This document shows positions 1 through 64,000 of a DNA stretch of 64,000 bases, piece after piece; positions within the stretch are counted from its first letter, which is position 1; each line of letters begins with the position of its first letter. Under the pieces are notes generated by a model. The model worked only from the letters and a program-made list of their open reading frames with translations, did not search any database and had not been told where the DNA came from. This stretch comes from Sphyrna mokarran (taxonomy: Eukaryota), in NCBI GenBank assembly GCA_024679065.1, contig JAGIQG010000010.1, forward strand, positions 68,634,001-68,698,000, written 5' to 3'. The translations under genes were made by a program, and so were the position numbers.

Positions 1-525
1 ACAATGGAGCAAATTTATACAAATTTCAAAGATTATCTCCCGTTATCTCTATGCAACCAAATGAGAAAATTAGGAATTTATTAGTACGTAGAAACGAGTA
101 TACTTTAGGGACAGTTATTGGGTCTTTAATTTTTTTTTTATGTAGACACTGAGAAAAGGAAAAAACCCCGAACTTTATAATCAAAAAAGACATAATGGAT
201 ATAACACTGAGAAGCAGAGGTAATCCAGTCATTTTCCCTTTGTTGGTTGCATCCTAGTAAATCCGCATGACTATTTTACTGACAAATTTAAGAATGTTAA
301 AGGTTCCACATAGGAACCCCAAGTTTGTAAATATTAACATATAAAAATGCCAAAAGTATTTTTAAAGAAATTACCAAGGATCCATCCGGGATGAATGTTT
401 CCTTCAATTAATGTTATCATCCACTGATTCAGTTGAATCAGAGTACCACATCCTAGATAATTCAGTACAAAACTGCCTTGCGGGACTATGTAATCTAATA
501 AATTGATCTATTAAGTCTCTCAAAC

Positions 526-630
526 CTGTAAGACTGTGTAATAGTAACAGTAAAGACTTGAGGGCTGCAGGAGCTCTCTAGCTAGAGCTTGTCCTGATCT
601 GGCAATTTTCTGAGCTTCAGCATCATTTTC
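526..630 (-). CDS. POGLUT3: POGLUT3 coding exon 7 (absent from the ORF track)
   Basis: Manual translation ENDAEAQKIARSGQALARELLQPSSLYCYYYTVLQ. ttcttAG acceptor, CAG|GTTTGA donor, 105 nt, phase 0-0. The final exon with the ER-retention signal was not found in 1-525 and is presumably outside the window. Confidence 0.92.
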
Positions 631-1404
631 CTAAGAAAAGACCAAGCAAATGAAAAAGATGTTAGCAAGATTTACATAGCATGCCATTTAGAAACTTCTA
701 TTAGCCACTGCATCGTTATAAATATAAAACAAGGATTACCCTGTATTAATTTCTTTTACTAGTATTACATGCATGACAAAAACATATTATTGCTATTAAC
801 TTTTGTGTAATAATATGTCACACACATTCTATGAACTAAGGATTTACAATAAGAAAAAAGATTCAACAATTCTGCAAACATAGTTATTTTAATTATATAG
901 GAAGAAATTGTACGTTTCAAGCAACAATTGCAATAGAAAATTAAGTTGCCTTGCAAACTGCTTCACACTCTTGTTGCATGGATTGCTTCATTTATTGCAC
1001 AATTTCTACATCAAATTAATAAGCAAACCTAATAAGGTAAGAATTAAGTTAAAGTCTAGCCAATATGACAGAATGATATAGTACTGTCCTAAGATATGTC
1101 CCATGGGTAGCTAACTTGCAGCTGTTATCAATAAAACTACATATCCCTTGAGGAAACTTTGCAAAGTGATTACATTAACAGGCATTGAACTCAATAACTT
1201 ACAATAACTCAAGCCATCATTAAACATGATTCATACTGAAGCAAGCAATTTGTTACATATAATTTATTTGTCTTAAAAGGCTAACTTCATTTCAGAAAAG
1301 TTTTCTTGATTAGATCTTTTGAGCTAAGTTTATAAAATCTGGATACTTTTCCTAAATGATTTGAAAAACAAATCTAGAAACATTCAGGTATGAAAATGTC
1401 TTGT

Positions 1405-2185
1405 TAAGAGGAAAAAGGAAGCATATGTAAGGATGAAAAAACAAGGTTCAGTTGGGTCACTTGAGGGTTACAAGGTAGCTAGGAATGAGGTAAAGAAAGG
1501 GCTTAGGAGAGCCAGGAAGGGGTATGAGAAGTCCTTGGCAGGTCAGATAAAGGAAAACTCAAGTCTTTTTATTTTTATGTGAGAAATAAAAGAATGACCA
1601 GGATGAGGTTAGGGCCAGTCAAGGATAGTAGTGGGGACTTGTGCATGGAGTCAGAAGAAATAGGTGAGGCATTGAATGAATATTTTTCTTCAGTATTCAT
1701 TAAGGAGAGGGGAATGTTTTTCAGGATGACAGCGTGATACAGGCTGATAGGATGGCAGAGATAGATGTTCTGAGGGAAGGTGTATTAGCAATTTTGAAAA
1801 ACCTGAGGGTGGATAAGTCCCCTGGGCCAGATAGGACATATCCTATGACACTTTGGGAAACAAGGAATGAGATTGCGGATCCTTTAGCTTTACTGTCCAT
1901 GGGGATTGTGCCAGAGGATTGGAGAGTGGCAAATGTTATTCCTCTCTTCAAGAAAGGAAATAGGGATGACCCTGGTAATTATAGGCTAGTTAATCTTACT
2001 TCGGTGATCGGTAAGTTAATGAAAAGGGTCCTGGGAGGTAGGATTTATGACTATTTGGAAAGATGCAGTTTAATCCAGGATAGTCAGCATGGTTTCGTGA
2101 GAAGTAAAGTCCTGCCTTATAAATTTGATTGAATTCTTTGAGGAGGTAACTTTGAGGAGGTGTGTGTAGATGAAGGTAGAGCAGG
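1405..2185 (+). mobile_element. CR1/HER1-like LINE ORF2 fragment, degraded
   Basis: ORF 1734-2132 encodes DKSPGPD...VPEDWRVANVIPLFKKGNRDDPGNYRLVNLTSV...SQHGF, the typical CR1 RT N-terminal region, with frameshifts. Confidence 0.9.
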
Positions 2186-2419
2186 AACTGTGGCTATTGT
2201 ATTCCCTATCCAGCTCGAGGTCAAAGCTTAGTATAGCACTTATGCTGAACAGAGAGACTTTCTTCCTTCATTTGTGCTCTGCCTGTAAACAGGTTCTTCC
2301 ATGGCTCTGTCTGTTTGTTGATGCTTTACCCTGGAGACATTTTTCTGAATTTTTTTTTGTCTGTGGTGGTTTGCAATTACCTTCCACTTTCAGGGGCAAG
2401 GAGGGATTCCTGAGTCTAT

Positions 2420-2495
2420 CTCAGTTAGAATGGGAAGTGAACCCATGCCATTCATGAGAATCTGAACCACACGGAAGCCACCCAACTGAGCTACC
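2420..2495 (-). mobile_element. tRNA-derived SINE head
   Basis: Minus strand reads TAGCTCAGTTGG (A box) ... GGTTCACTTCCC (B-box-like). No full cloverleaf. Confidence 0.45.
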
Positions 2496-2649
2496 TGGCC
2501 CCTAAAGAGAGACTAACTCAGCATAAATCACAATCTGAGCAAGAGCTTCCAATATCTGAATGGATTAGTGATACACCACATTTACCCACTAAGCCTTTGG
2601 GGAAATTCTACACAGTAAAATTTAATGGCATCACAACTTGCTTACTTAC

Positions 2650-2844
2650 CTTCACCCATTTAATCTTCTCAATAACATCACTCATATCTCTCTTCAGTGG
2701 AACATAGTGTTTCCATGGCTTCAGGGATCTGTAGAAGTGCTCATAATATTTAGAATCCTGCTTCAATACAAGGCTGTCACCCAACATAAGGTACGGGAAC
2801 CTGTAAGCTGCCACAGTACCATCCACATTCACTTGGTATTTATA
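2650..2844 (-). CDS. POGLUT3: POGLUT3 coding exon 6
   Basis: ttccAG acceptor, AAG|GTAAGT donor, 195 nt. Encodes [38 protein letters not shown]. Confidence 0.95.
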
Positions 2845-4355
2845 CTGGAAAAATGTTCAGAAACATCTCATCTCAATAAAAAAAGTTCACATGAAAATTT
2901 TTAAAAGCTGCATCTAAAAAAAGCCCTTCTAAAAGGGTATTTTTTTCAATAGTAATAATGAGGATTTACCTGAAAAAATACTTTAAAATTTCAATAATTG
3001 TAGGTCACTTAATATAATGAAAAATATATTGGCTTGACATAATATTGATTTGAAGCTAATGTTCTGTAAGTTTATATTCATAATAGATAATATGAAACTT
3101 GCAAGAAATTTACTGTTTGAACATCTTTTCCAGAAACATAAATTAACACATAAAAGACATACAAACTGTAGTTAGTGGTACTGAGTTTGAGCACACTGGT
3201 CTTACCTCAAAGACCAATTCTGCTTCACATTTTTAAAAAAGGGAAAAGGAAATAATACTGTCAAATTCAACATTGTTACACCTGCTTTTCTGGTGTGAAA
3301 TAGACAAATGCGAATTGCAGGAACATTTGGTTTCATGCTGAACAGTTGGGACTTCTTTTTAGATCCTCAATATTTAATTAAAAGGTCTCAGGGCCCACTT
3401 TTGACCTAGATATCTAAGATTATTTAGACTTACTAATCACAATTTATGAGTCATAAGTTGCCTACCTGGCAATTTTGAAAATGACTGTTGCAGGCCATTC
3501 AAGAAAACGGTCTCGAATCTCCACATAATATCCTTTTTGCGATTTAAGAAGTAGGAGTGCTTCTCCTGACTTCACAAAATAATTGTGGACCACTACTGGC
3601 CTGCTAGATTGGCTTCCTCCTCTTTCCCACCAGACCTGTGTGTGAACTTCAGCTTTGGCTGAAACTGGTTCAGCTCCTACACCTTACCAGAATGATAGAG
3701 TCCAAGGACAACACTGGGTAACCTTTACTCTGGCACTGATTGTGTGCCACAGGTATTATGCCCATTTCAGATGTTACCGAATTCAGAATCCTGTGGATTT
3801 ATGCTTTGGAAGGCTACCAATAATTCTTAACCCCAAAAGTAATTTTCTGGTAGAAGAGTAAATATTGGTGATATTATATAACAGCAGCTAATACAACATT
3901 TGGTTGCAGTGCAGGAGGTAGTGGGAGAAAGGGAAGGGACATAACATACATAGCAAATTGTATCACCTCGACAACATATGTCTCTTCCATGGCTGGCGCT
4001 CTCCCTCTAGAATGCTTCAACATCACAATGATTCCACTCAAACCCTAGCAATATTAATGGCTAGGTTTTCTTTCTGTACAGTCAGTCAATCTACCATCTG
4101 TGATCAGATCTGTACCAATAAGCTCACAAGCCAAGCAAGGTATCCCATTATCCCTACCTCGCCACTATATCATTGAGAGCGAGATGATGGATTCAGCAGG
4201 GCAAGGGAGATTGAAACAATGTCCACTGGTATGTGGAAACGGAAGCTGATACTCCAATTTTGCGTCCTAAATAACATTGTATTTACAATAAAATTTTGAA
4301 ATTAAAATAACACAAGATTTTGAAATAATTCTTTCGTTTGTCTATCAAATCATAC

Positions 4356-4552
4356 CTTAAAAAAGTCAAAGAAACTAATTAATTGTGCTTTTCCAAGTTC
4401 TTTCTCTTCCTCACGAAAGAAGAAATAGGCAGTTATTCCTGCATCCAACAGCTCAGGATTGTTTCTGGAGATTCTCACTAGTTTCAGTCTCTCTTCACGA
4501 CTGTCCCTGCCTCTCCAAAAAGCTTGCTCTATTTTATCATACCAGGCAGGAC
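4356..4552 (-). CDS. POGLUT3: POGLUT3 coding exon 5
   Basis: ccaAG acceptor, AAG|GTATGA donor, 197 nt, phase 1-0. Encodes AFWRGRDSREERL...LLDAGITAYFFFRE...FFDFFK. Confidence 0.95.
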
Positions 4553-5356
4553 CTTGGATTTTGTAAGAAATAAGAAATAATTTCAGCAATTTTAAATACA
4601 GTGTTATCAAGTCTTAATTTCAGAAACTCCTCTTTTTCTCCCCATGTCAACCAATATTGTTATCAGTTATCAATGCTCCTCCTCTCAAAAAGGAAACCCT
4701 TAACCTTCTTGTGGCTTATTCAGAATACATTTAAATTCAGAAAGAAACTTAAAATTGGGGACCAAAAACTAAAATATGAATGAATTAATTAGAATTTGTC
4801 CTTAATTCAGGAATATGCAATTCATTTTTGGAGCAGACACTAAAATAGAGCCAATGACCACATGCTTTTTCATTCACTGTGTTTACAAGTTTTGCTGTCA
4901 TTTATTGACCACCCTTAATTGCTCAAAAAAGTGATGGTGAACCACTGTCATCTGTGTACTGTTAGGACTAGTAATCCCAAAGATTGAACTATGGATTTTG
5001 CGACATCAAGACAGCAGGGAATAAGCCACGAAAATGCAACTCAACTAATGCTTGGCTTGATGCTATAACAAGGTATCCCACCACCCTACCTCGTAATAGT
5101 GCTGTGGACTGCAACGATTCAAGAAGGCAGCTCATCACTTTCTCAAGGGCAACTAAGGATGGGCAATAAATGACAGCAAAACTTGTAAACACAGTGAATG
5201 AAAAAGCATGTGGTCATTGGCTTTATTTTAGTTCTATTATTGGCTCTATTATATTCTAATATATGTGGTCTAATATATTCTAAATATATTCTAATGTATG
5301 TGGTCTAATATATTCTAGAGCCAATGACCACATGCTTTATTATATTCTAAGGATGG

Positions 5357-5602
5357 GGATGCTAGGGGAAAGTTTTTCACTCAGAGGATGGTGAGTGAAT
5401 GGAATCGGCTGCCGTCGGTGGTGGTCGAGGTGAACTCGCTGGGGTCTTTTAAAAGACTTCTGGATGAGTATATGGGATCCAATGGGATTGGGGGTTATAG
5501 ATAGGTCTGTGGCTGGGTAGGTTTTGATGTGTTCGGCACAACTTGTGGGCCGAAGGGCCTGTTTGTGCTGTAGTGTTCTATGTTCTATATGTTCTATGTT
5601 CT
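5357..5602 (+). mobile_element. 5'-truncated CR1 3' end with (TATGTTC)n tail
   Basis: ORF2 terminus (GKFFTQRMVSEWNRLP), conserved gggccgaagggcctgtt hairpin tail and a short tandem-repeat end. Confidence 0.9.
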
Positions 5603-5754
5603 AATAAATGCTGGCTAGTGATGCCATGTGCCAAGAATGAATTAAAAAAGTACATTTTGACCCTTATTTTATGGTTATTCAAACACCCTTTGCCATCTGT
5701 TACATTTACAGTTGCCCACAGAATTTGTCTTGGCTTTTAGACTGTGATATACAG

Positions 5755-6035
5755 CTCAGAATTCAAATTCAGTTAATTAAATACATCTGGAATAATAATC
5801 TTATATCAGTATTGGTGACTATGAAACTATTGGATTATTGTGAAAATTCATCTCGTTCATAAATGATCATTAGAAAAGGCAATCACCATCCTTATCCACT
5901 CAGGCTTATGTGACTCAAGACCACAGTGATGTGACTGACTCTATAATTACCCTCTGAAATGGCAAGGCTGTCTATTGTATTCAAGAAGAGGGCTCACCAC
6001 CACTTGCTCAGAACAGTCAGTGATAGGCAATAGAA
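5755..6035 (+). mobile_element. Old shark SINE-like repeat
   Basis: Related to minus-strand copies at ~33620-33935 and ~55380-55710 and a partial copy at ~50370-50530 (shared gtgactc..gacc..ca..a.tgtg..tgactct..a.tgccctctgaaatgg segment). Confidence 0.55.
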
Positions 6036-6099
6036 TCTTTGAACATTCCTCCCTCATTTCCTCCATTTCTCCTTGATTCTATTGAGGTTTTGCTTCAAC

Positions 6100-6660
6100 C
6101 AAATGGGGCATTGGATGAGACCCTACTGGGACTACTGTATACAGTTTCGCTCTCCTTAAAGGAGGGATACACTTACATTGGAAGCAGATCAGAGAAGGTT
6201 CCTAGGGTGAATGGGTTGCCCTACAGCATACACTTGAGCAGCTGGAGCTTTATCCACAGGAGTTTAAAAGGATGAGAGGTGCACTTATTGAAACATATGA
6301 TTCTGAATGGGTTTAACAGAGTAGCTGCCGAGATATTTCTCTTATGCTGGGATCTAAAAATAAGGGACACAGCTTAAAAATAAAGGCCCTCTTATTTTAG
6401 ATGGAGATGACATGGAATTTCTTCTCTGAGGGCTATTAATCTTTGGAATTCTCTCCCAGAGAGGCTAGGTCATTGAAAATATTCAAGACACTGTTGGACA
6501 GAGTTTTGATCAACAAGGGAATCAAGGGTTATATGGAGGCAGGCAAGAAAATGAAGTTAAGGCTATGATCAAATTAGCTGTGAGTAATTGTTGAATAATT
6601 ATGCAGCAAGCTCCATAAGCCAAATAATATACTCCTATTTCTTATAATTTTATATTCCTA
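6100..6660 (+). mobile_element. Degraded CR1 3' portion
   Basis: Remnants of the ORF2 C-terminal motifs (agaatgagaggtgacttattgaaaca, tggaattctct) and the 3' tail. Confidence 0.7.
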
Positions 6661-7810
6661 TTCAACAGTCAGTAAGGAGACTTATCAACAAAAATAAATT
6701 AACAATGATTTGCATTTACGTAGCTTCTCTAGTATAGACATAGCCCAAGACATATAACAGAAACATAATTAAATAAAAAAATGGCATCATGGTTGGTAAG
6801 AAACATTAAGCAAACAACTAGAAGCTAGATCAGAGAAATAATATTAAAAGAGTCTGGAGAGGCATTTCAGAGGTTTGGGTCTACATGACTGAAGATATTG
6901 TCATTTATGATATGCCAAAGGAGGGAGAGATGCAGAAGTGTTGGAGCAAGGCAGAGTTCTTGGAAGATGGTAGAAGTGGAGGTGATTGAGAGATAGGAAA
7001 GGCAAGACCATAGAGGGATTTGAACATGAGGATGAGAGGTTTTACATCATTTTGATGCTCCAGGTTAGCAAGTACAGGGATGATATGAGACATGTATGGG
7101 GTTAGGGTAGAAAGTCATCTAAAACTGAGTTGCTGGTGTTTATAGAAGATGGAAAATTAAGAAAATCAGTAGGAAAGTATTGGAATAGAATCTGGAAGTA
7201 ACAAATGCACAGGTCAGAGTTGCAGCAGCAGATAAAGTGAAACAGGTGTGTCAGACTTTCCAGGTTTCAGAGGTGGCAGAAAGCTAAATTTGTAATATGG
7301 AGGAAGCGATAGATGCTCAATTCAGGAAGATTGCAAAAATTTTGGTTCAGCCTAAGATAGTGGCCAAGGAAAGAGAATGGAATTGGTGATTTGGGAATAA
7401 AGTTTGTGGAAGGGGCCAAAGACAACAGTTTCAATCTTGCTAATGTTTAACTCAAACAAATTGTAACCTATCCAACACTAAATTCTTTTATAAGCAGTCA
7501 GTCAACACAGAGACAGTGTGCAATGGGGCTGGGTGTCATAAACATATGTGCAAAACTTGATGTCATGCGTTTGGATAATGTCTCTGATAGTAGTTAGTAG
7601 GTAAGGAAGAGGATAAAAAGGATGGATCCTTCAGTGGGATGAAGTACGAAGAAAAGACACTGGAAACTTCCCTTGGCTGCAACCAGCTAAGTGAAAAAAG
7701 ATCTGAGTAAAGACAGTCCTATGCAGCTGGACAATGCGGGGGAGAGAGACAGACAAACAGACACACTGGGGCAGGATAATATACCAACTGTGTGAAAAAA
7801 TGTAATTAAT

Positions 7811-8289
7811 TTACAGATGCACCATAGGAAGCATTCTTTCTGGTTGTATCACAGCTTGGTATGGCTCCTGCTCTATCCAAGACTGCAAGAAACAACAAAA
7901 GGTTGTGAACGTAGCCCAATCTACCACACAAGCCAGCCTCCCATCCATTAATTCTCTTTACACTTTCCACTGCCTCAGCAAAGCAGCCAGCATAATTAAG
8001 GATCTCATGCACCCTGGACATTCTCCCTTCCCTTGGGGAAAAGATACAAAAGTCTGGGGTCACGTACCAACCGACTTACAAACAGTTTCTTCCCTGCTGC
8101 CATCAGACTTTTAAATGGACCTACCTTGCACTAAGTTGATCTTTCTCTACACACTAGCTACGAATATAACACTAAATTTAGACTCTCTCGTTTTCTTTTC
8201 TATGAACAGTATACCTGGTCTGTATAGTACATGAAACAATACTTTTTGCTGCATGCTAATACATGTGACAATAATAAATCAAAATCAAA
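7811..8289 (+). mobile_element. Rex1/Babar-like LINE 3' end
   Basis: Encodes YRCTIGSILSGCITAWYGSCS...; ends in catgtgacaataataaatcaaaatcaaa. A homologous 3' UTR is at 54085-54300. Confidence 0.75.
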
Positions 8290-8364
8290 GCAAGGTTAAA
8301 CAGAGAAGGGGGATTTGGTGACAGTCACATAGGATTTCATCTGTGACTTTGATTAGAATTATTT

Positions 8365-8690
8365 GGGCGGCACAGTAGCACAATGATTAGCACTGCTGCC
8401 TCACAGCTCCAGGGACCTGGATTTGACTCCCAGGCTTGGGTCACTATCTGTGTGGAGTTTGCACATTCTCCTCATGTCTGCATGGGTTTTCTTCGGGTGC
8501 TTTGGCTTCCTCCCACAGTCCAAAGATGTGCGGGTTAGGTTGATTGGCCATGCTAAAATTGCCTTTTAGAGTTTTGAGATGTGTAGGTTAGAGGGATATG
8601 GGGTTAGGATCTGGGTGGGATTGTGGTTGGTGCAGACTCGATGGGCTAAATGGCCTCTTTCTGCACTGTAAGGTTTCTGTGATTGATTCT
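8365..8690 (+). mobile_element. HE1-type V-SINE, full length
   Basis: tRNA-like head gggcggcacagtagcacaatgattagc, V-core tgtggagtttgcacattctc...ttcctcccacagtccaaagatgtgc, CR1-type tail. Confidence 0.9.
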
Positions 8691-8887
8691 GTTTCAGTGC
8701 TGTGACAGGATTGTAGAAGTTCACACAAGAAATTAGAACAGTGGGCATAGATTTTTGACATGCCAACACGTTCAAGGGCTCAAATGTTTGGAGATGGGGT
8801 GAAGTCACCCAAAGGTCTTTGAAACTGAGACTAAAATACATGAGACAGATTATGGAGCACATGAGAGTAGTAATCCACATTTAATAA

Positions 8888-9100
8888 AAACAGAAAATAC
8901 TGAAAATGCTCTCCAAGTCAGGCAGCATTTGCGGAAGAAACAAAGTTAATGTTTCAGGTCAATGACTTAAAAAAAATCATAATTGAACGATCATTGGCAT
9001 GAAACGTTAATCTTGTTTCCCTCTGCACACAAGCTGCCAGAGCCTGCTGAGTATTACCAAAATTTGGTTTTAATTTCAGATTTCCAGTATCTGCAGCTTT
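8888..9100. mobile_element. Penelope-derived inverted-repeat element
   Basis: Imperfect inverted arms ~8888-8968 and ~8985-9070 (gaaacgttaa...gctgcc...cctgctgagtatt family). Related pieces at ~10415, 12275, 17340, 19971, 21915, 40100, 49850, 55090, 56010 and 57005. Confidence 0.65.
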
Positions 9101-9351
9101 GGTGTTGATATCATTTCTCTGATTAAATTTCAATTGCATTTCAACGGAAAATCTCCAGCCTGGACTAATTTATAACAACAAAGAAAATGAAGAAACAAAG
9201 ATGACAGAAGGGAAATAAAAGGCTGGAGAAACAAGCTCCTGTATGGAAAATCTAATGTTAAATAAATAAAATCCATTGCAACAGTAGGTGTCAGGTGATT
9301 GAATTCATCATAAAATTTAATATAAAAAACAAACAGAAAAATACAACTTAC

Positions 9352-9562
9352 CAGTCTGTCCTTGAATGGAGAGAAGATCATTTGTTACACCACGGAGTGT
9401 TTCCAATGAAGAGCGTGTTATGTCATATGTTGGAAGGACAATATCTGCAGTATCCTCAGAACCACACCAAGAAATGATGGGCAAGGGGTTATCCTTCATT
9501 TTACGGGTTTCCAGTGGCCAATCTCCAACATTTACATAGAATTCAACATCGGGCAATCGAAC
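9352..9562 (-). CDS. POGLUT3: POGLUT3 coding exon 4 (CAP10/glycosyltransferase family 90 domain)
   Basis: Follows a 100-bp intron. gtAG acceptor, G|GTAAGT donor, 211 nt. Encodes VRLPDVEFYVNVGDWPLE...PIISWCGS...GVTNDLLSIQG. Confidence 0.95.
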
Positions 9563-9662
9563 CTACGGAAAGTCCATAAAAAAAATTAAATAATGAACCA
9601 TTTTGTAACAGATTACAGTAGAAAGGATATGAATTTTAGACTGTGGTCTTATTGATACTTAC

Positions 9663-9943
9663 TTTCCTTGTTAAAGAAAGCAGCATTTCATCTGAAAACA
9701 TCTTGAAGTCAGTGTACCGCCCCATGGTTCGGCGATAAACCTGGTTATCCAATATGGTGTAGTGAACAATTCCCCGATCACCAAACCGATTTGGTACTTC
9801 TTCTAGTAGGAGCGCGAGATCTATACTGGGAAAGCTGGTGAAGTCGTGAGAAATCTGTTCCTCTTCTGCAGGACAGGATACCGTATCTTTCCATTTCTGA
9901 GGTTCCTCTTCTGGACAGTAACAGTATTCGTGATAAACTGGCC
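9663..9943 (-). CDS. POGLUT3: POGLUT3 coding exon 3
   Basis: tcAG acceptor, AAA|GTAAGT donor, 281 nt, phase 1-0. Encodes GPVYHEYCYCPEE...YTDFKMFSDEMLLSLTRK. Confidence 0.95.
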
Positions 9944-11159
9944 CTGATAACAGAAGCAGGAACACAACATATTAACGTTATATGCAATTACACATTGTCT
10001 CTGTTAAGTTAGCCCCGTCAAAAATGATTGTTTAGCAGACATTTCCTTGTACCAATTCCCCACGAGTATCAAGCTCTGTATCAACAAAGTTCAAACAATT
10101 TTCATAGATTTACAAGGTAAATTGTTCACCACGTTTTACATATAAATGCCTTTACACGTAATGTTAGAATGACCAACTTGTCAACTTGCAAGTCTTTTTC
10201 TTCTACTATAACTGGAAAGTAACTTGTTCAGTTAAAGACTATTCCAGCCGCAGTAATTTGGCCACAGGACAGTAAAACAAAAAGTGCACAAGATTGTCTA
10301 GATGTCATCTCTATAACTTTCCATTTTTGGGCAAATATACTTCCTGAATTTGAGAAGATAAATAACCACAATTGAAGTGAATTACTGCAGGTGTTAAAAA
10401 TAATCAACAGTTTTGACAGCATGTGTGGGGAGAGGGAGACAGTTAATGTTTCACATTGAAAATGATGCTTCTTCAGAACAACCACAACTTGCATTTATAT
10501 AGCATTTTCATGCTATATAATAATGTAATAATAAATAAACAAAAATCAATTATTTGGCAATCCCTGAAAAAATATCACAATGAGTTAAAGATCAACATCT
10601 AGACAGCAGGGAATTAGAATGCAAGGGTTAATGACTCTGAGGAGAGATTTCTTTTCAGCATCCAGAATGAAATGGACGACAGGGAGACGGAGAATATGGA
10701 TAAAGAACAATACAAGGCAATGATCAGAGATTGCTCATCAATGTTGTTTCTTTTCAAAATGTTAAAATCGAAGTAAAGCAAGTTAAGAACAAAGTTATAG
10801 TTTCAACACCCAATCTCTTACTGAAGCCTGCAAGATCTGAGCCCCTGTAGGCAATCAGATGGTTACAGCACTTCAGGGGACTTCTAGCCATAAAGTCCCT
10901 CTCAGCAATGTTCAACATCAAAAACTAGTATCCTTAGGAGAGATTAAATAAAGACTTGGCTGAAAAGAACTATCAGTGAATAAAATTCTCACACAATCAG
11001 TTCCTATTTAGGAGGGCATATGCTCAGTTTTGTGGCAAAATACCCAAACATCAATAGGACAGAAAAAAATTCATTAGTAAAGTTTTGTATACTTGAGAAA
11101 CAACTCAAAAGAAACTCACGTGCAATTTCAATGGTGCCTCTGGTTCTTTATCAATTACC

Positions 11160-11790
11160 TTAAACCTTATCTTGGGTTGCCACCCCTTCTACCCTGGAAA
11201 CAATCACCACTCATTTAATTTATCAAAGTCATTAATGATTTTGAAGACCTCCATCAAATCTCCAATTAACCTTCTCTAATCTAAGGAGAACAATTCCACT
11301 TTTGCAGTTCCTCATTCCAGGCACTATTCTAGTAAATCTCTTTTCCTCTCAGTCAAAGGTCTTTCCTTTGCCTAATGTGTGATGCCTACAAATGAACTCA
11401 GTAGTCCAGCTGAGGCCGAATTAGTACTTTACAAAGTTTGGCATTATTTCCTTGCTTTTAGTACTCTATGTAACTTTTAAGTAAATCAAGGATCCCATCG
11501 ATTTATATTTATTACAGTCTTCACAACTTATCCTGCCACCTTCAAAAGGTTTGTGTACTCATCCCAGGTCTCTGCACATTCTTTGAAATTTTGCCATTCA
11601 GTACAAATTGCCTTTCCTCATTCTTTCTACTGAAATGTATCACTCGACACTTTTCTGCTTTAAATGTCATCAGTCATCTGTCTGCTTATTTCACTAACTG
11701 TACATCCTATTGAAGTCTTACTGTCCTCCTCAATATTTACTATATTTGAGTTTTTTTGTCATATACAAACATTGACATGCTGCACTTTAC
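11160..11790 (-). mobile_element. Degraded CR1 fragment
   Basis: Reverse complement of the CR1 ORF2 C-terminal region (compare the plus-strand copy at ~15100-15400). Confidence 0.6.
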
Positions 11791-11804
11791 TCTCAACATA
11801 GCTG

Positions 11805-11995
11805 TGGTAGAGGGGCAGACACAGTCAGATCGGACACCCCCTCAGTTGCCCGCTGTCTGGACCTGTTTATGGTCCAGGAGCAGGTTCACGATGAGATCCT
11901 CCACCTTCCCTGTTCCCTTCCACACAGGGTGCCCACAAATCAAAAGTGTGGGGCTGAAGTGCACACAGAACATCAATAAAAGATTTTTTAGGTAA
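11805..11995 (-). mobile_element. L1/Tx1-like LINE ORF2 C-terminal fragment
   Basis: Minus-strand translation LKNLLLMFCVHFSPTLLICGHPVWKGTGKVEDLIVNLLL resembles Tx1-type ORF2 tails. Confidence 0.55.
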
Positions 11996-13064
11996 CAAGG
12001 GAGTGCAGCTTTAGACAATTAACATAGAAATGGTCCATGGACTCCACAAGACAGCAAAAAGGATGCACAGAAAGGAAACACTGTCTGACCAACAGCCTTT
12101 TCAAAAATCTATTTATTAATTGCTCAAAGTTTATTTACACAAGATATTGTTTGTAGGTTCTGCTATTAATGCCTTAATTGATTGACTTTGGTAGGTTCGT
12201 AGTCACAACAGCTTCTACAAAGTGATGAATGAAAGGCAGTTTTTTTAAAAACATTGTTACTATAGAGTTCAAAACTAGAAAATGCTGGAAAATCTTAGCA
12301 GTAAGGAAGGAAGGAAGGGACATCTGTACTCAAAAGCTTGGCTCTATTCTCTCTCCATAAATGCTGTCAGACTTGCTGAGATTTTTCAGCATTTTCTGTT
12401 TTTGTTTCAGACTCCAGCATCCATAGTATTTTGCTTTTGTCTTACTAGTAGGTAAATTAGTTCTGTTCCGAGTGCATATTGGGTGAATGAGCATGAAGGT
12501 GCTATGAGTTGATACGGAGAGCAAGGGGGCCATTGGCTATGGGTGGAGGAAGCATCACACATTAGGAAAAGGAAAGACCTTTGACTGAGAGGAAAAGAGA
12601 TTTACTAGAATAGTACCAAGAATGAGGAACTGGAAAAGTGGAATTGTTCTCCATAGAGTAGAGAAGGAGGATACAATGGGACATTGGGGATGGGGGATAT
12701 GGATTGTATTGGAGGATATGAGGGGGCATTGTGGGTGTTTGGTAGCCCAAGTTGGCATGGATGAGGTTGGGGAATAGGTGGGGATGTGAAGGGTAAGGAC
12801 TAGAGGACCTGATTTTGAATATAATAACTGGGACAATGTCCCAGAGAACTTTTAAACATATCATCGCATTACTCAGCAGCCCCCATGGCTGGCTTTGAAC
12901 TGTTCCCACAAGCGTGGCCATGATTCCAGCAAACCCATGCCCCCGTCACCACTGAGCAAAAAAAAAATCACACCTTTCCAGCCTCTCTTTTTGAGGCAAG
13001 TGCATGAAACCAGCAAATTTGTAGACTCCTGCTACCAGTCATCAAGAGGAAAATCCAGCTCATG

Positions 13065-15672
13065 AAATTGTGGCTACAACAGAGAAAAGGAGGGCAGGAC
13101 TGGATATTAAATATTCCCCAGATACAAGGTGTTCAGGAAAGCTTGAAAAGAAAGGAAAAGAACAGGAGTAGCAGTGATGATGCACCAGAGTGGCCAAGAA
13201 CAAAATTGACTTAGCTAAAGCTAAAGATCAAAAAAGGTACAATTCTATTGGTCAGTGTAATCTATAGGCCACTGACTAGAGTGAAAACTGTAGGGGAACA
13301 AATCTGCAAGGAAATTACAGAGAAGCATAAGAATTATAAAGTAGTTATAATTGTGGATAATTATATACTTCAAACAGAGATTAGGATAATATTAGTGTAA
13401 AGGACAATGAGGGACAAGAATTCATAGGTATGTTCAGGAGAATTTTCTACAGCTGTATGCTTCCAGTCCAATATGAAAGGAATCTATTTGACCCAATTTT
13501 TGGAATAAGGTGCAAAATGGATCACAGTCATAAAGTAGAGATGCCAGTATTGGACTGGGTTGGGCATTGTAAGAAGTCTCACAACACCACGTTGAAGTCT
13601 AACAGGTTTATTTGGAATCATGAGTTTTCAGAACGCTGCTCCTTCATCAGGTGAGGCACTCCAAAAGCTCGTGATTCCAAATAAGCCTGTTGGACTTCAA
13701 CCTGGTGTTGTGAGACTTCTTAAAGCAAATCAAGTGGCAGTAGAAGAATATTTAGGAGACAATGTCATTATATCACGTATTTTAGGCTGACTATAGAAAA
13801 GGACAAGGAATAGTCCAGAGTAAGAATAATTAACTGGGGGAAAGCCAACTTCAAATGGGGTAAGAATGAATCTAAACCAGATAAGTTGGATTCAAAGATT
13901 AGCAGGCTAAACTACAACTGAAAGGTAGGATGCTTTTAAAGAGGAAGTTCAAGTATAATCAACGTATATTCCCACAAAGCAGAAAGGTAAGGCAAACAAA
14001 TCCAGAGCAATTTGGATGACAAATGAGATTGAGAGTAGGAAGGGTGTGCTTATGTCAATTGGATAATTGAGAACCAGGCCAAATATAGAAGGTTCAGAGG
14101 AGAATTGAGAAAGCAAATAAGAGAAGCAAAGAGAATGAGAAGAGACTGGCAGCTGACATTAAAGGAAATCCAAAAGTCTCCTATAGGCAAATAAATAGTG
14201 CAAGGATAGCAAGAAAAATGGGGCTACCTAGGGACCAAAAAGGGCATGAAGACAAAGGATATAGCTGAGGTATTAAATTAATACTTTGAGAACCTGTCTT
14301 TACCAAGGAATATGCTATCCAGGTCATGGTGAGAGAGGAGTAGTTCAAAAACTTGAAGGATTTAAAATTAATAAGGAGGTGGTATTGAATAGGTTGCCTA
14401 TACTTAAAAGTTGATAATTCCAGCAACTACAGACCAGTTTAACATCAGTGGTGGGAAAACTTTTAGAAACAACAATTCAGAACAAAGTTAATAGTCATTT
14501 GAGGGAAACATAGATTAATTAAGAGAGCAAGCACAGATTTGTTAACGGAAAATCATGTTTAACTAACTTGCTGGAGCTTTTCGATGAGATAGTGGGGAGA
14601 CTTGATGAGGTTAATGCTGCTGATGTACATCAACCTCCAAAGACATTTAGTAAAGTGCAACATAACAGACTAGTAGGCAAAGGTAAACTTAATGAAATAA
14701 AAGGGGAGAGGAGCATCATGCATATAATATTGACTAAATGGCAGGAAATAAGAGTGATGGTGAATAGTTGATTTTCAGATTAGAGGAAGGATTATAGTAG
14801 AGCTTCGCAAAGATAGTATTAGAACCTCTGATCTTTCTGGAATATATTAATTACTTAGATCTTGATGTGCAAGGCATCATTTTGAAATTTACAGTTAATA
14901 GGAAATGTGGAAGTACTGTAAACTATAGAATTTCAAGAAGACAGACAGGTCTGTGGAATGGAGGGGCAGCAATACAAGTGCCAGATAAAATTTAATGCAA
15001 AGTAGTGTAAAATGATTTATTTAGGTAGGAGGAATATGGAGATACAAAGGGAACAACTCAAAGGGTATATACGTACATAAATCATTGAAGGTGACAGGAC
15101 AAATTGAGAAAATAGCCAATAAAATATGCTATTCTGAGCTATATCAACTGGGGCAAAAAGTACAAAAGCAAAGGAATCATGTTAAATCTGTATAAAACAC
15201 TGGTTTGGCCTTAATTGGAGTATTGTGCCCAGTTCTGGGATTAGAAGAAGGTCAGAGGGTGCAGAAAAGATTCACAAAAATGATTCCAGGGATGAGGAAC
15301 TTCACCGTTTTCCTTGAGAAGAGATTCGATTGATGCATTTAAAATCATGAGTCTGGACAGAGTAGATAGGCTGAATCTGTTCTCATTGTGGAAGGTCAAT
15401 TTGAGTCATTGGTAAAAACAGTAATGCTGACATGAGAAAAATCTTTCAATGATTAAGTTGTTAGAATCTGAAATGCATTGCGAGTGACATGGTGGCAGGC
15501 CGAATCCAGGGATTCAAAGGGGAGTTGGATCAACATCTGAGAAGGAAAATAGTGCATTATTATGGGAAAAAGCTATACATGTAACAGTAGGTGGACTGCT
15601 CCTTTAGAGGGCAAGTACAGTCACAACAGGCCAAATGGCCTCCCTTTGTGCTGTAACTATTCTATGATTGTA
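13065..15672 (+). mobile_element. Long degraded CR1 ORF2 (endonuclease to 3' tail)
   Basis: Decayed motifs in the correct order: W.LNIP.YKVFRK, NYRPV.LTSVVGK, GKSCLTNLLELF, LEYCAQFW, 3' tail ending ctattctatgatt. Many stops and indels. Confidence 0.85.
13530..13722. mobile_element. Palindromic Penelope-like-derived insert nested in CR1
   Basis: ~59-bp inverted arms 13570-13628 and 13663-13722 with about 5 mismatches. Hammerhead-like core in the loop. Confidence 0.8.
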
Positions 15673-15967
15673 CAATTTCTGTGGCACTTCCTCTTGTCCC
15701 AAGGCACTTCTGGAACATATATTCCTGACTCCTATATTTGCAGAGTTTCCTTCAATTAGCTCTGGAGCTAAATAACCGAGCTGTGGTTTCCAGTACTGCC
15801 TTATCATGTGGTCACACTATTCCATTGTACTAAATAACATTGTTGTAACAATGTACAGTCAAACCAATTAGATCTTAGTGCTGAGCTTAAGTTCAGGCCA
15901 ACTTCCACTTATTAAAATATGTTCTCACAACTCGTCCATCCCAATGTTTTTTTTAATCTGAATTTAC

Positions 15968-16165
15968 CTTTTAAAATATATGGAGACTGGCCTACATGTT
16001 GACCTTGATGGAATATTTCAATCTTTAGCCCCTCATTGGCAGTTCCATACAGTCGGTACCTCATAAGAAATGTTCCATCATTTCGATCCAAAGGTGCAGG
16101 TACATAACGCCGAACATGTTCTCTGGAGGACAGCACTTTGATCACCACATTGAAAGTATTACTTC
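15968..16165 (-). CDS. POGLUT3: POGLUT3 coding exon 2 (filamin-type domain)
   Basis: tttAG acceptor, G|GTAAAT donor, 198 nt, phase 1-1. Encodes PLDRNDGTFLMRYRLYG...QSPYILKG. Confidence 0.95.
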
Positions 16166-16649
16166 CTAAATTAGAAAAGGCAAAATGAATGACTTTACTT
16201 TTCAATTTCAGTCACTATATTTATTAATTTAAGAACTTAGGTTTTTAAAAAAGTCTCCAAAGTTACAACTGGCTGAAGAGGAATCTCAACAGAAAAGCCA
16301 CATTAGAGTGGCTTTTAATTTGCACAAACATGTGAGCACAGAAATTTGATTATAACCTTTAAATGACTCCCAGATGTCTGGTAGTGGTCATGATTCTATT
16401 ATAATTCAATCTGGGGAATTTTAATTTACTATTGCACTGCAAGATGCAGAACAATACTGACAAAAATGCTTAACCATTAGGACTGCATTGCTGGACTTCA
16501 ATAAACTTAAGCTAAACCTAGCTGCAATGCAATATTGCAATCAATATAGTTTTAAGAGTGAATTACAGCAGCAAATCCAGAACTGATGACCATGTTGTTT
16601 CACTGGGAGTGAACAAAACGGTCCAGATTTCCAGGAGAAATTTACATAC

Positions 16650-16857
16650 CGGGAGAAGAGGTGACATTTTTTCCTGCGGAGTTAACTGCCTGGATATAGA
16701 AATATCGAACCGGCAGCACAACATCAGCCCTCAGACCCGGCCCCCAGACCAAACTTTTTGCAGCACTCACTTCCTCTTTTTCTGTTTCACATTTACCAAC
16801 ACAAACCATCAAAAACAACTCCACCGAAAACACCCAAAGCCATTGCTGCCGCTGCAT
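16650..16857 (-). CDS. POGLUT3: POGLUT3/KDELC2 coding exon 1 (signal peptide and start of filamin-type Ig domain)
   Basis: ATG at 16857 (A at -3). MQRQQWLWVFSVELFLMVCVG...SAAKSLVWGPGLRADVVLPVRYFYIQAVNSAGKNVTSSP matches the KDELC2 N-terminus. Donor G|GTATGT, 208 nt, phase 1. Confidence 0.93.
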
Positions 16858-17060
16858 TATTTTTGACCTACTCCGATTCACCGCCTAAGCATTTGTAAAC
16901 CTCTCACCCTACCACTACCCACCCCCCCAAATAAAACTTCAATGCCACCCGGGGATACTCCACATCGTTAGCCGCCTTTGACTGGAGTGCGGAAACCCCG
17001 ATGGCTACGTCGGAACGAAAAGAAAACCTGGAACGGATCCCTGGTGGAGCCGAACCGAAT
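16858..17060 (-). promoter_or_regulatory. POGLUT3 5' UTR / CpG-rich proximal promoter
   Basis: Local CpG enrichment in a CpG-depleted background directly upstream of the ATG, with CGGAA (ETS-like) motifs. TSS cannot be determined. Confidence 0.55.
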
Positions 17061-17149
17061 AACAATTAGCTTGCATTTATATAGAGCCTTTAATCCAGTA
17101 CAATGTCCTAAGGCTCTTCACAGGAGTGTTATCAAACAAGATTTGTCAT

Positions 17150-17600
17150 TCCCCCCGATGTGGAAAGGTCTTGATGTTCCATCCTGCTATCCAGTGAAGG
17201 GTCTGCACAAGAGATCTCTTTATTCTGGAGTTGTCCCCTGTTCCATGGAGATCTGGGCTTGGAGAGTCTTGCACCATGCAGTCCCTACAAATATGTTTTA
17301 AAGTCAATTCACAGAGTCCAGGGCTATCTGTAATTTTTGCAATTACGAAACATAAAATGCTGGAAAGACTCAATAGGTCTGGCAGCATCCAAGGAGAGAG
17401 AAACAGAGTTAACATTTTGAGTCCACATGACCTTTCAGATTTCAGATCCCAGCATTTGCAATTTTTTTGCTTTTCCTGTAATTTTTGTGCCGTGGGTGAG
17501 TTTGTGTTTCATGATTACACTGAGCCTGAGGGAGTTGCTCCTCTACCAATGGCCAGTTTTTAGTTCCATGCACTTGATCTTTAGTCACCTGATCGAAAGA
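17150..17600 (+). mobile_element. L1/Tx1-like fragment (RT-associated zinc-binding region) split by a Penelope-derived insert
   Basis: SLYSGVVP...WRVLHHAVPTN...ICNFC [insert] CNFCAVGEFVFH. The insert is flanked by the 12-bp duplication CTGTAATTTTTG (17328-17339 and 17476-17487). Confidence 0.65.
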
Positions 17601-17984
17601 GGAACAGGCAATTCCAATAACTCCTTACACATTAGCTCTTGGGCCTCTCTAATTAGGTGATCTTTAACAGATCCAGACAAGGTATAGTTGATGCCTTTCT
17701 TAAGATACCTGCCTTTCTTAGACAGGTATGTCCAAATCTGACTGTGCCTGGAAAGGGAGCATATTATCCACTGTTATACTTGAGAATTTTTGCAACTGGT
17801 GGACAACTGAGGAATTGAAGCACAATAAAAGGAATTAAAATTATAATTTAATAAGTTGTTAGTTTTGTCCTAATTTCAAACTTAGATTTGTGTACCTCTA
17901 ACAAGGGAGTAATTATTGTTTATGTGTTCCTGTTCAATGATTTAATGATTTTAACTTATCTAAAAGTGTCAAGTAAGATTTGAC

Positions 17985-18410
17985 ATTGATACAAACAAGG
18001 GATAGGAGGACAGATAATCAATGATGGAGTGGTATTATAATTGGGAGATGTGCAAGAGGCTAGTACTGGATGAGCACAAGTGATCTCAGAGGGTTGTAGG
18101 GATGGAGGAGGTTTCAGCAATAAAGAGGAGTAAGAGAGTAAGAGGAGTAAGAGGGATTTGAAACAAGGATAAGAATTTTAGAATTGAGATGTTGCCAAAC
18201 TGGGAGCCAAAGTAACTAAACCAGCACAGGATTAAAAAGCAATTGGACTTGATGTGTTTGGATATGGGGAAAAGAATTTTGGATCAGTTATAGTTTTGAA
18301 GGGTGGAAGACCAGAACAGCATTGTAAAAGTGACAAAGTAATGGGTGAAGTTTCCAGCAACATATGAGCTGAGGCAGTCAGGAGGAAATAGATGCTGAGA
18401 TGGATATAGA
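17985..18410 (-). mobile_element. Degraded L2-like fragment
   Basis: Similar to 6900-7250 (gagggatttgaa..a.ga..agaattt). Confidence 0.5.
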
Positions 18411-19465
18411 CACAGAGCAAATACATTGGAAACAGGATTTCTCATCAGCTCCTCACACTAGCAGAAAGAGAAGGGTAGAATTCGGGGGCACAGAATAGAA
18501 CTAAAAAAAAACAGGTAACATGTTTTTTCAATGAATACACTGGGCAAATGCCCTGACATGGAGTTTTGAAAGGATCTGGGGAATACATTTGCCAAGTTCG
18601 ATTTTGAAATTTTAAATTATAATTATATATTATAATTATATATTATAATATATTCAGACTACAATTCATTACATGTCTATGATTTTAATGCATTTCACGT
18701 GAAAAGTTCACATTGCTCTATATATTTATAAGTGAGTTTCTAATTGAACTTCTTCTTACTTGTTTAATGCAGAATGACAATTAGACTAGGAGGCTTCACA
18801 TTCTCAGGGCATTGGAAGGGGTCATAGGGCCAGTAGACTCTTTACAGGTAGAATGGGTTTCGTTCGAACCAGAAGCATGTCAATGTATTAACAAAAAAAA
18901 ATTAATGAGGAATCACTAAAGTGGATGATGGCCAAAATAATCAAAAAATGAGTGATTGAATGTTATTGGGTAGGTTGGATATCAGTTAAGAAGAATAGTT
19001 AAAGGAAATTTATGAAAATGGCAAATGATTCTGAAGAGTATGACTGCATTTATATGTAAATACACAAAGCATTGGAAATAATGTCAGATGCACAGAAAAA
19101 AATCCAGGCTTGATCAAAATCTGACTACAATATCACCCTGCATAAACCAATCAAACACCTACTTGCTTCATTTGCTTGTTTCTGGCAGGAGAGAATTAAA
19201 TGTAGTTAGTTTTCTTTGAGTAGAAAGCATCAATGATCTCCCTTGTGCAACACCGGGTAGAAAACTGCAAGAAAACACTCGTATCTCTAGCTCCAAACTG
19301 GAAGGAACCAGAGGCATTAATATTTATTGTAGTAATTAACATTGCATCTTGTCCTGCTGAGCTTAAAGTTGTGGTTGAAGTAAATGACAAATTTCAATGA
19401 TGACCTCCTTAGTGAAATGCAGATGTCTCACAGATTGTTCTTTGCTAACCCCGGTAGGAGAATTG

Positions 19466-19677
19466 TTTCAAGAATACACGGGGCAGATATGGCCTCTGAC
19501 TGATCTTCACCCCTTCCGCCTTCTCCTCCCTCTTTTAGCAGCTTGTCCTACTTTTTGGTCTCTGCTCTTTCTTCCAGCCACTCCCTGCCACTGCACCTAT
19601 ATCAGTGAGTAACTGGCTTATGAAAAAGCAGGAAGTACTTTAGCATATGCCACAGCACTCCCCGTGTATTTCTGAAA
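19466..19677. mobile_element. Candidate MITE with ~28-bp terminal inverted repeats
   Basis: tttcaagaatacacggggcagatatggc versus the reverse complement of gccacagcactccccgtgtatttctgaaa. Confidence 0.5.
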
Positions 19678-20719
19678 TTTGGAACAATAATGCAAAACAC
19701 TAAAACTATGTAGAATTGTACAAAAACCAGATAAAATAAATCCGTCCTATATTTAACATGTATTCAGTTGGATGGACTTAGAGAGGTACTGATTGACGTC
19801 ATGATCTGCATAATCGACACTGCATAATTTCAACAGACATTCACTGCATGCACATTAATGCCTGCACCAAGATGGCTATTATTGAAGTTTATCTGTACAC
19901 CTTGAATGCCATTTTAGTTGCCTTACTATCTACCATTACTGGCCAGAAACAATAATCTTTGCTATTGTCTCTGACAAAGGGTCATCCAGACTTGAAATGT
20001 TGATTCTATTCTCTCTCCACAGATGCTATCAGATCTGCTGAGATTTTCCAGCATTTTCTGTTTTTGTTGCCTTCTAACCAGGCCACCTTGACATCGGTTC
20101 CCTTCTAATGCTGCCTCAGGCCTGTCTAGAGGTTTTGCCCACCCACTTCTCTAGAAGGTGAAAATTCGGTGGTGATGGGGAGAGGTAATGGATTCAGGAA
20201 CTGCCCCAACTTGTATTTCCCTTGTTCAGAGATGAAAATCCAGTCCAAGTAGTTACACTTAAAGTGCAATAAGATTGTCAAATCTCAGATATCTGCACCC
20301 CTCTAATTCTGGCCTCAAGTTATAATTTGTTCCACTTTAGGTGGCCTATGTGGTCAGTTGCCTAGACCCCAAGCTCTGCAATTTCCTCTCTACACTTTTC
20401 CGCATCTATACTTTACTTTTCTCCTTTAAAACACTCTTAATATCTATCTCTTTGACCAAGCTCTTAGGGCTGTTTAATTACATTGGAAGTGCTATATAAA
20501 TATCATGTATTGTTATTGTGCCTTCTCCTTGTCCTGTCTGATTCTTCTATATATTTCTTTTTGTGGTATGGTGAACAAACAATCCAAGGATGGTCTAACT
20601 AGTCTGTTATTAAAAACTCAGTATAATATCTGGAACTTTATTAACTACTGATTCCAGTACCTTACTTGTTTCCAAGGGCTTTGCCATATTTCAAGGTATG
20701 GAATGTAATGAATAGATTG

Positions 20720-21255
20720 GCACTATCAGATACTTGGCTCAGTTGCCATCTACCAAATCAATTTAAAGACAGAGAATATGTTGCTAACTCACTTCCATGT
20801 GCAGTGAGAGAATAAGACATTAAACCAAAGCCTAGTTGACCATAAAAGATCCTATAGCACTATTCAAAGAAGCACAAGAAAATTCTTCAGGTGCCCAGGC
20901 CAACATACATTCCACAACTAATGTATTGGCTGGTCATTTATCTTTTTTTATTCATTCATGGGATATGGGGCGTTGCTGGATAGGGCTGGACTTGTTCCCT
21001 AACTGACCTTGATGAGGTGATGGTGAGCTGTCTTCTTGAACTGCTACAATTTACATGATGAAAGTGCGCCCACAGGGCTCATAGTTAGGAAGTTCCAGGA
21101 TTTTGAACTCATGATATCATTGCTATTTTTAGGACATTGCTGCACAAAATTGGCTGCCGAATTTGCTTGCATTCCAACATTGATTATGCCTCAAAAGTAG
21201 TTATTGGCTGTGAAAGACTGTGTGACATCCTGCTATATCAGTGCAGATTTTTCCT
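20720..21255 (+). mobile_element. Deu-core SINE (SacSINE1/AmnSINE1-like), interrupted at ~20945-21110 by another repeat
   Basis: Deu-core-like segments agacattaaacc, taaaagatcc.at.gcactatt..aagaag and aaattggctgccg. Further minus-strand copies at ~37030-37310 and ~58030-58740. Confidence 0.7.
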
Positions 21256-21604
21256 TTGTTATTATTCAGCTAGTTTAGGATGCAAGTCCTTTTACGAAAG
21301 AATCTAAATTTGCATTGATTGAATACAAGTAAAAATCTCCCAAACTTGGGGTGAGATTTTCTGGCCCTTCCTGTTGGCAGGATCCCTTGGTATTGCAGAG
21401 ACACCCTCACAGAGGGTTCCCTGATGGCATGATTGGTGAGCCACACATGATGCCAGAGACATGGTAGGATGGGAAGATCCCACTGAAAGCCAATGATAAC
21501 CTGCCTCCGTTGCTGTAAAACATAAAGGGGTGGGGGGGGGTGGAATTTTGCTCTTGCACTTACATTTATAGCCTCAACGTACAATAAAAGCTTTGTTTTC
21601 TGTC

Positions 21605-22459
21605 TTTATTTTATGTATAGTTCATAGATTGGAAGATACGCAAAAAAGTACACACTTTATACAATTACTTTATTCAAGGCCCAAACATCTGGATGTTAAT
21701 TGCAAATGCAAAAATACAGACACTATATTATTAGCACTGTAACTTCTTATCTGACTATTTTAACATTTAGTTAATAGTATATTTATAAGCATTATGCAAA
21801 ACCTATGATCAAATAAGTAGCATGTTCGATTGCAAAATATTTTGCTTTGCCCCTTAAGTATATTTTTGATGATCAAAGAATTTTTAGCAATAAAAACTTT
21901 CAATCAAATAAGATAAAAAACAGAAGCTGGCAGCAGCTGAAAACATGAATACAGAAAAGATTTGAATTGCACAACAGGTCCATCAGTATATGAGACATAA
22001 TAATGTTTCAGATGAAATCCCGCATTACAAATCTGATAAAAGATCTTACGCAAAATGTTAATCTGTCATGTTTTAAACCAAAACCTATATGTTTATGCTT
22101 TTAGAGTGGATGGTCCTTTTTGTTCTCATTAATATAAATATATACAACTTCATCCAAATATGCATTGTCCATTGCTATGAATAAAGTCCACCTAAAGAAT
22201 GTTAAAGTAAAATACAAATAGTTCCAGCAATGAAGAGCTTGTTCCCTGTTAAAGTGCTAAAGAGATCTGAAAATGACAGCTATATTATACACGTTGAAAA
22301 TACAAATATTGACACTCTGAAGTATTTTAGTGTCATGCTTGAGAGCATATTGACACATATTAGGATGACTATGACTGCCAACAATAAGGATCATAAAAGA
22401 TGATTTGATACAAATCAATAAAATACACTGCCAATCAAACTTATATACAGTGATTATTA
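21605..22459 (-). other. EXPH5 putative 3' UTR with candidate polyadenylation signals
   Basis: AT-rich DNA after the stop codon. Minus-strand AATAAA at 21669-21674 and 21605-21610. Confidence 0.5.
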
Positions 22460-25400
22460 TTATAATGCAGATTCCTTTACAGTTCCATTGCCATCCAAAA
22501 AATACTCGTCATCAGTAGTGGTGTCTGAATTTGTATCTGAGTAACAAGGGAAATTCTGTTTGTCAATCTCAGCTGGTGCATGGTGTAGCTGTGGCGAAAG
22601 ACTGTCCTCTGATATTTTACTCCCTGTGGATGAAGAACTTAGAAGTCTCATTATATCAGAAGGATTTTCCTTGGGCCAGAATATTTTAATGTCTACAGGA
22701 AAATATTCATCATTCTGTCCCACATCATCATTCACTCCTGGATCCTGATTTACTTTAGTGATGTGTGGATTAAAAACATCCTCACTTCTTGGAGATGAGG
22801 CTTTGTTGTGCAGATATCCAGGTTTCCACAATTTGTCCTCGACTAATACTCTTTTCAGGTTCTTAAGGTGTGTTTCTTTCTTTTTCTCTTCTTTGGAAAT
22901 ATTTCCAATCAAAAATTCACTAAATTTACTGCTATGGTATGACGTCCAATTGTTATAGTCAGGCTCATTCTCATTAGAGAAAGGCAAATCAAAATATGAT
23001 TGAGAAAGTGTACGAGATTTTATACAATTGGAAACCTGGAGACTGTGGCGAGATTGCCTGTTGCAAACAGTTCGTTTAGGATTATGCAAGCTGCTGGTGG
23101 AAAATATGTTTTCATGATCTTGGAAGGGGGATTGGTTATAATCTGAATTAATGTCTTTCAAACTTTTTGCGTTATACATTCCATCACACATATGTGAAAC
23201 ATTCTGTGGACTGGACCTTGGAGAATGTGTAAACCTGCAGTGTTTTTTCAAAAATCTGGATGTCCCTGTACGTAAGTTATTGTTGACTGTATCATCTTCA
23301 TTAATACTAGAGGAACTTGCTCTGAGTTGATAAAAATCATTGTAGGCATTTAATCTATTGCGAAAATTATTAAGCTCTCTGATATCTGAATCAATTTGAT
23401 CTTCATTTGGGGAGTTTTGCTGCGGCAAGGTAGAAATATTTGCATTTTTCATTCCCTTTGTCCGGTTCTGAAATGTTTCTCCACAGAATACTTTCTTTCT
23501 GCATCTGAATATTTTGCCATTTCTTTCTGCATTGTCAAAGTCTTGTGCAGGGAAGTCAACATGATTTGGTGAATGATCACATGTTATATTCCTGTTGTTA
23601 CATATAACATCAGTGGGAGACAGAAGAGTGGGTGACAAATCAAGTGGTGGAGAAATATCATTGATTAAATCCTTATTAAGATGTTCAGAACTGCCATAGT
23701 ATCTTCTGGCCAAAGTGATATCACCACATTTTGTCGTCTCTCTCAAATACTTACTTTTCTTGCTGCATGTGACACTTAAAAAAGAGTCTTGATCAATCAA
23801 GAGATCCCGTGATGAAACAATATTGTCAGTTTCTGATTTATAGCGCTTCATATTAACATCACATTGTTTATTCAAAGACTGATCACTGGTTGGAAACCAA
23901 TTCTGAAACTTTGTATTTTTGTCCCATGCAATGTTTGTATCAGGCAATAAGAAAGTTCCTCTATTGTTTTTAGATTTACAATTTTCTAGATTCTTGATAA
24001 TTGCTGTGTCCGTTACAAAGTCGCTTCTATTTGGAGAATGAACAGGTGATTTGCCTTGTTTGCTTTTTCTGATATTTACAGGAGACTGTTGTTCAACCAA
24101 AGAAAATTCATTGCTGGTTTCAAGTTTGTACTTCTGTAAACAGCTATTATTTTTTCTGTTCATTATAAATTCCCCACTCAATGTGCAATGAGTTGGTGAT
24201 TTGTCTTGGTTGTTGCGAATGGTTTCAGTGGTGAGCCAATGTCCAGTCATCTTAGATGGTGATGAGGGCGCACTATTAGTTTTATGTAAATCTTTAAAGT
24301 TTAACTTTTTGTAAGGTATTTTATCGTGATAGGTTTCAGTAAAGTGTGATGAATAATTCAGCCTGAGATTTTTCTTGATATCTGTGATAGTGGTTGTGGA
24401 CTGTGCGTCATTTAGTGAACTTAATGCTGGAATTGTGTTAGTTTCTAATGAGTTCACTTTTAAATGTTCATTGACACCAATATCTGCACTGACAGTAGCA
24501 CAGTTCAGTGAACAATTCACTGTCTCACATTTGATGCTGTGTGTCTGAGGAGAACGGTGGCTGGACACTGAACAGAGTGATGGAATTATATGGCTTGTCT
24601 TAAATTTGTCCTGATTATAATCCTGATTAATCACATCAACATCAGTCCTAGCTGGCAAATAACTCAGTAACATGTCCTTATAACCCTGTGTTGTCCTGGT
24701 AGGAGATTTTTGTTGAGTAACTTTATCTCCTGACAACAGTGCACTTTTAGTTTCATGTTTGTAATTTTCTAAATAATCAGGTCTTTCTTGGTGTACATTG
24801 ATGGCCACACTGTTTATCAAATGACGTGGTGACTTGTCTTCATTGCTATGCACAACGTCTGTAAGAGACAACTGGCTGGATACCTGGTTCAATGTTGAAG
24901 GCATAAACTCTGTCTCAAATGTATTCACTGCATCACAAGTATTATTAGCTTCTCTATCCACAGTGAAACCATCAATACTTAGGTATTGATCCTGCAATAT
25001 ATTTTTCCTGCCTTGTGTGATATTTTTACAGGTCCATTGTCTATTCAGTTTATCAAATGAAAGTGCACTGTTTTTGTCGGATTGGCATGTCTCTATAATT
25101 TTGCTACCTACTATCAAACTGATGTCATCTCCGACCAGGGAAAGTGCCTTTGATTTGTCTTCATTGCTGCTTTGAGGGGTATTCTCAGGGAGCCACTGGC
25201 TGGTCACTGCAGTTGATGGTGAGGGTGCACTCTTTGTTTTATGCAAAACATTTAATTTGAATTTGCCGGTTGGTCTCTTACGATGATAGATGTCAGTTAC
25301 CTTTGTTCCACAATGCTGCAGTGTACCTTTTTTCACATTGGTAGCACCCACAGCAAAATGAGGAGGAGTGAATGAATATACTGGTGAAGTGACAAGGCTG

Positions 25401-28400
25401 ATTATAGATTTGTGCTGTTGTAAATTCTCAATTGTTTCTATGTCACCATTGAAAAAGGAACGAGTCAGTGGTTTGTCGAAGTTACTTTGTGAATTAGGAG
25501 GAGGAGAATTTTGATCACTTAATGCACCTGGTGATGGAATTGAACTGCTTTCCCCAGGTTGAACATTTCCAGCATTCTTGCTAACTTCTGCATCCAGACT
25601 GTTGTCGTCACTGAGTGGGAAATGGGTCAATGGTTTGTATGAATTTATAGGAGATGGTTGGTCAGACACTGAATCAGACAGTGTAGGTCCAGTATTGTCC
25701 TTTTGTAATTGTCTATTACTTCCTCTATCTACAGTGACAGTTGGGCTGTTTGGTGAATAATTCAGTGACTGATATTTATTCCTGTGTGGAATCGTTATTG
25801 AAAACTGTTGCCCAATCACTGAATCCATTGCTGATGATATGTAGGCAATCTCTGATTTGTTTTGCTGTATATTATCTTTATTCAATCTTCTTTCCAATGT
25901 GATGTCACCATTTTTTGGGGTCAAATTCTGTTGTATTTCTTTCTCTGTTGGTGTGACATTTGTTGGAGTTCTCTGGTCAGTCCCTCTATCCTGTGAAATT
26001 GTACCACGGTTTCCCAATTGGTAATTTTCTAAATTAATGACACCTCCGGGACTCCTGAATGGAGAATGAGTGGCTGACTCGTTCATGCTGTTAGTTGTGC
26101 TAGTTGTAGGAAGCTGTTGGTCGGTCAACGAACCTGGTGTTGTTGAAAAATCACGGATATCCTTTTGCAAATATTCATCACGTCCCCGGTCCATTGTGGC
26201 ATTTCCACTAAGTGGGGAATGAGACTGTGAATGGCTTTTGTTGTTATGAGAGAGAATTGAAGGAAACCACTCACTGGTGACTGGAGTTAGTGATAAGGAT
26301 GTACTATTTGCTTCATCTGATATTTTAAACAGATCCAAAGACTCCTTGTCAGGAACAATTTCATTTACCTCAGGTTCATTGCAGAATCGTTTATCATTCT
26401 TGATATCTGTGATATTCAAAGTGGACTTTATATTATATAATGAATCTATTGCTGGAATTGTGTTAGTTTCTGATGAGTCCTTTTGTAAATGCTCATTGAC
26501 TCCAATATCTGCAGTAACTGTTGCACAATTTAGTGAACAATTCGATGTTTTACATTTACTGCTGTCTGTGACATTCTTAGAAGGATGGTAGTTGGACATT
26601 GGATCAAGTGCTGGAAGTATGTGATGTGAGCAAAATTCATCCTGATTAATCAAACTGACATCAGTCCTGGCTGATGAATAACTCAGTAGCTTGTCCTTAC
26701 AGCTATGTATTGTATTTGTAAGAGATTTTTGATGAGTAACTTTATCTCCTGACAACAGTGCACTTTTAGTTTCATGTTTGCATTTTTTCAAATAATCAGT
26801 ATTTTCTCGGTATGCATCGACAGCAACACTGTTTACCAAATGACTTAGAGGCTTGTCTTCATTGCTATGCACAATGTTTGTAGGAGACAATTGGCTGGAT
26901 ACCTGATTCAGTGTTGAAGGCATAGACTTGGTCTCAAACGTGTCCACTGCATCACAAGTATCATTAGCTTCTCTGTCCACACTGATGCCATCAACATGTA
27001 GGGAGCAATTCTGTAATATATTTCTCCTGCTTGGTGACATATTTTTATGCCTGTTCAGTTTATCTGTTGATGGAGCTGCACTGCCTTTGTCAGATTGGCA
27101 TGTCTCTATAGTTTTGCTATCTGCTATCAAACTGCCATCTCTGACCGGAGAAAGGGTTTCTGATTTGTCTTCACTGCTGCTTTGCGGGGTACTTTCAGGT
27201 AGCCACTGGCTGGTCACTGCAGTTGATGGTGAGGGTGCACTCTTTGTTTTATGCAAAACATTTAATTTGAATTTGCCGGTTGGTCTCTTACGATGATAAA
27301 TGTCAGTTACCTTTGTTCCACAATGCTGCAGTGTATTTTTTTTCACATTGGTAGCACCCACAGCAAAATGAGGAGCAGTGAACGAATACACTGGTGAAGT
27401 GACAGGGCTGATTATAGATTTGTGTTGTTGTAAATTCTCAATTGCTTCTATGTCACCGCTCTCCAAGGAACGAGTCAGTGGTTTGTCGAAGTTACTCTGT
27501 GAATTAGGAGGAGGAGAGTTTTGATTACTTAGTGCACCTGGTGATGGAATCGAACTGCTTTCCCCAGGTTGAACATTTCCAGTATTCTTGCTAACTTCTG
27601 CACTCAGATTGTTGTCATCATTGAGTGGGAAATGGGTCAATAGTTTGTGTGGATTTGTAGGAGATGATTGGTTAGACAACGAATCAGACAGTATAGGCCC
27701 ACTATTGTCCTTCTGCAAATATTCATTGCTTCCTCTATCCACAGTGACAGCTGGGCTGTTTGGTGAATAATTCAGTGACTGATATTTATTCCTGTGTGGA
27801 ATAGTTGTTGAAAACTGATACCTAATCGCTGAATCTGCTGCTAATGATATATGGACAATCTCCGATTTGTTTTGCTGTATATTCTCTTTATTCAATCTTC
27901 TTTCCAATGCGATGTCACCATTATTTGGGGTCAAATGCCGTTGAGATTCTTCCTCTTCCGTTCTCTGGCCCAGTGAAATTGCACCATGATTTTCCGATTG
28001 GTAAGTTTCCACATTTTTGTTGGAAGATTTCTCATCATGAGCAATTTCAGTTATCTTTGATGGATCAATATACATAGCACTTTTCTTGTTATCAGTGACA
28101 GTGGACTGTAAAGCTGTTAATATTTCTGGTGATGGGTCTATACCATGGTCTTCAGATTTGTCCTTTTGTAAAAAGTGATTGCTTTCTCTCTCTGCATAGA
28201 TATCATTGCTGTGTAAAGGATAAATCAATGATTTGTTCTGGTTGTTAGGTATGATATTTGAAGTCAGCCACAGCGCGATCATCCCAGGTGGTGATGAAAG
28301 TGCTTTAACTGTTTTACCCAAACGCTTGGATTTGTATTGATCACAGGGCCCTTCATCACAACAGATATCAATTACATTTCTTGAATAATGATCAAGTCCA

Positions 28401-31400
28401 TTTTTCCTTATATTGGTGATTGCTGAAGGAGATTCTGGCAGATATTCCATAGCAGTACTTTGCAGTGGATCTGCTGAAAGATCCACACCACTGATTTCTG
28501 AGTTATCTTTCTGCAAATGCTTATTAAATTCAGTATCCGCAATGAAAGTAGAATTGATAAATGAACAATTTAGTGACTCGTCTCTATATATGGGTGTGAT
28601 AATTGTAGTAGATGGATTGCTGATCGCTGGACCTAGGCATGAAGATGGACAAGTAGCTTTAGCTTTGTCCTGCTCTGTTTCTCTTGATATTTCAGCACTG
28701 TTTGGCAAATAATTCAGTTGATCTCTGTTGGATGTGGTATTTATAAGAGACAGTTGATGAGCCCCTTTATTTAAAACAACCGCAGCGTTGCTTTCAGATT
28801 TGCTATTTTTCAAACAACCAAGACTATTCCTGTTCTTTGTCACATCAACACTGCTGAGAGAATGACAGAGTGGTTTGTGTTCATTGCAATGTTTGTTATC
28901 CAAGAGAGACAACTGGTTAAAAGCTGGATCCAGTATAGAAAGAGTATTATCCATCTTAGATTTATCTGTTTTTTTGCCATCTTTAGTAATTCCTCTCAGC
29001 ATAGCAGTGTCAGCACTGTTCCATTCCCAATTTTGAAGTGTATTTTTTGTACCATGTATAATACCTGAAGGTGTCTTCAATTCAGTTGCTGTGGCTGATA
29101 ATGAAATAACTTTGTAGTTTTCAGACTGACCATTTTCTAAATTCTTTGTAACATCTGATCTCACTGGGGAATGATTCAGTAATTTGTCTGTATTATCATG
29201 AGTATTTGTAGAGGACTGCTGGTCACTCATTATGTCTGCTGGTGAAATTGGAATATTTTTTTCAGTTTGGTAATTTTCTGTATTCTTAATGGTTCCTGGA
29301 CTCATGTTGGTATCATCACTGAGTAGGAACTTAATCAATGATTTATCTTGGCTGTCTATGAAATTTGTACGAGGCTCTTGGCCACTCAGTGAATCTTGTA
29401 CTGACAATTTATTGCTGTTGTTAGATTTATCCTTTGGTAAGTGTTCGTTGCCTTCATTAAGGGAAGAATATGTCAATAAAGTATTTTGCTTCAAATGGGA
29501 TGTGACAGGTGCAGATGACAGTTCCTCATTTACTGTTTCAGGTATGTTTTTCTGTGCATCATTGCTGTTTTCAATGATGTAGTTCAATGAGTTACCTTTG
29601 TTGGTGATAGTAAATGAACATTGTGCTACAACTGGTGGTATTGTGGTCTTTTCAAATTTATAACTTTGGACATCATGAACACTATGTATTTCAGGCAAAT
29701 TGCTATCGACAATGTGAGATGGCCAATTCTGTGAAGTATTTTTCGTACTGATACCTGAAGGCAATGTTTCATTTGTGCCTGATAATGATAGAACACAGTT
29801 TAAATCAGATTTATGCTCATTAACTATTGCGTCTGCAGTTATGTCAGTACTCCTGACTGAATCATCCAGTAAAAGGTACTCATAGGTGGAACGTACAGGA
29901 AACGTATAGCTGAGTACTTGGTCTGTTGATAGTGTTATGTCAGCTGTCCGTCTGTAGTTTTGTTCAGAATTTATATTCAAAAGGATATTGTTGGTTGATG
30001 ACAGACTTTGGGAACTAAATGCTTTGTGGTTTGGAGATTGCATTATAACCATTTTTGTTGCATGACTCATTTCTGATTCATCATTTTGTGAAGCAGTACC
30101 TATACTGTCTAAGAAGACATCATCAGTTTTTGATTGATTGCTCAGTAATGCACTATCATGATGAATTATATTTGTTACACATTTTGGATCTGCTGAAAGT
30201 TCATGACTGGTTTCATGTTTAATTTTCTGTGAGCAATCATTACTAATTAGCTCAGTTAGTAATAAAGATGTACTTCTTCCCTCATTTTCACAACTGTGTT
30301 CCCAACTGTTATTTTCACTTTCTGGCATAGGGCCATCTGCATCTCTTAATGTGACAGGTTCCACTCTGGTCTCACTTGATATGAGATTATCTACTGAAGA
30401 TTTTTCTTTCTCTGTGTACATAAACAAAGGGCTGCTTTCTCTTCCATCCCTATTGCTTTGTAAATGATCATTACATGTACTTTGTACAGTAATATTAGTG
30501 TTATCTGACCCAGAATATTGATGCTTAGTTTTGCTGCTGATCGTGATAAATGAAGTTGCCCTTGATTGGCACTCTGGTTCTGACAGGAAAGTGGGACTAA
30601 GGGATCTATAGTTACTGGTTTGCAAAGAATCATTGTTACTGTCTCTTTGGAAAGTGGCATCACCACAATTTTGCAAATCAATAGTCCACCTACTGTGAGT
30701 ATATATGGAAAACAGAGGAGTGTGTGGAATATATATTGAAACATGTGATGATTTTGTTTTGCTATAGTTTAAATAATCAGCTCCATCCATTTTTTGTGAA
30801 GTACTGAGTGAACTATTCGACAAATTCTGTTGTTGCACATCTCTGTTGCCAAGACTAAGACTACTTGGGCCTGAATTTAACGATGAAGATTCACTATCTC
30901 TTTGTGACTGGTCATAAGTATTGTTTGACGACTGGCTTTGCAGACTATTTCTGTTGCTATCAGCAACAACTGGAAGAGATTGTGATTTGGTTAGTAAGTC
31001 CAGTAAAGATGTTCTGATGATTTCATGCTTGCTGATTGACAAACAACTTCCAGTATCTGTTTTCAGAATGTCATTAGTATGGTTTATTGGCTGATTTTGA
31101 AACATATTTTGAGGCTCAGTAATAGAAGTCTGTGAGCCAGATGCTGAATTTGGTAACATTGTATTGTCAGTTTTGTATTGACATATTTCAGTAGAAGTAC
31201 AATCATTTCCTCGAAAAGCATGAATGTTTCTTGACAGATGACTATGTTTCACATTTGCAATGTTGCACTGAATTGGCGCTGACTGTAGTTCAATATTTTC
31301 GCTTAACTCTGAAGAATTCAGCAAAATGTTGGTTTGATTGTCATTTCCATATTGTTTTGTGAGGTGGTTATAATTTTGAACACCTTTTATGGCAGTGTTT

Positions 31401-31455
31401 TGCAACTTGGAATTGCTTGAATCTTCAGTTCCTACGATCTTTTCATGTTCATGCA
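22460..31455 (-). CDS. EXPH5: EXPH5 giant terminal coding exon 6 (8996 nt, Ser/Thr/Asn-rich, internally repetitive)
   Basis: Uninterrupted ORF with acceptor tgtttgcAG at 31457-31456 (phase 1). The C-terminal motifs KLWKPGYL and SDTTTDDEYFLD...KESAL* resemble the conserved EXPH5 C-terminus. Adjacent to POGLUT3 as in tetrapods. Confidence 0.9.
23930..27950 (-). repeat. In-frame tandem duplication with ~2010-nt (670-aa) period inside EXPH5 exon 6
   Basis: Identical anchors: tggtcactgcagttgatggtgagggtgcac at 25201 and 27211, tggtgaataattcagtgactgatatttatt at 25751 and 27761 (offset 2010). The offset is 2019 at 24721/26740. Confidence 0.95.
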
Positions 31456-31549
31456 CTGCAAACACAAACATGATCAAGAAAATTAACAAATAATAAGTTT
31501 CTCTCTGGACTTACTGCACTACATTCTCTCAGGTCAAATCCTACAGTGA

Positions 31550-33345
31550 TATTGTTGTTACCTGGCATACTGAGCTCTGCCTCGCAGTGGATGAGTGACA
31601 TCTCTCAGATACTTCCTTCTACCTCCCCCGGACCATGACCACGTCACCAAACATCAAGCCACTGTTTCCAAGCTGGTTACTGATCTCACTGCTTCTGAAG
31701 ATTTTCCCTCCACAGTCTCTGACCCTGCATAGCCCACTTCTACCTCCTTTCCAAAATCTGCAAACAAGACTGCCCTAGTAGACCCATTTTATCACCTGTC
31801 TCTGCCCCACAGAACTCAATTCTTCCTATCTTGATTCCATCCTCTTTTTCCCTTGTCCAGTCTCTTCTCACCTACCATGATTCCTCTGATGCCCTATGTC
31901 ATAACAATTTCCATTTCTCTATCCTTAATTACCACCTCTTCAAAACGGATGTCAAATCTTTCTACACCTCTGTAATGATGCACTTTCAGAGACTCCATTA
32001 GTAAACACAAAAAAGATTTAACAAGAATTGTACAGCACCTGCATGGCTGCAGCTAGCTCAAGGTGTCTCTATGCCTAAGAGGGTTTCAACCACTGGAGTA
32101 ATTTCTCCCCAAGTCCCAGTAGATTCTCCATATCAGGTGACCATCAATCTGCTGTCTTGCTCTTAAATGGATAAATTAGCACAACTACCATCCTCCAGTG
32201 AAGCATCTAAGGGTTCTTCATTTCTTCCTTGAGCAGAGGCCTGAACAATCCCAGACAACCACTATTCTCCAGTGCCTTGCTGAACTCTGTGTGTCACTAA
32301 ATAATTTTTCTTTTAACTTATTTTACTTCCTGCAAATAAAAGTGTGAGGTTATGGGTACCTGTGCGGCCCCAGTTATGTGGAACACTCCTCTTCTCTGTC
32401 CCAACAACAATTTTTCCTGTTACATCAATAATTCTGTCAGTGCCACTTCATGCTCTTGTCTGGATTTGGAAAAGTTTAATTGATATTGCTTCCAATTTTC
32501 ACCCCTCTCACCTTCACATTGTTCATCTCCAACACTGTCTATCTCCCTTGACATGTGTTTTTGGTGATATACTGGCCACCAAAGTTCATTGCAAACCCAC
32601 CAACTCTCCAGCTTCTTAGACTATAGCTCTCAACTGCTTTCTGCAAGGACTCATCCAATTGTAACACTTTAATTGCCTCTGTTACATTTATTCTGATTAT
32701 TCCACTTTCAAAAATGGCACTTCTGAAATGTCTGTCTTTTTCCCCCACTACATCTCCCTCTTTCCCAGAACCATGACAGGGTTCCCCTTGTCAACACTTT
32801 CCACCCCACCAGTCTCTGCATTTAAAAAGATCCTCCACCACCATTTGTGCCAACTCCATGATGTTACCATGAAACACATTTCCCTCCTGCCCCATCAGCA
32901 TTCTGCAAGGACCACTCCCTACCTAACACCGTAGACCACTCCTCCATCATACTCAACTCCCCATCCCCTTCCCATAGTATTTTCCCTTGCAGTCACAGAA
33001 GGTGCGACACCTGCTTCTTTGCCTCCTCAGCATTCAAGGCCTTTGGTTAAGCAGTGTTTCACTTACACTTCTTTCAATTTGGTCTATTGCATTTGCTGCT
33101 TCCAATATGGTCTCCTCTACATTGGGAAGACTAAATACAGACTGTATGACCACTTTACAGACATCTTTGCCCAGACTACAAACACTTTCTGTCACTAGCC
33201 ATTTCAGTTCAGCACCTTGCTTTCATGCCATCAAGTCCATCCATGGCCTGCTCCATGAAGCCCAATGCAAACAGGAAGAGCAGCATCTCATCTTCCAATT
33301 AGGCATGTTACAACCCCCAATACAAGATTGAGTTCAACAACTCAA
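31550..33345 (+). mobile_element. Penelope-like retroelement (RT + GIY-YIG endonuclease), degraded, in EXPH5 intron 5
   Basis: Remnants FYLLSKICKQDCPSRPI, DVKSFYTS, TSFNLVYCICCFQYGLLYIGKTKYRL, EEQHLIFQLGMLQP. Confidence 0.85.
31971..32190. mobile_element. Candidate solo LTR inserted in the Penelope RT
   Basis: ~220-bp insert beginning TGTAAT and ending in CA. It splits the RT motif YTS|IP and is flanked by acctc/tcctc. Confidence 0.45.
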
Positions 33346-33447
33346 GACTAGTACTGACAAATGCCTCAAACATCTTCATTGTTGTTCATCTTCTTGGTTG
33401 CTCAAATCGTTCATAATTTTAAAAATATCATGACTGCTTTAACTTAC

Positions 33448-33568
33448 CAATAATGGTCTTTGTTTCCAAATCATGGCCATGGATTTCAGAATGTGTCTGT
33501 CTACCAAAGTCACGACACACATTTATTTTTCTTTCAGCATGGGGGGCTGTCACTGCCTTCAACCGTAC
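33448..33568 (-). CDS. EXPH5: EXPH5 probable coding exon 5 (121 nt)
   Basis: tcttAG acceptor, G|GTAAGT donor, phase 0-1, open frame VRLKAVTAPHAERK...DLETKTII. Joins in frame to the giant exon. Confidence 0.72.
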
Positions 33569-36500
33569 CTAAGATAGATTGCATTCTCTTAATTAAATGA
33601 TTCTATTCATAAAATTTAAATTCATTTGTGGAACATGGGCATTGCTGGCTGGTTGGCATTTATTGCCCATCCCTAAATGCCCGAGGGCAGTTGAGAGTCA
33701 ACCATATTTCTGTGGCTCTGAAGTCACACGTAGGTAAGGACAGCAGATTTCCTTCCTTAAAGGATATTAGTGAACCAGATGGGTTTTTCCGACAATCAAC
33801 AAACATTTCATGGTCATCAGTAGATTCTTAATTCCAGATTTTTTTTTTATTCATGGCAGGATTTGAACCTGGTTTAACAGAACATTAACTGCATTTGCCA
33901 ATTAATAGTCCAGCAATAATACCACTAGGCCATTATGAATTATGAAGGGAGACTACATAGACTGTATAAAATACAGCACAGACATTTTAAAAAACAGAAT
34001 ATGCCCCTGAGTTTCTAAACTTTGTTCTTTCATTCTAAGTCATAGCTAAATCACTGAAAGAAAGTTTCCTCTTTAGTAAGAGATATGGGATGGGAAATTG
34101 GATTACATTGTGCATTCATTTGAGTGCAAAATGGATCAACAAACCCTGATTTCAGGGTCCTTAGGAAAGCCGAAAAACATTCAACCCAAAATTAGGTAGG
34201 ATCATTTTCCAAGTGTCCCTGGTAGTTACCTAAACTTGTCATTTGATCCCCTAAATATATGAGTGACATAACACCTGTTTAATCCCCTCAGAATTTTGAT
34301 ACTGATGAGTGTTGGAATTTGAGATAAACAAGTTAGCCTAAGGTATTTAGGTAGTATTAGATTGTTAGGCTGGGAAACCCAGGTAACAAGCTAAGGATGG
34401 ATACTGGACACAGTCAAAGACAGATGTACTGAATATAGTAAGTACCAAAGTTAGATCCCTTTACCAGAATAAGATAAACATAAAGTAAACATTTTGGAGA
34501 TAGGATTCTACACGGCTTCTAATGATTACCACCACTATCACCAGTGTACTATATACAAGATTCACTGCAGCAACTCAGTAAAGCTCTTCCAACAGTATCT
34601 ACCAATCCACAACTTCTCCCACCAGGAAGGATAAGGATAGTAAACATGTGGAAACTCCATTGCCTTGGTGGGAATACATGTATTCTGAAGTAATCACAGC
34701 CAGTCAGAAAACAACTATTCATTAAATGTAATAATCTAAGAGACTCATAGGATTCAAACCCAATCAATTTCAGATCATGCAAACATGGAATCTTTATAAG
34801 TGGATAACATGGTTTTGGTTGCAGGTTAGTGACTGGTTTAGTGAGTTTTGATTCACAGTGACAGTATAAAAAAGGGGTTGCGTGTACATGTGTGTGGTTT
34901 TGCAGTTGCTTAGCCTCTGCATAAGCCTATTCATACTGTATCAATTCTGAACCCTGATGAAATAAAGAACTTTGTTTCATAAAATTGTTTACATCATTAC
35001 TTCAACAGGATTATCCCAGTCTTTGAAGGGGTTATCGATAGACATTAAGGAGCAGGGCAGGTATTGGGCCAGTCCCACTCAAAGTTCTCAGCAGTCACTG
35101 TGACAAATAGCTAGCATTTAGTTTTTTTTGAGAGTATTTTTTAAATTGGAAAAAGACTCCTATTTGGGAACTCAGTCCAATTTTGGCTCCATGCTGTTCC
35201 CAAAAAAAAAGCTTAATTTGTTAAGTTTTTGCAATTAAGTTTCAAGAATTTGCAAATGCCTTTCTTTTAGTGTGCTTGATGTCAAAAATGAGTATATTTC
35301 ACCTAACTGAAAGGCTTATTTTATGTTCCCCTACAAAAAAGTATGATGTATTCCTTCATTAACTTCCAAGTTGCAAAGATCTCTTACTGTGCCAACTTTT
35401 AAAGTTTCTAGAGATTATATAAGCATAGAGAAGCAAATAATTGATGGGATACGACTTCAGTTCCAATCTTGTCATACGAATGTTATTTGGGGAACCTTGA
35501 GATGAATAATATGATACTGACTTCCTGGAACATTTTACTCAATTGGCTTTAGGGGTCATAATTGTTTTAAAAAATTCTTTCATGTGGATATCACTGGCCA
35601 GACCAGCATTTTTTGCCCACGAGTAGGTTGTGGCGAGCCTCCTGCTGGAACTTTTGCAGTGCGCTTGATGTAGATGTTGTTGGGAAGGGACTTAGAAGCA
35701 CTGAATCCATTCAGCCCATCAAGTCTGCACCGACTCTCTGAAAGAGCATCTTACCAAAGACCACCCCCCCTACGCCCCCAATCCCTGTAACCCCACACAT
35801 TTAGCATGGCTAATCCACCTAACCTATATATCTTTGGACTTTGTGAAGCCTCCTTACTAGATGGTGGACAAAATTCATCTAGCCATGAATTACTGTCCAC
35901 CATAATTCATGGCTAGATGTGACTGTAGAGCTTTGATCTGATCTGTTGATTGTGGGATCACTTAGCACTGTCTATCTACATTGTTTCTGCTGTTCGCATG
36001 CAAGTGTTCCTACGTTGTAATTTCCCCACATTAACAAGTCACTTTAGGTATGCATGGAGATGCCTGACATGCCCTCCTGCACTTTTTATTGAACCAGGAT
36101 GTATTTTCTGCCTTAATGGTAGAAGTGTATGGTTTCCCAGAACATGAGTTAAAAGTTGTGATTGAACATCATTCTGCTCTGCTGAAAGCTCATAGCTTTT
36201 CAAGTTTTGCCCAGTTTTGAGTTGTTCTGAACCTATTTAGCACAATGGTTGGGCCACATAAAGCAAAAGAAGATATGCTCATTGTGAAGACAAGACTTCA
36301 TTTTCACCAGGACTGTGCTGACCACCTCTAAGTCACTCAAGAGCAAGTGAAATCTCATCAAAACTGAAATCACGTGTCTGAAATCAATGCCTAATGTTGC
36401 TCCACATTCATATCCTCAGCTATCTGTTTACAAGTAGGAGAATTTCTTCATCTTCAAAAGAAATCAAATTAGAATAAGGAAACAACTTTCTTCCATTCTT

Positions 36501-36938
36501 TTGGGTTAATTGGGTTTTATCTTTCTCCCTTACCCTTGAGGGATTAGAATTTTTATCATGGGTGTAAGTGATCAGCTTTAATATGTCAATACTCAGTACT
36601 GAGTTGCAGACAACTTATAGACATCAACTGGTGTATTTTGAAAATGAAATCAATATTAAACAAAAATACTTTTTCACCATCTCTCCTTGCCCTTGTCAAT
36701 TTGTAATGTTTATGGAACAAGGAAAATAAGTAGAAAATTCCAGGCCTGCAATTTGATTACAGACATTCAAAACTGAGACCTATGAATTCAGGACTTTAAT
36801 TGTTTAGTAGAAGGCCAGTGGAAATGTTTAATTATGTGTGGTGATTGTAAACAATGGGTTTTACCAAGGTCAAATTTAAATAATGTTCCCTGTGCTCTGC
36901 AGTTTTTCCCACATAGTTAAAATTAACAAAACTCTTAC

Positions 36939-36996
36939 CCTTAGTTGTGAAAACATGTTTGTGGATTCCTGTTGCAATGAATTGTAGTTACTGCAT
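36939..36996 (-). CDS. EXPH5: EXPH5 probable coding exon 4 (58 nt)
   Basis: ttattttggtAG acceptor, AGG|GTAAGA donor, phase 2-0, open frame CSNYNSLQQESTNMFSQLR. Confidence 0.7.
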
Positions 36997-38172
36997 CTAC
37001 CAAAATAAATATTATATATTCAGAACAAACTTGTGTTCACATAATATCTTTCATTTCTTCAAGATATCTCAGAGCACTTTGCACCCAGTGAATTACTTTT
37101 TGAAGATTGGTCATTGTTGTTACACAAACAAATGTGACACACAACTTGCAAAAAGCAAGGTCCACAAACAACAAATTGCATACCCAATTAATCCATTCTG
37201 TTTTAGTCTGGTAAGGGATAAATAATGATCAGGATCCACTATGATAACTCTCCTGCTATTCTTCAAATAGTGCCATAGAATCTCTTACATCTACCCATTG
37301 AGTTCTTGTGATGTAGAGATATTGGCGCTCAGATACCTCAGAAGATATCCATCAGAATTCCAATGTAAGCATATTTCTGATACTTACATGGGAAGTTTAA
37401 GCTTCTAATTCCCGGCTTTTCCCTGCATAGATTGCTCTGTGATTGGCTAGAACTATGCAAACTTGGGCAGATTAACCTATACACACCCAGATTTTTACAG
37501 ATTTAATTTGATTATATACCTTCAGCAATGAGGTCTATGAATGCCATTTGTGGGTGAGGCTTGGTGGTCAGAAAAAGAATGGTGAGGAAGTGTTAGGAAT
37601 CTCCTCTCTGCATAGGCTCTGTTTGTTGGACAATAAGTAGGATGTGCCTTCCCCATTACAGTCTCAAAGGCAGGATTCACTACAATCCCATGATTTCTGA
37701 CATCCCATAGTTACCTTTTTGAACTGTACTTGTCTGACCCATGGTTTGCAATCACTGAGGCTTGCTGGGAGAAACCTGAACACCTGCTAACTCCTAGCTT
37801 GGATGCAGTGCCCGATAGAAAGCTGGAAGCTGGTTTGGCTGTTCTTGGAGAGGAACAGCTTCTCAGGATTTGGTTCTATACTGGAGTGCGACTGGGGGGG
37901 AAAGTTCAGGAAGTGTTTACAATGATGCAATCCAGCAGCAGAAAGCTTGGCTTTTGAGTCAATCTGTGAATGGAAAAACTCTGTAGTTTAGTCAGTATCT
38001 GGAAGATAAAGATGACTTACACATGAAACATTAATGTTTCTCTTTCAAATGAGGATTCATTTGTTGGATATTCCTAATATTTTCAAATTTTAGGAACCAA
38101 CAATTTATTTATTTGTAAGTTACAGCTCTATTTAAATAAGAAATGTAGAAACAGTTCATCAATTAAGCTTAC

Positions 38173-38350
38173 TGGTTTTGTTCCGAATGACACTCTGTAT
38201 TTTGGCTCGAAGATTCAGAAGAATTGGAGGGCATGGAAGCAGGATCGAGACAGTCATCTCCCCGGGAATGACCTGAAAATTTTAAAAGATTGATCCCATT
38301 TTTGCTCTGCGGAGAGCTTTTTGATTGTGGAAGCTTCAAGTCACTTAAAG
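38173..38350 (-). CDS. EXPH5: EXPH5 probable coding exon 3
   Basis: Strong pyrimidine tract ending ttccAG, CA|GTAAGC donor, 178 nt. Phase 1-2 keeps the frame open (ALSDLKLPQSKSSPQ...CHSEQN). Low sequence conservation. Confidence 0.75.
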
Positions 38351-38689
38351 CTGGAAGAGAAACAGGCAGGTAGAAATTGCAATGATGGATTACAAAACTG
38401 TCTTCATGATTCAGTGTTCTTCTCCTCATGGAATTCGGCATAAAATTCTATTAAATTGTAGTTTAAACAACTTATTACAGCAGTAACTAAACATAGCTAT
38501 TAGCAAAAATGCATGATCTTCAGATTAACTATTGTACAATAGTTAACATTAATTATACGTTACTACTAAAATTATATAACTATTATATATAAAACAGAGT
38601 GATCACAGCATTTTAAAAGGTACTGCAGCAGAGGATGTTTCTGTGAATTAAACATCATATTGAACAATGGAAACTAATTGCATAGGGGT

Positions 38690-39480
38690 ACCTCCTAAAG
38701 TTATGTGACAACCTCAACTGGATCTTCTCATCAGGGATAACCCTCTCATCCCAGGGACCAATCAACTGAGCTTTTTACTGTACTACCCAATGTAAATTGA
38801 TCTTTTGTTAAAAGGAAAGGAACCTGGGTATCCTTGCTCCTAAGTTATTAAAAGCTAATGTGCATGTGCAGTGAGTAATTAACGTTGACTTTTCTTGCAA
38901 GAGAATTTAGGAGTTTTGATGTCTTGCTTCATTTGTAGAGAAACTTGTTTAGATGGCACTTGGAATTGTGTATACAGTTTTGGTCCCCTTACCCATACAA
39001 GTGATGAGGGAGTGCATGGAGGTTTAACAGACTAACTCTTGGAATGAGAGAGATTGAGGAGAGTTTAGAAGAATGAGAGATTTTTCCACTCCCCCAAATC
39101 TTTAACGAAAAGATTACTAATTAGGCCTATCACATTGCGCAATAATCAAAGAATGCGAAGTGATCTCTTTGAAACACAAAATTCTCAAAGGATTTGAAAG
39201 GGTAAAAACCAAAAGAATGTTTCCCTGAACTGGATCTAGAACTAGGACTGAGACACAGACGAATTTCTTCACTCTCAGAAGGTGGGGATTTTTTGGAATT
39301 AGAACTAGAGTCATTGTGCATGTTCAAAACAGAAACAGAGAGATTTCTAGATACTAAAAATATTGAAGGATAAGGGGATAGTGTGGGGAAAATAGCATTA
39401 TGGAAGATCAGCCATAATCTAGTTCAACAGTAGAGCAGGCTTGAGGGGCTGAATGGCTTTCTCCTGCTCCTATGTTTGTA
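38690..39480 (+). mobile_element. Degraded CR1 3' portion (first ~100 bp appear inverted)
   Basis: ORF2 C-terminal remnants and the tail gggctgaatggc.t.ctcctgctcctatg. Confidence 0.65.
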
Positions 39481-40163
39481 TGTACCGTGAAGACAGATGC
39501 ATAATATTGCCAAATTGCCCAGGATCATTTATTCTGTTGATGCCTTTAAGCGTTTACTTTAGCCAGTCTCCTTCATTTTATATTTAGTAAAAACTCTTGC
39601 AATCTGTTTTTATATTATTGGTTTATTTCTTCTCATTCTATTTTTTACCCTTTTTAGAAATTTTCTGTCCACCTTTGCTGGTTTCTATAACACTCCTAAT
39701 CCTCAGGCTTTGACTTGTTATAAGCCACTTGTATAATACTACCTGTAACTTCTGCACTAAAACTACAAATGTAGTCTTGTTGACTTTATGTTTTAATGGA
39801 ATGTAATTTTGTTGAACATTTTGAATTGTTTCTTTATTTACTACCACACTTTTACTCTATTTACCCAATCAATGTTAACCATTTCTCCCCACATTACCTA
39901 TCCAATTGGTTTTGTTTAGATTTAAGATGCTTCCAGGACACACTTAAACTTAATATGCAACTCAATTGTATTGCAGATACTCACACTGCCCAACCCCTCC
40001 CAAAATCTTTAATGAAAAGATTACTAATTAGACCTGTCATTGCATGGTAATAAATCTAAAATAAAATAACTTTATTCCTACAATAATCCAATTGTAAATT
40101 ATGGCAGATGCTGGAAATCTGAAATATATATATAAATATTTGGAAATATTTGTGCAGGTAGCA

Positions 40164-40493
40164 CAGAATAAAATAGAATCCCTACAGTGCAGAAGTTGGC
40201 CATTTGGCCCAGCGAGTCTGCACCAACAACAATCCCACCCAGGCCCTATCCCTCTCAGCCCGCTGCTAACCCTTTAGTCTACACATCCGAGGACACTAAG
40301 GGGCAATTTAGCATGGCCAATCAATCTAACCTGCACATCTTTGGACTGTGGGAAGAAACCAGGGTACGTGGAGGAAGCCCACACAGACGGAGAGAATGTG
40401 CAAATTCCACACAGGGTGACCTAAGCCAGGAATCGAAGCTGGGTCCTGGAACTGTGAGGCACAGTGCTCACCACTGTGCTACCGTACCATCCC
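40164..40493 (-). mobile_element. HE1-type V-SINE
   Basis: Reverse complement of the 8365-8690 type, with head, V-core and CR1-type tail. Confidence 0.9.
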
Positions 40494-42629
40494 ATCTATA
40501 AACATAGATAACGTTTCAGATGTGACATTTTATCAGAACTGAGTTAAGTTAGAAATGCAACAAGTTTTAAGCAAATAAAAGCAGGGTTAGGTAGGGGGGA
40601 CTTTTATTTCCAGTTGGTTCCACAATGTGTTGTTCATAATATATATGGTCCATAATCCTGGACTCCCCGATCAGGAGAAATATTTTCTCTCCATGGATCC
40701 TATTTAGTCCCCTTGAAAGCTTTAATCATTGCTTATTTAAATTCCAGGAAATACAACCCCCCGCCTGTGTAATCTCTCCTTGCAGTTGTTGGCACTGTTT
40801 TTGTGTTCTAATTTGTTTAAATCGCTAAAAACAGAGTAAATAGGCACAGCCACGTATTGTGCCTTTAATGAATGTATTAACTACATGATCCATTATGAAT
40901 AGTCAGGTTTTTAATAAGCTCATATTACAAGAGCCAATACTTGGGGGTATATCATATTCTACAATCCAGCATGAATACAACATACCAATGGTTCGCTCAC
41001 AACTCTTATACTTAATCTGCCATTGATTTCTACGTTCCATGCATATTACCATTAAATTATAGTACAAAGATAGATAAAAGTATCAGAATAACAACATGGA
41101 GACAAGATGCAATTAGGTTCTCGCAATCTCTTCTAATCATTCAATAGTCTACTGAAGCTCATCCAATAATTTTATTGCTATGAATACAGTGACCATATCA
41201 TCTCCCAGATCATTAGGCACACGTCAGCCTTCTGATTTGCAGAGATATCTTTAAGATGCATTGTACAAGTGCCTATGTTCAACTGAGTGCAGTTTTAATT
41301 TCTTCCATCACACCTTGCTCCCAGCCACCTAACAGGAACCTAGCTACTAACATCATTTGAAATTTGGCTAAATCTGCCAGTAAGGTTAAGATTAACTTTT
41401 CCCATCTTCTAACGAAATAAAAACCTTAGACTATACTGAGAAAACAAACCTCTCTCTCAGTCTGCTACTCATGCTATGTGTGTGTGTGAGATCAACAAAC
41501 TCTTCAGGTCCTGTTCCTCATACTTCCCTGGGCATAAGCAGGCTAATCATTGCTTAACAAAATATTTCAAACTTTCCAACACCCCGGGGATCTGAATCTT
41601 TTTAATATGACCGCATTTGATTAGGTTAATGTTTTATTAGCTATACAGAAAAAAGTGACCTTGATTAAATCTTTACTTAAAAAGAGGGAGTGTCCTAAAA
41701 AAGCCAATTGGTTTGATATGAAATAAACTAATGAATTCATATGATTGCAATAAAAGATTTAAATAATTCATACTACAAAGAAATTTCAAGTAAAGTGATT
41801 CAGCTAAGAACTTGGACATTTTTTAACACATTTGAATCAGAAGATCAAATTACTATCACTTAAAGCCAGTTCTGGGAGGTCAGGTGGTTGCAACAGATAG
41901 TGGAAATGGCTGAAAGAGAGTCACTGGTAAGAAGAACATTGAATAATGTTCAGCGAATGGGCTCCTGATGCAGAACTGGTGCAGGATATGGACAGGAGCA
42001 ATGAGATTCTCTATCCAGAGAACTAGAGGGCCTTTCCAGACAGACATTGCAAAGTCAGTGAAATCATTCCACAATCCATGCTAGTCTGAGAACTAGAATA
42101 TAGTGTGCTGCATGAATTTTACCCTTGCAAAACAGTAAAGGTAAATGAATTCATCTTCAAATGCCATTGCCTTTGAAATGAGCTTCACTAGTCTCAGATA
42201 TCGCTCAAGTCACTACTTTCTCTCCTTCACTCTCAATTCTTTAGCTTTATCTCATGCCAGCTCACTTAGCACTGCTGCAAGTCTTAGAAATATTCTGGGG
42301 TGAAGTTGAGATATTGGAGGAGGCACACCAACAAGTTTCCAAACAATCCATCTAACCAACCCTTTAAGCACTGCTGGCCTTCACACGTGGCAGAGCCAGC
42401 AGATTACACACTAAATTTATCAGCCAACTCAGTAGCCATCAAACTAAAGTGGAAGCAAGTCATCCTAAATTCCAAGGGACTGCCTAAGGAAAGGGGGTAT
42501 GTCAATATTGAGGGACAATGGAAAAGCAGGAACAAGCAGATGGGTCGGCAACATCTTGTGTTTTGTTAATGTAAGATTGGAGAGCATTGTGAAGGCACAG
42601 AAGTAACTACCCCAAACGCCATTGCCATA

Positions 42630-42812
42630 ACCTGCACATTTAGCATGGCCAATCCACCTAACCTGCACATCATTGGACTGTGGGAGGAAACCAGAACACC
42701 CCAGAGGAAACTCAGACACTGGAGAACGTACAAACTCCACACAAAAAGAGCTAGCCAAGGCTACAATCGAACCTGGGTGCCCTAGTGTAGCGGCGCTAAT
42801 CACTATGCCAGT
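42630..42812 (-). mobile_element. HE1-type V-SINE, partial
   Basis: V-core tttagcatggccaatccacctaacctgcacatc...caaactccacac plus head. Confidence 0.8.
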
Positions 42813-43082
42813 GTTACAAAAAAAACAAGCTAGACTTTCCTGATAAATGTGATTGTTGTGACTGGTAAGTTTCTTCATTATGAAATAGGAATTATAACAA
42901 TTCATTTAATTATTACATTAGAGAAAAATGGCAATTTGTTTCTGAACAAAAAGTTGGAAAAGCTTGGTTTTAAATTACAATCAAATATTGAAAATATTAG
43001 CTTACGTGTTCATGCTGAGACAAAAATCACAAACTATTCTCAGTCTCTATCAAGTTTAGATCATAACAAATGGTTTACTAAC

Positions 43083-43240
43083 CTGTCCTGTTTTTCTTTC
43101 TCAAACTCCAGGTATGGGGCATTTTGAGTATCTTGGTTAAGTCTGTCTGATCCTTAAATTTTGCATTCCTTATTTCTTCAAACCATTGACCCGTTACACC
43201 TTTCAACCATAATTTGTCGTGATTTGTGTTATAGAGATCC
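43083..43240 (-). CDS. EXPH5: EXPH5 coding exon 2 (SHD2, no zinc finger)
   Basis: tttttAG acceptor, G|GTTAGT donor, 158 nt, phase 2-1. WLKGVTGQWFEEIRNAKF resembles the EXPH5 WLQGVTGEWFEEI motif. Confidence 0.92.
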
Positions 43241-44809
43241 CTAAAAATGAAACCAACCATTATTAATATCACAAAGAAAAAAATTGCACCAGGCATTTAA
43301 GCTAAGTGATCTTTCCAGAAAGGTGAACAATTTTTATCAACCATGTTACCATCATTGTGTTTCAACAATTCTTTATATTTCAGTGGATGTAGGGCATCAG
43401 GGAATAACTCCATTTCACTATTACTAACATTCAGATAGCATCAGAAAACTGATATGTTGATCTTCAAATGACTTTCAGAGCTTCTGTTCCATGTGATAGT
43501 AGACTATATTGAGATAATACTTTGGTGATAGCTATCACAATACCATCAAGTGTGTGCAGGATATTGCTCATATCAGAATATGGACAGATCTTCCAATATC
43601 AGAGGAACACAAATACTCGAAAGCTAATATAAAATTGCACTCAAACTATGACAAGCAATTGCATTTGACTGTTCCAGCACAGTTACAACATATCATACGT
43701 TTATAGTAATATAGAACAGAATATTCATAATGTAAAAGAAAACAATGCCAATGTTCATTGTCATCTCATTGAAAAGACTCCCTATGGCCTATAAACAAAT
43801 TTTTCCTGGACCTCAGTGCAAACAGAAAAATTTTACTGTCCCACCCACTATGTAAATCATAGCAGGCGAGGGAAGGACCATAGAAAGGTCTGTTGACCTC
43901 AGGCAAAACTTTTCCAGTTTTGGAACAAGTGTGGATGGCAAATCCTGCCCTCTCAATGATGAGATGTGCTCTCCCAACAGGACACAGAAACTGCTGGAAA
44001 CAAACAAATTCATGGATGACAATCTAATTTAACTGAACTCCGCCTAACTCTTACCAACTGCAACTATATGAAAAATAGTACAATAACTAGATACAAGTCC
44101 ACCCTACAGTGTGCAATTTATCAATTATATGTATTCCTCCTTATCTGTACTGCCTTCATTAATCTGATTGATTGTCACACAAGCTCTCTCTGATTAGCTG
44201 TGGCACATTTACAGCACTGCAAGATTAATAGGGAGAATATCCATAAGAAAATTCTTCACACCCAGAATTCTAACTTTTGAGTCTTGTGCTATGGCCAGCT
44301 GGGTTGATGTCCTTTTCTCCTTTGTTGCCGTTTTCTTAAATGCAAACATTGCTTTTTACATAGCGCGAATTTCAGTGTGCAAATGTGCAAAAACGACAAT
44401 TCTGCTGCATAAAAGTGCTTATTTGTTAATTTGCCAGTCAACTTTTTATGCTGAACTTGTATTCATAATTTGTTAAATCAAGGAAATCACACATGGAATT
44501 CAGTATTCCAGATATTGTAAGGTTATACAAATAAAAGTCTACTGGACAGAATATAAAATGAAATTTGAACCAAACATGCAAGACAAAAGACTAAAGTGAG
44601 AATGTCCCCACCCGGTCTCATTAGACGAAGGGGAGTGAAAAAGAAAGCAATTTTTCACACGTTTCCTGAATTTAATGGTTTTTGCTACCAAATTCCACCA
44701 TAACAAAGTGTACCTTTTCCAGAAATGACACAAAAGCAAATTAATTAACTTAATGAAGAACAAAATGAGAAAGATTCAAAATTCTTCCTGCCGAGGTAAT
44801 CGAACAGCA

Positions 44810-45110
44810 AGAATGACGTACTTGCAACATGGTGTTTATAACATAGTGAAATGTCCCAAAGTGCTTCACGGGAGCTTTATCAAAACAAATTTGACTCTGA
44901 GTTAGTCGGGGGTGTGGGGTGTGAATATTAGGACAAATTGCCAAGAGATTGGTCACAAGTGGCAGATTTTAAAACGAAAATTGTAACAGTAAAGAGAGTT
45001 AGTGGGGTTTAGGGAGAGAGAATTCTAGGTGTTCTATGCTTGGGAGCTGACAGCACCGACGCCAATTGAAGAATTTAATTGGTGAAATTAAATCCGGTGA
45101 AGTTCAAAGA
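44810..45110 (-). mobile_element. L2-like 3' end
   Basis: gtcccaaagtgcttcacgggagctttatcaaaacaaatttgac, homologous to 17068-17145. Confidence 0.6.
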
Positions 45111-45579
45111 CAATAACATAACATTATACAGTGCTGACAGGTTGTGTTTTGAAAATTATACCTCTTTTATCCCAGTAGCACATGAACTGTAATTTTCCAC
45201 AGAACATTTGAGTTACCATGCCAAGTTTCACGACTTCAGAAGGGCTGTGTTCCCACAGTTCACACTGCCTATATAAGATAAACTCAGTTTATCTCAGTTT
45301 ATATATCTATACAAGATAAATTCAAGGCAGATAAATGCTTTTTTGAATCATTTCAGTCCGTTTTTGCTCTTACGATAGCTCTGTAATGGCCCTAGTCAAA
45401 GTCACAAATGACATCCTTTGCGCCTGTGACCATGGTAAGTTGTGTTTGGGATTTCCTGGCTCACTTGCCCCAAATTCAACCCAAGATCGACGGACCTTTG
45501 CAAGATCCATAGTATCCCGCCCAGTACAGTGAGCTGGAGGAAAAATTCCGCTTAATGCATTTGGTGCTTTTCTGAATGA

Positions 45580-45750
45580 ATCTTCTCCATTTTGGTCAGT
45601 CACAAATCAGGAGCTCCCAATAGGCAGCATGGATATGTGACTCTTCAAGGATACTCGTAAAGTATTTTCATTGTCCTCCTGGGTGTCATCTGCTGCAACT
45701 AAGTGCAAAATAGAGCAATTATTGCAGGGTTCTGGTATTAGGCATACAAC
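45580..45750 (-). mobile_element. RTE-like LINE fragment
   Basis: Minus-strand MPNTRTLQ*LLYFAL...HPGGQ*KYF resembles the RTE ORF C-terminal motif MPDxRLPKQLLYxEL...PGGQRKRF. Confidence 0.5.
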
Positions 45751-46365
45751 AACAACAACAACTCTCAACTCCATAAACTTTCCACCTGTCCTCCTTTGAG
45801 ATGTTCTTTGACTGACTATTGGTTACCTGCCTTAATAGCTGCTCCTGATAAATGCGCTATATTAATGCAAGTTGTTTTTAAAGTAGCTTTGTCCCATTAG
45901 TTATGTGGGGAAAAACCTTAGACTCAAGAAAACTTCATATATGCTACATTTGCTGTGTTTAATATTCAAGGACCTCAGTCAGCCACCTCACTGAGCTATC
46001 ACATTGGAGTCAATGATGAATTTCATTGTCTATCTTTATTGAGAAAAAGTTTCCACGATTTGAAAAACAGCTACATGTGATGGAGAAGGTTCATTGAAAG
46101 ACACTGAACACATTGGAAATGTGTTAAGTTAAGGTGTCAGAAGGATCACATAAACCTCAACCAACTCGTTGACCAATTCCTTCAGGCACTATCTGCCCCA
46201 TACGTAACATAGTCTGCAAAACATCCATTGGATGTTTACAAGACTCCATCTTGTATGTGTCAACAGACTTAACCGAGACAGTGGCTGAGCTGTCAACTGT
46301 TGTGGACAGATGTCTGGGAAGGTTCTTTACCTCCCTGTGAAGGTTATATAACATTATCTTATGCA

Positions 46366-48222
46366 ATAGGATCCATCTCTTCCTTGGACACAGGTGAGGT
46401 CCCAGAGGACTGGAGGATAGCAAATGTAGTATCGTTGTTTAAAAAAGGTCAGAGGGATAACCCAGGGAACTATAGGCCGGTGAGCTTGACTTCAGTTATA
46501 GGTAAGCTAATGGAGAGGATTCTCAGGGACAGGATGTATGAGCATCTGGAGTGCTGCGATCTGATCAGGGATACGCAGCATGGCTTTGTCAAGGGGAAGT
46601 CTTGTCTTACAAATCTAGTGGAATTTTTTGAAGAAGTGACAAAAACAGTTGAAGGACATGCTGTTGATGTCATCTACATGGATTTCAGTAAGGCGTTTGA
46701 CAAGGTTCCTCATGGTAGACTGATAGAGAAGGTGGAGGCGCATGGGATACAGGGCCGGGTATGTAGATGGGTCGAGAACTGGCTCGGGAGGAGGAGACAG
46801 AGGGTAGTAGTGGAAGTAGTTTTTCCGACTGGAAGCCTGTCACTAGTGGAGTGCTACAAGGCTCAGTACTAGGTCCTCTTCTATTTGTGGTCTACATAAA
46901 TGACTTGGAAGTAGGGGTAGGTGGTGAGATCAGCAAATTTGCTGATGACACTAAGATGCTTGGATTGGCAGGTACAGAGGAGCAGTGCCAGGCAATACAA
47001 CAGGACATAGATAGGTTGGTATACTGGGCAGATAGATGGCAAATGGAATTTAATCCGGATAAATGCGAGGTGATGCATTTTGGCCGGAAAAATGTAGGAG
47101 AGTTATAGGATAAAAGGTAAAACTATTCGGACTATAGAGACGCAGAGAAACTTGAGGGTGCAGGTTCACAAGTCTCTGAAGGTGTCTTCACAGGTGGAGA
47201 AGGTGATAAAGAAGGCGTATAGTATGTTAGCTTTCATTGAAAAGGGTATAGAATACAAGAGTAGGAGTTTGATGTTGCAATTGTATAGAACGTTGGTTAG
47301 GCCTCATTTGGAATACTGCGTCCAGTTCTGGTTGCCGTACTATCGGAAGGATGTGGAGTCCTTGGAGAGAGTGCAGAGGAGGTTTACCAGGATGCTGCCT
47401 GGTATGGAAGGACTGTCTTATGAGGAACGATTAGATAGACTGGGGTTGTTTTCCCTTGAAAGATGTCGGCTTAGAGGGGATCTCATAGAGGTGTATAAGA
47501 TTATAAGGGGTATAGGTAGAGTAAATGGAGGTAAACTTTTTCCACCTTTAGAAATGGATAGGACGAGGGGTCATGGCCATAGGGTGAGGGGGGCTATGTA
47601 TAGGACGAATATTAGAGGGCAGTTTTTTCACACAAAGGGTAGTGGGGGTGTGGAATGCACTGCCGAGTAAGGTGGTGGGAGCAGGCATGCTGGGGCTGTT
47701 TAAGGGTCTCTTGGACAGCCACATGAGCGGTATGCAGATAGAGGGATATAGTAGGACTGTTTAACTACGGCTTTTTTTCCACAGGTAATTCAGTCCATAC
47801 TTGACCAACATTGAGCATGCATTTGGCAGGTGGTGCGGGTACAGCTCTTGGATGTTGGATTGCCTGGTACCTCATGTCGTAAATGAGTGCTTTATGTGGA
47901 CCATCTGAAGGGCACCATGACAGCTCAGAGACTATCGATGTGGCTGTGCAGACACTTGGAATTGGGCCGGTGTCTGTGGGAGTTTGCGCGTTCTCCCCGT
48001 GGTTGCGTGGGTTTTCTCCGGGCGCTCCGGTTTCCTCCGACATCCCAAAAATTCGCTCTTAGGCTGATTGGGAAACAAATTGTCCCTACGTTTAGACTCT
48101 TCTATATTAGGAATAACCTAAAATTAGAATAGGATAATGGAATTGTTACTATATAGTTATGACGGCGGCACGGGCTCGTTGGGCCGAAGGGCCTGTTTCC
48201 CGTGCTGTGTTGCTCTAAATCT
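46366..48222 (+). mobile_element. Young 5'-truncated CR1 LINE (RT domain nearly intact) with extended 3' UTR containing a V-SINE body
   Basis: ORFs 46300-46872, 46767-47108 and 47152-47670 give contiguous RT motifs (YMDFSKAFDKVPH, GVLQGSVLGPLLF, KFADDTK, RPHLEYCVQFW) with few lesions, followed by a ~460-nt 3' UTR and CR1 tail. Confidence 0.95.
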
Positions 48223-49964
48223 GGATCACCTGAATGTATACCATACAAATAAACTAATCTGTCCATTTCAAACAAAAGATTAAAGCCATGCTTACATCAT
48301 GGAATCAACCATTTTGTTTCTTTAGCAGTTGATTATCTACTTTGGAAAAGGATGATGCCAATTGTCCATGTGTATTCAATTTACAAGGAAATACCTTTTA
48401 AAATGTAATTTCAATGGACAAACAGGAATACTTTACAAAAAGTAGAATTAGTTTCTGTTGGTCTTGAACAGAAACTTCAAGGAGCATCATTTTAAATTTA
48501 AACTATTCTATTCCCCTAGCAGGGGTATGCAGTAGCAGCTGGTTTGCCTTTCTCAATGCCAGGTCCCTCAATGAGGCAAAGTACCTTTGAATGAAAGAAG
48601 CCCCCTCACTCTCTGGGAAGCCCCTGGGAATGCGCAAACAAACATACCAGGGTTTACTTGTTGTGCTTTCTGCATGCTGAGCCCCTTGCCCACTATTGGG
48701 TTAACAACAGCAATGGCAGGATGAGTTCATGCGGGCACTAATTGCCCATTTCAGTACCTCAATTGGTAGCTGGGCAGGAAAGCTGTCAACAGGTCATAGT
48801 ACTCTGGACTTAACTGGGGTGAAGGCAAGAAGGTGGTGTCTCACCTGTTTGAAGTGCTCTCACTCCTGTGTCTTCTCACCATAGGAGAGGGCACAAGATT
48901 CTGTCCATTATTTGCAGATTATGTTGTTAAAAACTAGTAGAGTATTTTGTACTTATCAGTCAATATCAAACTTACAAGCACAGGACTCTGCACACCCTCA
49001 AGACAAACACTAAGTAAAGATCAACAATTTAAAAAAAAAATCAAGACTCTCACTTGAAACATTCACTGAATCCTTACACTACACACATGATAGCACTTCC
49101 ACCAGCAGCTTGGCATCAGCATCAATATCATAAGATCAGTGGACAGCACTACAGTCTCCTCAGAATAAAATGGTATAAATCTGGGAGGTAGGAGCCCTGA
49201 AGTATAAATAATGCTTTCAACTGTGCAAGCTATCATTTTCTGACCCCCTATATAAGCAATGCCGCTACCCAATAATTGGCCTGTGTGAATGTTCCTTACC
49301 ATTGAGGACTGAAGGTCAGAAATGAATTAAAAAGGCACTACTGACAAACTGGGCACTGGAAGCCTGGGTATTTTTGTCATATGTTCTAAAAACAACTCTA
49401 TAATCAAAATACATCACAAAAACAATTCTAACAAAGCTCATAATTAAAGACACATTTGTTTTAAAACAAAAGGAAGGAAAAAGAGAAAAAAAATCAGAAA
49501 AGGAACGACTCCACCGTCACCAACAACGGCAGGCTACAATAACTCATGTTTCAAATCATGAAGCCAAGCAAATAACATCCTCATTTGGAAGCACTAACGA
49601 TGATAACAACTGCACATCCTATGCATTGTATTGGCCGTAAACCTTGAGATGATCTAGAAAAGCACGTGTCTAAATGCAAATTTTTTTTCTCCTGGAAGTG
49701 ACATTGGATGCATAATATCTGTCCATACAAGGGGAGGCACACTATAACAAGATCATGGCACGTTATGTATGTGCAATCTAACAACTATGGACAGAGTTCT
49801 GAGCCACTAAACTGCTCAGAATGAACCTCAACAAAAACCACCGCCTTTTCTGAAGTATCAAGACAAGTTCTGTAGAAAGATGATCTAGATCCAAAATGTT
49901 AACTCCATTTCTCAAAGATATATCTTCAGACCTGCTGAGGGTTTATGCATCATTTTTTCTTTTT

Positions 49965-50345
49965 ATATAAAGAGATGGCTGGACTGGAGGCAAGAAGGGC
50001 CCTCAGATCCTTTTGGAGTCTCACTCTCTCAGCATGTTGCCCTTGAAGAGGCTGCAATGGGGAAGAGACTGTTACCCACCTCTTTCCGGAAAATGTCTTT
50101 ACAGAGAAGGTCTGGAAACTGATGCAGTGGTATGTCAAAGGTCATCTTACACAGCTCCATGGCACAGGTCCGTCTGTGCCAAGGGCTGTTCACGTACCGT
50201 ACAGCTCGAGAATCATCAATTTGGCGAAAGACATTCTTTGTTGAATGTGACTGAGCAGTGCAAACCGGCACATTTTGAGATCCAGAACTATGTGTTGAGG
50301 GATATAAGTTTGAGGCAGTCAATGCAAAGGCATCTTAGGCTTTTC
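49965..50345 (+). mobile_element. L1/Tx1-like ORF2 C-terminal fragment
   Basis: RGCNGEETVTHLF...EKVWKLMQWY, a zinc-binding-like motif. Confidence 0.6.
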
Positions 50346-50897
50346 AGTGATTATGAAAGGAGGGAGATGGTGACATAGTGGTATTGTCATAAAGTAGTAA
50401 TCAGAGGTCCAGGGCAAGATCTGGAGACTTGGGTCTCCAGAGCTACAGGAATGTGATTGACTCCTAAATGGAAGGTAGTTATGGATGTTGGCCCAGCCTA
50501 TAACACTCATATGCCAGAAACATTTTTTTTATTAAATGCTGGAAAATGGGTGAATCTCCTTAGGCTAGGTGTAATGATTATTGTAAGTTGTAAATGAATA
50601 ACATAGTTTTGAAAGAAACATAGTTGGTTTGTTTCCATAATGCCAACTTTGAAAGGTCTTCTAGATATCATATGAAGAAAATATACTTTTGGAAAGAAAA
50701 TCCCTGATATCCATCGTTACGGACTGCCAGGGAGCAGAAATTCCACCCCCCTCTCCCTGATACATAGAAGTAATTGACTTTTTAGCAATTTACCATAGTA
50801 ATATCGCTATGAAACAGAACTTAATATGGGGAAGGTATGGTTGGCACAAATCTGCAACCTGTTATTCACCCGTCCAGAATATTATCTAGCTGATATA

Positions 50898-51516
50898 CTG
50901 GAGGCAGGCACTCTGGAGTTATTTAAGAAATACTTAGCTAGGCACATGAACAGAATGGGAATGGAGGAGTATAGAAAACTGATTTAAAATAAGGATCATG
51001 AGCCTTAGGAGTTCCTGGGAAGTGTGTAAATAGATGATGATATTGATGTATTTGTTTTTATCCTACAGGTGCTTTGGTCCACCTTGTTGTCTAACAAGGG
51101 GCATACACGCGATGGGTCGTGAGAGGACTGCTCTTGGATTTTTTTTCCAGAGTATCCTAGTGCTTCACGTTGTTAGTGTATGCTTGACCTGGACCATTTG
51201 ATGGGCAACACGGCAGCTCAGTGACTATAGCTGTGCTGTGCAGATACATGGATTTGGGCCTGCGGGAGTTTGCGCATTCTCTCCATGCTTGTGTGGGTTT
51301 TCTCCAGGTGCTCCAGTTTCCTCCCACATCCCAAAGATGTGCTCCTAGGCTAATTGGCAAAACAAATTCTCCCTAAATTGTCTCAAATTTGGTTTTTAAT
51401 CCATAGATCTATAAACATGGACAGGGATAGCGGGTAGAGGTGGGAACATCGAGGTGGCGGCGCGGGCACATTGGGCCGAAGGACCTGTTTCCTGTGCTGT
51501 TTTGTTCTTTGTTCTT
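50898..51516 (+). mobile_element. 5'-truncated CR1 3' end with the same hairpin + V-SINE cassette; 7-bp target-site duplication
   Basis: ORF2 end (EAGTLELFKKYLARHMNRMGMEEYR), cassette, tail (TTGTTCT)n. TGATATA at 50891-50897 and 51517-51523. Confidence 0.85.
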
Positions 51517-52294
51517 TGATATATTGGGTAAGCGTATGTTTCCCCAATTCAAATGTTGATCCACATAACTGATTTTTGTTTTGAGTTGCAGGGTCCGCAT
51601 TCTGGAAACAGTGGAATTAGTGACATTGTTTCGTTGATTTTATGGCGCACGGATGAGGAGATGAAACACTGGAGGAGTTGGTCAGGGAGCGGAGAGAATT
51701 GAAAGCACCCAGTAGCTGTCATTCACGGAGACTTGCCTTGCGTAGGCATACTCATCGGAAAGTATCTCCTAACCCATATTTCACTCCGGTGGAAATTGGT
51801 CAGAGTGGTGACACTCTCAATGTTAGTACTTGCTTTTTGTTTGTATTCGTATCACTTTTTTTTACAATAATGATAGTTTGCCAAATCCTCAAGATTAAAC
51901 ATTTCCTTTATCATCATTTTGCTCTGTAACAATTCCACCACGTTAACTTTCATGGGTTAAGGGTAACTCCATACTTTCGGCGCTTGTGTTTTGTGCCCTT
52001 ACCCTTTCCAGTTTGTTAAATTTTGTTTCTGTTCGTTTCTGACATCAAAATGGATAAAATCACTCGATTTCGAAATAAGAGACTGAGAATATTAAAATCG
52101 GGTAATAAATGTATCTCTGCATTGTTACAGTATTTCTAGCGTGCTTTAAAAAAGTAACCAGTTTGCTTCACAATCAAAAGCATTTTTGAGACAATCCCTG
52201 GCTCCACGTTTCAACAAGGGTCAGATACTGTGTCAGTATCAGCTCTCCGGAGCAACTCACAAGTAATTGAACACAGGCTAGTTTAGTTACATAC

Positions 52295-52431
52295 CTCAAC
52301 CTCTCGTTGTTCATCCTCTGAACCGCCTTATCCCGCTCCAGCACCTCCAGGATCGCATTCACTTCCTCCTTGCTGAGGAAACTCAGATCCACCGAGTGCT
52401 TTGATTTGGGCGTCCTTAAACGGTAAGACAT
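52295..52431 (-). CDS. EXPH5: EXPH5 coding exon 1 (Slp homology domain SHD1, Rab27 binding)
   Basis: MSYRLRTPKSKHSVDLSFLSKEEVNAILEVLERDKAVQRMNNERLR fits the SHD1 pattern DLSFLxxEExxxILxVLxR. Donor AG|GTATGT, 137 nt, phase 2. Confidence 0.9.
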
Positions 52432-52700
52432 CGCCGCTGAATCTCAGCAGCACTCAAGCCCTGGGTCGGCGGCCAGTGAGAGCAGAGGCTTCGACCGGCG
52501 GCAACTCAGTGAGAACGGCGCCCAGTGAGAGGAAAAGCCGCCCTGATAGACATACCCCACCGACAAATCACCACCGCTCTGAGCCAGCCACCAATCAGCT
52601 CAGGAGGAAGGCTGGGATCTTAGCTCACCTTGACAAGGTGAATTCCCTGGAACAGAGCCGGGACTAACATCTAAAAACTTCGCCTTGTGGGCGGATAGAA
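52432..52700 (-). promoter_or_regulatory. EXPH5 5' UTR / CpG-rich promoter
   Basis: GC- and CpG-rich island upstream of the ATG, CCAAT at 52591-52595, palindrome TCACCTTG-A-CAAGGTGA at 52625-52641. Confidence 0.6.
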
Positions 52701-54084
52701 TACCAAGTAGTTGCTAAATAAAAACTCCCCTTTCTATTGTTCCCCTCTGTCTGAAAATAGGCACAAAAGCAGCCGTGTAATCCTTGATCCCCAAATACAC
52801 AAAATGAGATAGCATTTTAAGCACAAAAACAACAGATTCCCACAAATGTTCATGCTCTATAGAAACCTAATTTCATCTGACTTCAACCTCTCAATATAAC
52901 CGTCTACTCTTTTCGGCATTTAATTAGTTCCACATTTTTTCTAAGGCTTTCTAACATTTTTTGAAGATGTAAAGTTTGGATTTACTAGTGATAATCTATA
53001 CTCCTAGTTTGAACAAATTGGAATATTTTCTCCATCCGATCAGATAGGTGCCTTCATCCTTTTAAAGACGTTTATCAGGTCAGGAAGTAATTCAACGTCT
53101 TTGAAACGTGGTGCTCGAGGAGAATCCTCAGGACAAGCTAATTGGGGAAAAACCAATGAAGAAGTGCTGAATGAGGCGGCCGAAGAAGCAAGTGAGCTCA
53201 TAAATAACATCAAAAAGTCTTGAATGGAGTTCTTTGGACGTGCCATCCACGCAGCTGAAAATGACTAATCACCAGCAGAGAGATTAATGGGAGAAGGGCA
53301 AGAGGCCAACAGTGAAGGGAACATCTGGGGATTAAGACTGGCTCAACCAGAACTCCAACAAGGTGGTCTAGTAATGCTATGGTTGGAAAATTTAAAAGTG
53401 GTAGCTATGTCACTGCATGACAATTAGATGATGACAATCAGATCACCTTTCAGTCTGTTCTGTCTCTTCAATTTTATTTGATTTATTAAATTTTGTTACC
53501 TTTCATTGTGCTAATTTGGTGATTATTAAGGACATTTAAAACAAATTGGCCAGCCTTACCTGGCTAATTATGATGCATATTATCCAAGCATCAACAAGTC
53601 ACATCGTTAAACTTAAGTTGCTCACGATGTATAAAATTGATCTTACTTAAAAAGAAAAAAAGAAAATTTGAACTAAGGACATTTTGAGTAACCAGAATCT
53701 TATAAAAATAATCAGAGATACATTCTACCCGAAGGGAACAAAAGCTCCCTACATTGTGACTATTGATGTTTATTCACACTTTACTAGTTTTAACTTATAT
53801 AGTTATATGTAGAGTATCACATTTGCGCTGTAGTTTTGTTAGAACTGGTCATCTATATAGCAATTTGGTGAGCATGTAACCAGAAACCATTCCAGTCCAT
53901 AGTGTACATATTTGATGTTCATTGCACATTATTTGTATAATTACTTTATTCAGAGTGTAGATAAAAGAGGAACCACAAATTATATGCTTTTGGTTCCAAC
54001 ATATCTTTAGTTAAAAATATTTTCCCACTTCTCTAACCAATTTTAAAGTTAGATCTATTAAAGTTAGATCACCTACTGATGGCT

Positions 54085-54300
54085 TGGCATCAAGAACAGT
54101 TTCTTCCCTGCTGCCATCAGACTTTTGAATGGACTTGACTCATTAAGTTGATCTTTCTCTACACCCTATCTATAACTGTAATACTACATTCTGCACTCTC
54201 TCCTTTCCTTCTCAGTGTATGGTATGCTTTGAATATATAGTCTGTAAAAAAAATACTTTTTACTGTATACCAAATACATGTGACAATAATAAATCAAATC
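54085..54300 (+). mobile_element. Rex1/Babar-like 3' UTR
   Basis: Aligns by eye with 8075-8289 and ends in aataataaatcaaatc. Confidence 0.75.
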
Positions 54301-57300
54301 TGTTCACGGTAGATGTTTGGGGTGGGAGTAAACCTTCAGTACAACTAGCCCGCCCCAACCTTTTAGTGCATTTCTAATAAAGAACTAAATTTGTAACTTC
54401 AACTTGCTTTCTTCCCTTCAAAAAATTTCAATTAAGGATTTTTTTATTCAGATTGCTCAAAAAAAATCCCAATTTTCTAATCTGTGATTGGACTTGCAGT
54501 TTGTATTAGTTGTTTGTTTTCTAGAGCGTTCTCAACAAACTTCATGTTGATGATGATTAAAAAATAATAATTGCTAAATAGAAAAAAGTCTGTCCAGTTT
54601 GCCTTCTGCATTCCTACTGGTCATATCCAATATGTTTCAACTTGAACTTGGTAGCTGACATCTGAAAAAAAACTTGCAATGTCACACACCTTCCCCATGT
54701 TGTTGCCAAATGCCAGCGGAAGCAACTCAAACTACTTAGTTATATATTAATAAACACTGGGCTATGGAATGCCTTTCTAAATTCTTGGAAAAGGCTGCAC
54801 GCACCACAGAAACAAGATAATCTGATGGTAGACATAACCTCTAGATTCTGTTTCAATTGAGAAATTAAATCTCAAAAATCATGACAGTCAAGACAATGGG
54901 AAGTGTGGAGCAAGGCAAGATTAATCTCAATCTAAACAAGGATGATATCCTTCTTAATACTTTCTTATTCCTCCTTGTAAATAAAAATTGTGTTCTGTTA
55001 ATTCTATGAAATTAGAATTCTTTCTATTTTGGGCACCCAACGTCAACATCAGGAACAGTCAATTTACTTATCCAATGTGTTAGTTATTTCTGAAGAAGTC
55101 ATGTTGAGTTTGAAACATTGACTCTCTCTCTCTCCACAGATGCTGCCATATCTGCTGGATTGTTCTCACACTCCCTGTTTTGAAATGCCAACATATTGAT
55201 AAGGGTGAATGATTAAATAGTTGGGACTAGGAATCGGAAGACACCCATCTGGCTGTCCAGACCAGGTCAGTATGTCACAACACCTGAAACTGGGCAATTC
55301 ATGAAATGATAATGATTTGGTTAAATCATTACCATTGTTTCTATTGATTTTTATAGATAGGTTATAAGAAAGGATTTTAAAAAATTAATTATTGAATGCA
55401 GGAGTTGCTGGGCTTTTGAATGGCCTATTAGACCATTTCAGAGGGCACTTAAGAGTCAATCACATTGCTATAGATCTAGAGTCACATGAAGGCCAGACTA
55501 GGTAAAGATGGCTGATTGCGTTCCATAAAGGACATTAGTGAATTAGATAGGTTTTTAAGACAATTGACAGAAGTATCATGGTCACCATTAGACTTCTACT
55601 AAATTCAAATTCCACCATTTGCCATGATGAATTTGAACCCAAGATTCCAGAGCATTCACCTGGATTTCTGGATTACTATTCCAGCGGCAATACAATTAGA
55701 CTACTACCTCCCCCTTTTCCTTTGGCCAAAGAACGCTTGGAACGAACCCACAAACTAACTTTCATGGAAGGATGAGTTGATGGGAGGGGCATCAGTACAT
55801 GTCACACTGACTGATGTGATGATGCCCAAAGCATAAACATTTGGTATAATCACATTTCCAATCAGGCAAATAAGAATGTACTACTTGTGGTTATAGGGAT
55901 CAAGAGATATGGGAAGAAGGTAGGATCAGGATATTGAATTTGATGATCAGCCATGATCAAAATGAATATAGTGGAAAGTCTGGAAGGGCTAATGACCTGC
56001 TTCTAGTTTCTATGTTGCTGCCTGACTGGATTATTTGCAGCATTTTCTATTTTTATTTTAGATTTTCAACATCTGCAATATTTTGCTTTTGTAATGGTAA
56101 TGCTGTTGCATTTTGAAGCCATTTCTCAGGCATTTGATTGCTTCCTGTCTTACTGATCCTCGATAAAATACAATCAGTGTCACCAATAATGGATAATCAC
56201 CACAGATCCTTTTGGAACTTGGAAGTGAAATATTTAAAATGGTTAATTAACAGATATCCCTGAATTCTAACAGCCCTATAGAAAAGGAAATCCATGAAGA
56301 TAATCGGTGCAAGATGTCTCTAATGAAAATGGATATTGGCTTTTTTTACACATTACTGATATATTTGGGTCTGCTGGATACCCATGGGAAGACTCATGTC
56401 AGCCACTTCCATTATAGTGGAATGCCCCACTTCAATGGTAATAGACTCACACTTCCCTACCACTGTTGTTGGTGGCCCCTCAAAATCAAGGATGACATTG
56501 AGTAGGCTTGGATGACTGAGGAGCTCAATTTTGTAGCCACAAGTTCTGTTGTAGTGGGAGTATGTTGTTGCATACGGGAGTGGATTTCATAGCCTTGGGT
56601 TAGCTTCCCAATCCTTTCCTTGCCACCACTGTTCTGTCTTGCTATCAAGTCAATGAGTCTCAAAACCTTGGGCTTTGATGGGCCAGATGGAACTATGATG
56701 AGCCGTTCACAACCTTTGCCTTTCCTTTAGTGATGTAAATGCCTCCAGGCTTTAGAGCAGTCTTGTCACCTCCCTATATCAACTTGTAGATTAGTGCAAT
56801 TCAGGTGCAGTGGAAGCATTCACTTGTGGTCTGAAATTGATGATTTGTGTTGTTTACCCACAAATGGACAAATTTTGCATTAGACAAGGAAAACATCAGT
56901 TGTTAATTCCACATTGAGAAATGTACAGAACAATAGATTTGAGCAGTGCAACGTTGGTCAGTTGATATAGATCATCTTATCTTGAAGAGAATAATTATCC
57001 TTTAATAAAAGCAAATTACTGCGGATGCTGGGATCTGAAACCAAAAGAGAAAACATTGGAAAATCTCAACAAGTCTGGCAATATCAGTAAGGTCACTTGG
57101 ACTTCCTACAGATAATTATTCTTTAGTCTGGTCAACAGTCCAATAAGCCCTGTCTTTTGCAGTTTTTAGCTACTATCATTTCTGATTTGAAAATAATTCT
57201 GTTGCAGTATTAAAGTTCCTTCGCTGAGTGAAAATTCAAAATTTTGAAACTCCTTCCCAAACAGCACTGTGGGTGTTCCTATGTGGATTGAGCGGCTCAT

Positions 57301-58199
57301 GAAGGCCACAGCTTTCACAAAGGAAATTAGGGATGGATAATAAATTCTGGCCTAGTCAATGATGTTCCATTCCATGAATGAATAAAGCAAAGATCTAGCC
57401 ATTGTCTATCCACTTGTATACACCAGAGTGCAATGATGAGATATATTTTCCCCATATGCAGACAAATAACTGAATTATTTATTTCTTTGTTTCTGGGATA
57501 AGCAATGTGCATATTATATTTTGCCAAGATGTATCATTTAAATATGTGAACATGTATTTCATTTTTTAAAACTTCAGTACTAAATGATTCTTTGCCAAAT
57601 CCTCTCTGTAGGAATGTTATCAAATAATCCAAAAATATGTGCTGGCTTCACACTATTCACTAATTGTCAAAGATCTGTTTCAACACCAATCTCTAGTTAC
57701 CTTTAGGAGGTAACCAGAAGCTGCAGCAACACCCAACAAAGCATCAATGTAACAAGCTACAGAGGCCCAATCCAGCTAGTCCTCTGAAGGTCAAAAATAC
57801 TGGACAGGAATAGCCAGTCAGTGCCGGGGATAAAAATTCACCAGTAGTTGTTGCTATCATCTCCTGAAGAGATATCACATTATAGCTCTGTCAACAGGCT
57901 CCCTGTGAATCACAGCAATCTGCCTCCACAGGTATTCCCAGTGAAACAGTCTTAAGATGCCACACATACAGGGTTGCCCAAAAGAATTCCCATTCTGCAC
58001 ATTATGATTTCTGCCCACGAGAAAACTCTGATATTGTGGAGAAAGGTAGCAAAAGGATACTTTAAGTGCAGTCACTGATGTTACATTGATAAACATGAAA
58101 GCTATTTAGAGTATGGCAAGATCCCACAAATAACAATAAAAGTCAATCATCAGCAAATCTGTTTTGATTGTGTTGGTTGGTGGGGTAAAGATTTGTTTT

Positions 58200-58500
58200 A
58201 GTTCAGTTTATTTTTTAGCATCACAAGCAGACTTACATTAACATTGCAATGAAGTTATTGTGAAAATCCCCTAGTCGCCACATCCAGCGCCTGTTTGGTA
58301 CACTGAGGGAGAATTTAGCATGGCCAATGCACCTAACCAGCATGTCTTTCCAGATGTGGGAGGAAACCAGAGCACCCGGGTGAAACCCACTTGGATGCAG
58401 GGAGAATATGCAGAGTCTGCACAATGACCCAAGCCAGGAACTGAATTTGGGTCCCTGGCACTATGAAGCAGCAGTGCTAACCACTGTGGCACCTTGCCAC
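58200..58500 (-). mobile_element. HE1-like V-SINE with a non-CR1 3' tail
   Basis: Head and V-core as in the other HE1 copies, but the tail differs (ggcgactaggggattttcac...cttgtgatgctaaaaaataaact). Confidence 0.8.
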
Positions 58501-60185
58501 TCCTAACTAGAATACCTGTAGAAATTGCTGTTCTTTGCAATGGGAATAATGATGTATATTGAACAGGTAGATTGATTTAACATTCCATCTGAGAGACAGC
58601 ATTTATTACAATGAAGCATTTTAGCTGTAATCCATAAAATGTCCAGTTAGATTAATGTGTTTCTTGAGAGTGTGATTTGAGTGAATAAGTGAGCAATTAC
58701 ATTTAGTAGCAAAGAATTACAGAGCTGACTGCCATTACTTCATCAGCGTGATGGTAGATCCAGTTTAACTGTGGATGATCCAGTAGCCCCTCCAATCTCC
58801 AAATTGTTGGTGTTTCAATCAGATCTTGGTTTTGATCTACAGTGCCCAATTTAAAGGGGAAATTTATCTCTGAAAATGGATGACAAGAGTGCCCAGTGTT
58901 AAATGATTAATGGTGACTTCTGTCTGTTTCATCCATATTACAGACAAAAATTACACCATTTAATTTTCACCTGTTATCTTGGCAGTGCCCATGAGATGCT
59001 TCCAGTTTCTTTACATCTTGCTTAGCAACATTTAATCAGGTCCACACAAGAGTACTGAAATAGCAGTACTTCTGTTTTTGTAGGGATATTTAAATCCTGT
59101 ATAAAACCTGACTGAAAAAAAAACAAATCTCAGTCTGGCAGACTCACTTCTCTCATTTGGTTCGTTACCTGAGCAGAATATGCCAAAGAATATCCCAAAC
59201 ACGTTATTTTTCCAATGAATCTCTGAGATCATGTTTTGCCAAAGTGGGTCATCTGCACAATCCAGATATATGGAAGACTGCCTGTAGAGCTTTGGTCTAA
59301 GATTCAATCCATAGACTCACTGAGCAAAATTGGAACCATGAAGCAGCTCAGACTTTTTTCAGATCTGATGCAGAATCTTTTACATTTGTGGTTCTCCAGC
59401 TGGACAAATAGCTCTGAGTCTGTACAGCAATACTTTCCAAATGTTTTCTCACTGTGTGCTATGTTTTCCCATTTTTAAGCTTGAAAATTGTCACAACCCC
59501 ATAGTGAAAATGAGCTGGAGAGTAAAATTGAGAAGCGCAGGGTGGATTTGGTAGAGTGAAGAGAGCTTGGGAGGGGAGGAAAGAGATTTGAGAGAGGGGG
59601 TGCAGCAGTTAAGCATGATGGGAAATTTTAAAATGCAGTTTTTTTTAAAACTATCTTTTCATAGACTTTTCTGCAACAGGAATCAGACCTCGAAGATCTG
59701 TCCATTAGGCCATGCCCAACAACTGAAAAGTAGTGAGAATTTAAGAGGGCCTCGGAGATGTTAGCAGTCAATTAAGCTCCATGACAGCCATGGCTGCTCT
59801 GGAGATCACAATCTCAAAAATCCCATTGCTCAATTCCATGGGGATCGCAACCCAAAGTTTGAGAAGTTCTGGTATGTATATTAAATTAGTCTCAGGAGAA
59901 TGTTAAGGAAATAGTCTTGTAATGACAACTCAAATTGTTTCTGCTGACAATATCAAAGGCTGCCTTGAGTTCTACATTTGTGACTTCCAGAGGGCAGTGA
60001 GACAATTACAGAGAGCGAATATGTAATACCTGATCCTGAGACTTGCATTGATGTACAAGGATGGAAAAAGTCTGTTAAACTGCAAAATACAATTATAAAA
60101 TAACCATACTTCTGGATTCAAAATTAACACCCAGACTTCTTAATTGCACCACATCCAAATTTGGATTTCTGGATTTGTGCCAATG

Positions 60186-60208
60186 AAGGAAGGAAGGAAG
60201 GAAGGAAG
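60186..60208 (+). repeat. (GGAA)n microsatellite
   Basis: gaaggaaggaaggaaggaaggaagg. Confidence 0.9.
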
Positions 60209-60453
60209 GGGGTCACACTCTCATTTTGTATGAGGTAAGGTTTACAAATGGCATATGCCAGTTATAGACTGGTAACTCTCTCCTTTCAGATACTGGAAAT
60301 GTTTTTTTAAATCTACTTTCTCAGCTTCAGCCACTCCTCACAGAAACCTACAGTGGATACCATACTTGCTCTGAGATTCATGGTAAAAATGAGTATGCAT
60401 AGTAGCTCAAAAATAATACGGCATATTTACTGTTTTTGCACAATTAGTGTAGG

Positions 60454-62330
60454 ATGTTACCATGTTCTTGTTATGTATTTATTCCTAACTAGCTCACTGG
60501 AGCTATACTTAATTAATGAATGCACTGAAAATGAGGTAATAGACCTAGTGCAGGAAACAGAGAGAAGCATCCATGGAAGAGATCACATATCAGTAATAAA
60601 ACTCTGTTCATTTTTAACCAAAGTCTGTCCTGTGTATCACACCTCCAATATACAACAAACTGGTGACAAGGATTAAGGATGTGTGCTTGCTAGCCACTCA
60701 CAAAGAAGGCATTTACTGAGGAAAAGTCAGAATATAAAGAAAACTTACATGTGTGCTAAGGGGGTGGAGGGGGAGCGAAATGTGAGTAAATGATTCTCTA
60801 CAAGCAGATTATAAATAAGAGGCTGAAATTCAATTAGAAACGTCGTGTAAGAAATTTGAGGTAACTGCTGGAAACAGGTGCAATGTACGTATACGGGAAA
60901 CCTGCTTAAGTGGAAAGACGGTGGGAGTTTTCAACATCTTAATCGTTGGATAAAAAAAAAGGGAGCATTGAAGCTCTTATACCAAGCATTTTTTATGCAG
61001 GGGAACAAAATAGGTGAAAATATTATGGTGCCCCCTTTCCTGAATGTGATGCTGAGGAAAAATTTTAATCTCCTTTGTAGTTTATTACAAACTAACACTG
61101 AATTAAAACGTACAAACAGATTATGGACATTCTGCAAGCACATTTTTCACCAAAATCCCTGGTGATTGCAGAGCGCTTTGGATGCCATAAAATAAATCAT
61201 AAGGAGAGGGAGTCAGTTGTACAATTTATGCCAGTACTTGAAAGTTTTGCAGAATTTGGAGATGTATTCAATGATGCTATTAGGGAAAGGATTGTTTGTG
61301 GTTGATGCAGTGAAGTGATGCAAAACTTTGTATTATCTCAGAGTCACTTTATTTTGCAGGAGGCCATTGAAATCACTGTTTCTATGGGACTGAGTGCAAA
61401 GGAAACTGAGAAATTGAGTTAGTGTACTTGAATAAACAATGTTCATTAAAGAAACACCAAAATCGTCAAAGCTTGTACATGTTGCGTGTGTGCAAAGCCA
61501 GGGCAGTATGCAGCTGAATGCAGGTGTAAAGGTCTGGAATATTAAATCTATGGAAAGAAGACACAGAGCATGCCTGCAGGAATAAAAAGTGAGCTATGAA
61601 CAAAAGAAAAGGCTAAGACAGCATTTAAACAAAATAAAAGAAGATGTCCATGCTGTAGAACAGGGTCAAAAGGACCAAAGAGACTCAGAGTCACAGGAGG
61701 AATTATGACTAAAAACGTGGACATTGCTGGTACTACATGTATAAACTGGGTCACTCTACTGCTAGTTAGGGAGCCAATAAGGATTGAAGTTGGCACTGGG
61801 GCAGCAGACTTGCTGGTGCCAGAGATTTGATAAACTCAACACAATTTGTTAAGGCCATCAATTATAGGCCGAAGACATGCACAGGTGAAGTGGTTCGTCT
61901 GGAGGGCCAGTTTGAAGTGGCTGAGCAATTCAATGGGCAAATAGATTTGCCTCCACACAGTGAAGAGAAATTATCCAATATTGATGGGTTGTACGTGACT
62001 GGAAAAGATTTGACTGAACTTTGAGCTGAAGTCAGTCAATATAACGACTAATGGAGAATAAGGCACATGAAAATTTTAAAAGAAACATACTGTTGTCTTT
62101 CATAGAAAATTAGGCAGGATCAGGGACATTATAGTCAAATTGAAAATAAAAGATGGAAGGCAGGTAAAATGCTTGAAAGCAAGTTCTGTACATATGTTAT
62201 TACGCCAAAGATGGAGGCTAACTTGGAGTGACTGGTCAAGACTGGAGTTCTAGAACTTGTCAGCATCGGTGAACATTACCCATTACATCACATTGAGGAG
62301 GAGATTCATAGAAATAATCACCAAAGTTGT
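60454..62330 (+). mobile_element. Degraded Gypsy/Ty3-like LTR retrotransposon (5' LTR, PBS, gag, protease, start of RT)
   Basis: LTR-like segment ending TACAACA at ~60657 with internal AATAAA, PBS-like TGGTGACAAGGAT at 60661, gag HFSPKSLVIAERF...IRERIVCG, decayed zinc knuckles, protease-like IEVGTGAA. Confidence 0.8.
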
Positions 62331-63387
62331 GTTGTGTATTATTAGACACAACGCAACTTGGTGCAATGTCTAGATTTTCTCAAGCAGTTGGTTTCCATGC
62401 AGAATGCTGTTTAGGTCCTGCATACCTATGCCACAATGTTTGATCTATTCATTATTGGACGGGTTTGCTTTGTCCTATTGGCTTGGAATAACTATTAAGC
62501 ATGATGATAGCTCACCTCTCCACATAATGCTGCTGGTAATTCTACGGTGCTGTGATCTGGCGTTTTCAGTTGTATTTGATGCCATTTGAACTAATAATTA
62601 ACAAACAATAATCAAGGTAGTAAAGCACTCATAGCAAACCTGTTTCTTATTTCAGAAATTACCAACACAACGGTTAAAGTATACATGCATTCACAAAGAT
62701 CACAGCGTTAAAATCACATTCAGAGCACTGACTATTCCTAATTATTTTCCAATCAAAATACAATATACACATTTGGTTAATAGAATGTACAGCACTGCTA
62801 TCTATCAGACAAATCCTTAATTATGCATTTCAAACAAGTCTATAATTACATTGGCCAGGATCTGCCAAGGAGCAGCAATAATTGTCAAATTGCCATTCTG
62901 CTCAAATTTCCCCTCAACTCAACACTGCTGAGCTGGCAGAGTGCAGCCTCCCCCAGGGAGCTAAATTGAAATCAGAAGGAGTTGGGGAAGACAGGACATG
63001 TCACCTTTTCATGGCACTAGCTGTCATATGGCAAGTTTAAATATCCAGTTTTTGAATGTCAGTGAATAGAAGAGGAAAGAATGAGTAGGGTGGTAGGATG
63101 GATGAGGTGGATCAGGAGATGAATAGGTAGGTTGATCAGGGTAGTTGGATTAGGAAGGTGACTAGTCAGGCTTGGTTGGGGGTAGTTGGGCCAAGATCCG
63201 CTCTGCAGTTATCCAAACTTTTAATCAGACTAATGTTACAAGTTCAAGACTATTATCCTTCTGGTGTAATGTGCTTATTGAACCATTTACAACATGGCTG
63301 CCCCCAAACATTCTCTTCTGGCAGAGGTTAGATGACTGGCAAGCCAGGTAAGAGATTTAATAATGATTGCATTTTAAAACCCAACTA

Positions 63388-64000
63388 TCCTCCTTTCCTT
63401 AACAAAAACAAATAACTTTGCATGCACTATCTTGTGTAACTGAGTTATCCACAGCATCCCAACTATTCTCATGCATTAATAAGTTGTTATTCTTGTCAAT
63501 CTCTACACAAGCATTGCACACAACGGTTAAATCTTGCAAGTCTCTTAATAGTATACATGCGCATTGTCACTGGCTGTCTGGATAACGTTCCTTCTCTAGG
63601 GAGTGTCACTCCTGTGGCACTGTTGTTTCAGTAGTAATTGTTGTTCCATTTCCATTGTTGGATATCAGTGGGTTGTGGGGTAGTGGTGGAGCTCTGGGAG
63701 TGATGGTTGCTCCGCACTATAAAGTTGGTGGGATCTCATTTTTTTGATTAGCTATCTGCAGTGAAGGAACAGTTTCTCTAGTTGTTCATATATGCCAGTA
63801 CATTGGTCATTCCCTTCCACTGTGTATGATCGAGATGACAATTGCTCTAGACATGTCCCACGTTGCCATATATGCTGACTGCTGTTGAGAACATTGAAGA
63901 TGTGTACCCCAGTAGGATCTCATTTTGTGATCATCATTCTGATAGTTCCAACCACTTATCAGTTTAGACTCGAAGGAAACAACCTGTTGTATCTCTTATG
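63388..64000 (-). mobile_element. Gypsy-like integrase C-terminal remnant with polypurine tract
   Basis: Minus-strand WQRGTCLEQLSSRSYTVE resembles the integrase C-terminal W..G....PRSY.V motif. PPT-like AAGGAAAGGAGGA at ~63388-63402. Confidence 0.5.

Follow-up and report, generated by a model that had tools for sequence, protein, structure and literature searches.

A cassette of splice-site-like signal, predicted hairpin and B-box-less SINE domain in the 3' UTR of two shark CR1 retroelements

The 3' UTRs of CR1 LINEs are usually viewed as a short tail that serves for recognition by the reverse transcriptase. In shark genomes CR1 is the most abundant repeat group, accounting for 22-34% of elasmobranch genomes (PMC13343379), and HE1 and HER1 are described as a SINE/LINE pair of sharks (PMC3747384). 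V-SINEs, such as HE1 of sharks and rays, begin with a tRNA-like head, behind which lies a central domain that is conserved. This V domain is also known from inside another element, the MER6 MITE (PMC6887750), and the reason for the conservation of SINE central domains is stated to be unknown (PMC4824008). Retroelement RNAs are also among the substrates of the Microprocessor (Drosha/DGCR8), which are described as having a stem of ~35 bp and a loop of >10 nt and which include non-miRNA Drosha substrates without the sequence motifs (PMC10954719): L1 and Alu RNAs are reported to be cut by the Microprocessor, as a form of host restriction (PMC4203495), and miRNA precursors derived from SINEs are described in the elephant shark (PMC5499810).

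Here we describe two 5'-truncated CR1 copies in a 64-kb stretch of Sphyrna mokarran DNA (this whole stretch is called the window below) that carry, behind the ORF2 stop and ahead of the CR1 tail, a cassette of ~320 nt. In both copies the cassette consists, in this order, of a T-tract with CAG|G, a hairpin module, a tRNA-like head and a central SINE domain, and the two cassettes are 74% identical over 328 alignment columns. Their features are as follows.

Copy 1, 46375-47764 (+): 5'-truncated CR1 ORF2, from the reverse-transcriptase domain to the C-terminus, stop at 47762-47764 (RVT_1, relatives, frames)
Copy 1, 47760-47785 (+): 3'-splice-site-like signal with a branch-like pentamer overlapping the stop, T-tract (11/14 pyrimidines) and CAG|G, AG at 47783-47784
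Copy 1, 47782-47907 (+): whole hairpin module, including the invariant GUCCA/UGGAC boxes (initial annotation, folds)
Copy 1, 47813-47892 (+): predicted core hairpin; the pairs common to both copies join 47814-47835 to 47868-47891 (z -2.05 for the + strand, 0.0 for the - strand)
Copy 1, 47910-48088 (+): SINE part, a tRNA-like head with a ~19-nt B-box deletion, then the central (V-type) domain, with which it breaks off (SINE alignment, box scan, blastn)
Copy 1, 48161-48222 (+): CR1 3' tail stem-loop (z -2.91; aligns with the CR1 tail at 5546)
Copy 2, 50891-50901 (+): candidate 5' target-site duplication, 11 bp with 1 mismatch (repeat match)
Copy 2, 50902-50987 (+): last ~28 codons of CR1 ORF2, stop at 50985-50987 (frame, likeness to copy 1)
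Copy 2, 51043-51069 (+): 3'-splice-site-like signal, AG at 51067-51068, 79 nt past the stop (12/14 pyrimidines)
Copy 2, 51066-51200 (+): whole hairpin module (initial annotation, folds)
Copy 2, 51100-51184 (+): predicted core hairpin with a 35-nt 5' arm and a 14-nt apex, shared pairs 51100-51121 with 51161-51184 (z -4.79)
Copy 2, 51203-51377 (+): SINE part with the same B-box deletion (alignment)
Copy 2, 51456-51516 (+): CR1 3' tail, fold as in copy 1 but z -0.62
Copy 2, 51517-51527 (+): candidate 3' target-site duplication, pairing with 50891-50901

The carrier resembles the shark CR1 LINEs of HER1 type in its reverse-transcriptase domain and the C-terminus of its ORF2, in being truncated at the 5' end and in having a tail stem-loop with a stem that varies from copy to copy. 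ORF2 of copy 1 matches RVT_1 (E 1.5e-18) and has 3678 relatives among 4178 candidates; the 120 relatives listed are 42% to 69% identical to it, the figure of 69% belonging to a zebra-shark record. It contains three frameshifts and no in-frame stop in the four resulting segments (461 codons), and from these intact codons its decay since insertion would be under ~5%. Only the end of ORF2 is left in copy 2, where 12 of 30 residues are identical to copy 1, and in both copies ORF1, the endonuclease and the 5' UTR were lost by truncation. The ORF2 end, cassette and tail of copy 2 are together flanked by the candidate target-site duplication, which 67 of 3000 random window pairs match equally well; around copy 1 we found no convincing duplication.

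The tail stem is a known type of reverse-transcriptase recognition hairpin. It takes one fold with differing stem letters in three CR1 tails of the window (GCACGGG/CCCGUGC at 48161-48211, GCGCGGG/CCUGUGC at 51456-51501 and GCACAA/UUGUGC at 5535-5575), with z scores of -2.9, -0.6 and -2.1. As a separate observation, 69 loci in bacterial genome records encode a CR1/L2-type ORF2 with identities of 25-72%, and these are likely to be animal DNA in the assemblies; a single Metamycoplasmataceae MAG accounts for 39 of the loci, and one locus (L052:454-484) also matches the SINE domain over 31 nt.

The ORF2 stop is separated from the cassette by 7 nt in copy 1 and ~67 nt in copy 2, of unrelated sequence, and homology between the copies starts sharply at the T-tract. 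On its other side the cassette is separated from the tail by a spacer of ~70 nt that cannot be aligned between the copies (z 0.0). Identity varies along the element, being 69% in the ORF2 end (63% in a MAFFT alignment), 12/13 in the tract, 65% in the hairpin core, 84% in the SINE head, 84% in the SINE domain and 80% in the CR1 tail. Because copy 1 is young (0 stops over 461 codons) and yet has no spacer that can be aligned with that of copy 2, most of this divergence would have arisen between master lineages. The cassette evidently moves together with the LINE, because the whole unit of copy 2 lies inside the candidate duplication and because both copies share a derived deletion. The composite retroelement is real, and its anatomy, the homology of the copies, the loss of the B box and the co-insertion are shown.

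Two other CR1 3' ends of the window (~5350-5600 and ~14960-15660) differ in that they run from ORF2 to the tail in less than ~100 nt, without a cassette. The cassette hairpin is also distinct from the CR1 tail stem-loop, lying ~270 nt upstream of the tail. Searches of the 64-kb window with blastn and nhmmer gave no further cassette copy, and the four ordinary SINEs of the window have no hairpin upstream. A pattern search of the genome contig collection gave 0 matches, the hairpin was present in 0 of the 69 bacterial-record ORF2 loci, plasmids and phages gave no match to the cassette, and conceptual translations of the hairpin, compared with protein sets, yielded nothing or four weak repetitive matches that were set aside. 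The searched window contains no tRNA gene. The literature that we searched, in the parts accessible to us, gave no description of the cassette; repeat databases or the CR1 consensus 3' ends of PMC13343379 may hold one.

The head and domain of the SINE part align with the four ordinary SINEs of the window. A deletion of ~19 nt common to both cassettes removes the B box that these SINEs possess, and the best B-box match has 4 mismatches in both cassettes as against 1-3 in the ordinary SINEs. In both copies the SINE part stands at the same place behind the CR1 stop, ends after the domain and is followed by a LINE-type tail instead of its own, so that neither a Pol III B box nor insertion with a tail of its own, as expected of an independent SINE, was found. 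We take the part to be of the V-SINE/HE1 type, a putative label based on the domain and on PMC3747384 and PMC4824008. It differs from the V-SINEs and from MER6 in that its carrier is an autonomous-type LINE, its B box is deleted, its own tail is missing and the tail present is of LINE type. Among the changes in the SINE part that could be polarised, 2 were A>G or C>T and 9 were G>A or T>C, small numbers in either case, which gives no sign of a mutation bias towards A>G or C>T such as would weaken the G-U excess in the hairpin described below.

Upstream of the hairpin, both copies carry a signal resembling a 3' splice site. By a crude score built on a general consensus, equally good AG sites number 17 of 8214 in the window for copy 1 and 4 of 8214 for copy 2; the two sites are homologous and count as one observation. 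An 8/9 donor candidate lies inside ORF2 of copy 1, at 46394. At the 5' ends of shark CR1 elements, G|GTRAGT donors occur in 9 of the 21 consensus sequences displayed in the supplement of PMC13343379, counted by eye, and the CR1-group 5' ends of the table in that source contain 127 donor 7-mers in sense and 90 in antisense, against 19 for two permutations. The two acceptor-like sites (47785 and 51069) themselves read AG|GT, with donor matches of 8/9 in copy 1 and 7/9 in copy 2; this may be the form of a recursive splice site, or merely the usual acceptor consensus. We considered that the hairpin might mask the acceptor and rejected this, as the probability of the site being unpaired is 0.10-0.13, which ranks 21-27 among 35 such sites. 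Because both copies run through acceptor and hairpin, the RNAs that were inserted had evidently escaped splicing at the former and cleavage within the latter.

The hairpin module had been described in the initial annotation as conserved in structure but not in sequence. Every stem that it listed, and the shared decamer, are indeed present at the coordinates given. It did not name the acceptor-like site and the promoter-damaged SINE that border the module on its 5' and 3' sides and mark it as part of an inserted cassette. The copies are nonetheless homologous, with 84 of 126 aligned bases identical (67%), and blastn aligns the hairpin alone between them at E 4e-7, so the second half of the description does not stand, and the first half holds for a shared core and in a relative sense. 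The outer stems are close to invariant (4/5 pairs of CAGGU/AUYUG and 5/5 of GUCCA/UGGAC) and show no covariation. CAGGU is improbable as a stem in both copies (pair probability 0.06-0.09), and GUCCA is improbable in copy 1 (0.03-0.05) and probable in copy 2 (0.65-0.83). Two of the inner stems are out of register, GGGUAC/GUACCU of copy 1 having a probability of 0.00 and CGUGA/UCACG of copy 2 one of 0.07-0.08, and the decamer, placed near the apex, forms pairs in copy 2 but extends into the loop in copy 1. The structures drawn by eye have energies of -16.6 and -31.4 kcal/mol in copies 1 and 2, against minimum free energies (MFE) of -39.0 and -52.5.

The expectation that the modules fold better than shuffled sequences was borne out by copy 2 (z -4.96, 0/200; z -4.4, 1/500) and failed for copy 1 at full length (z -1.13, 25/200; z -1.0, 83/500). 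Among 160 background windows, ~21% fold as well as copy 1 and 2 as well as copy 2. The alifold energy of the two copies is not significant (p 0.15-0.22), and counting pairs on the two-row alignment placed 12-25 of 500 controls, which are weak ones, at the level of the MFE structure of copy 2 and 110 of 500 at that of the structure drawn by eye. The 5' loop of copy 2 contains an extra 7-bp hairpin, CCUUGUU/AACAAGG (51082-51099), which is partly kept in copy 1.

What the two copies do share is an inner stem. When each copy was folded independently, 15 pairs with p>0.5 fell in the same alignment columns; 7 of them are unchanged, 6 are changed on one side and 2 on both, and all still pair. Trimmed to this core, with boundaries that were set post hoc, copy 1 gives z -2.05 (8/200) and -2.92 (0/200) on the + strand, its - strand having z 0.0. 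In copy 2 the - strand is stably folded too (z -4.35 and -4.68), and the core register was taken from the + strand folds. In full context the pairs of the lower helix have probabilities of 0.8-1.0, bar one mismatch in copy 1. Permuting the substitutions among like bases reached the shared-pair score in 4/1000 and 13/1000 cases. With the MFE structure of copy 2 as reference, copy 1 can still form 14 of the 22 changed pairs, where the null expects 40% (p 0.004); with that of copy 1 the retention of 30/42 is not significant (p 0.43).

The permutation null takes no account of a hairpin ancestor, and we therefore simulated neutral decay over 29 core positions, where 46 of 58 cells are observed to be paired, double changes number 2, and Watson-Crick pairs have become G-U in 8 cases and A-C in 0. 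With mutation unbiased, this total pairing has p 0.015 if the ancestor was imperfect and p 0.19 if it was a perfect repeat, whose decay matches it at p 0.19-0.60 across the simulations. That the ancestor was imperfect is suggested by the mismatches shared by both copies (G-A, U-U and a 2-nt bulge). The double changes are not significant (p 0.14-0.19, and 0.16-0.19 without bias), and the excess of G-U over A-C has p 0.0045 without bias and 0.035-0.13 at a 2-3-fold strand bias; folding without G-U pairs was uninformative on this comparison. The hairpin diverges faster than the adjoining SINE part (42/126 vs 29/176 differences, Fisher p 0.0009) and about as fast as the ORF2 end. It can be aligned between the copies, unlike the spacer before the tail, and its apex is not conserved. 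Structure is thus kept more than sequence in a relative sense. We consider it probable that the core stem, itself a predicted fold, is under selection as a sense-strand RNA structure. The selection on RNA structure proposed at the outset in this way finds moderate support on the sense strand, in a stem different from those that were stressed. All conclusions on the hairpin come from two copies only.

What such a stem might do is a more tentative matter. Our best guess is a Microprocessor-type (Drosha/DGCR8) substrate that would be cut like a microRNA precursor; we lean towards it, still at less than even confidence, because the stem measures ~35 bp, even though the motifs are mostly absent. 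In the predicted folds the core has a 33-nt 5' arm and an 8-nt loop in copy 1 and a 35-nt arm and a 14-nt apex in copy 2, which agrees with the size of a pri-miRNA (~35-bp stem, apical loop, unpaired base). The small-RNA precursor suggested by the initial annotation is in this respect supported by geometry, but most of the sequence motifs do not fit it. Relative to the expected motif positions, a basal UG and a mismatched GHG are roughly in place in copy 1 and absent from copy 2, CNNC is out of position in both copies (+10/+21 and +22 from the stem base), and neither copy has an apical UGU in place. The putative 5p and 3p seeds differ between the copies, the would-be mature arms being the most variable part, and counts of seed sites in the window were uninformative. 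A canonical miRNA gene was rejected, as the seeds are unconserved and the hairpin matches no Rfam family; it could act as Drosha substrates other than miRNAs do, or be a precursor that is young and changes fast. A likeness of copy 2 to miR-133 and to miR-302/430-type seeds was dropped because copy 1 does not have it and Rfam gave no match.

Compared with described Microprocessor substrates, including miRNAs that overlap splice sites (PMC10954719, PMC8465124, PMC4203495), the core is similar in the size of its stem and apex and has a 3' splice-site-like signal ~30 nt upstream; it differs in having no conserved mature sequence and few motifs, and in that it does not itself overlap the splice site. 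The described cutting of L1 and Alu is a restriction by the host (PMC4203495), not a module kept by the element as we propose for the cassette. The precursors of the elephant shark offer a likeness in that SINEs of cartilaginous fish are tied to miRNA hairpins, but there, as far as PMC5499810 describes them, it is the head or domain of the SINE that serves as the precursor, whereas the cassette hairpin precedes the head and has no relation to it.

The cassette would have entered CR1 by template switching, which has been discussed for SINE/LINE chimeras (PMC4824008, PMC5499810), or by insertion into the 3' UTR of a master copy. Lacking a B box, the SINE part would be readable only through the LINE's own transcription. 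If the Microprocessor reading holds, the hairpin would be a site of cleavage for part of the LINE RNA, which may or may not first have been spliced to the acceptor from a donor further upstream; less full-length RNA would remain, and a 55-65-nt precursor with arms open to drift would be set free. Against cleavage it must be said that cutting its own RNA is costly to the element and that a benefit has to be assumed. An extended form of this reading, which we regard as improbable, is that a shark CR1 lineage makes two RNAs, much as a retrovirus does: a genomic one that is left unspliced and a short one that is spliced. The short RNA, in which a 5' UTR donor is joined to the cassette acceptor and both ORFs are removed, would serve as a microRNA precursor encoded by the LINE, its arms changing fast; retrotransposition would have spread it through the genome, along with a V domain whose action does not depend on Pol III.

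The observed pairing could also be left over from an old inverted repeat, a fold-back or MITE remnant captured with a piece of SINE and now decaying neutrally, the acceptor-like tract being incidental. This is a serious rival, if on the unlikely side: a perfect repeat could have decayed to the 46 of 58 paired cells, the full-length module of copy 1 does not stand out from shuffles, copy 2 folds on the - strand as well, and the hairpin diverges at about the pace of the ORF2 end. It accords less well with the 8 G-U against 0 A-C and with the imperfect ancestor indicated by the shared mismatches, which brings total pairing without bias down to p 0.015. Neutral decay must also contend with a hairpin that remains alignable where the spacer is not, and with the lack of matching terminal repeats with a TA duplication around it. 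We consider it unlikely, again, that the hairpin is a protein-binding scaffold for unspliced LINE RNA, acting in export, stability or RNP assembly beside the acceptor like a retroviral transport element and without cleavage. That role would be of direct benefit to the element, it suits inserted copies that derive from unspliced, uncut RNA, and the internal mismatches, GUCCA/UGGAC boxes and decamer are common to both copies in sequence; but other CR1 3' ends of the window manage without a hairpin and the acceptor is not specially masked. The RNP or export element named in the initial annotation also found no counterpart in Rfam, whose scan of the window gave 0 matches at gathering score and 3 weak ones at E<=10, all outside the elements. 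A CTE-type export element was rejected on this ground and because the NXF1-binding loop hexamer is absent.

Editing by ADAR, which had likewise been suggested, would account for both fast divergence and G-U content, and the long imperfect duplex and the core differences (11 A/G vs 6 C/T) are in its favour. Yet the ORF2 end is equally skewed (17 vs 6), the whole hairpin is balanced (13 vs 12) and the core register contains no A-C mismatch, which makes an ADAR substrate very improbable. The chance seems slighter still that we are looking at a self-cleaving ribozyme, or at an antisense retrocopy of a small RNA whose poly(A) remnant is the T-tract, even if homology does begin sharply at that tract and a promoter-less SINE could form its 5' end by a ribozyme. 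Both copies extend upstream into ORF2, the - strand of copy 1 forms no stable fold, and Rfam gave no match on either strand. CUGANGA is likewise absent from both strands, and the copies have no L3 or J4/2 motif of HDV type in a common position. A hammerhead or HDV-like ribozyme was accordingly rejected, its catalytic motifs and fold being absent, as was an H/ACA or C/D snoRNA, for which the copies share neither an H box behind the hairpin on the + strand nor a C box and Rfam gave no match.

If true, a kept cassette in which an acceptor and a structured RNA are joined to a SINE domain without promoter would give CR1 a further level of regulation; if the hairpin is a neutral relic, the cassette is a mere curiosity of repeat annotation. 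The SINE part also bears on the question of why SINE domains are conserved. Its head and domain are 84% identical where the ORF2 ends are 63-69% identical, and its B box is gone, from which it would follow either that the SINE domain acts outside Pol III transcription or that the cassette moved between CR1 lineages.

Both CR1 copies are antisense to a host gene and lie within its first intron.

43246-52294 (-): intron 1 of a shark Rab-binding-domain gene (tblastn exons on either side)

The flanking exons found by tblastn are at 52425-52201 (exon end ~52295; ~52295-52431) and 43245-43081 on the - strand. The gene, which is presumably 'exophilin-5-like', gave no match when its product was searched against Pfam. 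Its long exon at 22460-31510 (-) has 13 relatives among 1497 candidates, 13/13 of them from sharks or rays; the best is from Mustelus asterias (88% identity), and one is named as a RabBD-domain protein. This giant exon is a single open frame of 3016 codons and holds an internal duplication of 1.58 kb (24372-25946 vs 26397-27956, 84% identical). Elsewhere in the window, the background scan showed two very stable folds, at 5201-5335 (z -8.2) and 13601-13735 (z -7.7), with 25 shuffles each, the former overlapping tandem repeats and an inverted pair (4839-4936/5133-5232). Another inverted pair, 11270-11385 and 12552-12667, has arms 1.2 kb apart that are 94% identical over 116 bases.

Follow-up and report, generated by a model that had tools for sequence, protein, structure and literature searches.

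Two diverged CR1 insertions in Sphyrna mokarran share a 3' untranslated region that contains a V-type SINE core

The window analyzed here, the coordinates of which are used throughout, is a 64,000-nt stretch of the Sphyrna mokarran genome (contig JAGIQG010000010.1, positions 68,634,001 to 68,698,000). It contains two 5'-truncated CR1 insertions on the plus strand, at 46374-48222 and 50898-51516, each within its own target-site duplication (TSD) and both in intron 1 of a gene that we take to be EXPH5. The first exon of this presumed EXPH5 produced no Pfam match, and its one lead, to Rab-binding domains, stayed below the threshold (0.89). The clade name CR1 is assigned from the protein relatives of the copies; the CR1 traits present are an RT domain in ORF2 most similar to that of vertebrate CR1, the tail stem-loop, short terminal repeats, 5' truncation and a short TSD. 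The two copies possess homologous 3' untranslated regions (UTRs) of 460-530 nt in which an acceptor-like tract, a module of about 120 nt, a decayed tRNA-like head, a V-type SINE core, a spacer and a CR1 tail follow each other in the same order. This common order had been noted in the preliminary description and is borne out by the homology of the modules and by the alignment of the two cassettes (74% identity over 328 nt, E 6e-49).

Copy 1 is bounded by the repeat GGATC (46369-46373 and 48223-48227; the chance of a match of at least 5 bp is about 5%). An extent of 46366-48222 had been proposed for this copy; the 3' end stands, whereas the 5' end moves to 46374 because the TSD ends at 46373. 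The ORF2 remnant (46374-47764, stop codon at 47762-47764) runs from the RT domain to the C-terminus with three frame changes, has no stop within its four in-frame pieces and matches Pfam RVT_1 (E 9e-18). Its product shows 69% identity to a CR1 fragment within a gene model of Stegostoma tigrinum and, altogether, is 65-69% identical to five CR1-type ORF2 proteins and this model, compared with 40-52% for bird gene models. Decay since insertion appears small (20 of 237 invariant residues changed, corresponding to at most about 4% of nucleotides, an estimate that applies to copy 1 only). Downstream lie the acceptor-like tract (47765-47786; AG at 47783-47784, with a branch-like motif overlapping the ORF2 stop), the module (47787-47906), the head, which lacks a usable B box (47907-47968), the core (47969-48088), an AT-rich spacer (48089-48163) and the tail (48164-48222) with its stem-loop (stem 48166-48207).

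Copy 2 is enclosed by TGATATA (50891-50897 and 51517-51523; chance 0.7%), the 7-bp TSD already pointed out in the preliminary description. It retains the last 29 codons of ORF2 and the stop (50898-50987, stop codon at 50985-50987), followed by a segment of about 60 nt that has no counterpart in copy 1 and no clear match elsewhere in the window (50988-51046), the acceptor-like tract (51047-51070; AG at 51067-51068), a long hairpin (51071-51198), a head again devoid of a usable B box (51199-51259), the core (51260-51377), the spacer (51378-51455) and the tail (51456-51516), which carries a stem-loop (stem 51458-51499) and short terminal repeats.

In 2 of 2 copies, a single TSD surrounds the whole composite from the 5' truncation point to the tail (joint chance about 4e-4), which supports the earlier claim that the composite transposed as a unit. 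A V-SINE would be an independent unit that starts at the head and has its own TSD; here the TSDs enclose ORF2 together with the cassette, and a search for repeats flanking the cassette alone found none in copy 1 (best 3 bp) and, in copy 2, only a weak 6-bp repeat, TGATAT (51038-51043 and 51517-51522; chance 2-7%), 160 nt upstream of the head. This repeat, the only alternative to a whole-element TSD, brackets the cassette alone and could be read as the trace of a separate family of SINE-like elements, extended at the 5' end, that was joined twice to CR1 ORF2 ends, by insertion or a one-off template switch, so that no composite family would exist. The distance from stop to acceptor, which differs by about 60 nt between the copies, and ORF2 ends alike at no more than 65-69% would fit such a history. 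However, the 6-mer sits within a low-complexity ATG-rich run, and accepting it leaves a tail-less ORF2 stub whose 5' edge would carry a 7-bp match by chance; the tail expected for such a stub 3' of 51523 gave no match. Given also that copy 1 has a whole-element TSD, that both cassettes begin 0-60 nt 3' of the ORF2 stop and that the window contains no free extended cassette, we regard independent joining as improbable.

A profile of the acceptor and hairpin, run over the 64 kb, matched only these two sites, both behind an ORF2 stop, in line with the expectation that the cassette follows CR1 ORF2; none of the 5 free SINE copies of the window contains these two parts. The hairpin had been described as conserved. 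In copy 2 it is indeed strong (z -4.65, 0 of 200 shuffles; z -4 is attained by 1 of 90 window samples), whereas the copy 1 module forms it weakly (z -0.84) and adopts a different fold in a wider context. For the joint fold of both copies, 32 of 400 column shuffles were as good in a wide window and 7 of 300 in a core window, and the two compensatory pairs are no excess (370 of 400 shuffles reach 2); conservation of the hairpin across the two copies is marginal. A strict acceptor filter, defined post hoc, passes 4 of the 4193 plus-strand AG dinucleotides in the 64 kb, two of which are the predicted cassette acceptors; the probability that either acceptor motif would survive 15% neutral change is about 14% for each. 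Any role of the tract or the hairpin is putative.

Several origins for the module were considered and rejected. Neither copy belongs to an Rfam family, and a by-eye likeness of copy 1 to 5S rRNA or another small RNA came to nothing above the Rfam chance level (mir-4012, 17 bits against a cut-off of 80); 5S, 7SL and snRNA homology of the 5' module was likewise absent from Rfam searches of 221- and 291-nt windows with E up to 10. An origin in a LINE leader was dismissed because, when four 10-11-nt motifs were compared with the first 400 nt of the consensuses in the 2026 library, a single match at chance level resulted, and so was a coding role of the cassette, in which no reading frame is conserved across the copies.

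The window also harbors free tRNA-headed SINEs, including those at 8365-8690 and 40165-40500, which we take to be of the HE1 type, with a core that is presumably the V domain. The LINE-borne cores are homologous to the core of these SINEs (profile E 1e-19 to 1e-26): that of copy 1 is 68-77% identical to four free SINEs and 85% to copy 2 (profile E 1.7e-19), and that of copy 2 is 68-80% identical to the four free copies (profile E 3.7e-26). A tree of the two LINE-borne and four SINE-borne cores, which had been suggested as a check, unites the LINE-borne cores with a support of 100/99 apart from the free copies, and 32 diagnostic columns are shared by the former to the exclusion of the latter. 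The core further resembles SINE-like pieces in a seadragon gene model and in a contig, L052 (28/31 nt).

Of six comparisons between LINE-borne and free heads, one reached significance; the free head at 8365 can be aligned with that of copy 2 (0 of 300 shuffles), and the head of copy 1 yields no significant match. A profile of three free heads matches neither LINE-borne head, and with a profile of the whole SINE only the head of copy 2 is covered. Both LINE-borne heads are about 19 nt shorter than the free ones and have 5 mismatches to the 11 positions of the B box, compared with 1, 2, 2 and 4 in the four free copies; neither has the intact A and B boxes of a V-SINE. The earlier statement that the heads lack the B-box region thus holds as far as a usable B box is concerned, but the loss of the region itself depends on the alignment because one alignment leaves part of it in register. 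ARAGORN predicted no tRNA in the window, free SINE copies included, nor did Rfam in the cassette windows, and no RNA structure above shuffles was detected within head or core.

The joint stem-loop fold of the two tails beats 295 of 300 shuffles; recognition of such a tail stem-loop by ORF2 has been established for zebrafish L2 elements (PMC4176376, cited in part). The LINE-borne tails are 87% identical to each other and 64-67% identical to free SINE tails, and they are closer to the cassette-less CR1 at 5.5 kb than to the latter. The spacers of the two copies cannot be aligned with each other, and neither produced a significant match to SINE or CR1 spacers, the faint likeness of the copy 2 spacer to those of free SINEs being non-significant (23 and 44 of 300 shuffles reach the score). 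At two other CR1 ends, 5367-5600 and 14433-15668, the UTR is short and the cassette is absent.

The remnant head with its dead promoter, the cassette-less ends of other CR1 copies and the age of the V domain, which is much older than sharks and occurs in V-SINEs from cnidarians and molluscs to fish (PMC4824008, cited in part), make flow from SINE to LINE the most likely direction. The claim that flow is reversed here, with the LINE adopting a SINE body, is thereby strengthened. The opposite suggestion, that LINE UTRs are the ancestral source or a reservoir of the V domain, can draw on other SINE bodies that arose from the UTRs of RTE and Vingi LINEs (PMC5786205, cited in part), and on the faint homology of the head, which could be LINE sequence with a chance likeness. 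Nevertheless, V-SINEs far predate the shark CR1 subclade (PMC4824008), the core is missing from other CR1 ends, a free head can be aligned with copy 2 where a head is expected, and two animal-like contigs, L052 and L053, carry tRNA-headed SINEs with a matching piece of the core, so that we consider a source or reservoir of this kind very unlikely.

We favor, with some confidence, a scenario in which a CR1 ancestor captured a V-type SINE, together with about 150 nt of the sequence lying upstream of it, as a new 3' end and kept this end while diversifying. The capture could have occurred when a CR1 copy was read through into downstream DNA or when the reverse transcriptase switched templates, and would have been primed at the CR1-type stem-loop of the tail, which is common to SINE and LINE; the composite would have become the 3' UTR of a replicating CR1 lineage. 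Because the RNA would now be made from the LINE's own promoter, the Pol III promoter of the SINE could decay. The lineage would then have split into at least two families, in which ORF2 ends and spacers diverged strongly and the head, V core and tail little.

The substantial divergence of the two copies, also claimed previously, is apparent not only in the cassettes but in the ORF2 ends, of which 47/72 nt are identical. Because of this difference, we assign the copies to different CR1 families, and since copy 1 is little decayed, most of the 35% difference between the ORF2 ends should have arisen in active masters; these comparisons support derivation of the copies from diverged CR1 masters. 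Identity between the two ORF2 ends does not significantly exceed that to a cassette-less CR1 (38/72; p 0.18), and fixation of the cassette in a CR1 lineage, based on two copies, is putative.

Divergence is uneven along the element. Identities between the copies are 61/89 in the ORF2 end, 16/22 in the acceptor and 78/119 in the hairpin module, compared with 50/60 in the head, 95/112 in the core and 46/53 in the tail (83-87%), and those of the spacer are at shuffle level (41/73, z 0.3). Measured against a neutral yardstick of only 24 third positions near the ORF2 end (11/24 differ), significantly fewer differences are found in the core (13/84, p 0.004), head (8/46, p 0.02) and tail (6/46, p 0.004), whereas the hairpin and acceptor are not conserved above this level (p 0.35 and 0.23). 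Selection in cis on the RNA sequence, which might concern RNP assembly, RNA stability or aid in tail recognition, best accounts for the slow change of head, core and tail, and the relative conservation hints, as proposed earlier, that the V core may have a function in retrotransposition. Another possible but distinctly less probable account is that the SINE is a passenger in the UTR of a replicating CR1, the block having been recently exchanged or homogenized between CR1 families or with a free SINE family absent from the window. Recent exchange of head and core would mimic the pattern without any function; the degree of conservation varies from part to part (hairpin 66%, core 85%, spacer random), the cassette is missing from most CR1 ends in the window, conserved SINE domains have been proposed as recombination hot spots (PMC5804259, cited in part), and MER6 carries a headless V-SINE for which the cited part of PMC6887750 shows no function. 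However, the exchanges would have had to spare the flanking spacer and hairpin, and conservation of the decayed head, which a SINE could not use, equals that of the core (83% and 85%).

A more far-reaching and rather doubtful extension of the capture scenario is that a chondrichthyan CR1 clade domesticated the SINE: the core and head remnant would act in cis in LINE retrotransposition, and splicing from a donor within the CR1 leader to the acceptor directly behind the ORF2 stop would remove both ORFs and leave an RNA that is made by Pol II, resembles a SINE and is both produced and mobilized by the LINE. A canonical donor motif is present in 7 of the 18 shark CR1 consensus leaders listed (by eye; 0.85 expected), which possibly belong to other lineages.

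The collections searched for further copies contain no shark genome. A third cassette was absent from plasmids and phages, and the head pattern had 0 matches in bacterial and archaeal genomes. Among the 67 loci with a CR1-like ORF2 in bacterial and archaeal genomes (25-72% identity), which are apparently animal contamination, none has the cassette, and core-like pieces occur in L052 and L053. None of 270 proteins reads through into the hairpin or head, one (P0161) continuing into the CR1 tail across a short UTR, and searches with the open frames of the cassette returned nothing or a single seadragon gene model that reads through an ordinary SINE. Full-length consensuses from white shark, catshark, dogfish, whale shark, skate, stingray, sawfish and elephant shark are given in Supplementary Table 2 of PMC13343379 (cited in part). 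It is quite possible that Repbase, Dfam or the 2026 CR1 library already includes a consensus with this UTR, uninterpreted or under a name.

The persistence of the V, CORE and Deu central domains of SINEs, conserved over hundreds of millions of years, has yet to be explained. If the capture scenario is correct, SINE-to-LINE sequence flow is demonstrated, the V domain becomes testable in cis in a LINE 3' UTR by a standard retrotransposition assay with cassette-less CR1 relatives of the same genome as controls, and such UTRs are prone to mis-annotation as free SINE copies. In these elements a SINE core, normally a parasite, seems to have turned into an inherited component of its host, which may provide a handle on core conservation, although the number of two copies, the MER6 precedent and the chance of an already catalogued consensus limit the weight of the case. 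The 2016 and 2018 papers, in the parts cited, state or imply that conserved SINE domains are unknown from LINEs, and the cited part of a systematic Repbase comparison reports nothing similar to conserved SINE bodies (PMC5786205).

The closest known system is the V-SINE HE1 of sharks and rays with its CR1-clade partner HER1, in which only the tail is common to SINE and LINE (PMC3747384 and PMC4824008, both cited in part). The composites have the tRNA-derived head, V core and CR1-type tail in the identical order, but their head and core are located within the LINE, 3' of ORF2 and of an extension of 150 nt, and their promoter boxes are decayed. Core and tail also differ from those of the free HE1-type copies at diagnostic positions. 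Copies of the LINE BovB reportedly took up SINE sequence at their ends, so that this, too, would be a LINE lineage with a SINE-derived 3' end; unlike CR1, BovB is said to belong to the RTE clade, and its SINEs to be themselves LINE-derived and without a conserved V-type domain. The MITEs MER6 and MER6A resemble the composites in that a V-SINE body without transcription of its own is spread by another transposon, a non-autonomous DNA transposon with V as cargo (PMC6887750, cited in part), whereas the composites are carried by a LINE that replicates through RNA, their V core is part of that RNA beside the priming tail, a remnant of the head is retained and two diverged families are apparent. Finally, in the bipartite SINEs related to RTE and Vingi, the SINE middle shares sequence with a LINE UTR, as it does here; in those cases the flow was from the LINE 5' UTR to the SINE (PMC5786205, cited in part), whereas in the Sphyrna composites it apparently ran from the SINE to the LINE 3' UTR.

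Two CR1 insertions on the plus strand of the window, copy 1 (46374-48222) and copy 2 (50898-51516), are copies of a real composite, most likely a CR1 lineage whose 3' UTR was taken over from a V-type SINE. Both are antisense to the host gene, putatively EXPH5 as named in the preliminary description, whose first coding exon lies at 52300-52431 on the minus strand and which has an open frame of 3016 codons spanning 22460-31510. Pfam searches gave no match for either, and the exon showed no more than a sub-threshold likeness to Rab-binding domains. The open frame contains an internal duplication of ~1.6 kb (24372-25946 vs 26397-27956; 84% identity) as well as shorter repeated units. Copy 1 is a 5'-truncated CR1 whose ORF2 runs from 46374 to the stop at 47762-47764, with three frame changes and four in-frame pieces without a stop; copy 2, from 50898, retains only the final 29 codons. 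Among named vertebrates, the CR1 ORF2 is most similar to a sequence within a gene model of Stegostoma tigrinum (69%), with bird gene models at 40-52%, which suggests that the window is DNA of a cartilaginous fish.

The preliminary description held that both copies carry the same cassette (acceptor-like tract, hairpin module, tRNA-like head, V-type SINE core and CR1 tail) and that they differ substantially, and the alignments bear out both statements. Between the two UTRs, identity is 74% across an alignment of 328 nt (E 6e-49), with a second alignment at the tail. Identity is 69% in the ORF2 end, 73% in the acceptor tract and 66% in the hairpin module, and 83%, 85% and 87% in the head, core and tail, respectively; the spacer between core and tail shows likeness at shuffle level only, and the stretch between stop and acceptor is ~60 nt longer in copy 2. 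Of the 72 nt compared at the ORF2 ends, 25 differ, and 14 of those differences fall at first or second codon positions. Copy 1 has changes at 20 of 237 residues that are invariant in six relatives, which by rough conversion limits its decay to about 4% of nucleotides at most. Because this decay is small compared with the ORF2-end difference, the copies stem from different masters. The ORF2 ends match each other at 47/72 positions vs 38/72 for each against the CR1 at 5.5 kb, a difference that is not significant (p 0.18).

As previously proposed, the composite moved as one piece. The target-site duplication TGATATA surrounds copy 2 and GGATC surrounds copy 1, each at the start of the ORF2 homology and matched in 0.7% and 5%, respectively, of 3000 random-position trials. 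A point against is a 6-bp repeat that flanks the cassette alone in copy 2 (chance 2-7%, depending on tolerance); copy 1 lacks one. A profile of acceptor plus hairpin matched the window at these two places only, and not in the five free SINE copies examined (8365-8690, 40165-40500, 58265-58503, 42629-42814 and 35706-35886). CR1 ends with recognizable tails and short UTRs lacking the cassette occur at 5367-5600 and 14433-15668, and a third short-UTR end was found by eye near 6115-6650. The composite behaves as a CR1, the cassette failing the tests for a SINE in its own right, and we are highly confident that the composite replicates as a family.

No third cassette copy was detected in plasmids, phages and bacterial genomes, collections that hold no shark genome and hence say little. 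Among 67 CR1-like ORF2 loci in bacterial assemblies, dozens of them from one Metamycoplasmataceae MAG, none has the cassette. These loci (L001-L067), together with the shark-like CR1 proteins P0104 and P0109 filed under Carnobacterium and Klebsiella, are apparently animal DNA contamination of prokaryote records. Contigs of a Dysgonomonas MAG contain two copies of a tRNA-headed SINE, part of which matches the V-type core (L052:575-700 and L053:2521-2690, both minus strand). Protein searches with cassette frames yielded zero and one matches, the single match being a seadragon gene model that includes an ordinary SINE.

The tree of LINE-borne and SINE-borne cores called for earlier, which included four free copies (the fifth, partial one was left out), places the LINE-borne cores together with support of 100/99. 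These cores have 32 diagnostic columns in common, and the LINE-borne tails are 87% alike vs 64-67% to free SINE tails, resembling instead the cassette-less CR1 at 5.5 kb. Therefore, the cassette did not arise when a free SINE of the kinds in the window landed after a LINE. The cassette-less CR1 ends comprise at least two tail types, that at 15.6 kb matching free SINE tails better and that at 5.5 kb matching LINE-borne tails better. The free SINE at 58265-58503 (minus strand), with a core 67-68% identical to those of other free copies and a different post-core sequence, is probably another subfamily.

Several other repeats were observed in the window. An inverted repeat at 4839-5232 and 5216-5317 (84-100 nt at 91-95%, 226 nt between arms) adjoins an AT-rich tandem array that immediately precedes the CR1 fragment at 5367; a 116-nt inverted duplication (11270-11385 and 12552-12667; 94%) partly covers an old CR1 fragment on the minus strand; and 13570-13722 is a near-perfect palindrome, with 74-nt arms that are 84% complementary and 5 nt apart. 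A dispersed family of 50-120 nt is found in both orientations (8883-8935, 12315-12438, 17348-17436, 19977-20068, 55110-55181 and 57007-57088).

Measured against ORF2 third positions (11/24 changed, a small sample), differences are fewer in the core (13/84; p 0.004), head (8/46; p 0.02) and tail (6/46; p 0.004), and there is no extra conservation in the hairpin (41/119; p 0.35) or acceptor (6/22; p 0.23). These counts lead us to lean towards selection acting on head and core, a pattern that recent module exchange would mimic.

The head was described as tRNA-like, degenerate and lacking the B-box region. Neither LINE-borne head has a usable B box (5/11 mismatches in both), and these heads are ~19 nt shorter than free ones. 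The tRNA-like assignment fared unevenly: a whole-SINE profile spans the head in copy 2 only, a head-only profile matched neither head, and of six pairings with free heads one reached significance. The module is likely, although not firmly shown, to be a decayed SINE head. The claim of a conserved hairpin is marginal: the hairpin is strong in copy 2 (z -4.65, 0/200 shuffles) but not in copy 1 (z -0.84, 36/200), which folds differently in its sequence context. All 33 pairs of the joint fold are intact, and two are compensatory, but two compensatory pairs are also reached in 370/400 column shuffles; the energy of the joint fold is reached in 32/400 (wide) and 7/300 (core), compared with 5/300 for the tail stem in the same test. 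An Rfam search with the hairpin module found no family.

An acceptor filter requiring YAG|G, a tract with at least 11/14 pyrimidines, a branch-like motif and the absence of an AG further upstream admits 4 of the 4193 AGs on the plus strand of the window and 6 of the 4020 on the minus strand. The cassette acceptors are two of the four; under 15% random change, each would still pass ~14% of the time. Splicing is a lead rather than a result, because the threshold was set after seeing the cassette sites, the two sites are homologous, and the acceptor bases are also engaged in the basal pairs of the hairpin. A canonical donor motif was counted by eye in the first 400 nt of 7 of the 18 shark CR1 consensus leaders displayed in the part consulted of Supplementary Table 2 (PMC13343379), with 0.85 expected. 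This suggests putative leader introns in shark CR1s and makes a leader-to-UTR splice worth testing, functional splicing at the cassette acceptor being an unlikely prediction.

The most likely history is capture of a V-type SINE by CR1. A CR1 transcript would have run into such a SINE and its upstream flank or, alternatively, the CR1 reverse transcriptase would have switched template from an RNA holding both; integration would have been primed by the CR1-type tail common to SINE and LINE. With a LINE promoter present, that of the SINE would become redundant and decay, the composite then diversifying. The direction from SINE to LINE is very probable, given the remnant of a head, the existence of CR1s without the cassette and the antiquity of V domains, which according to the portion consulted of one survey span cnidarians to fish (PMC4824008). 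Zebrafish L2 ORF2 recognizes the tail stem-loop strictly, in the sections of the report covered (PMC4176376), and such strictness makes a swap between tail-sharing partners plausible.

A V-type SINE in a CR1 3' UTR, here seen in two copies, bears on an open question. HE1, HER1 and V were reportedly defined in the Ogiwara papers. The portions consulted of the open literature (including PMC3747384, PMC11481361, PMC10468316, PMC7245038, PMC3531059 and PMC5499810), a set that excludes Repbase Reports, Dfam and most papers behind subscription, do not describe any CR1 whose UTR includes a V domain. The supplement of PMC13343379 contains many shark CR1 consensuses, which may already include the cassette UTR, although the text, in the parts covered, does not discuss 3' UTRs. 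In the comparison of all Repbase SINEs with LINEs, as far as the sections consulted extend, the 5' regions of RTE and Vingi elements were the only origins to which SINE bodies were traced (PMC5786205). The closest precedent in these sources is the MER6 DNA transposon, which, in the part of the report seen, has a headless V-SINE inside (PMC6887750).
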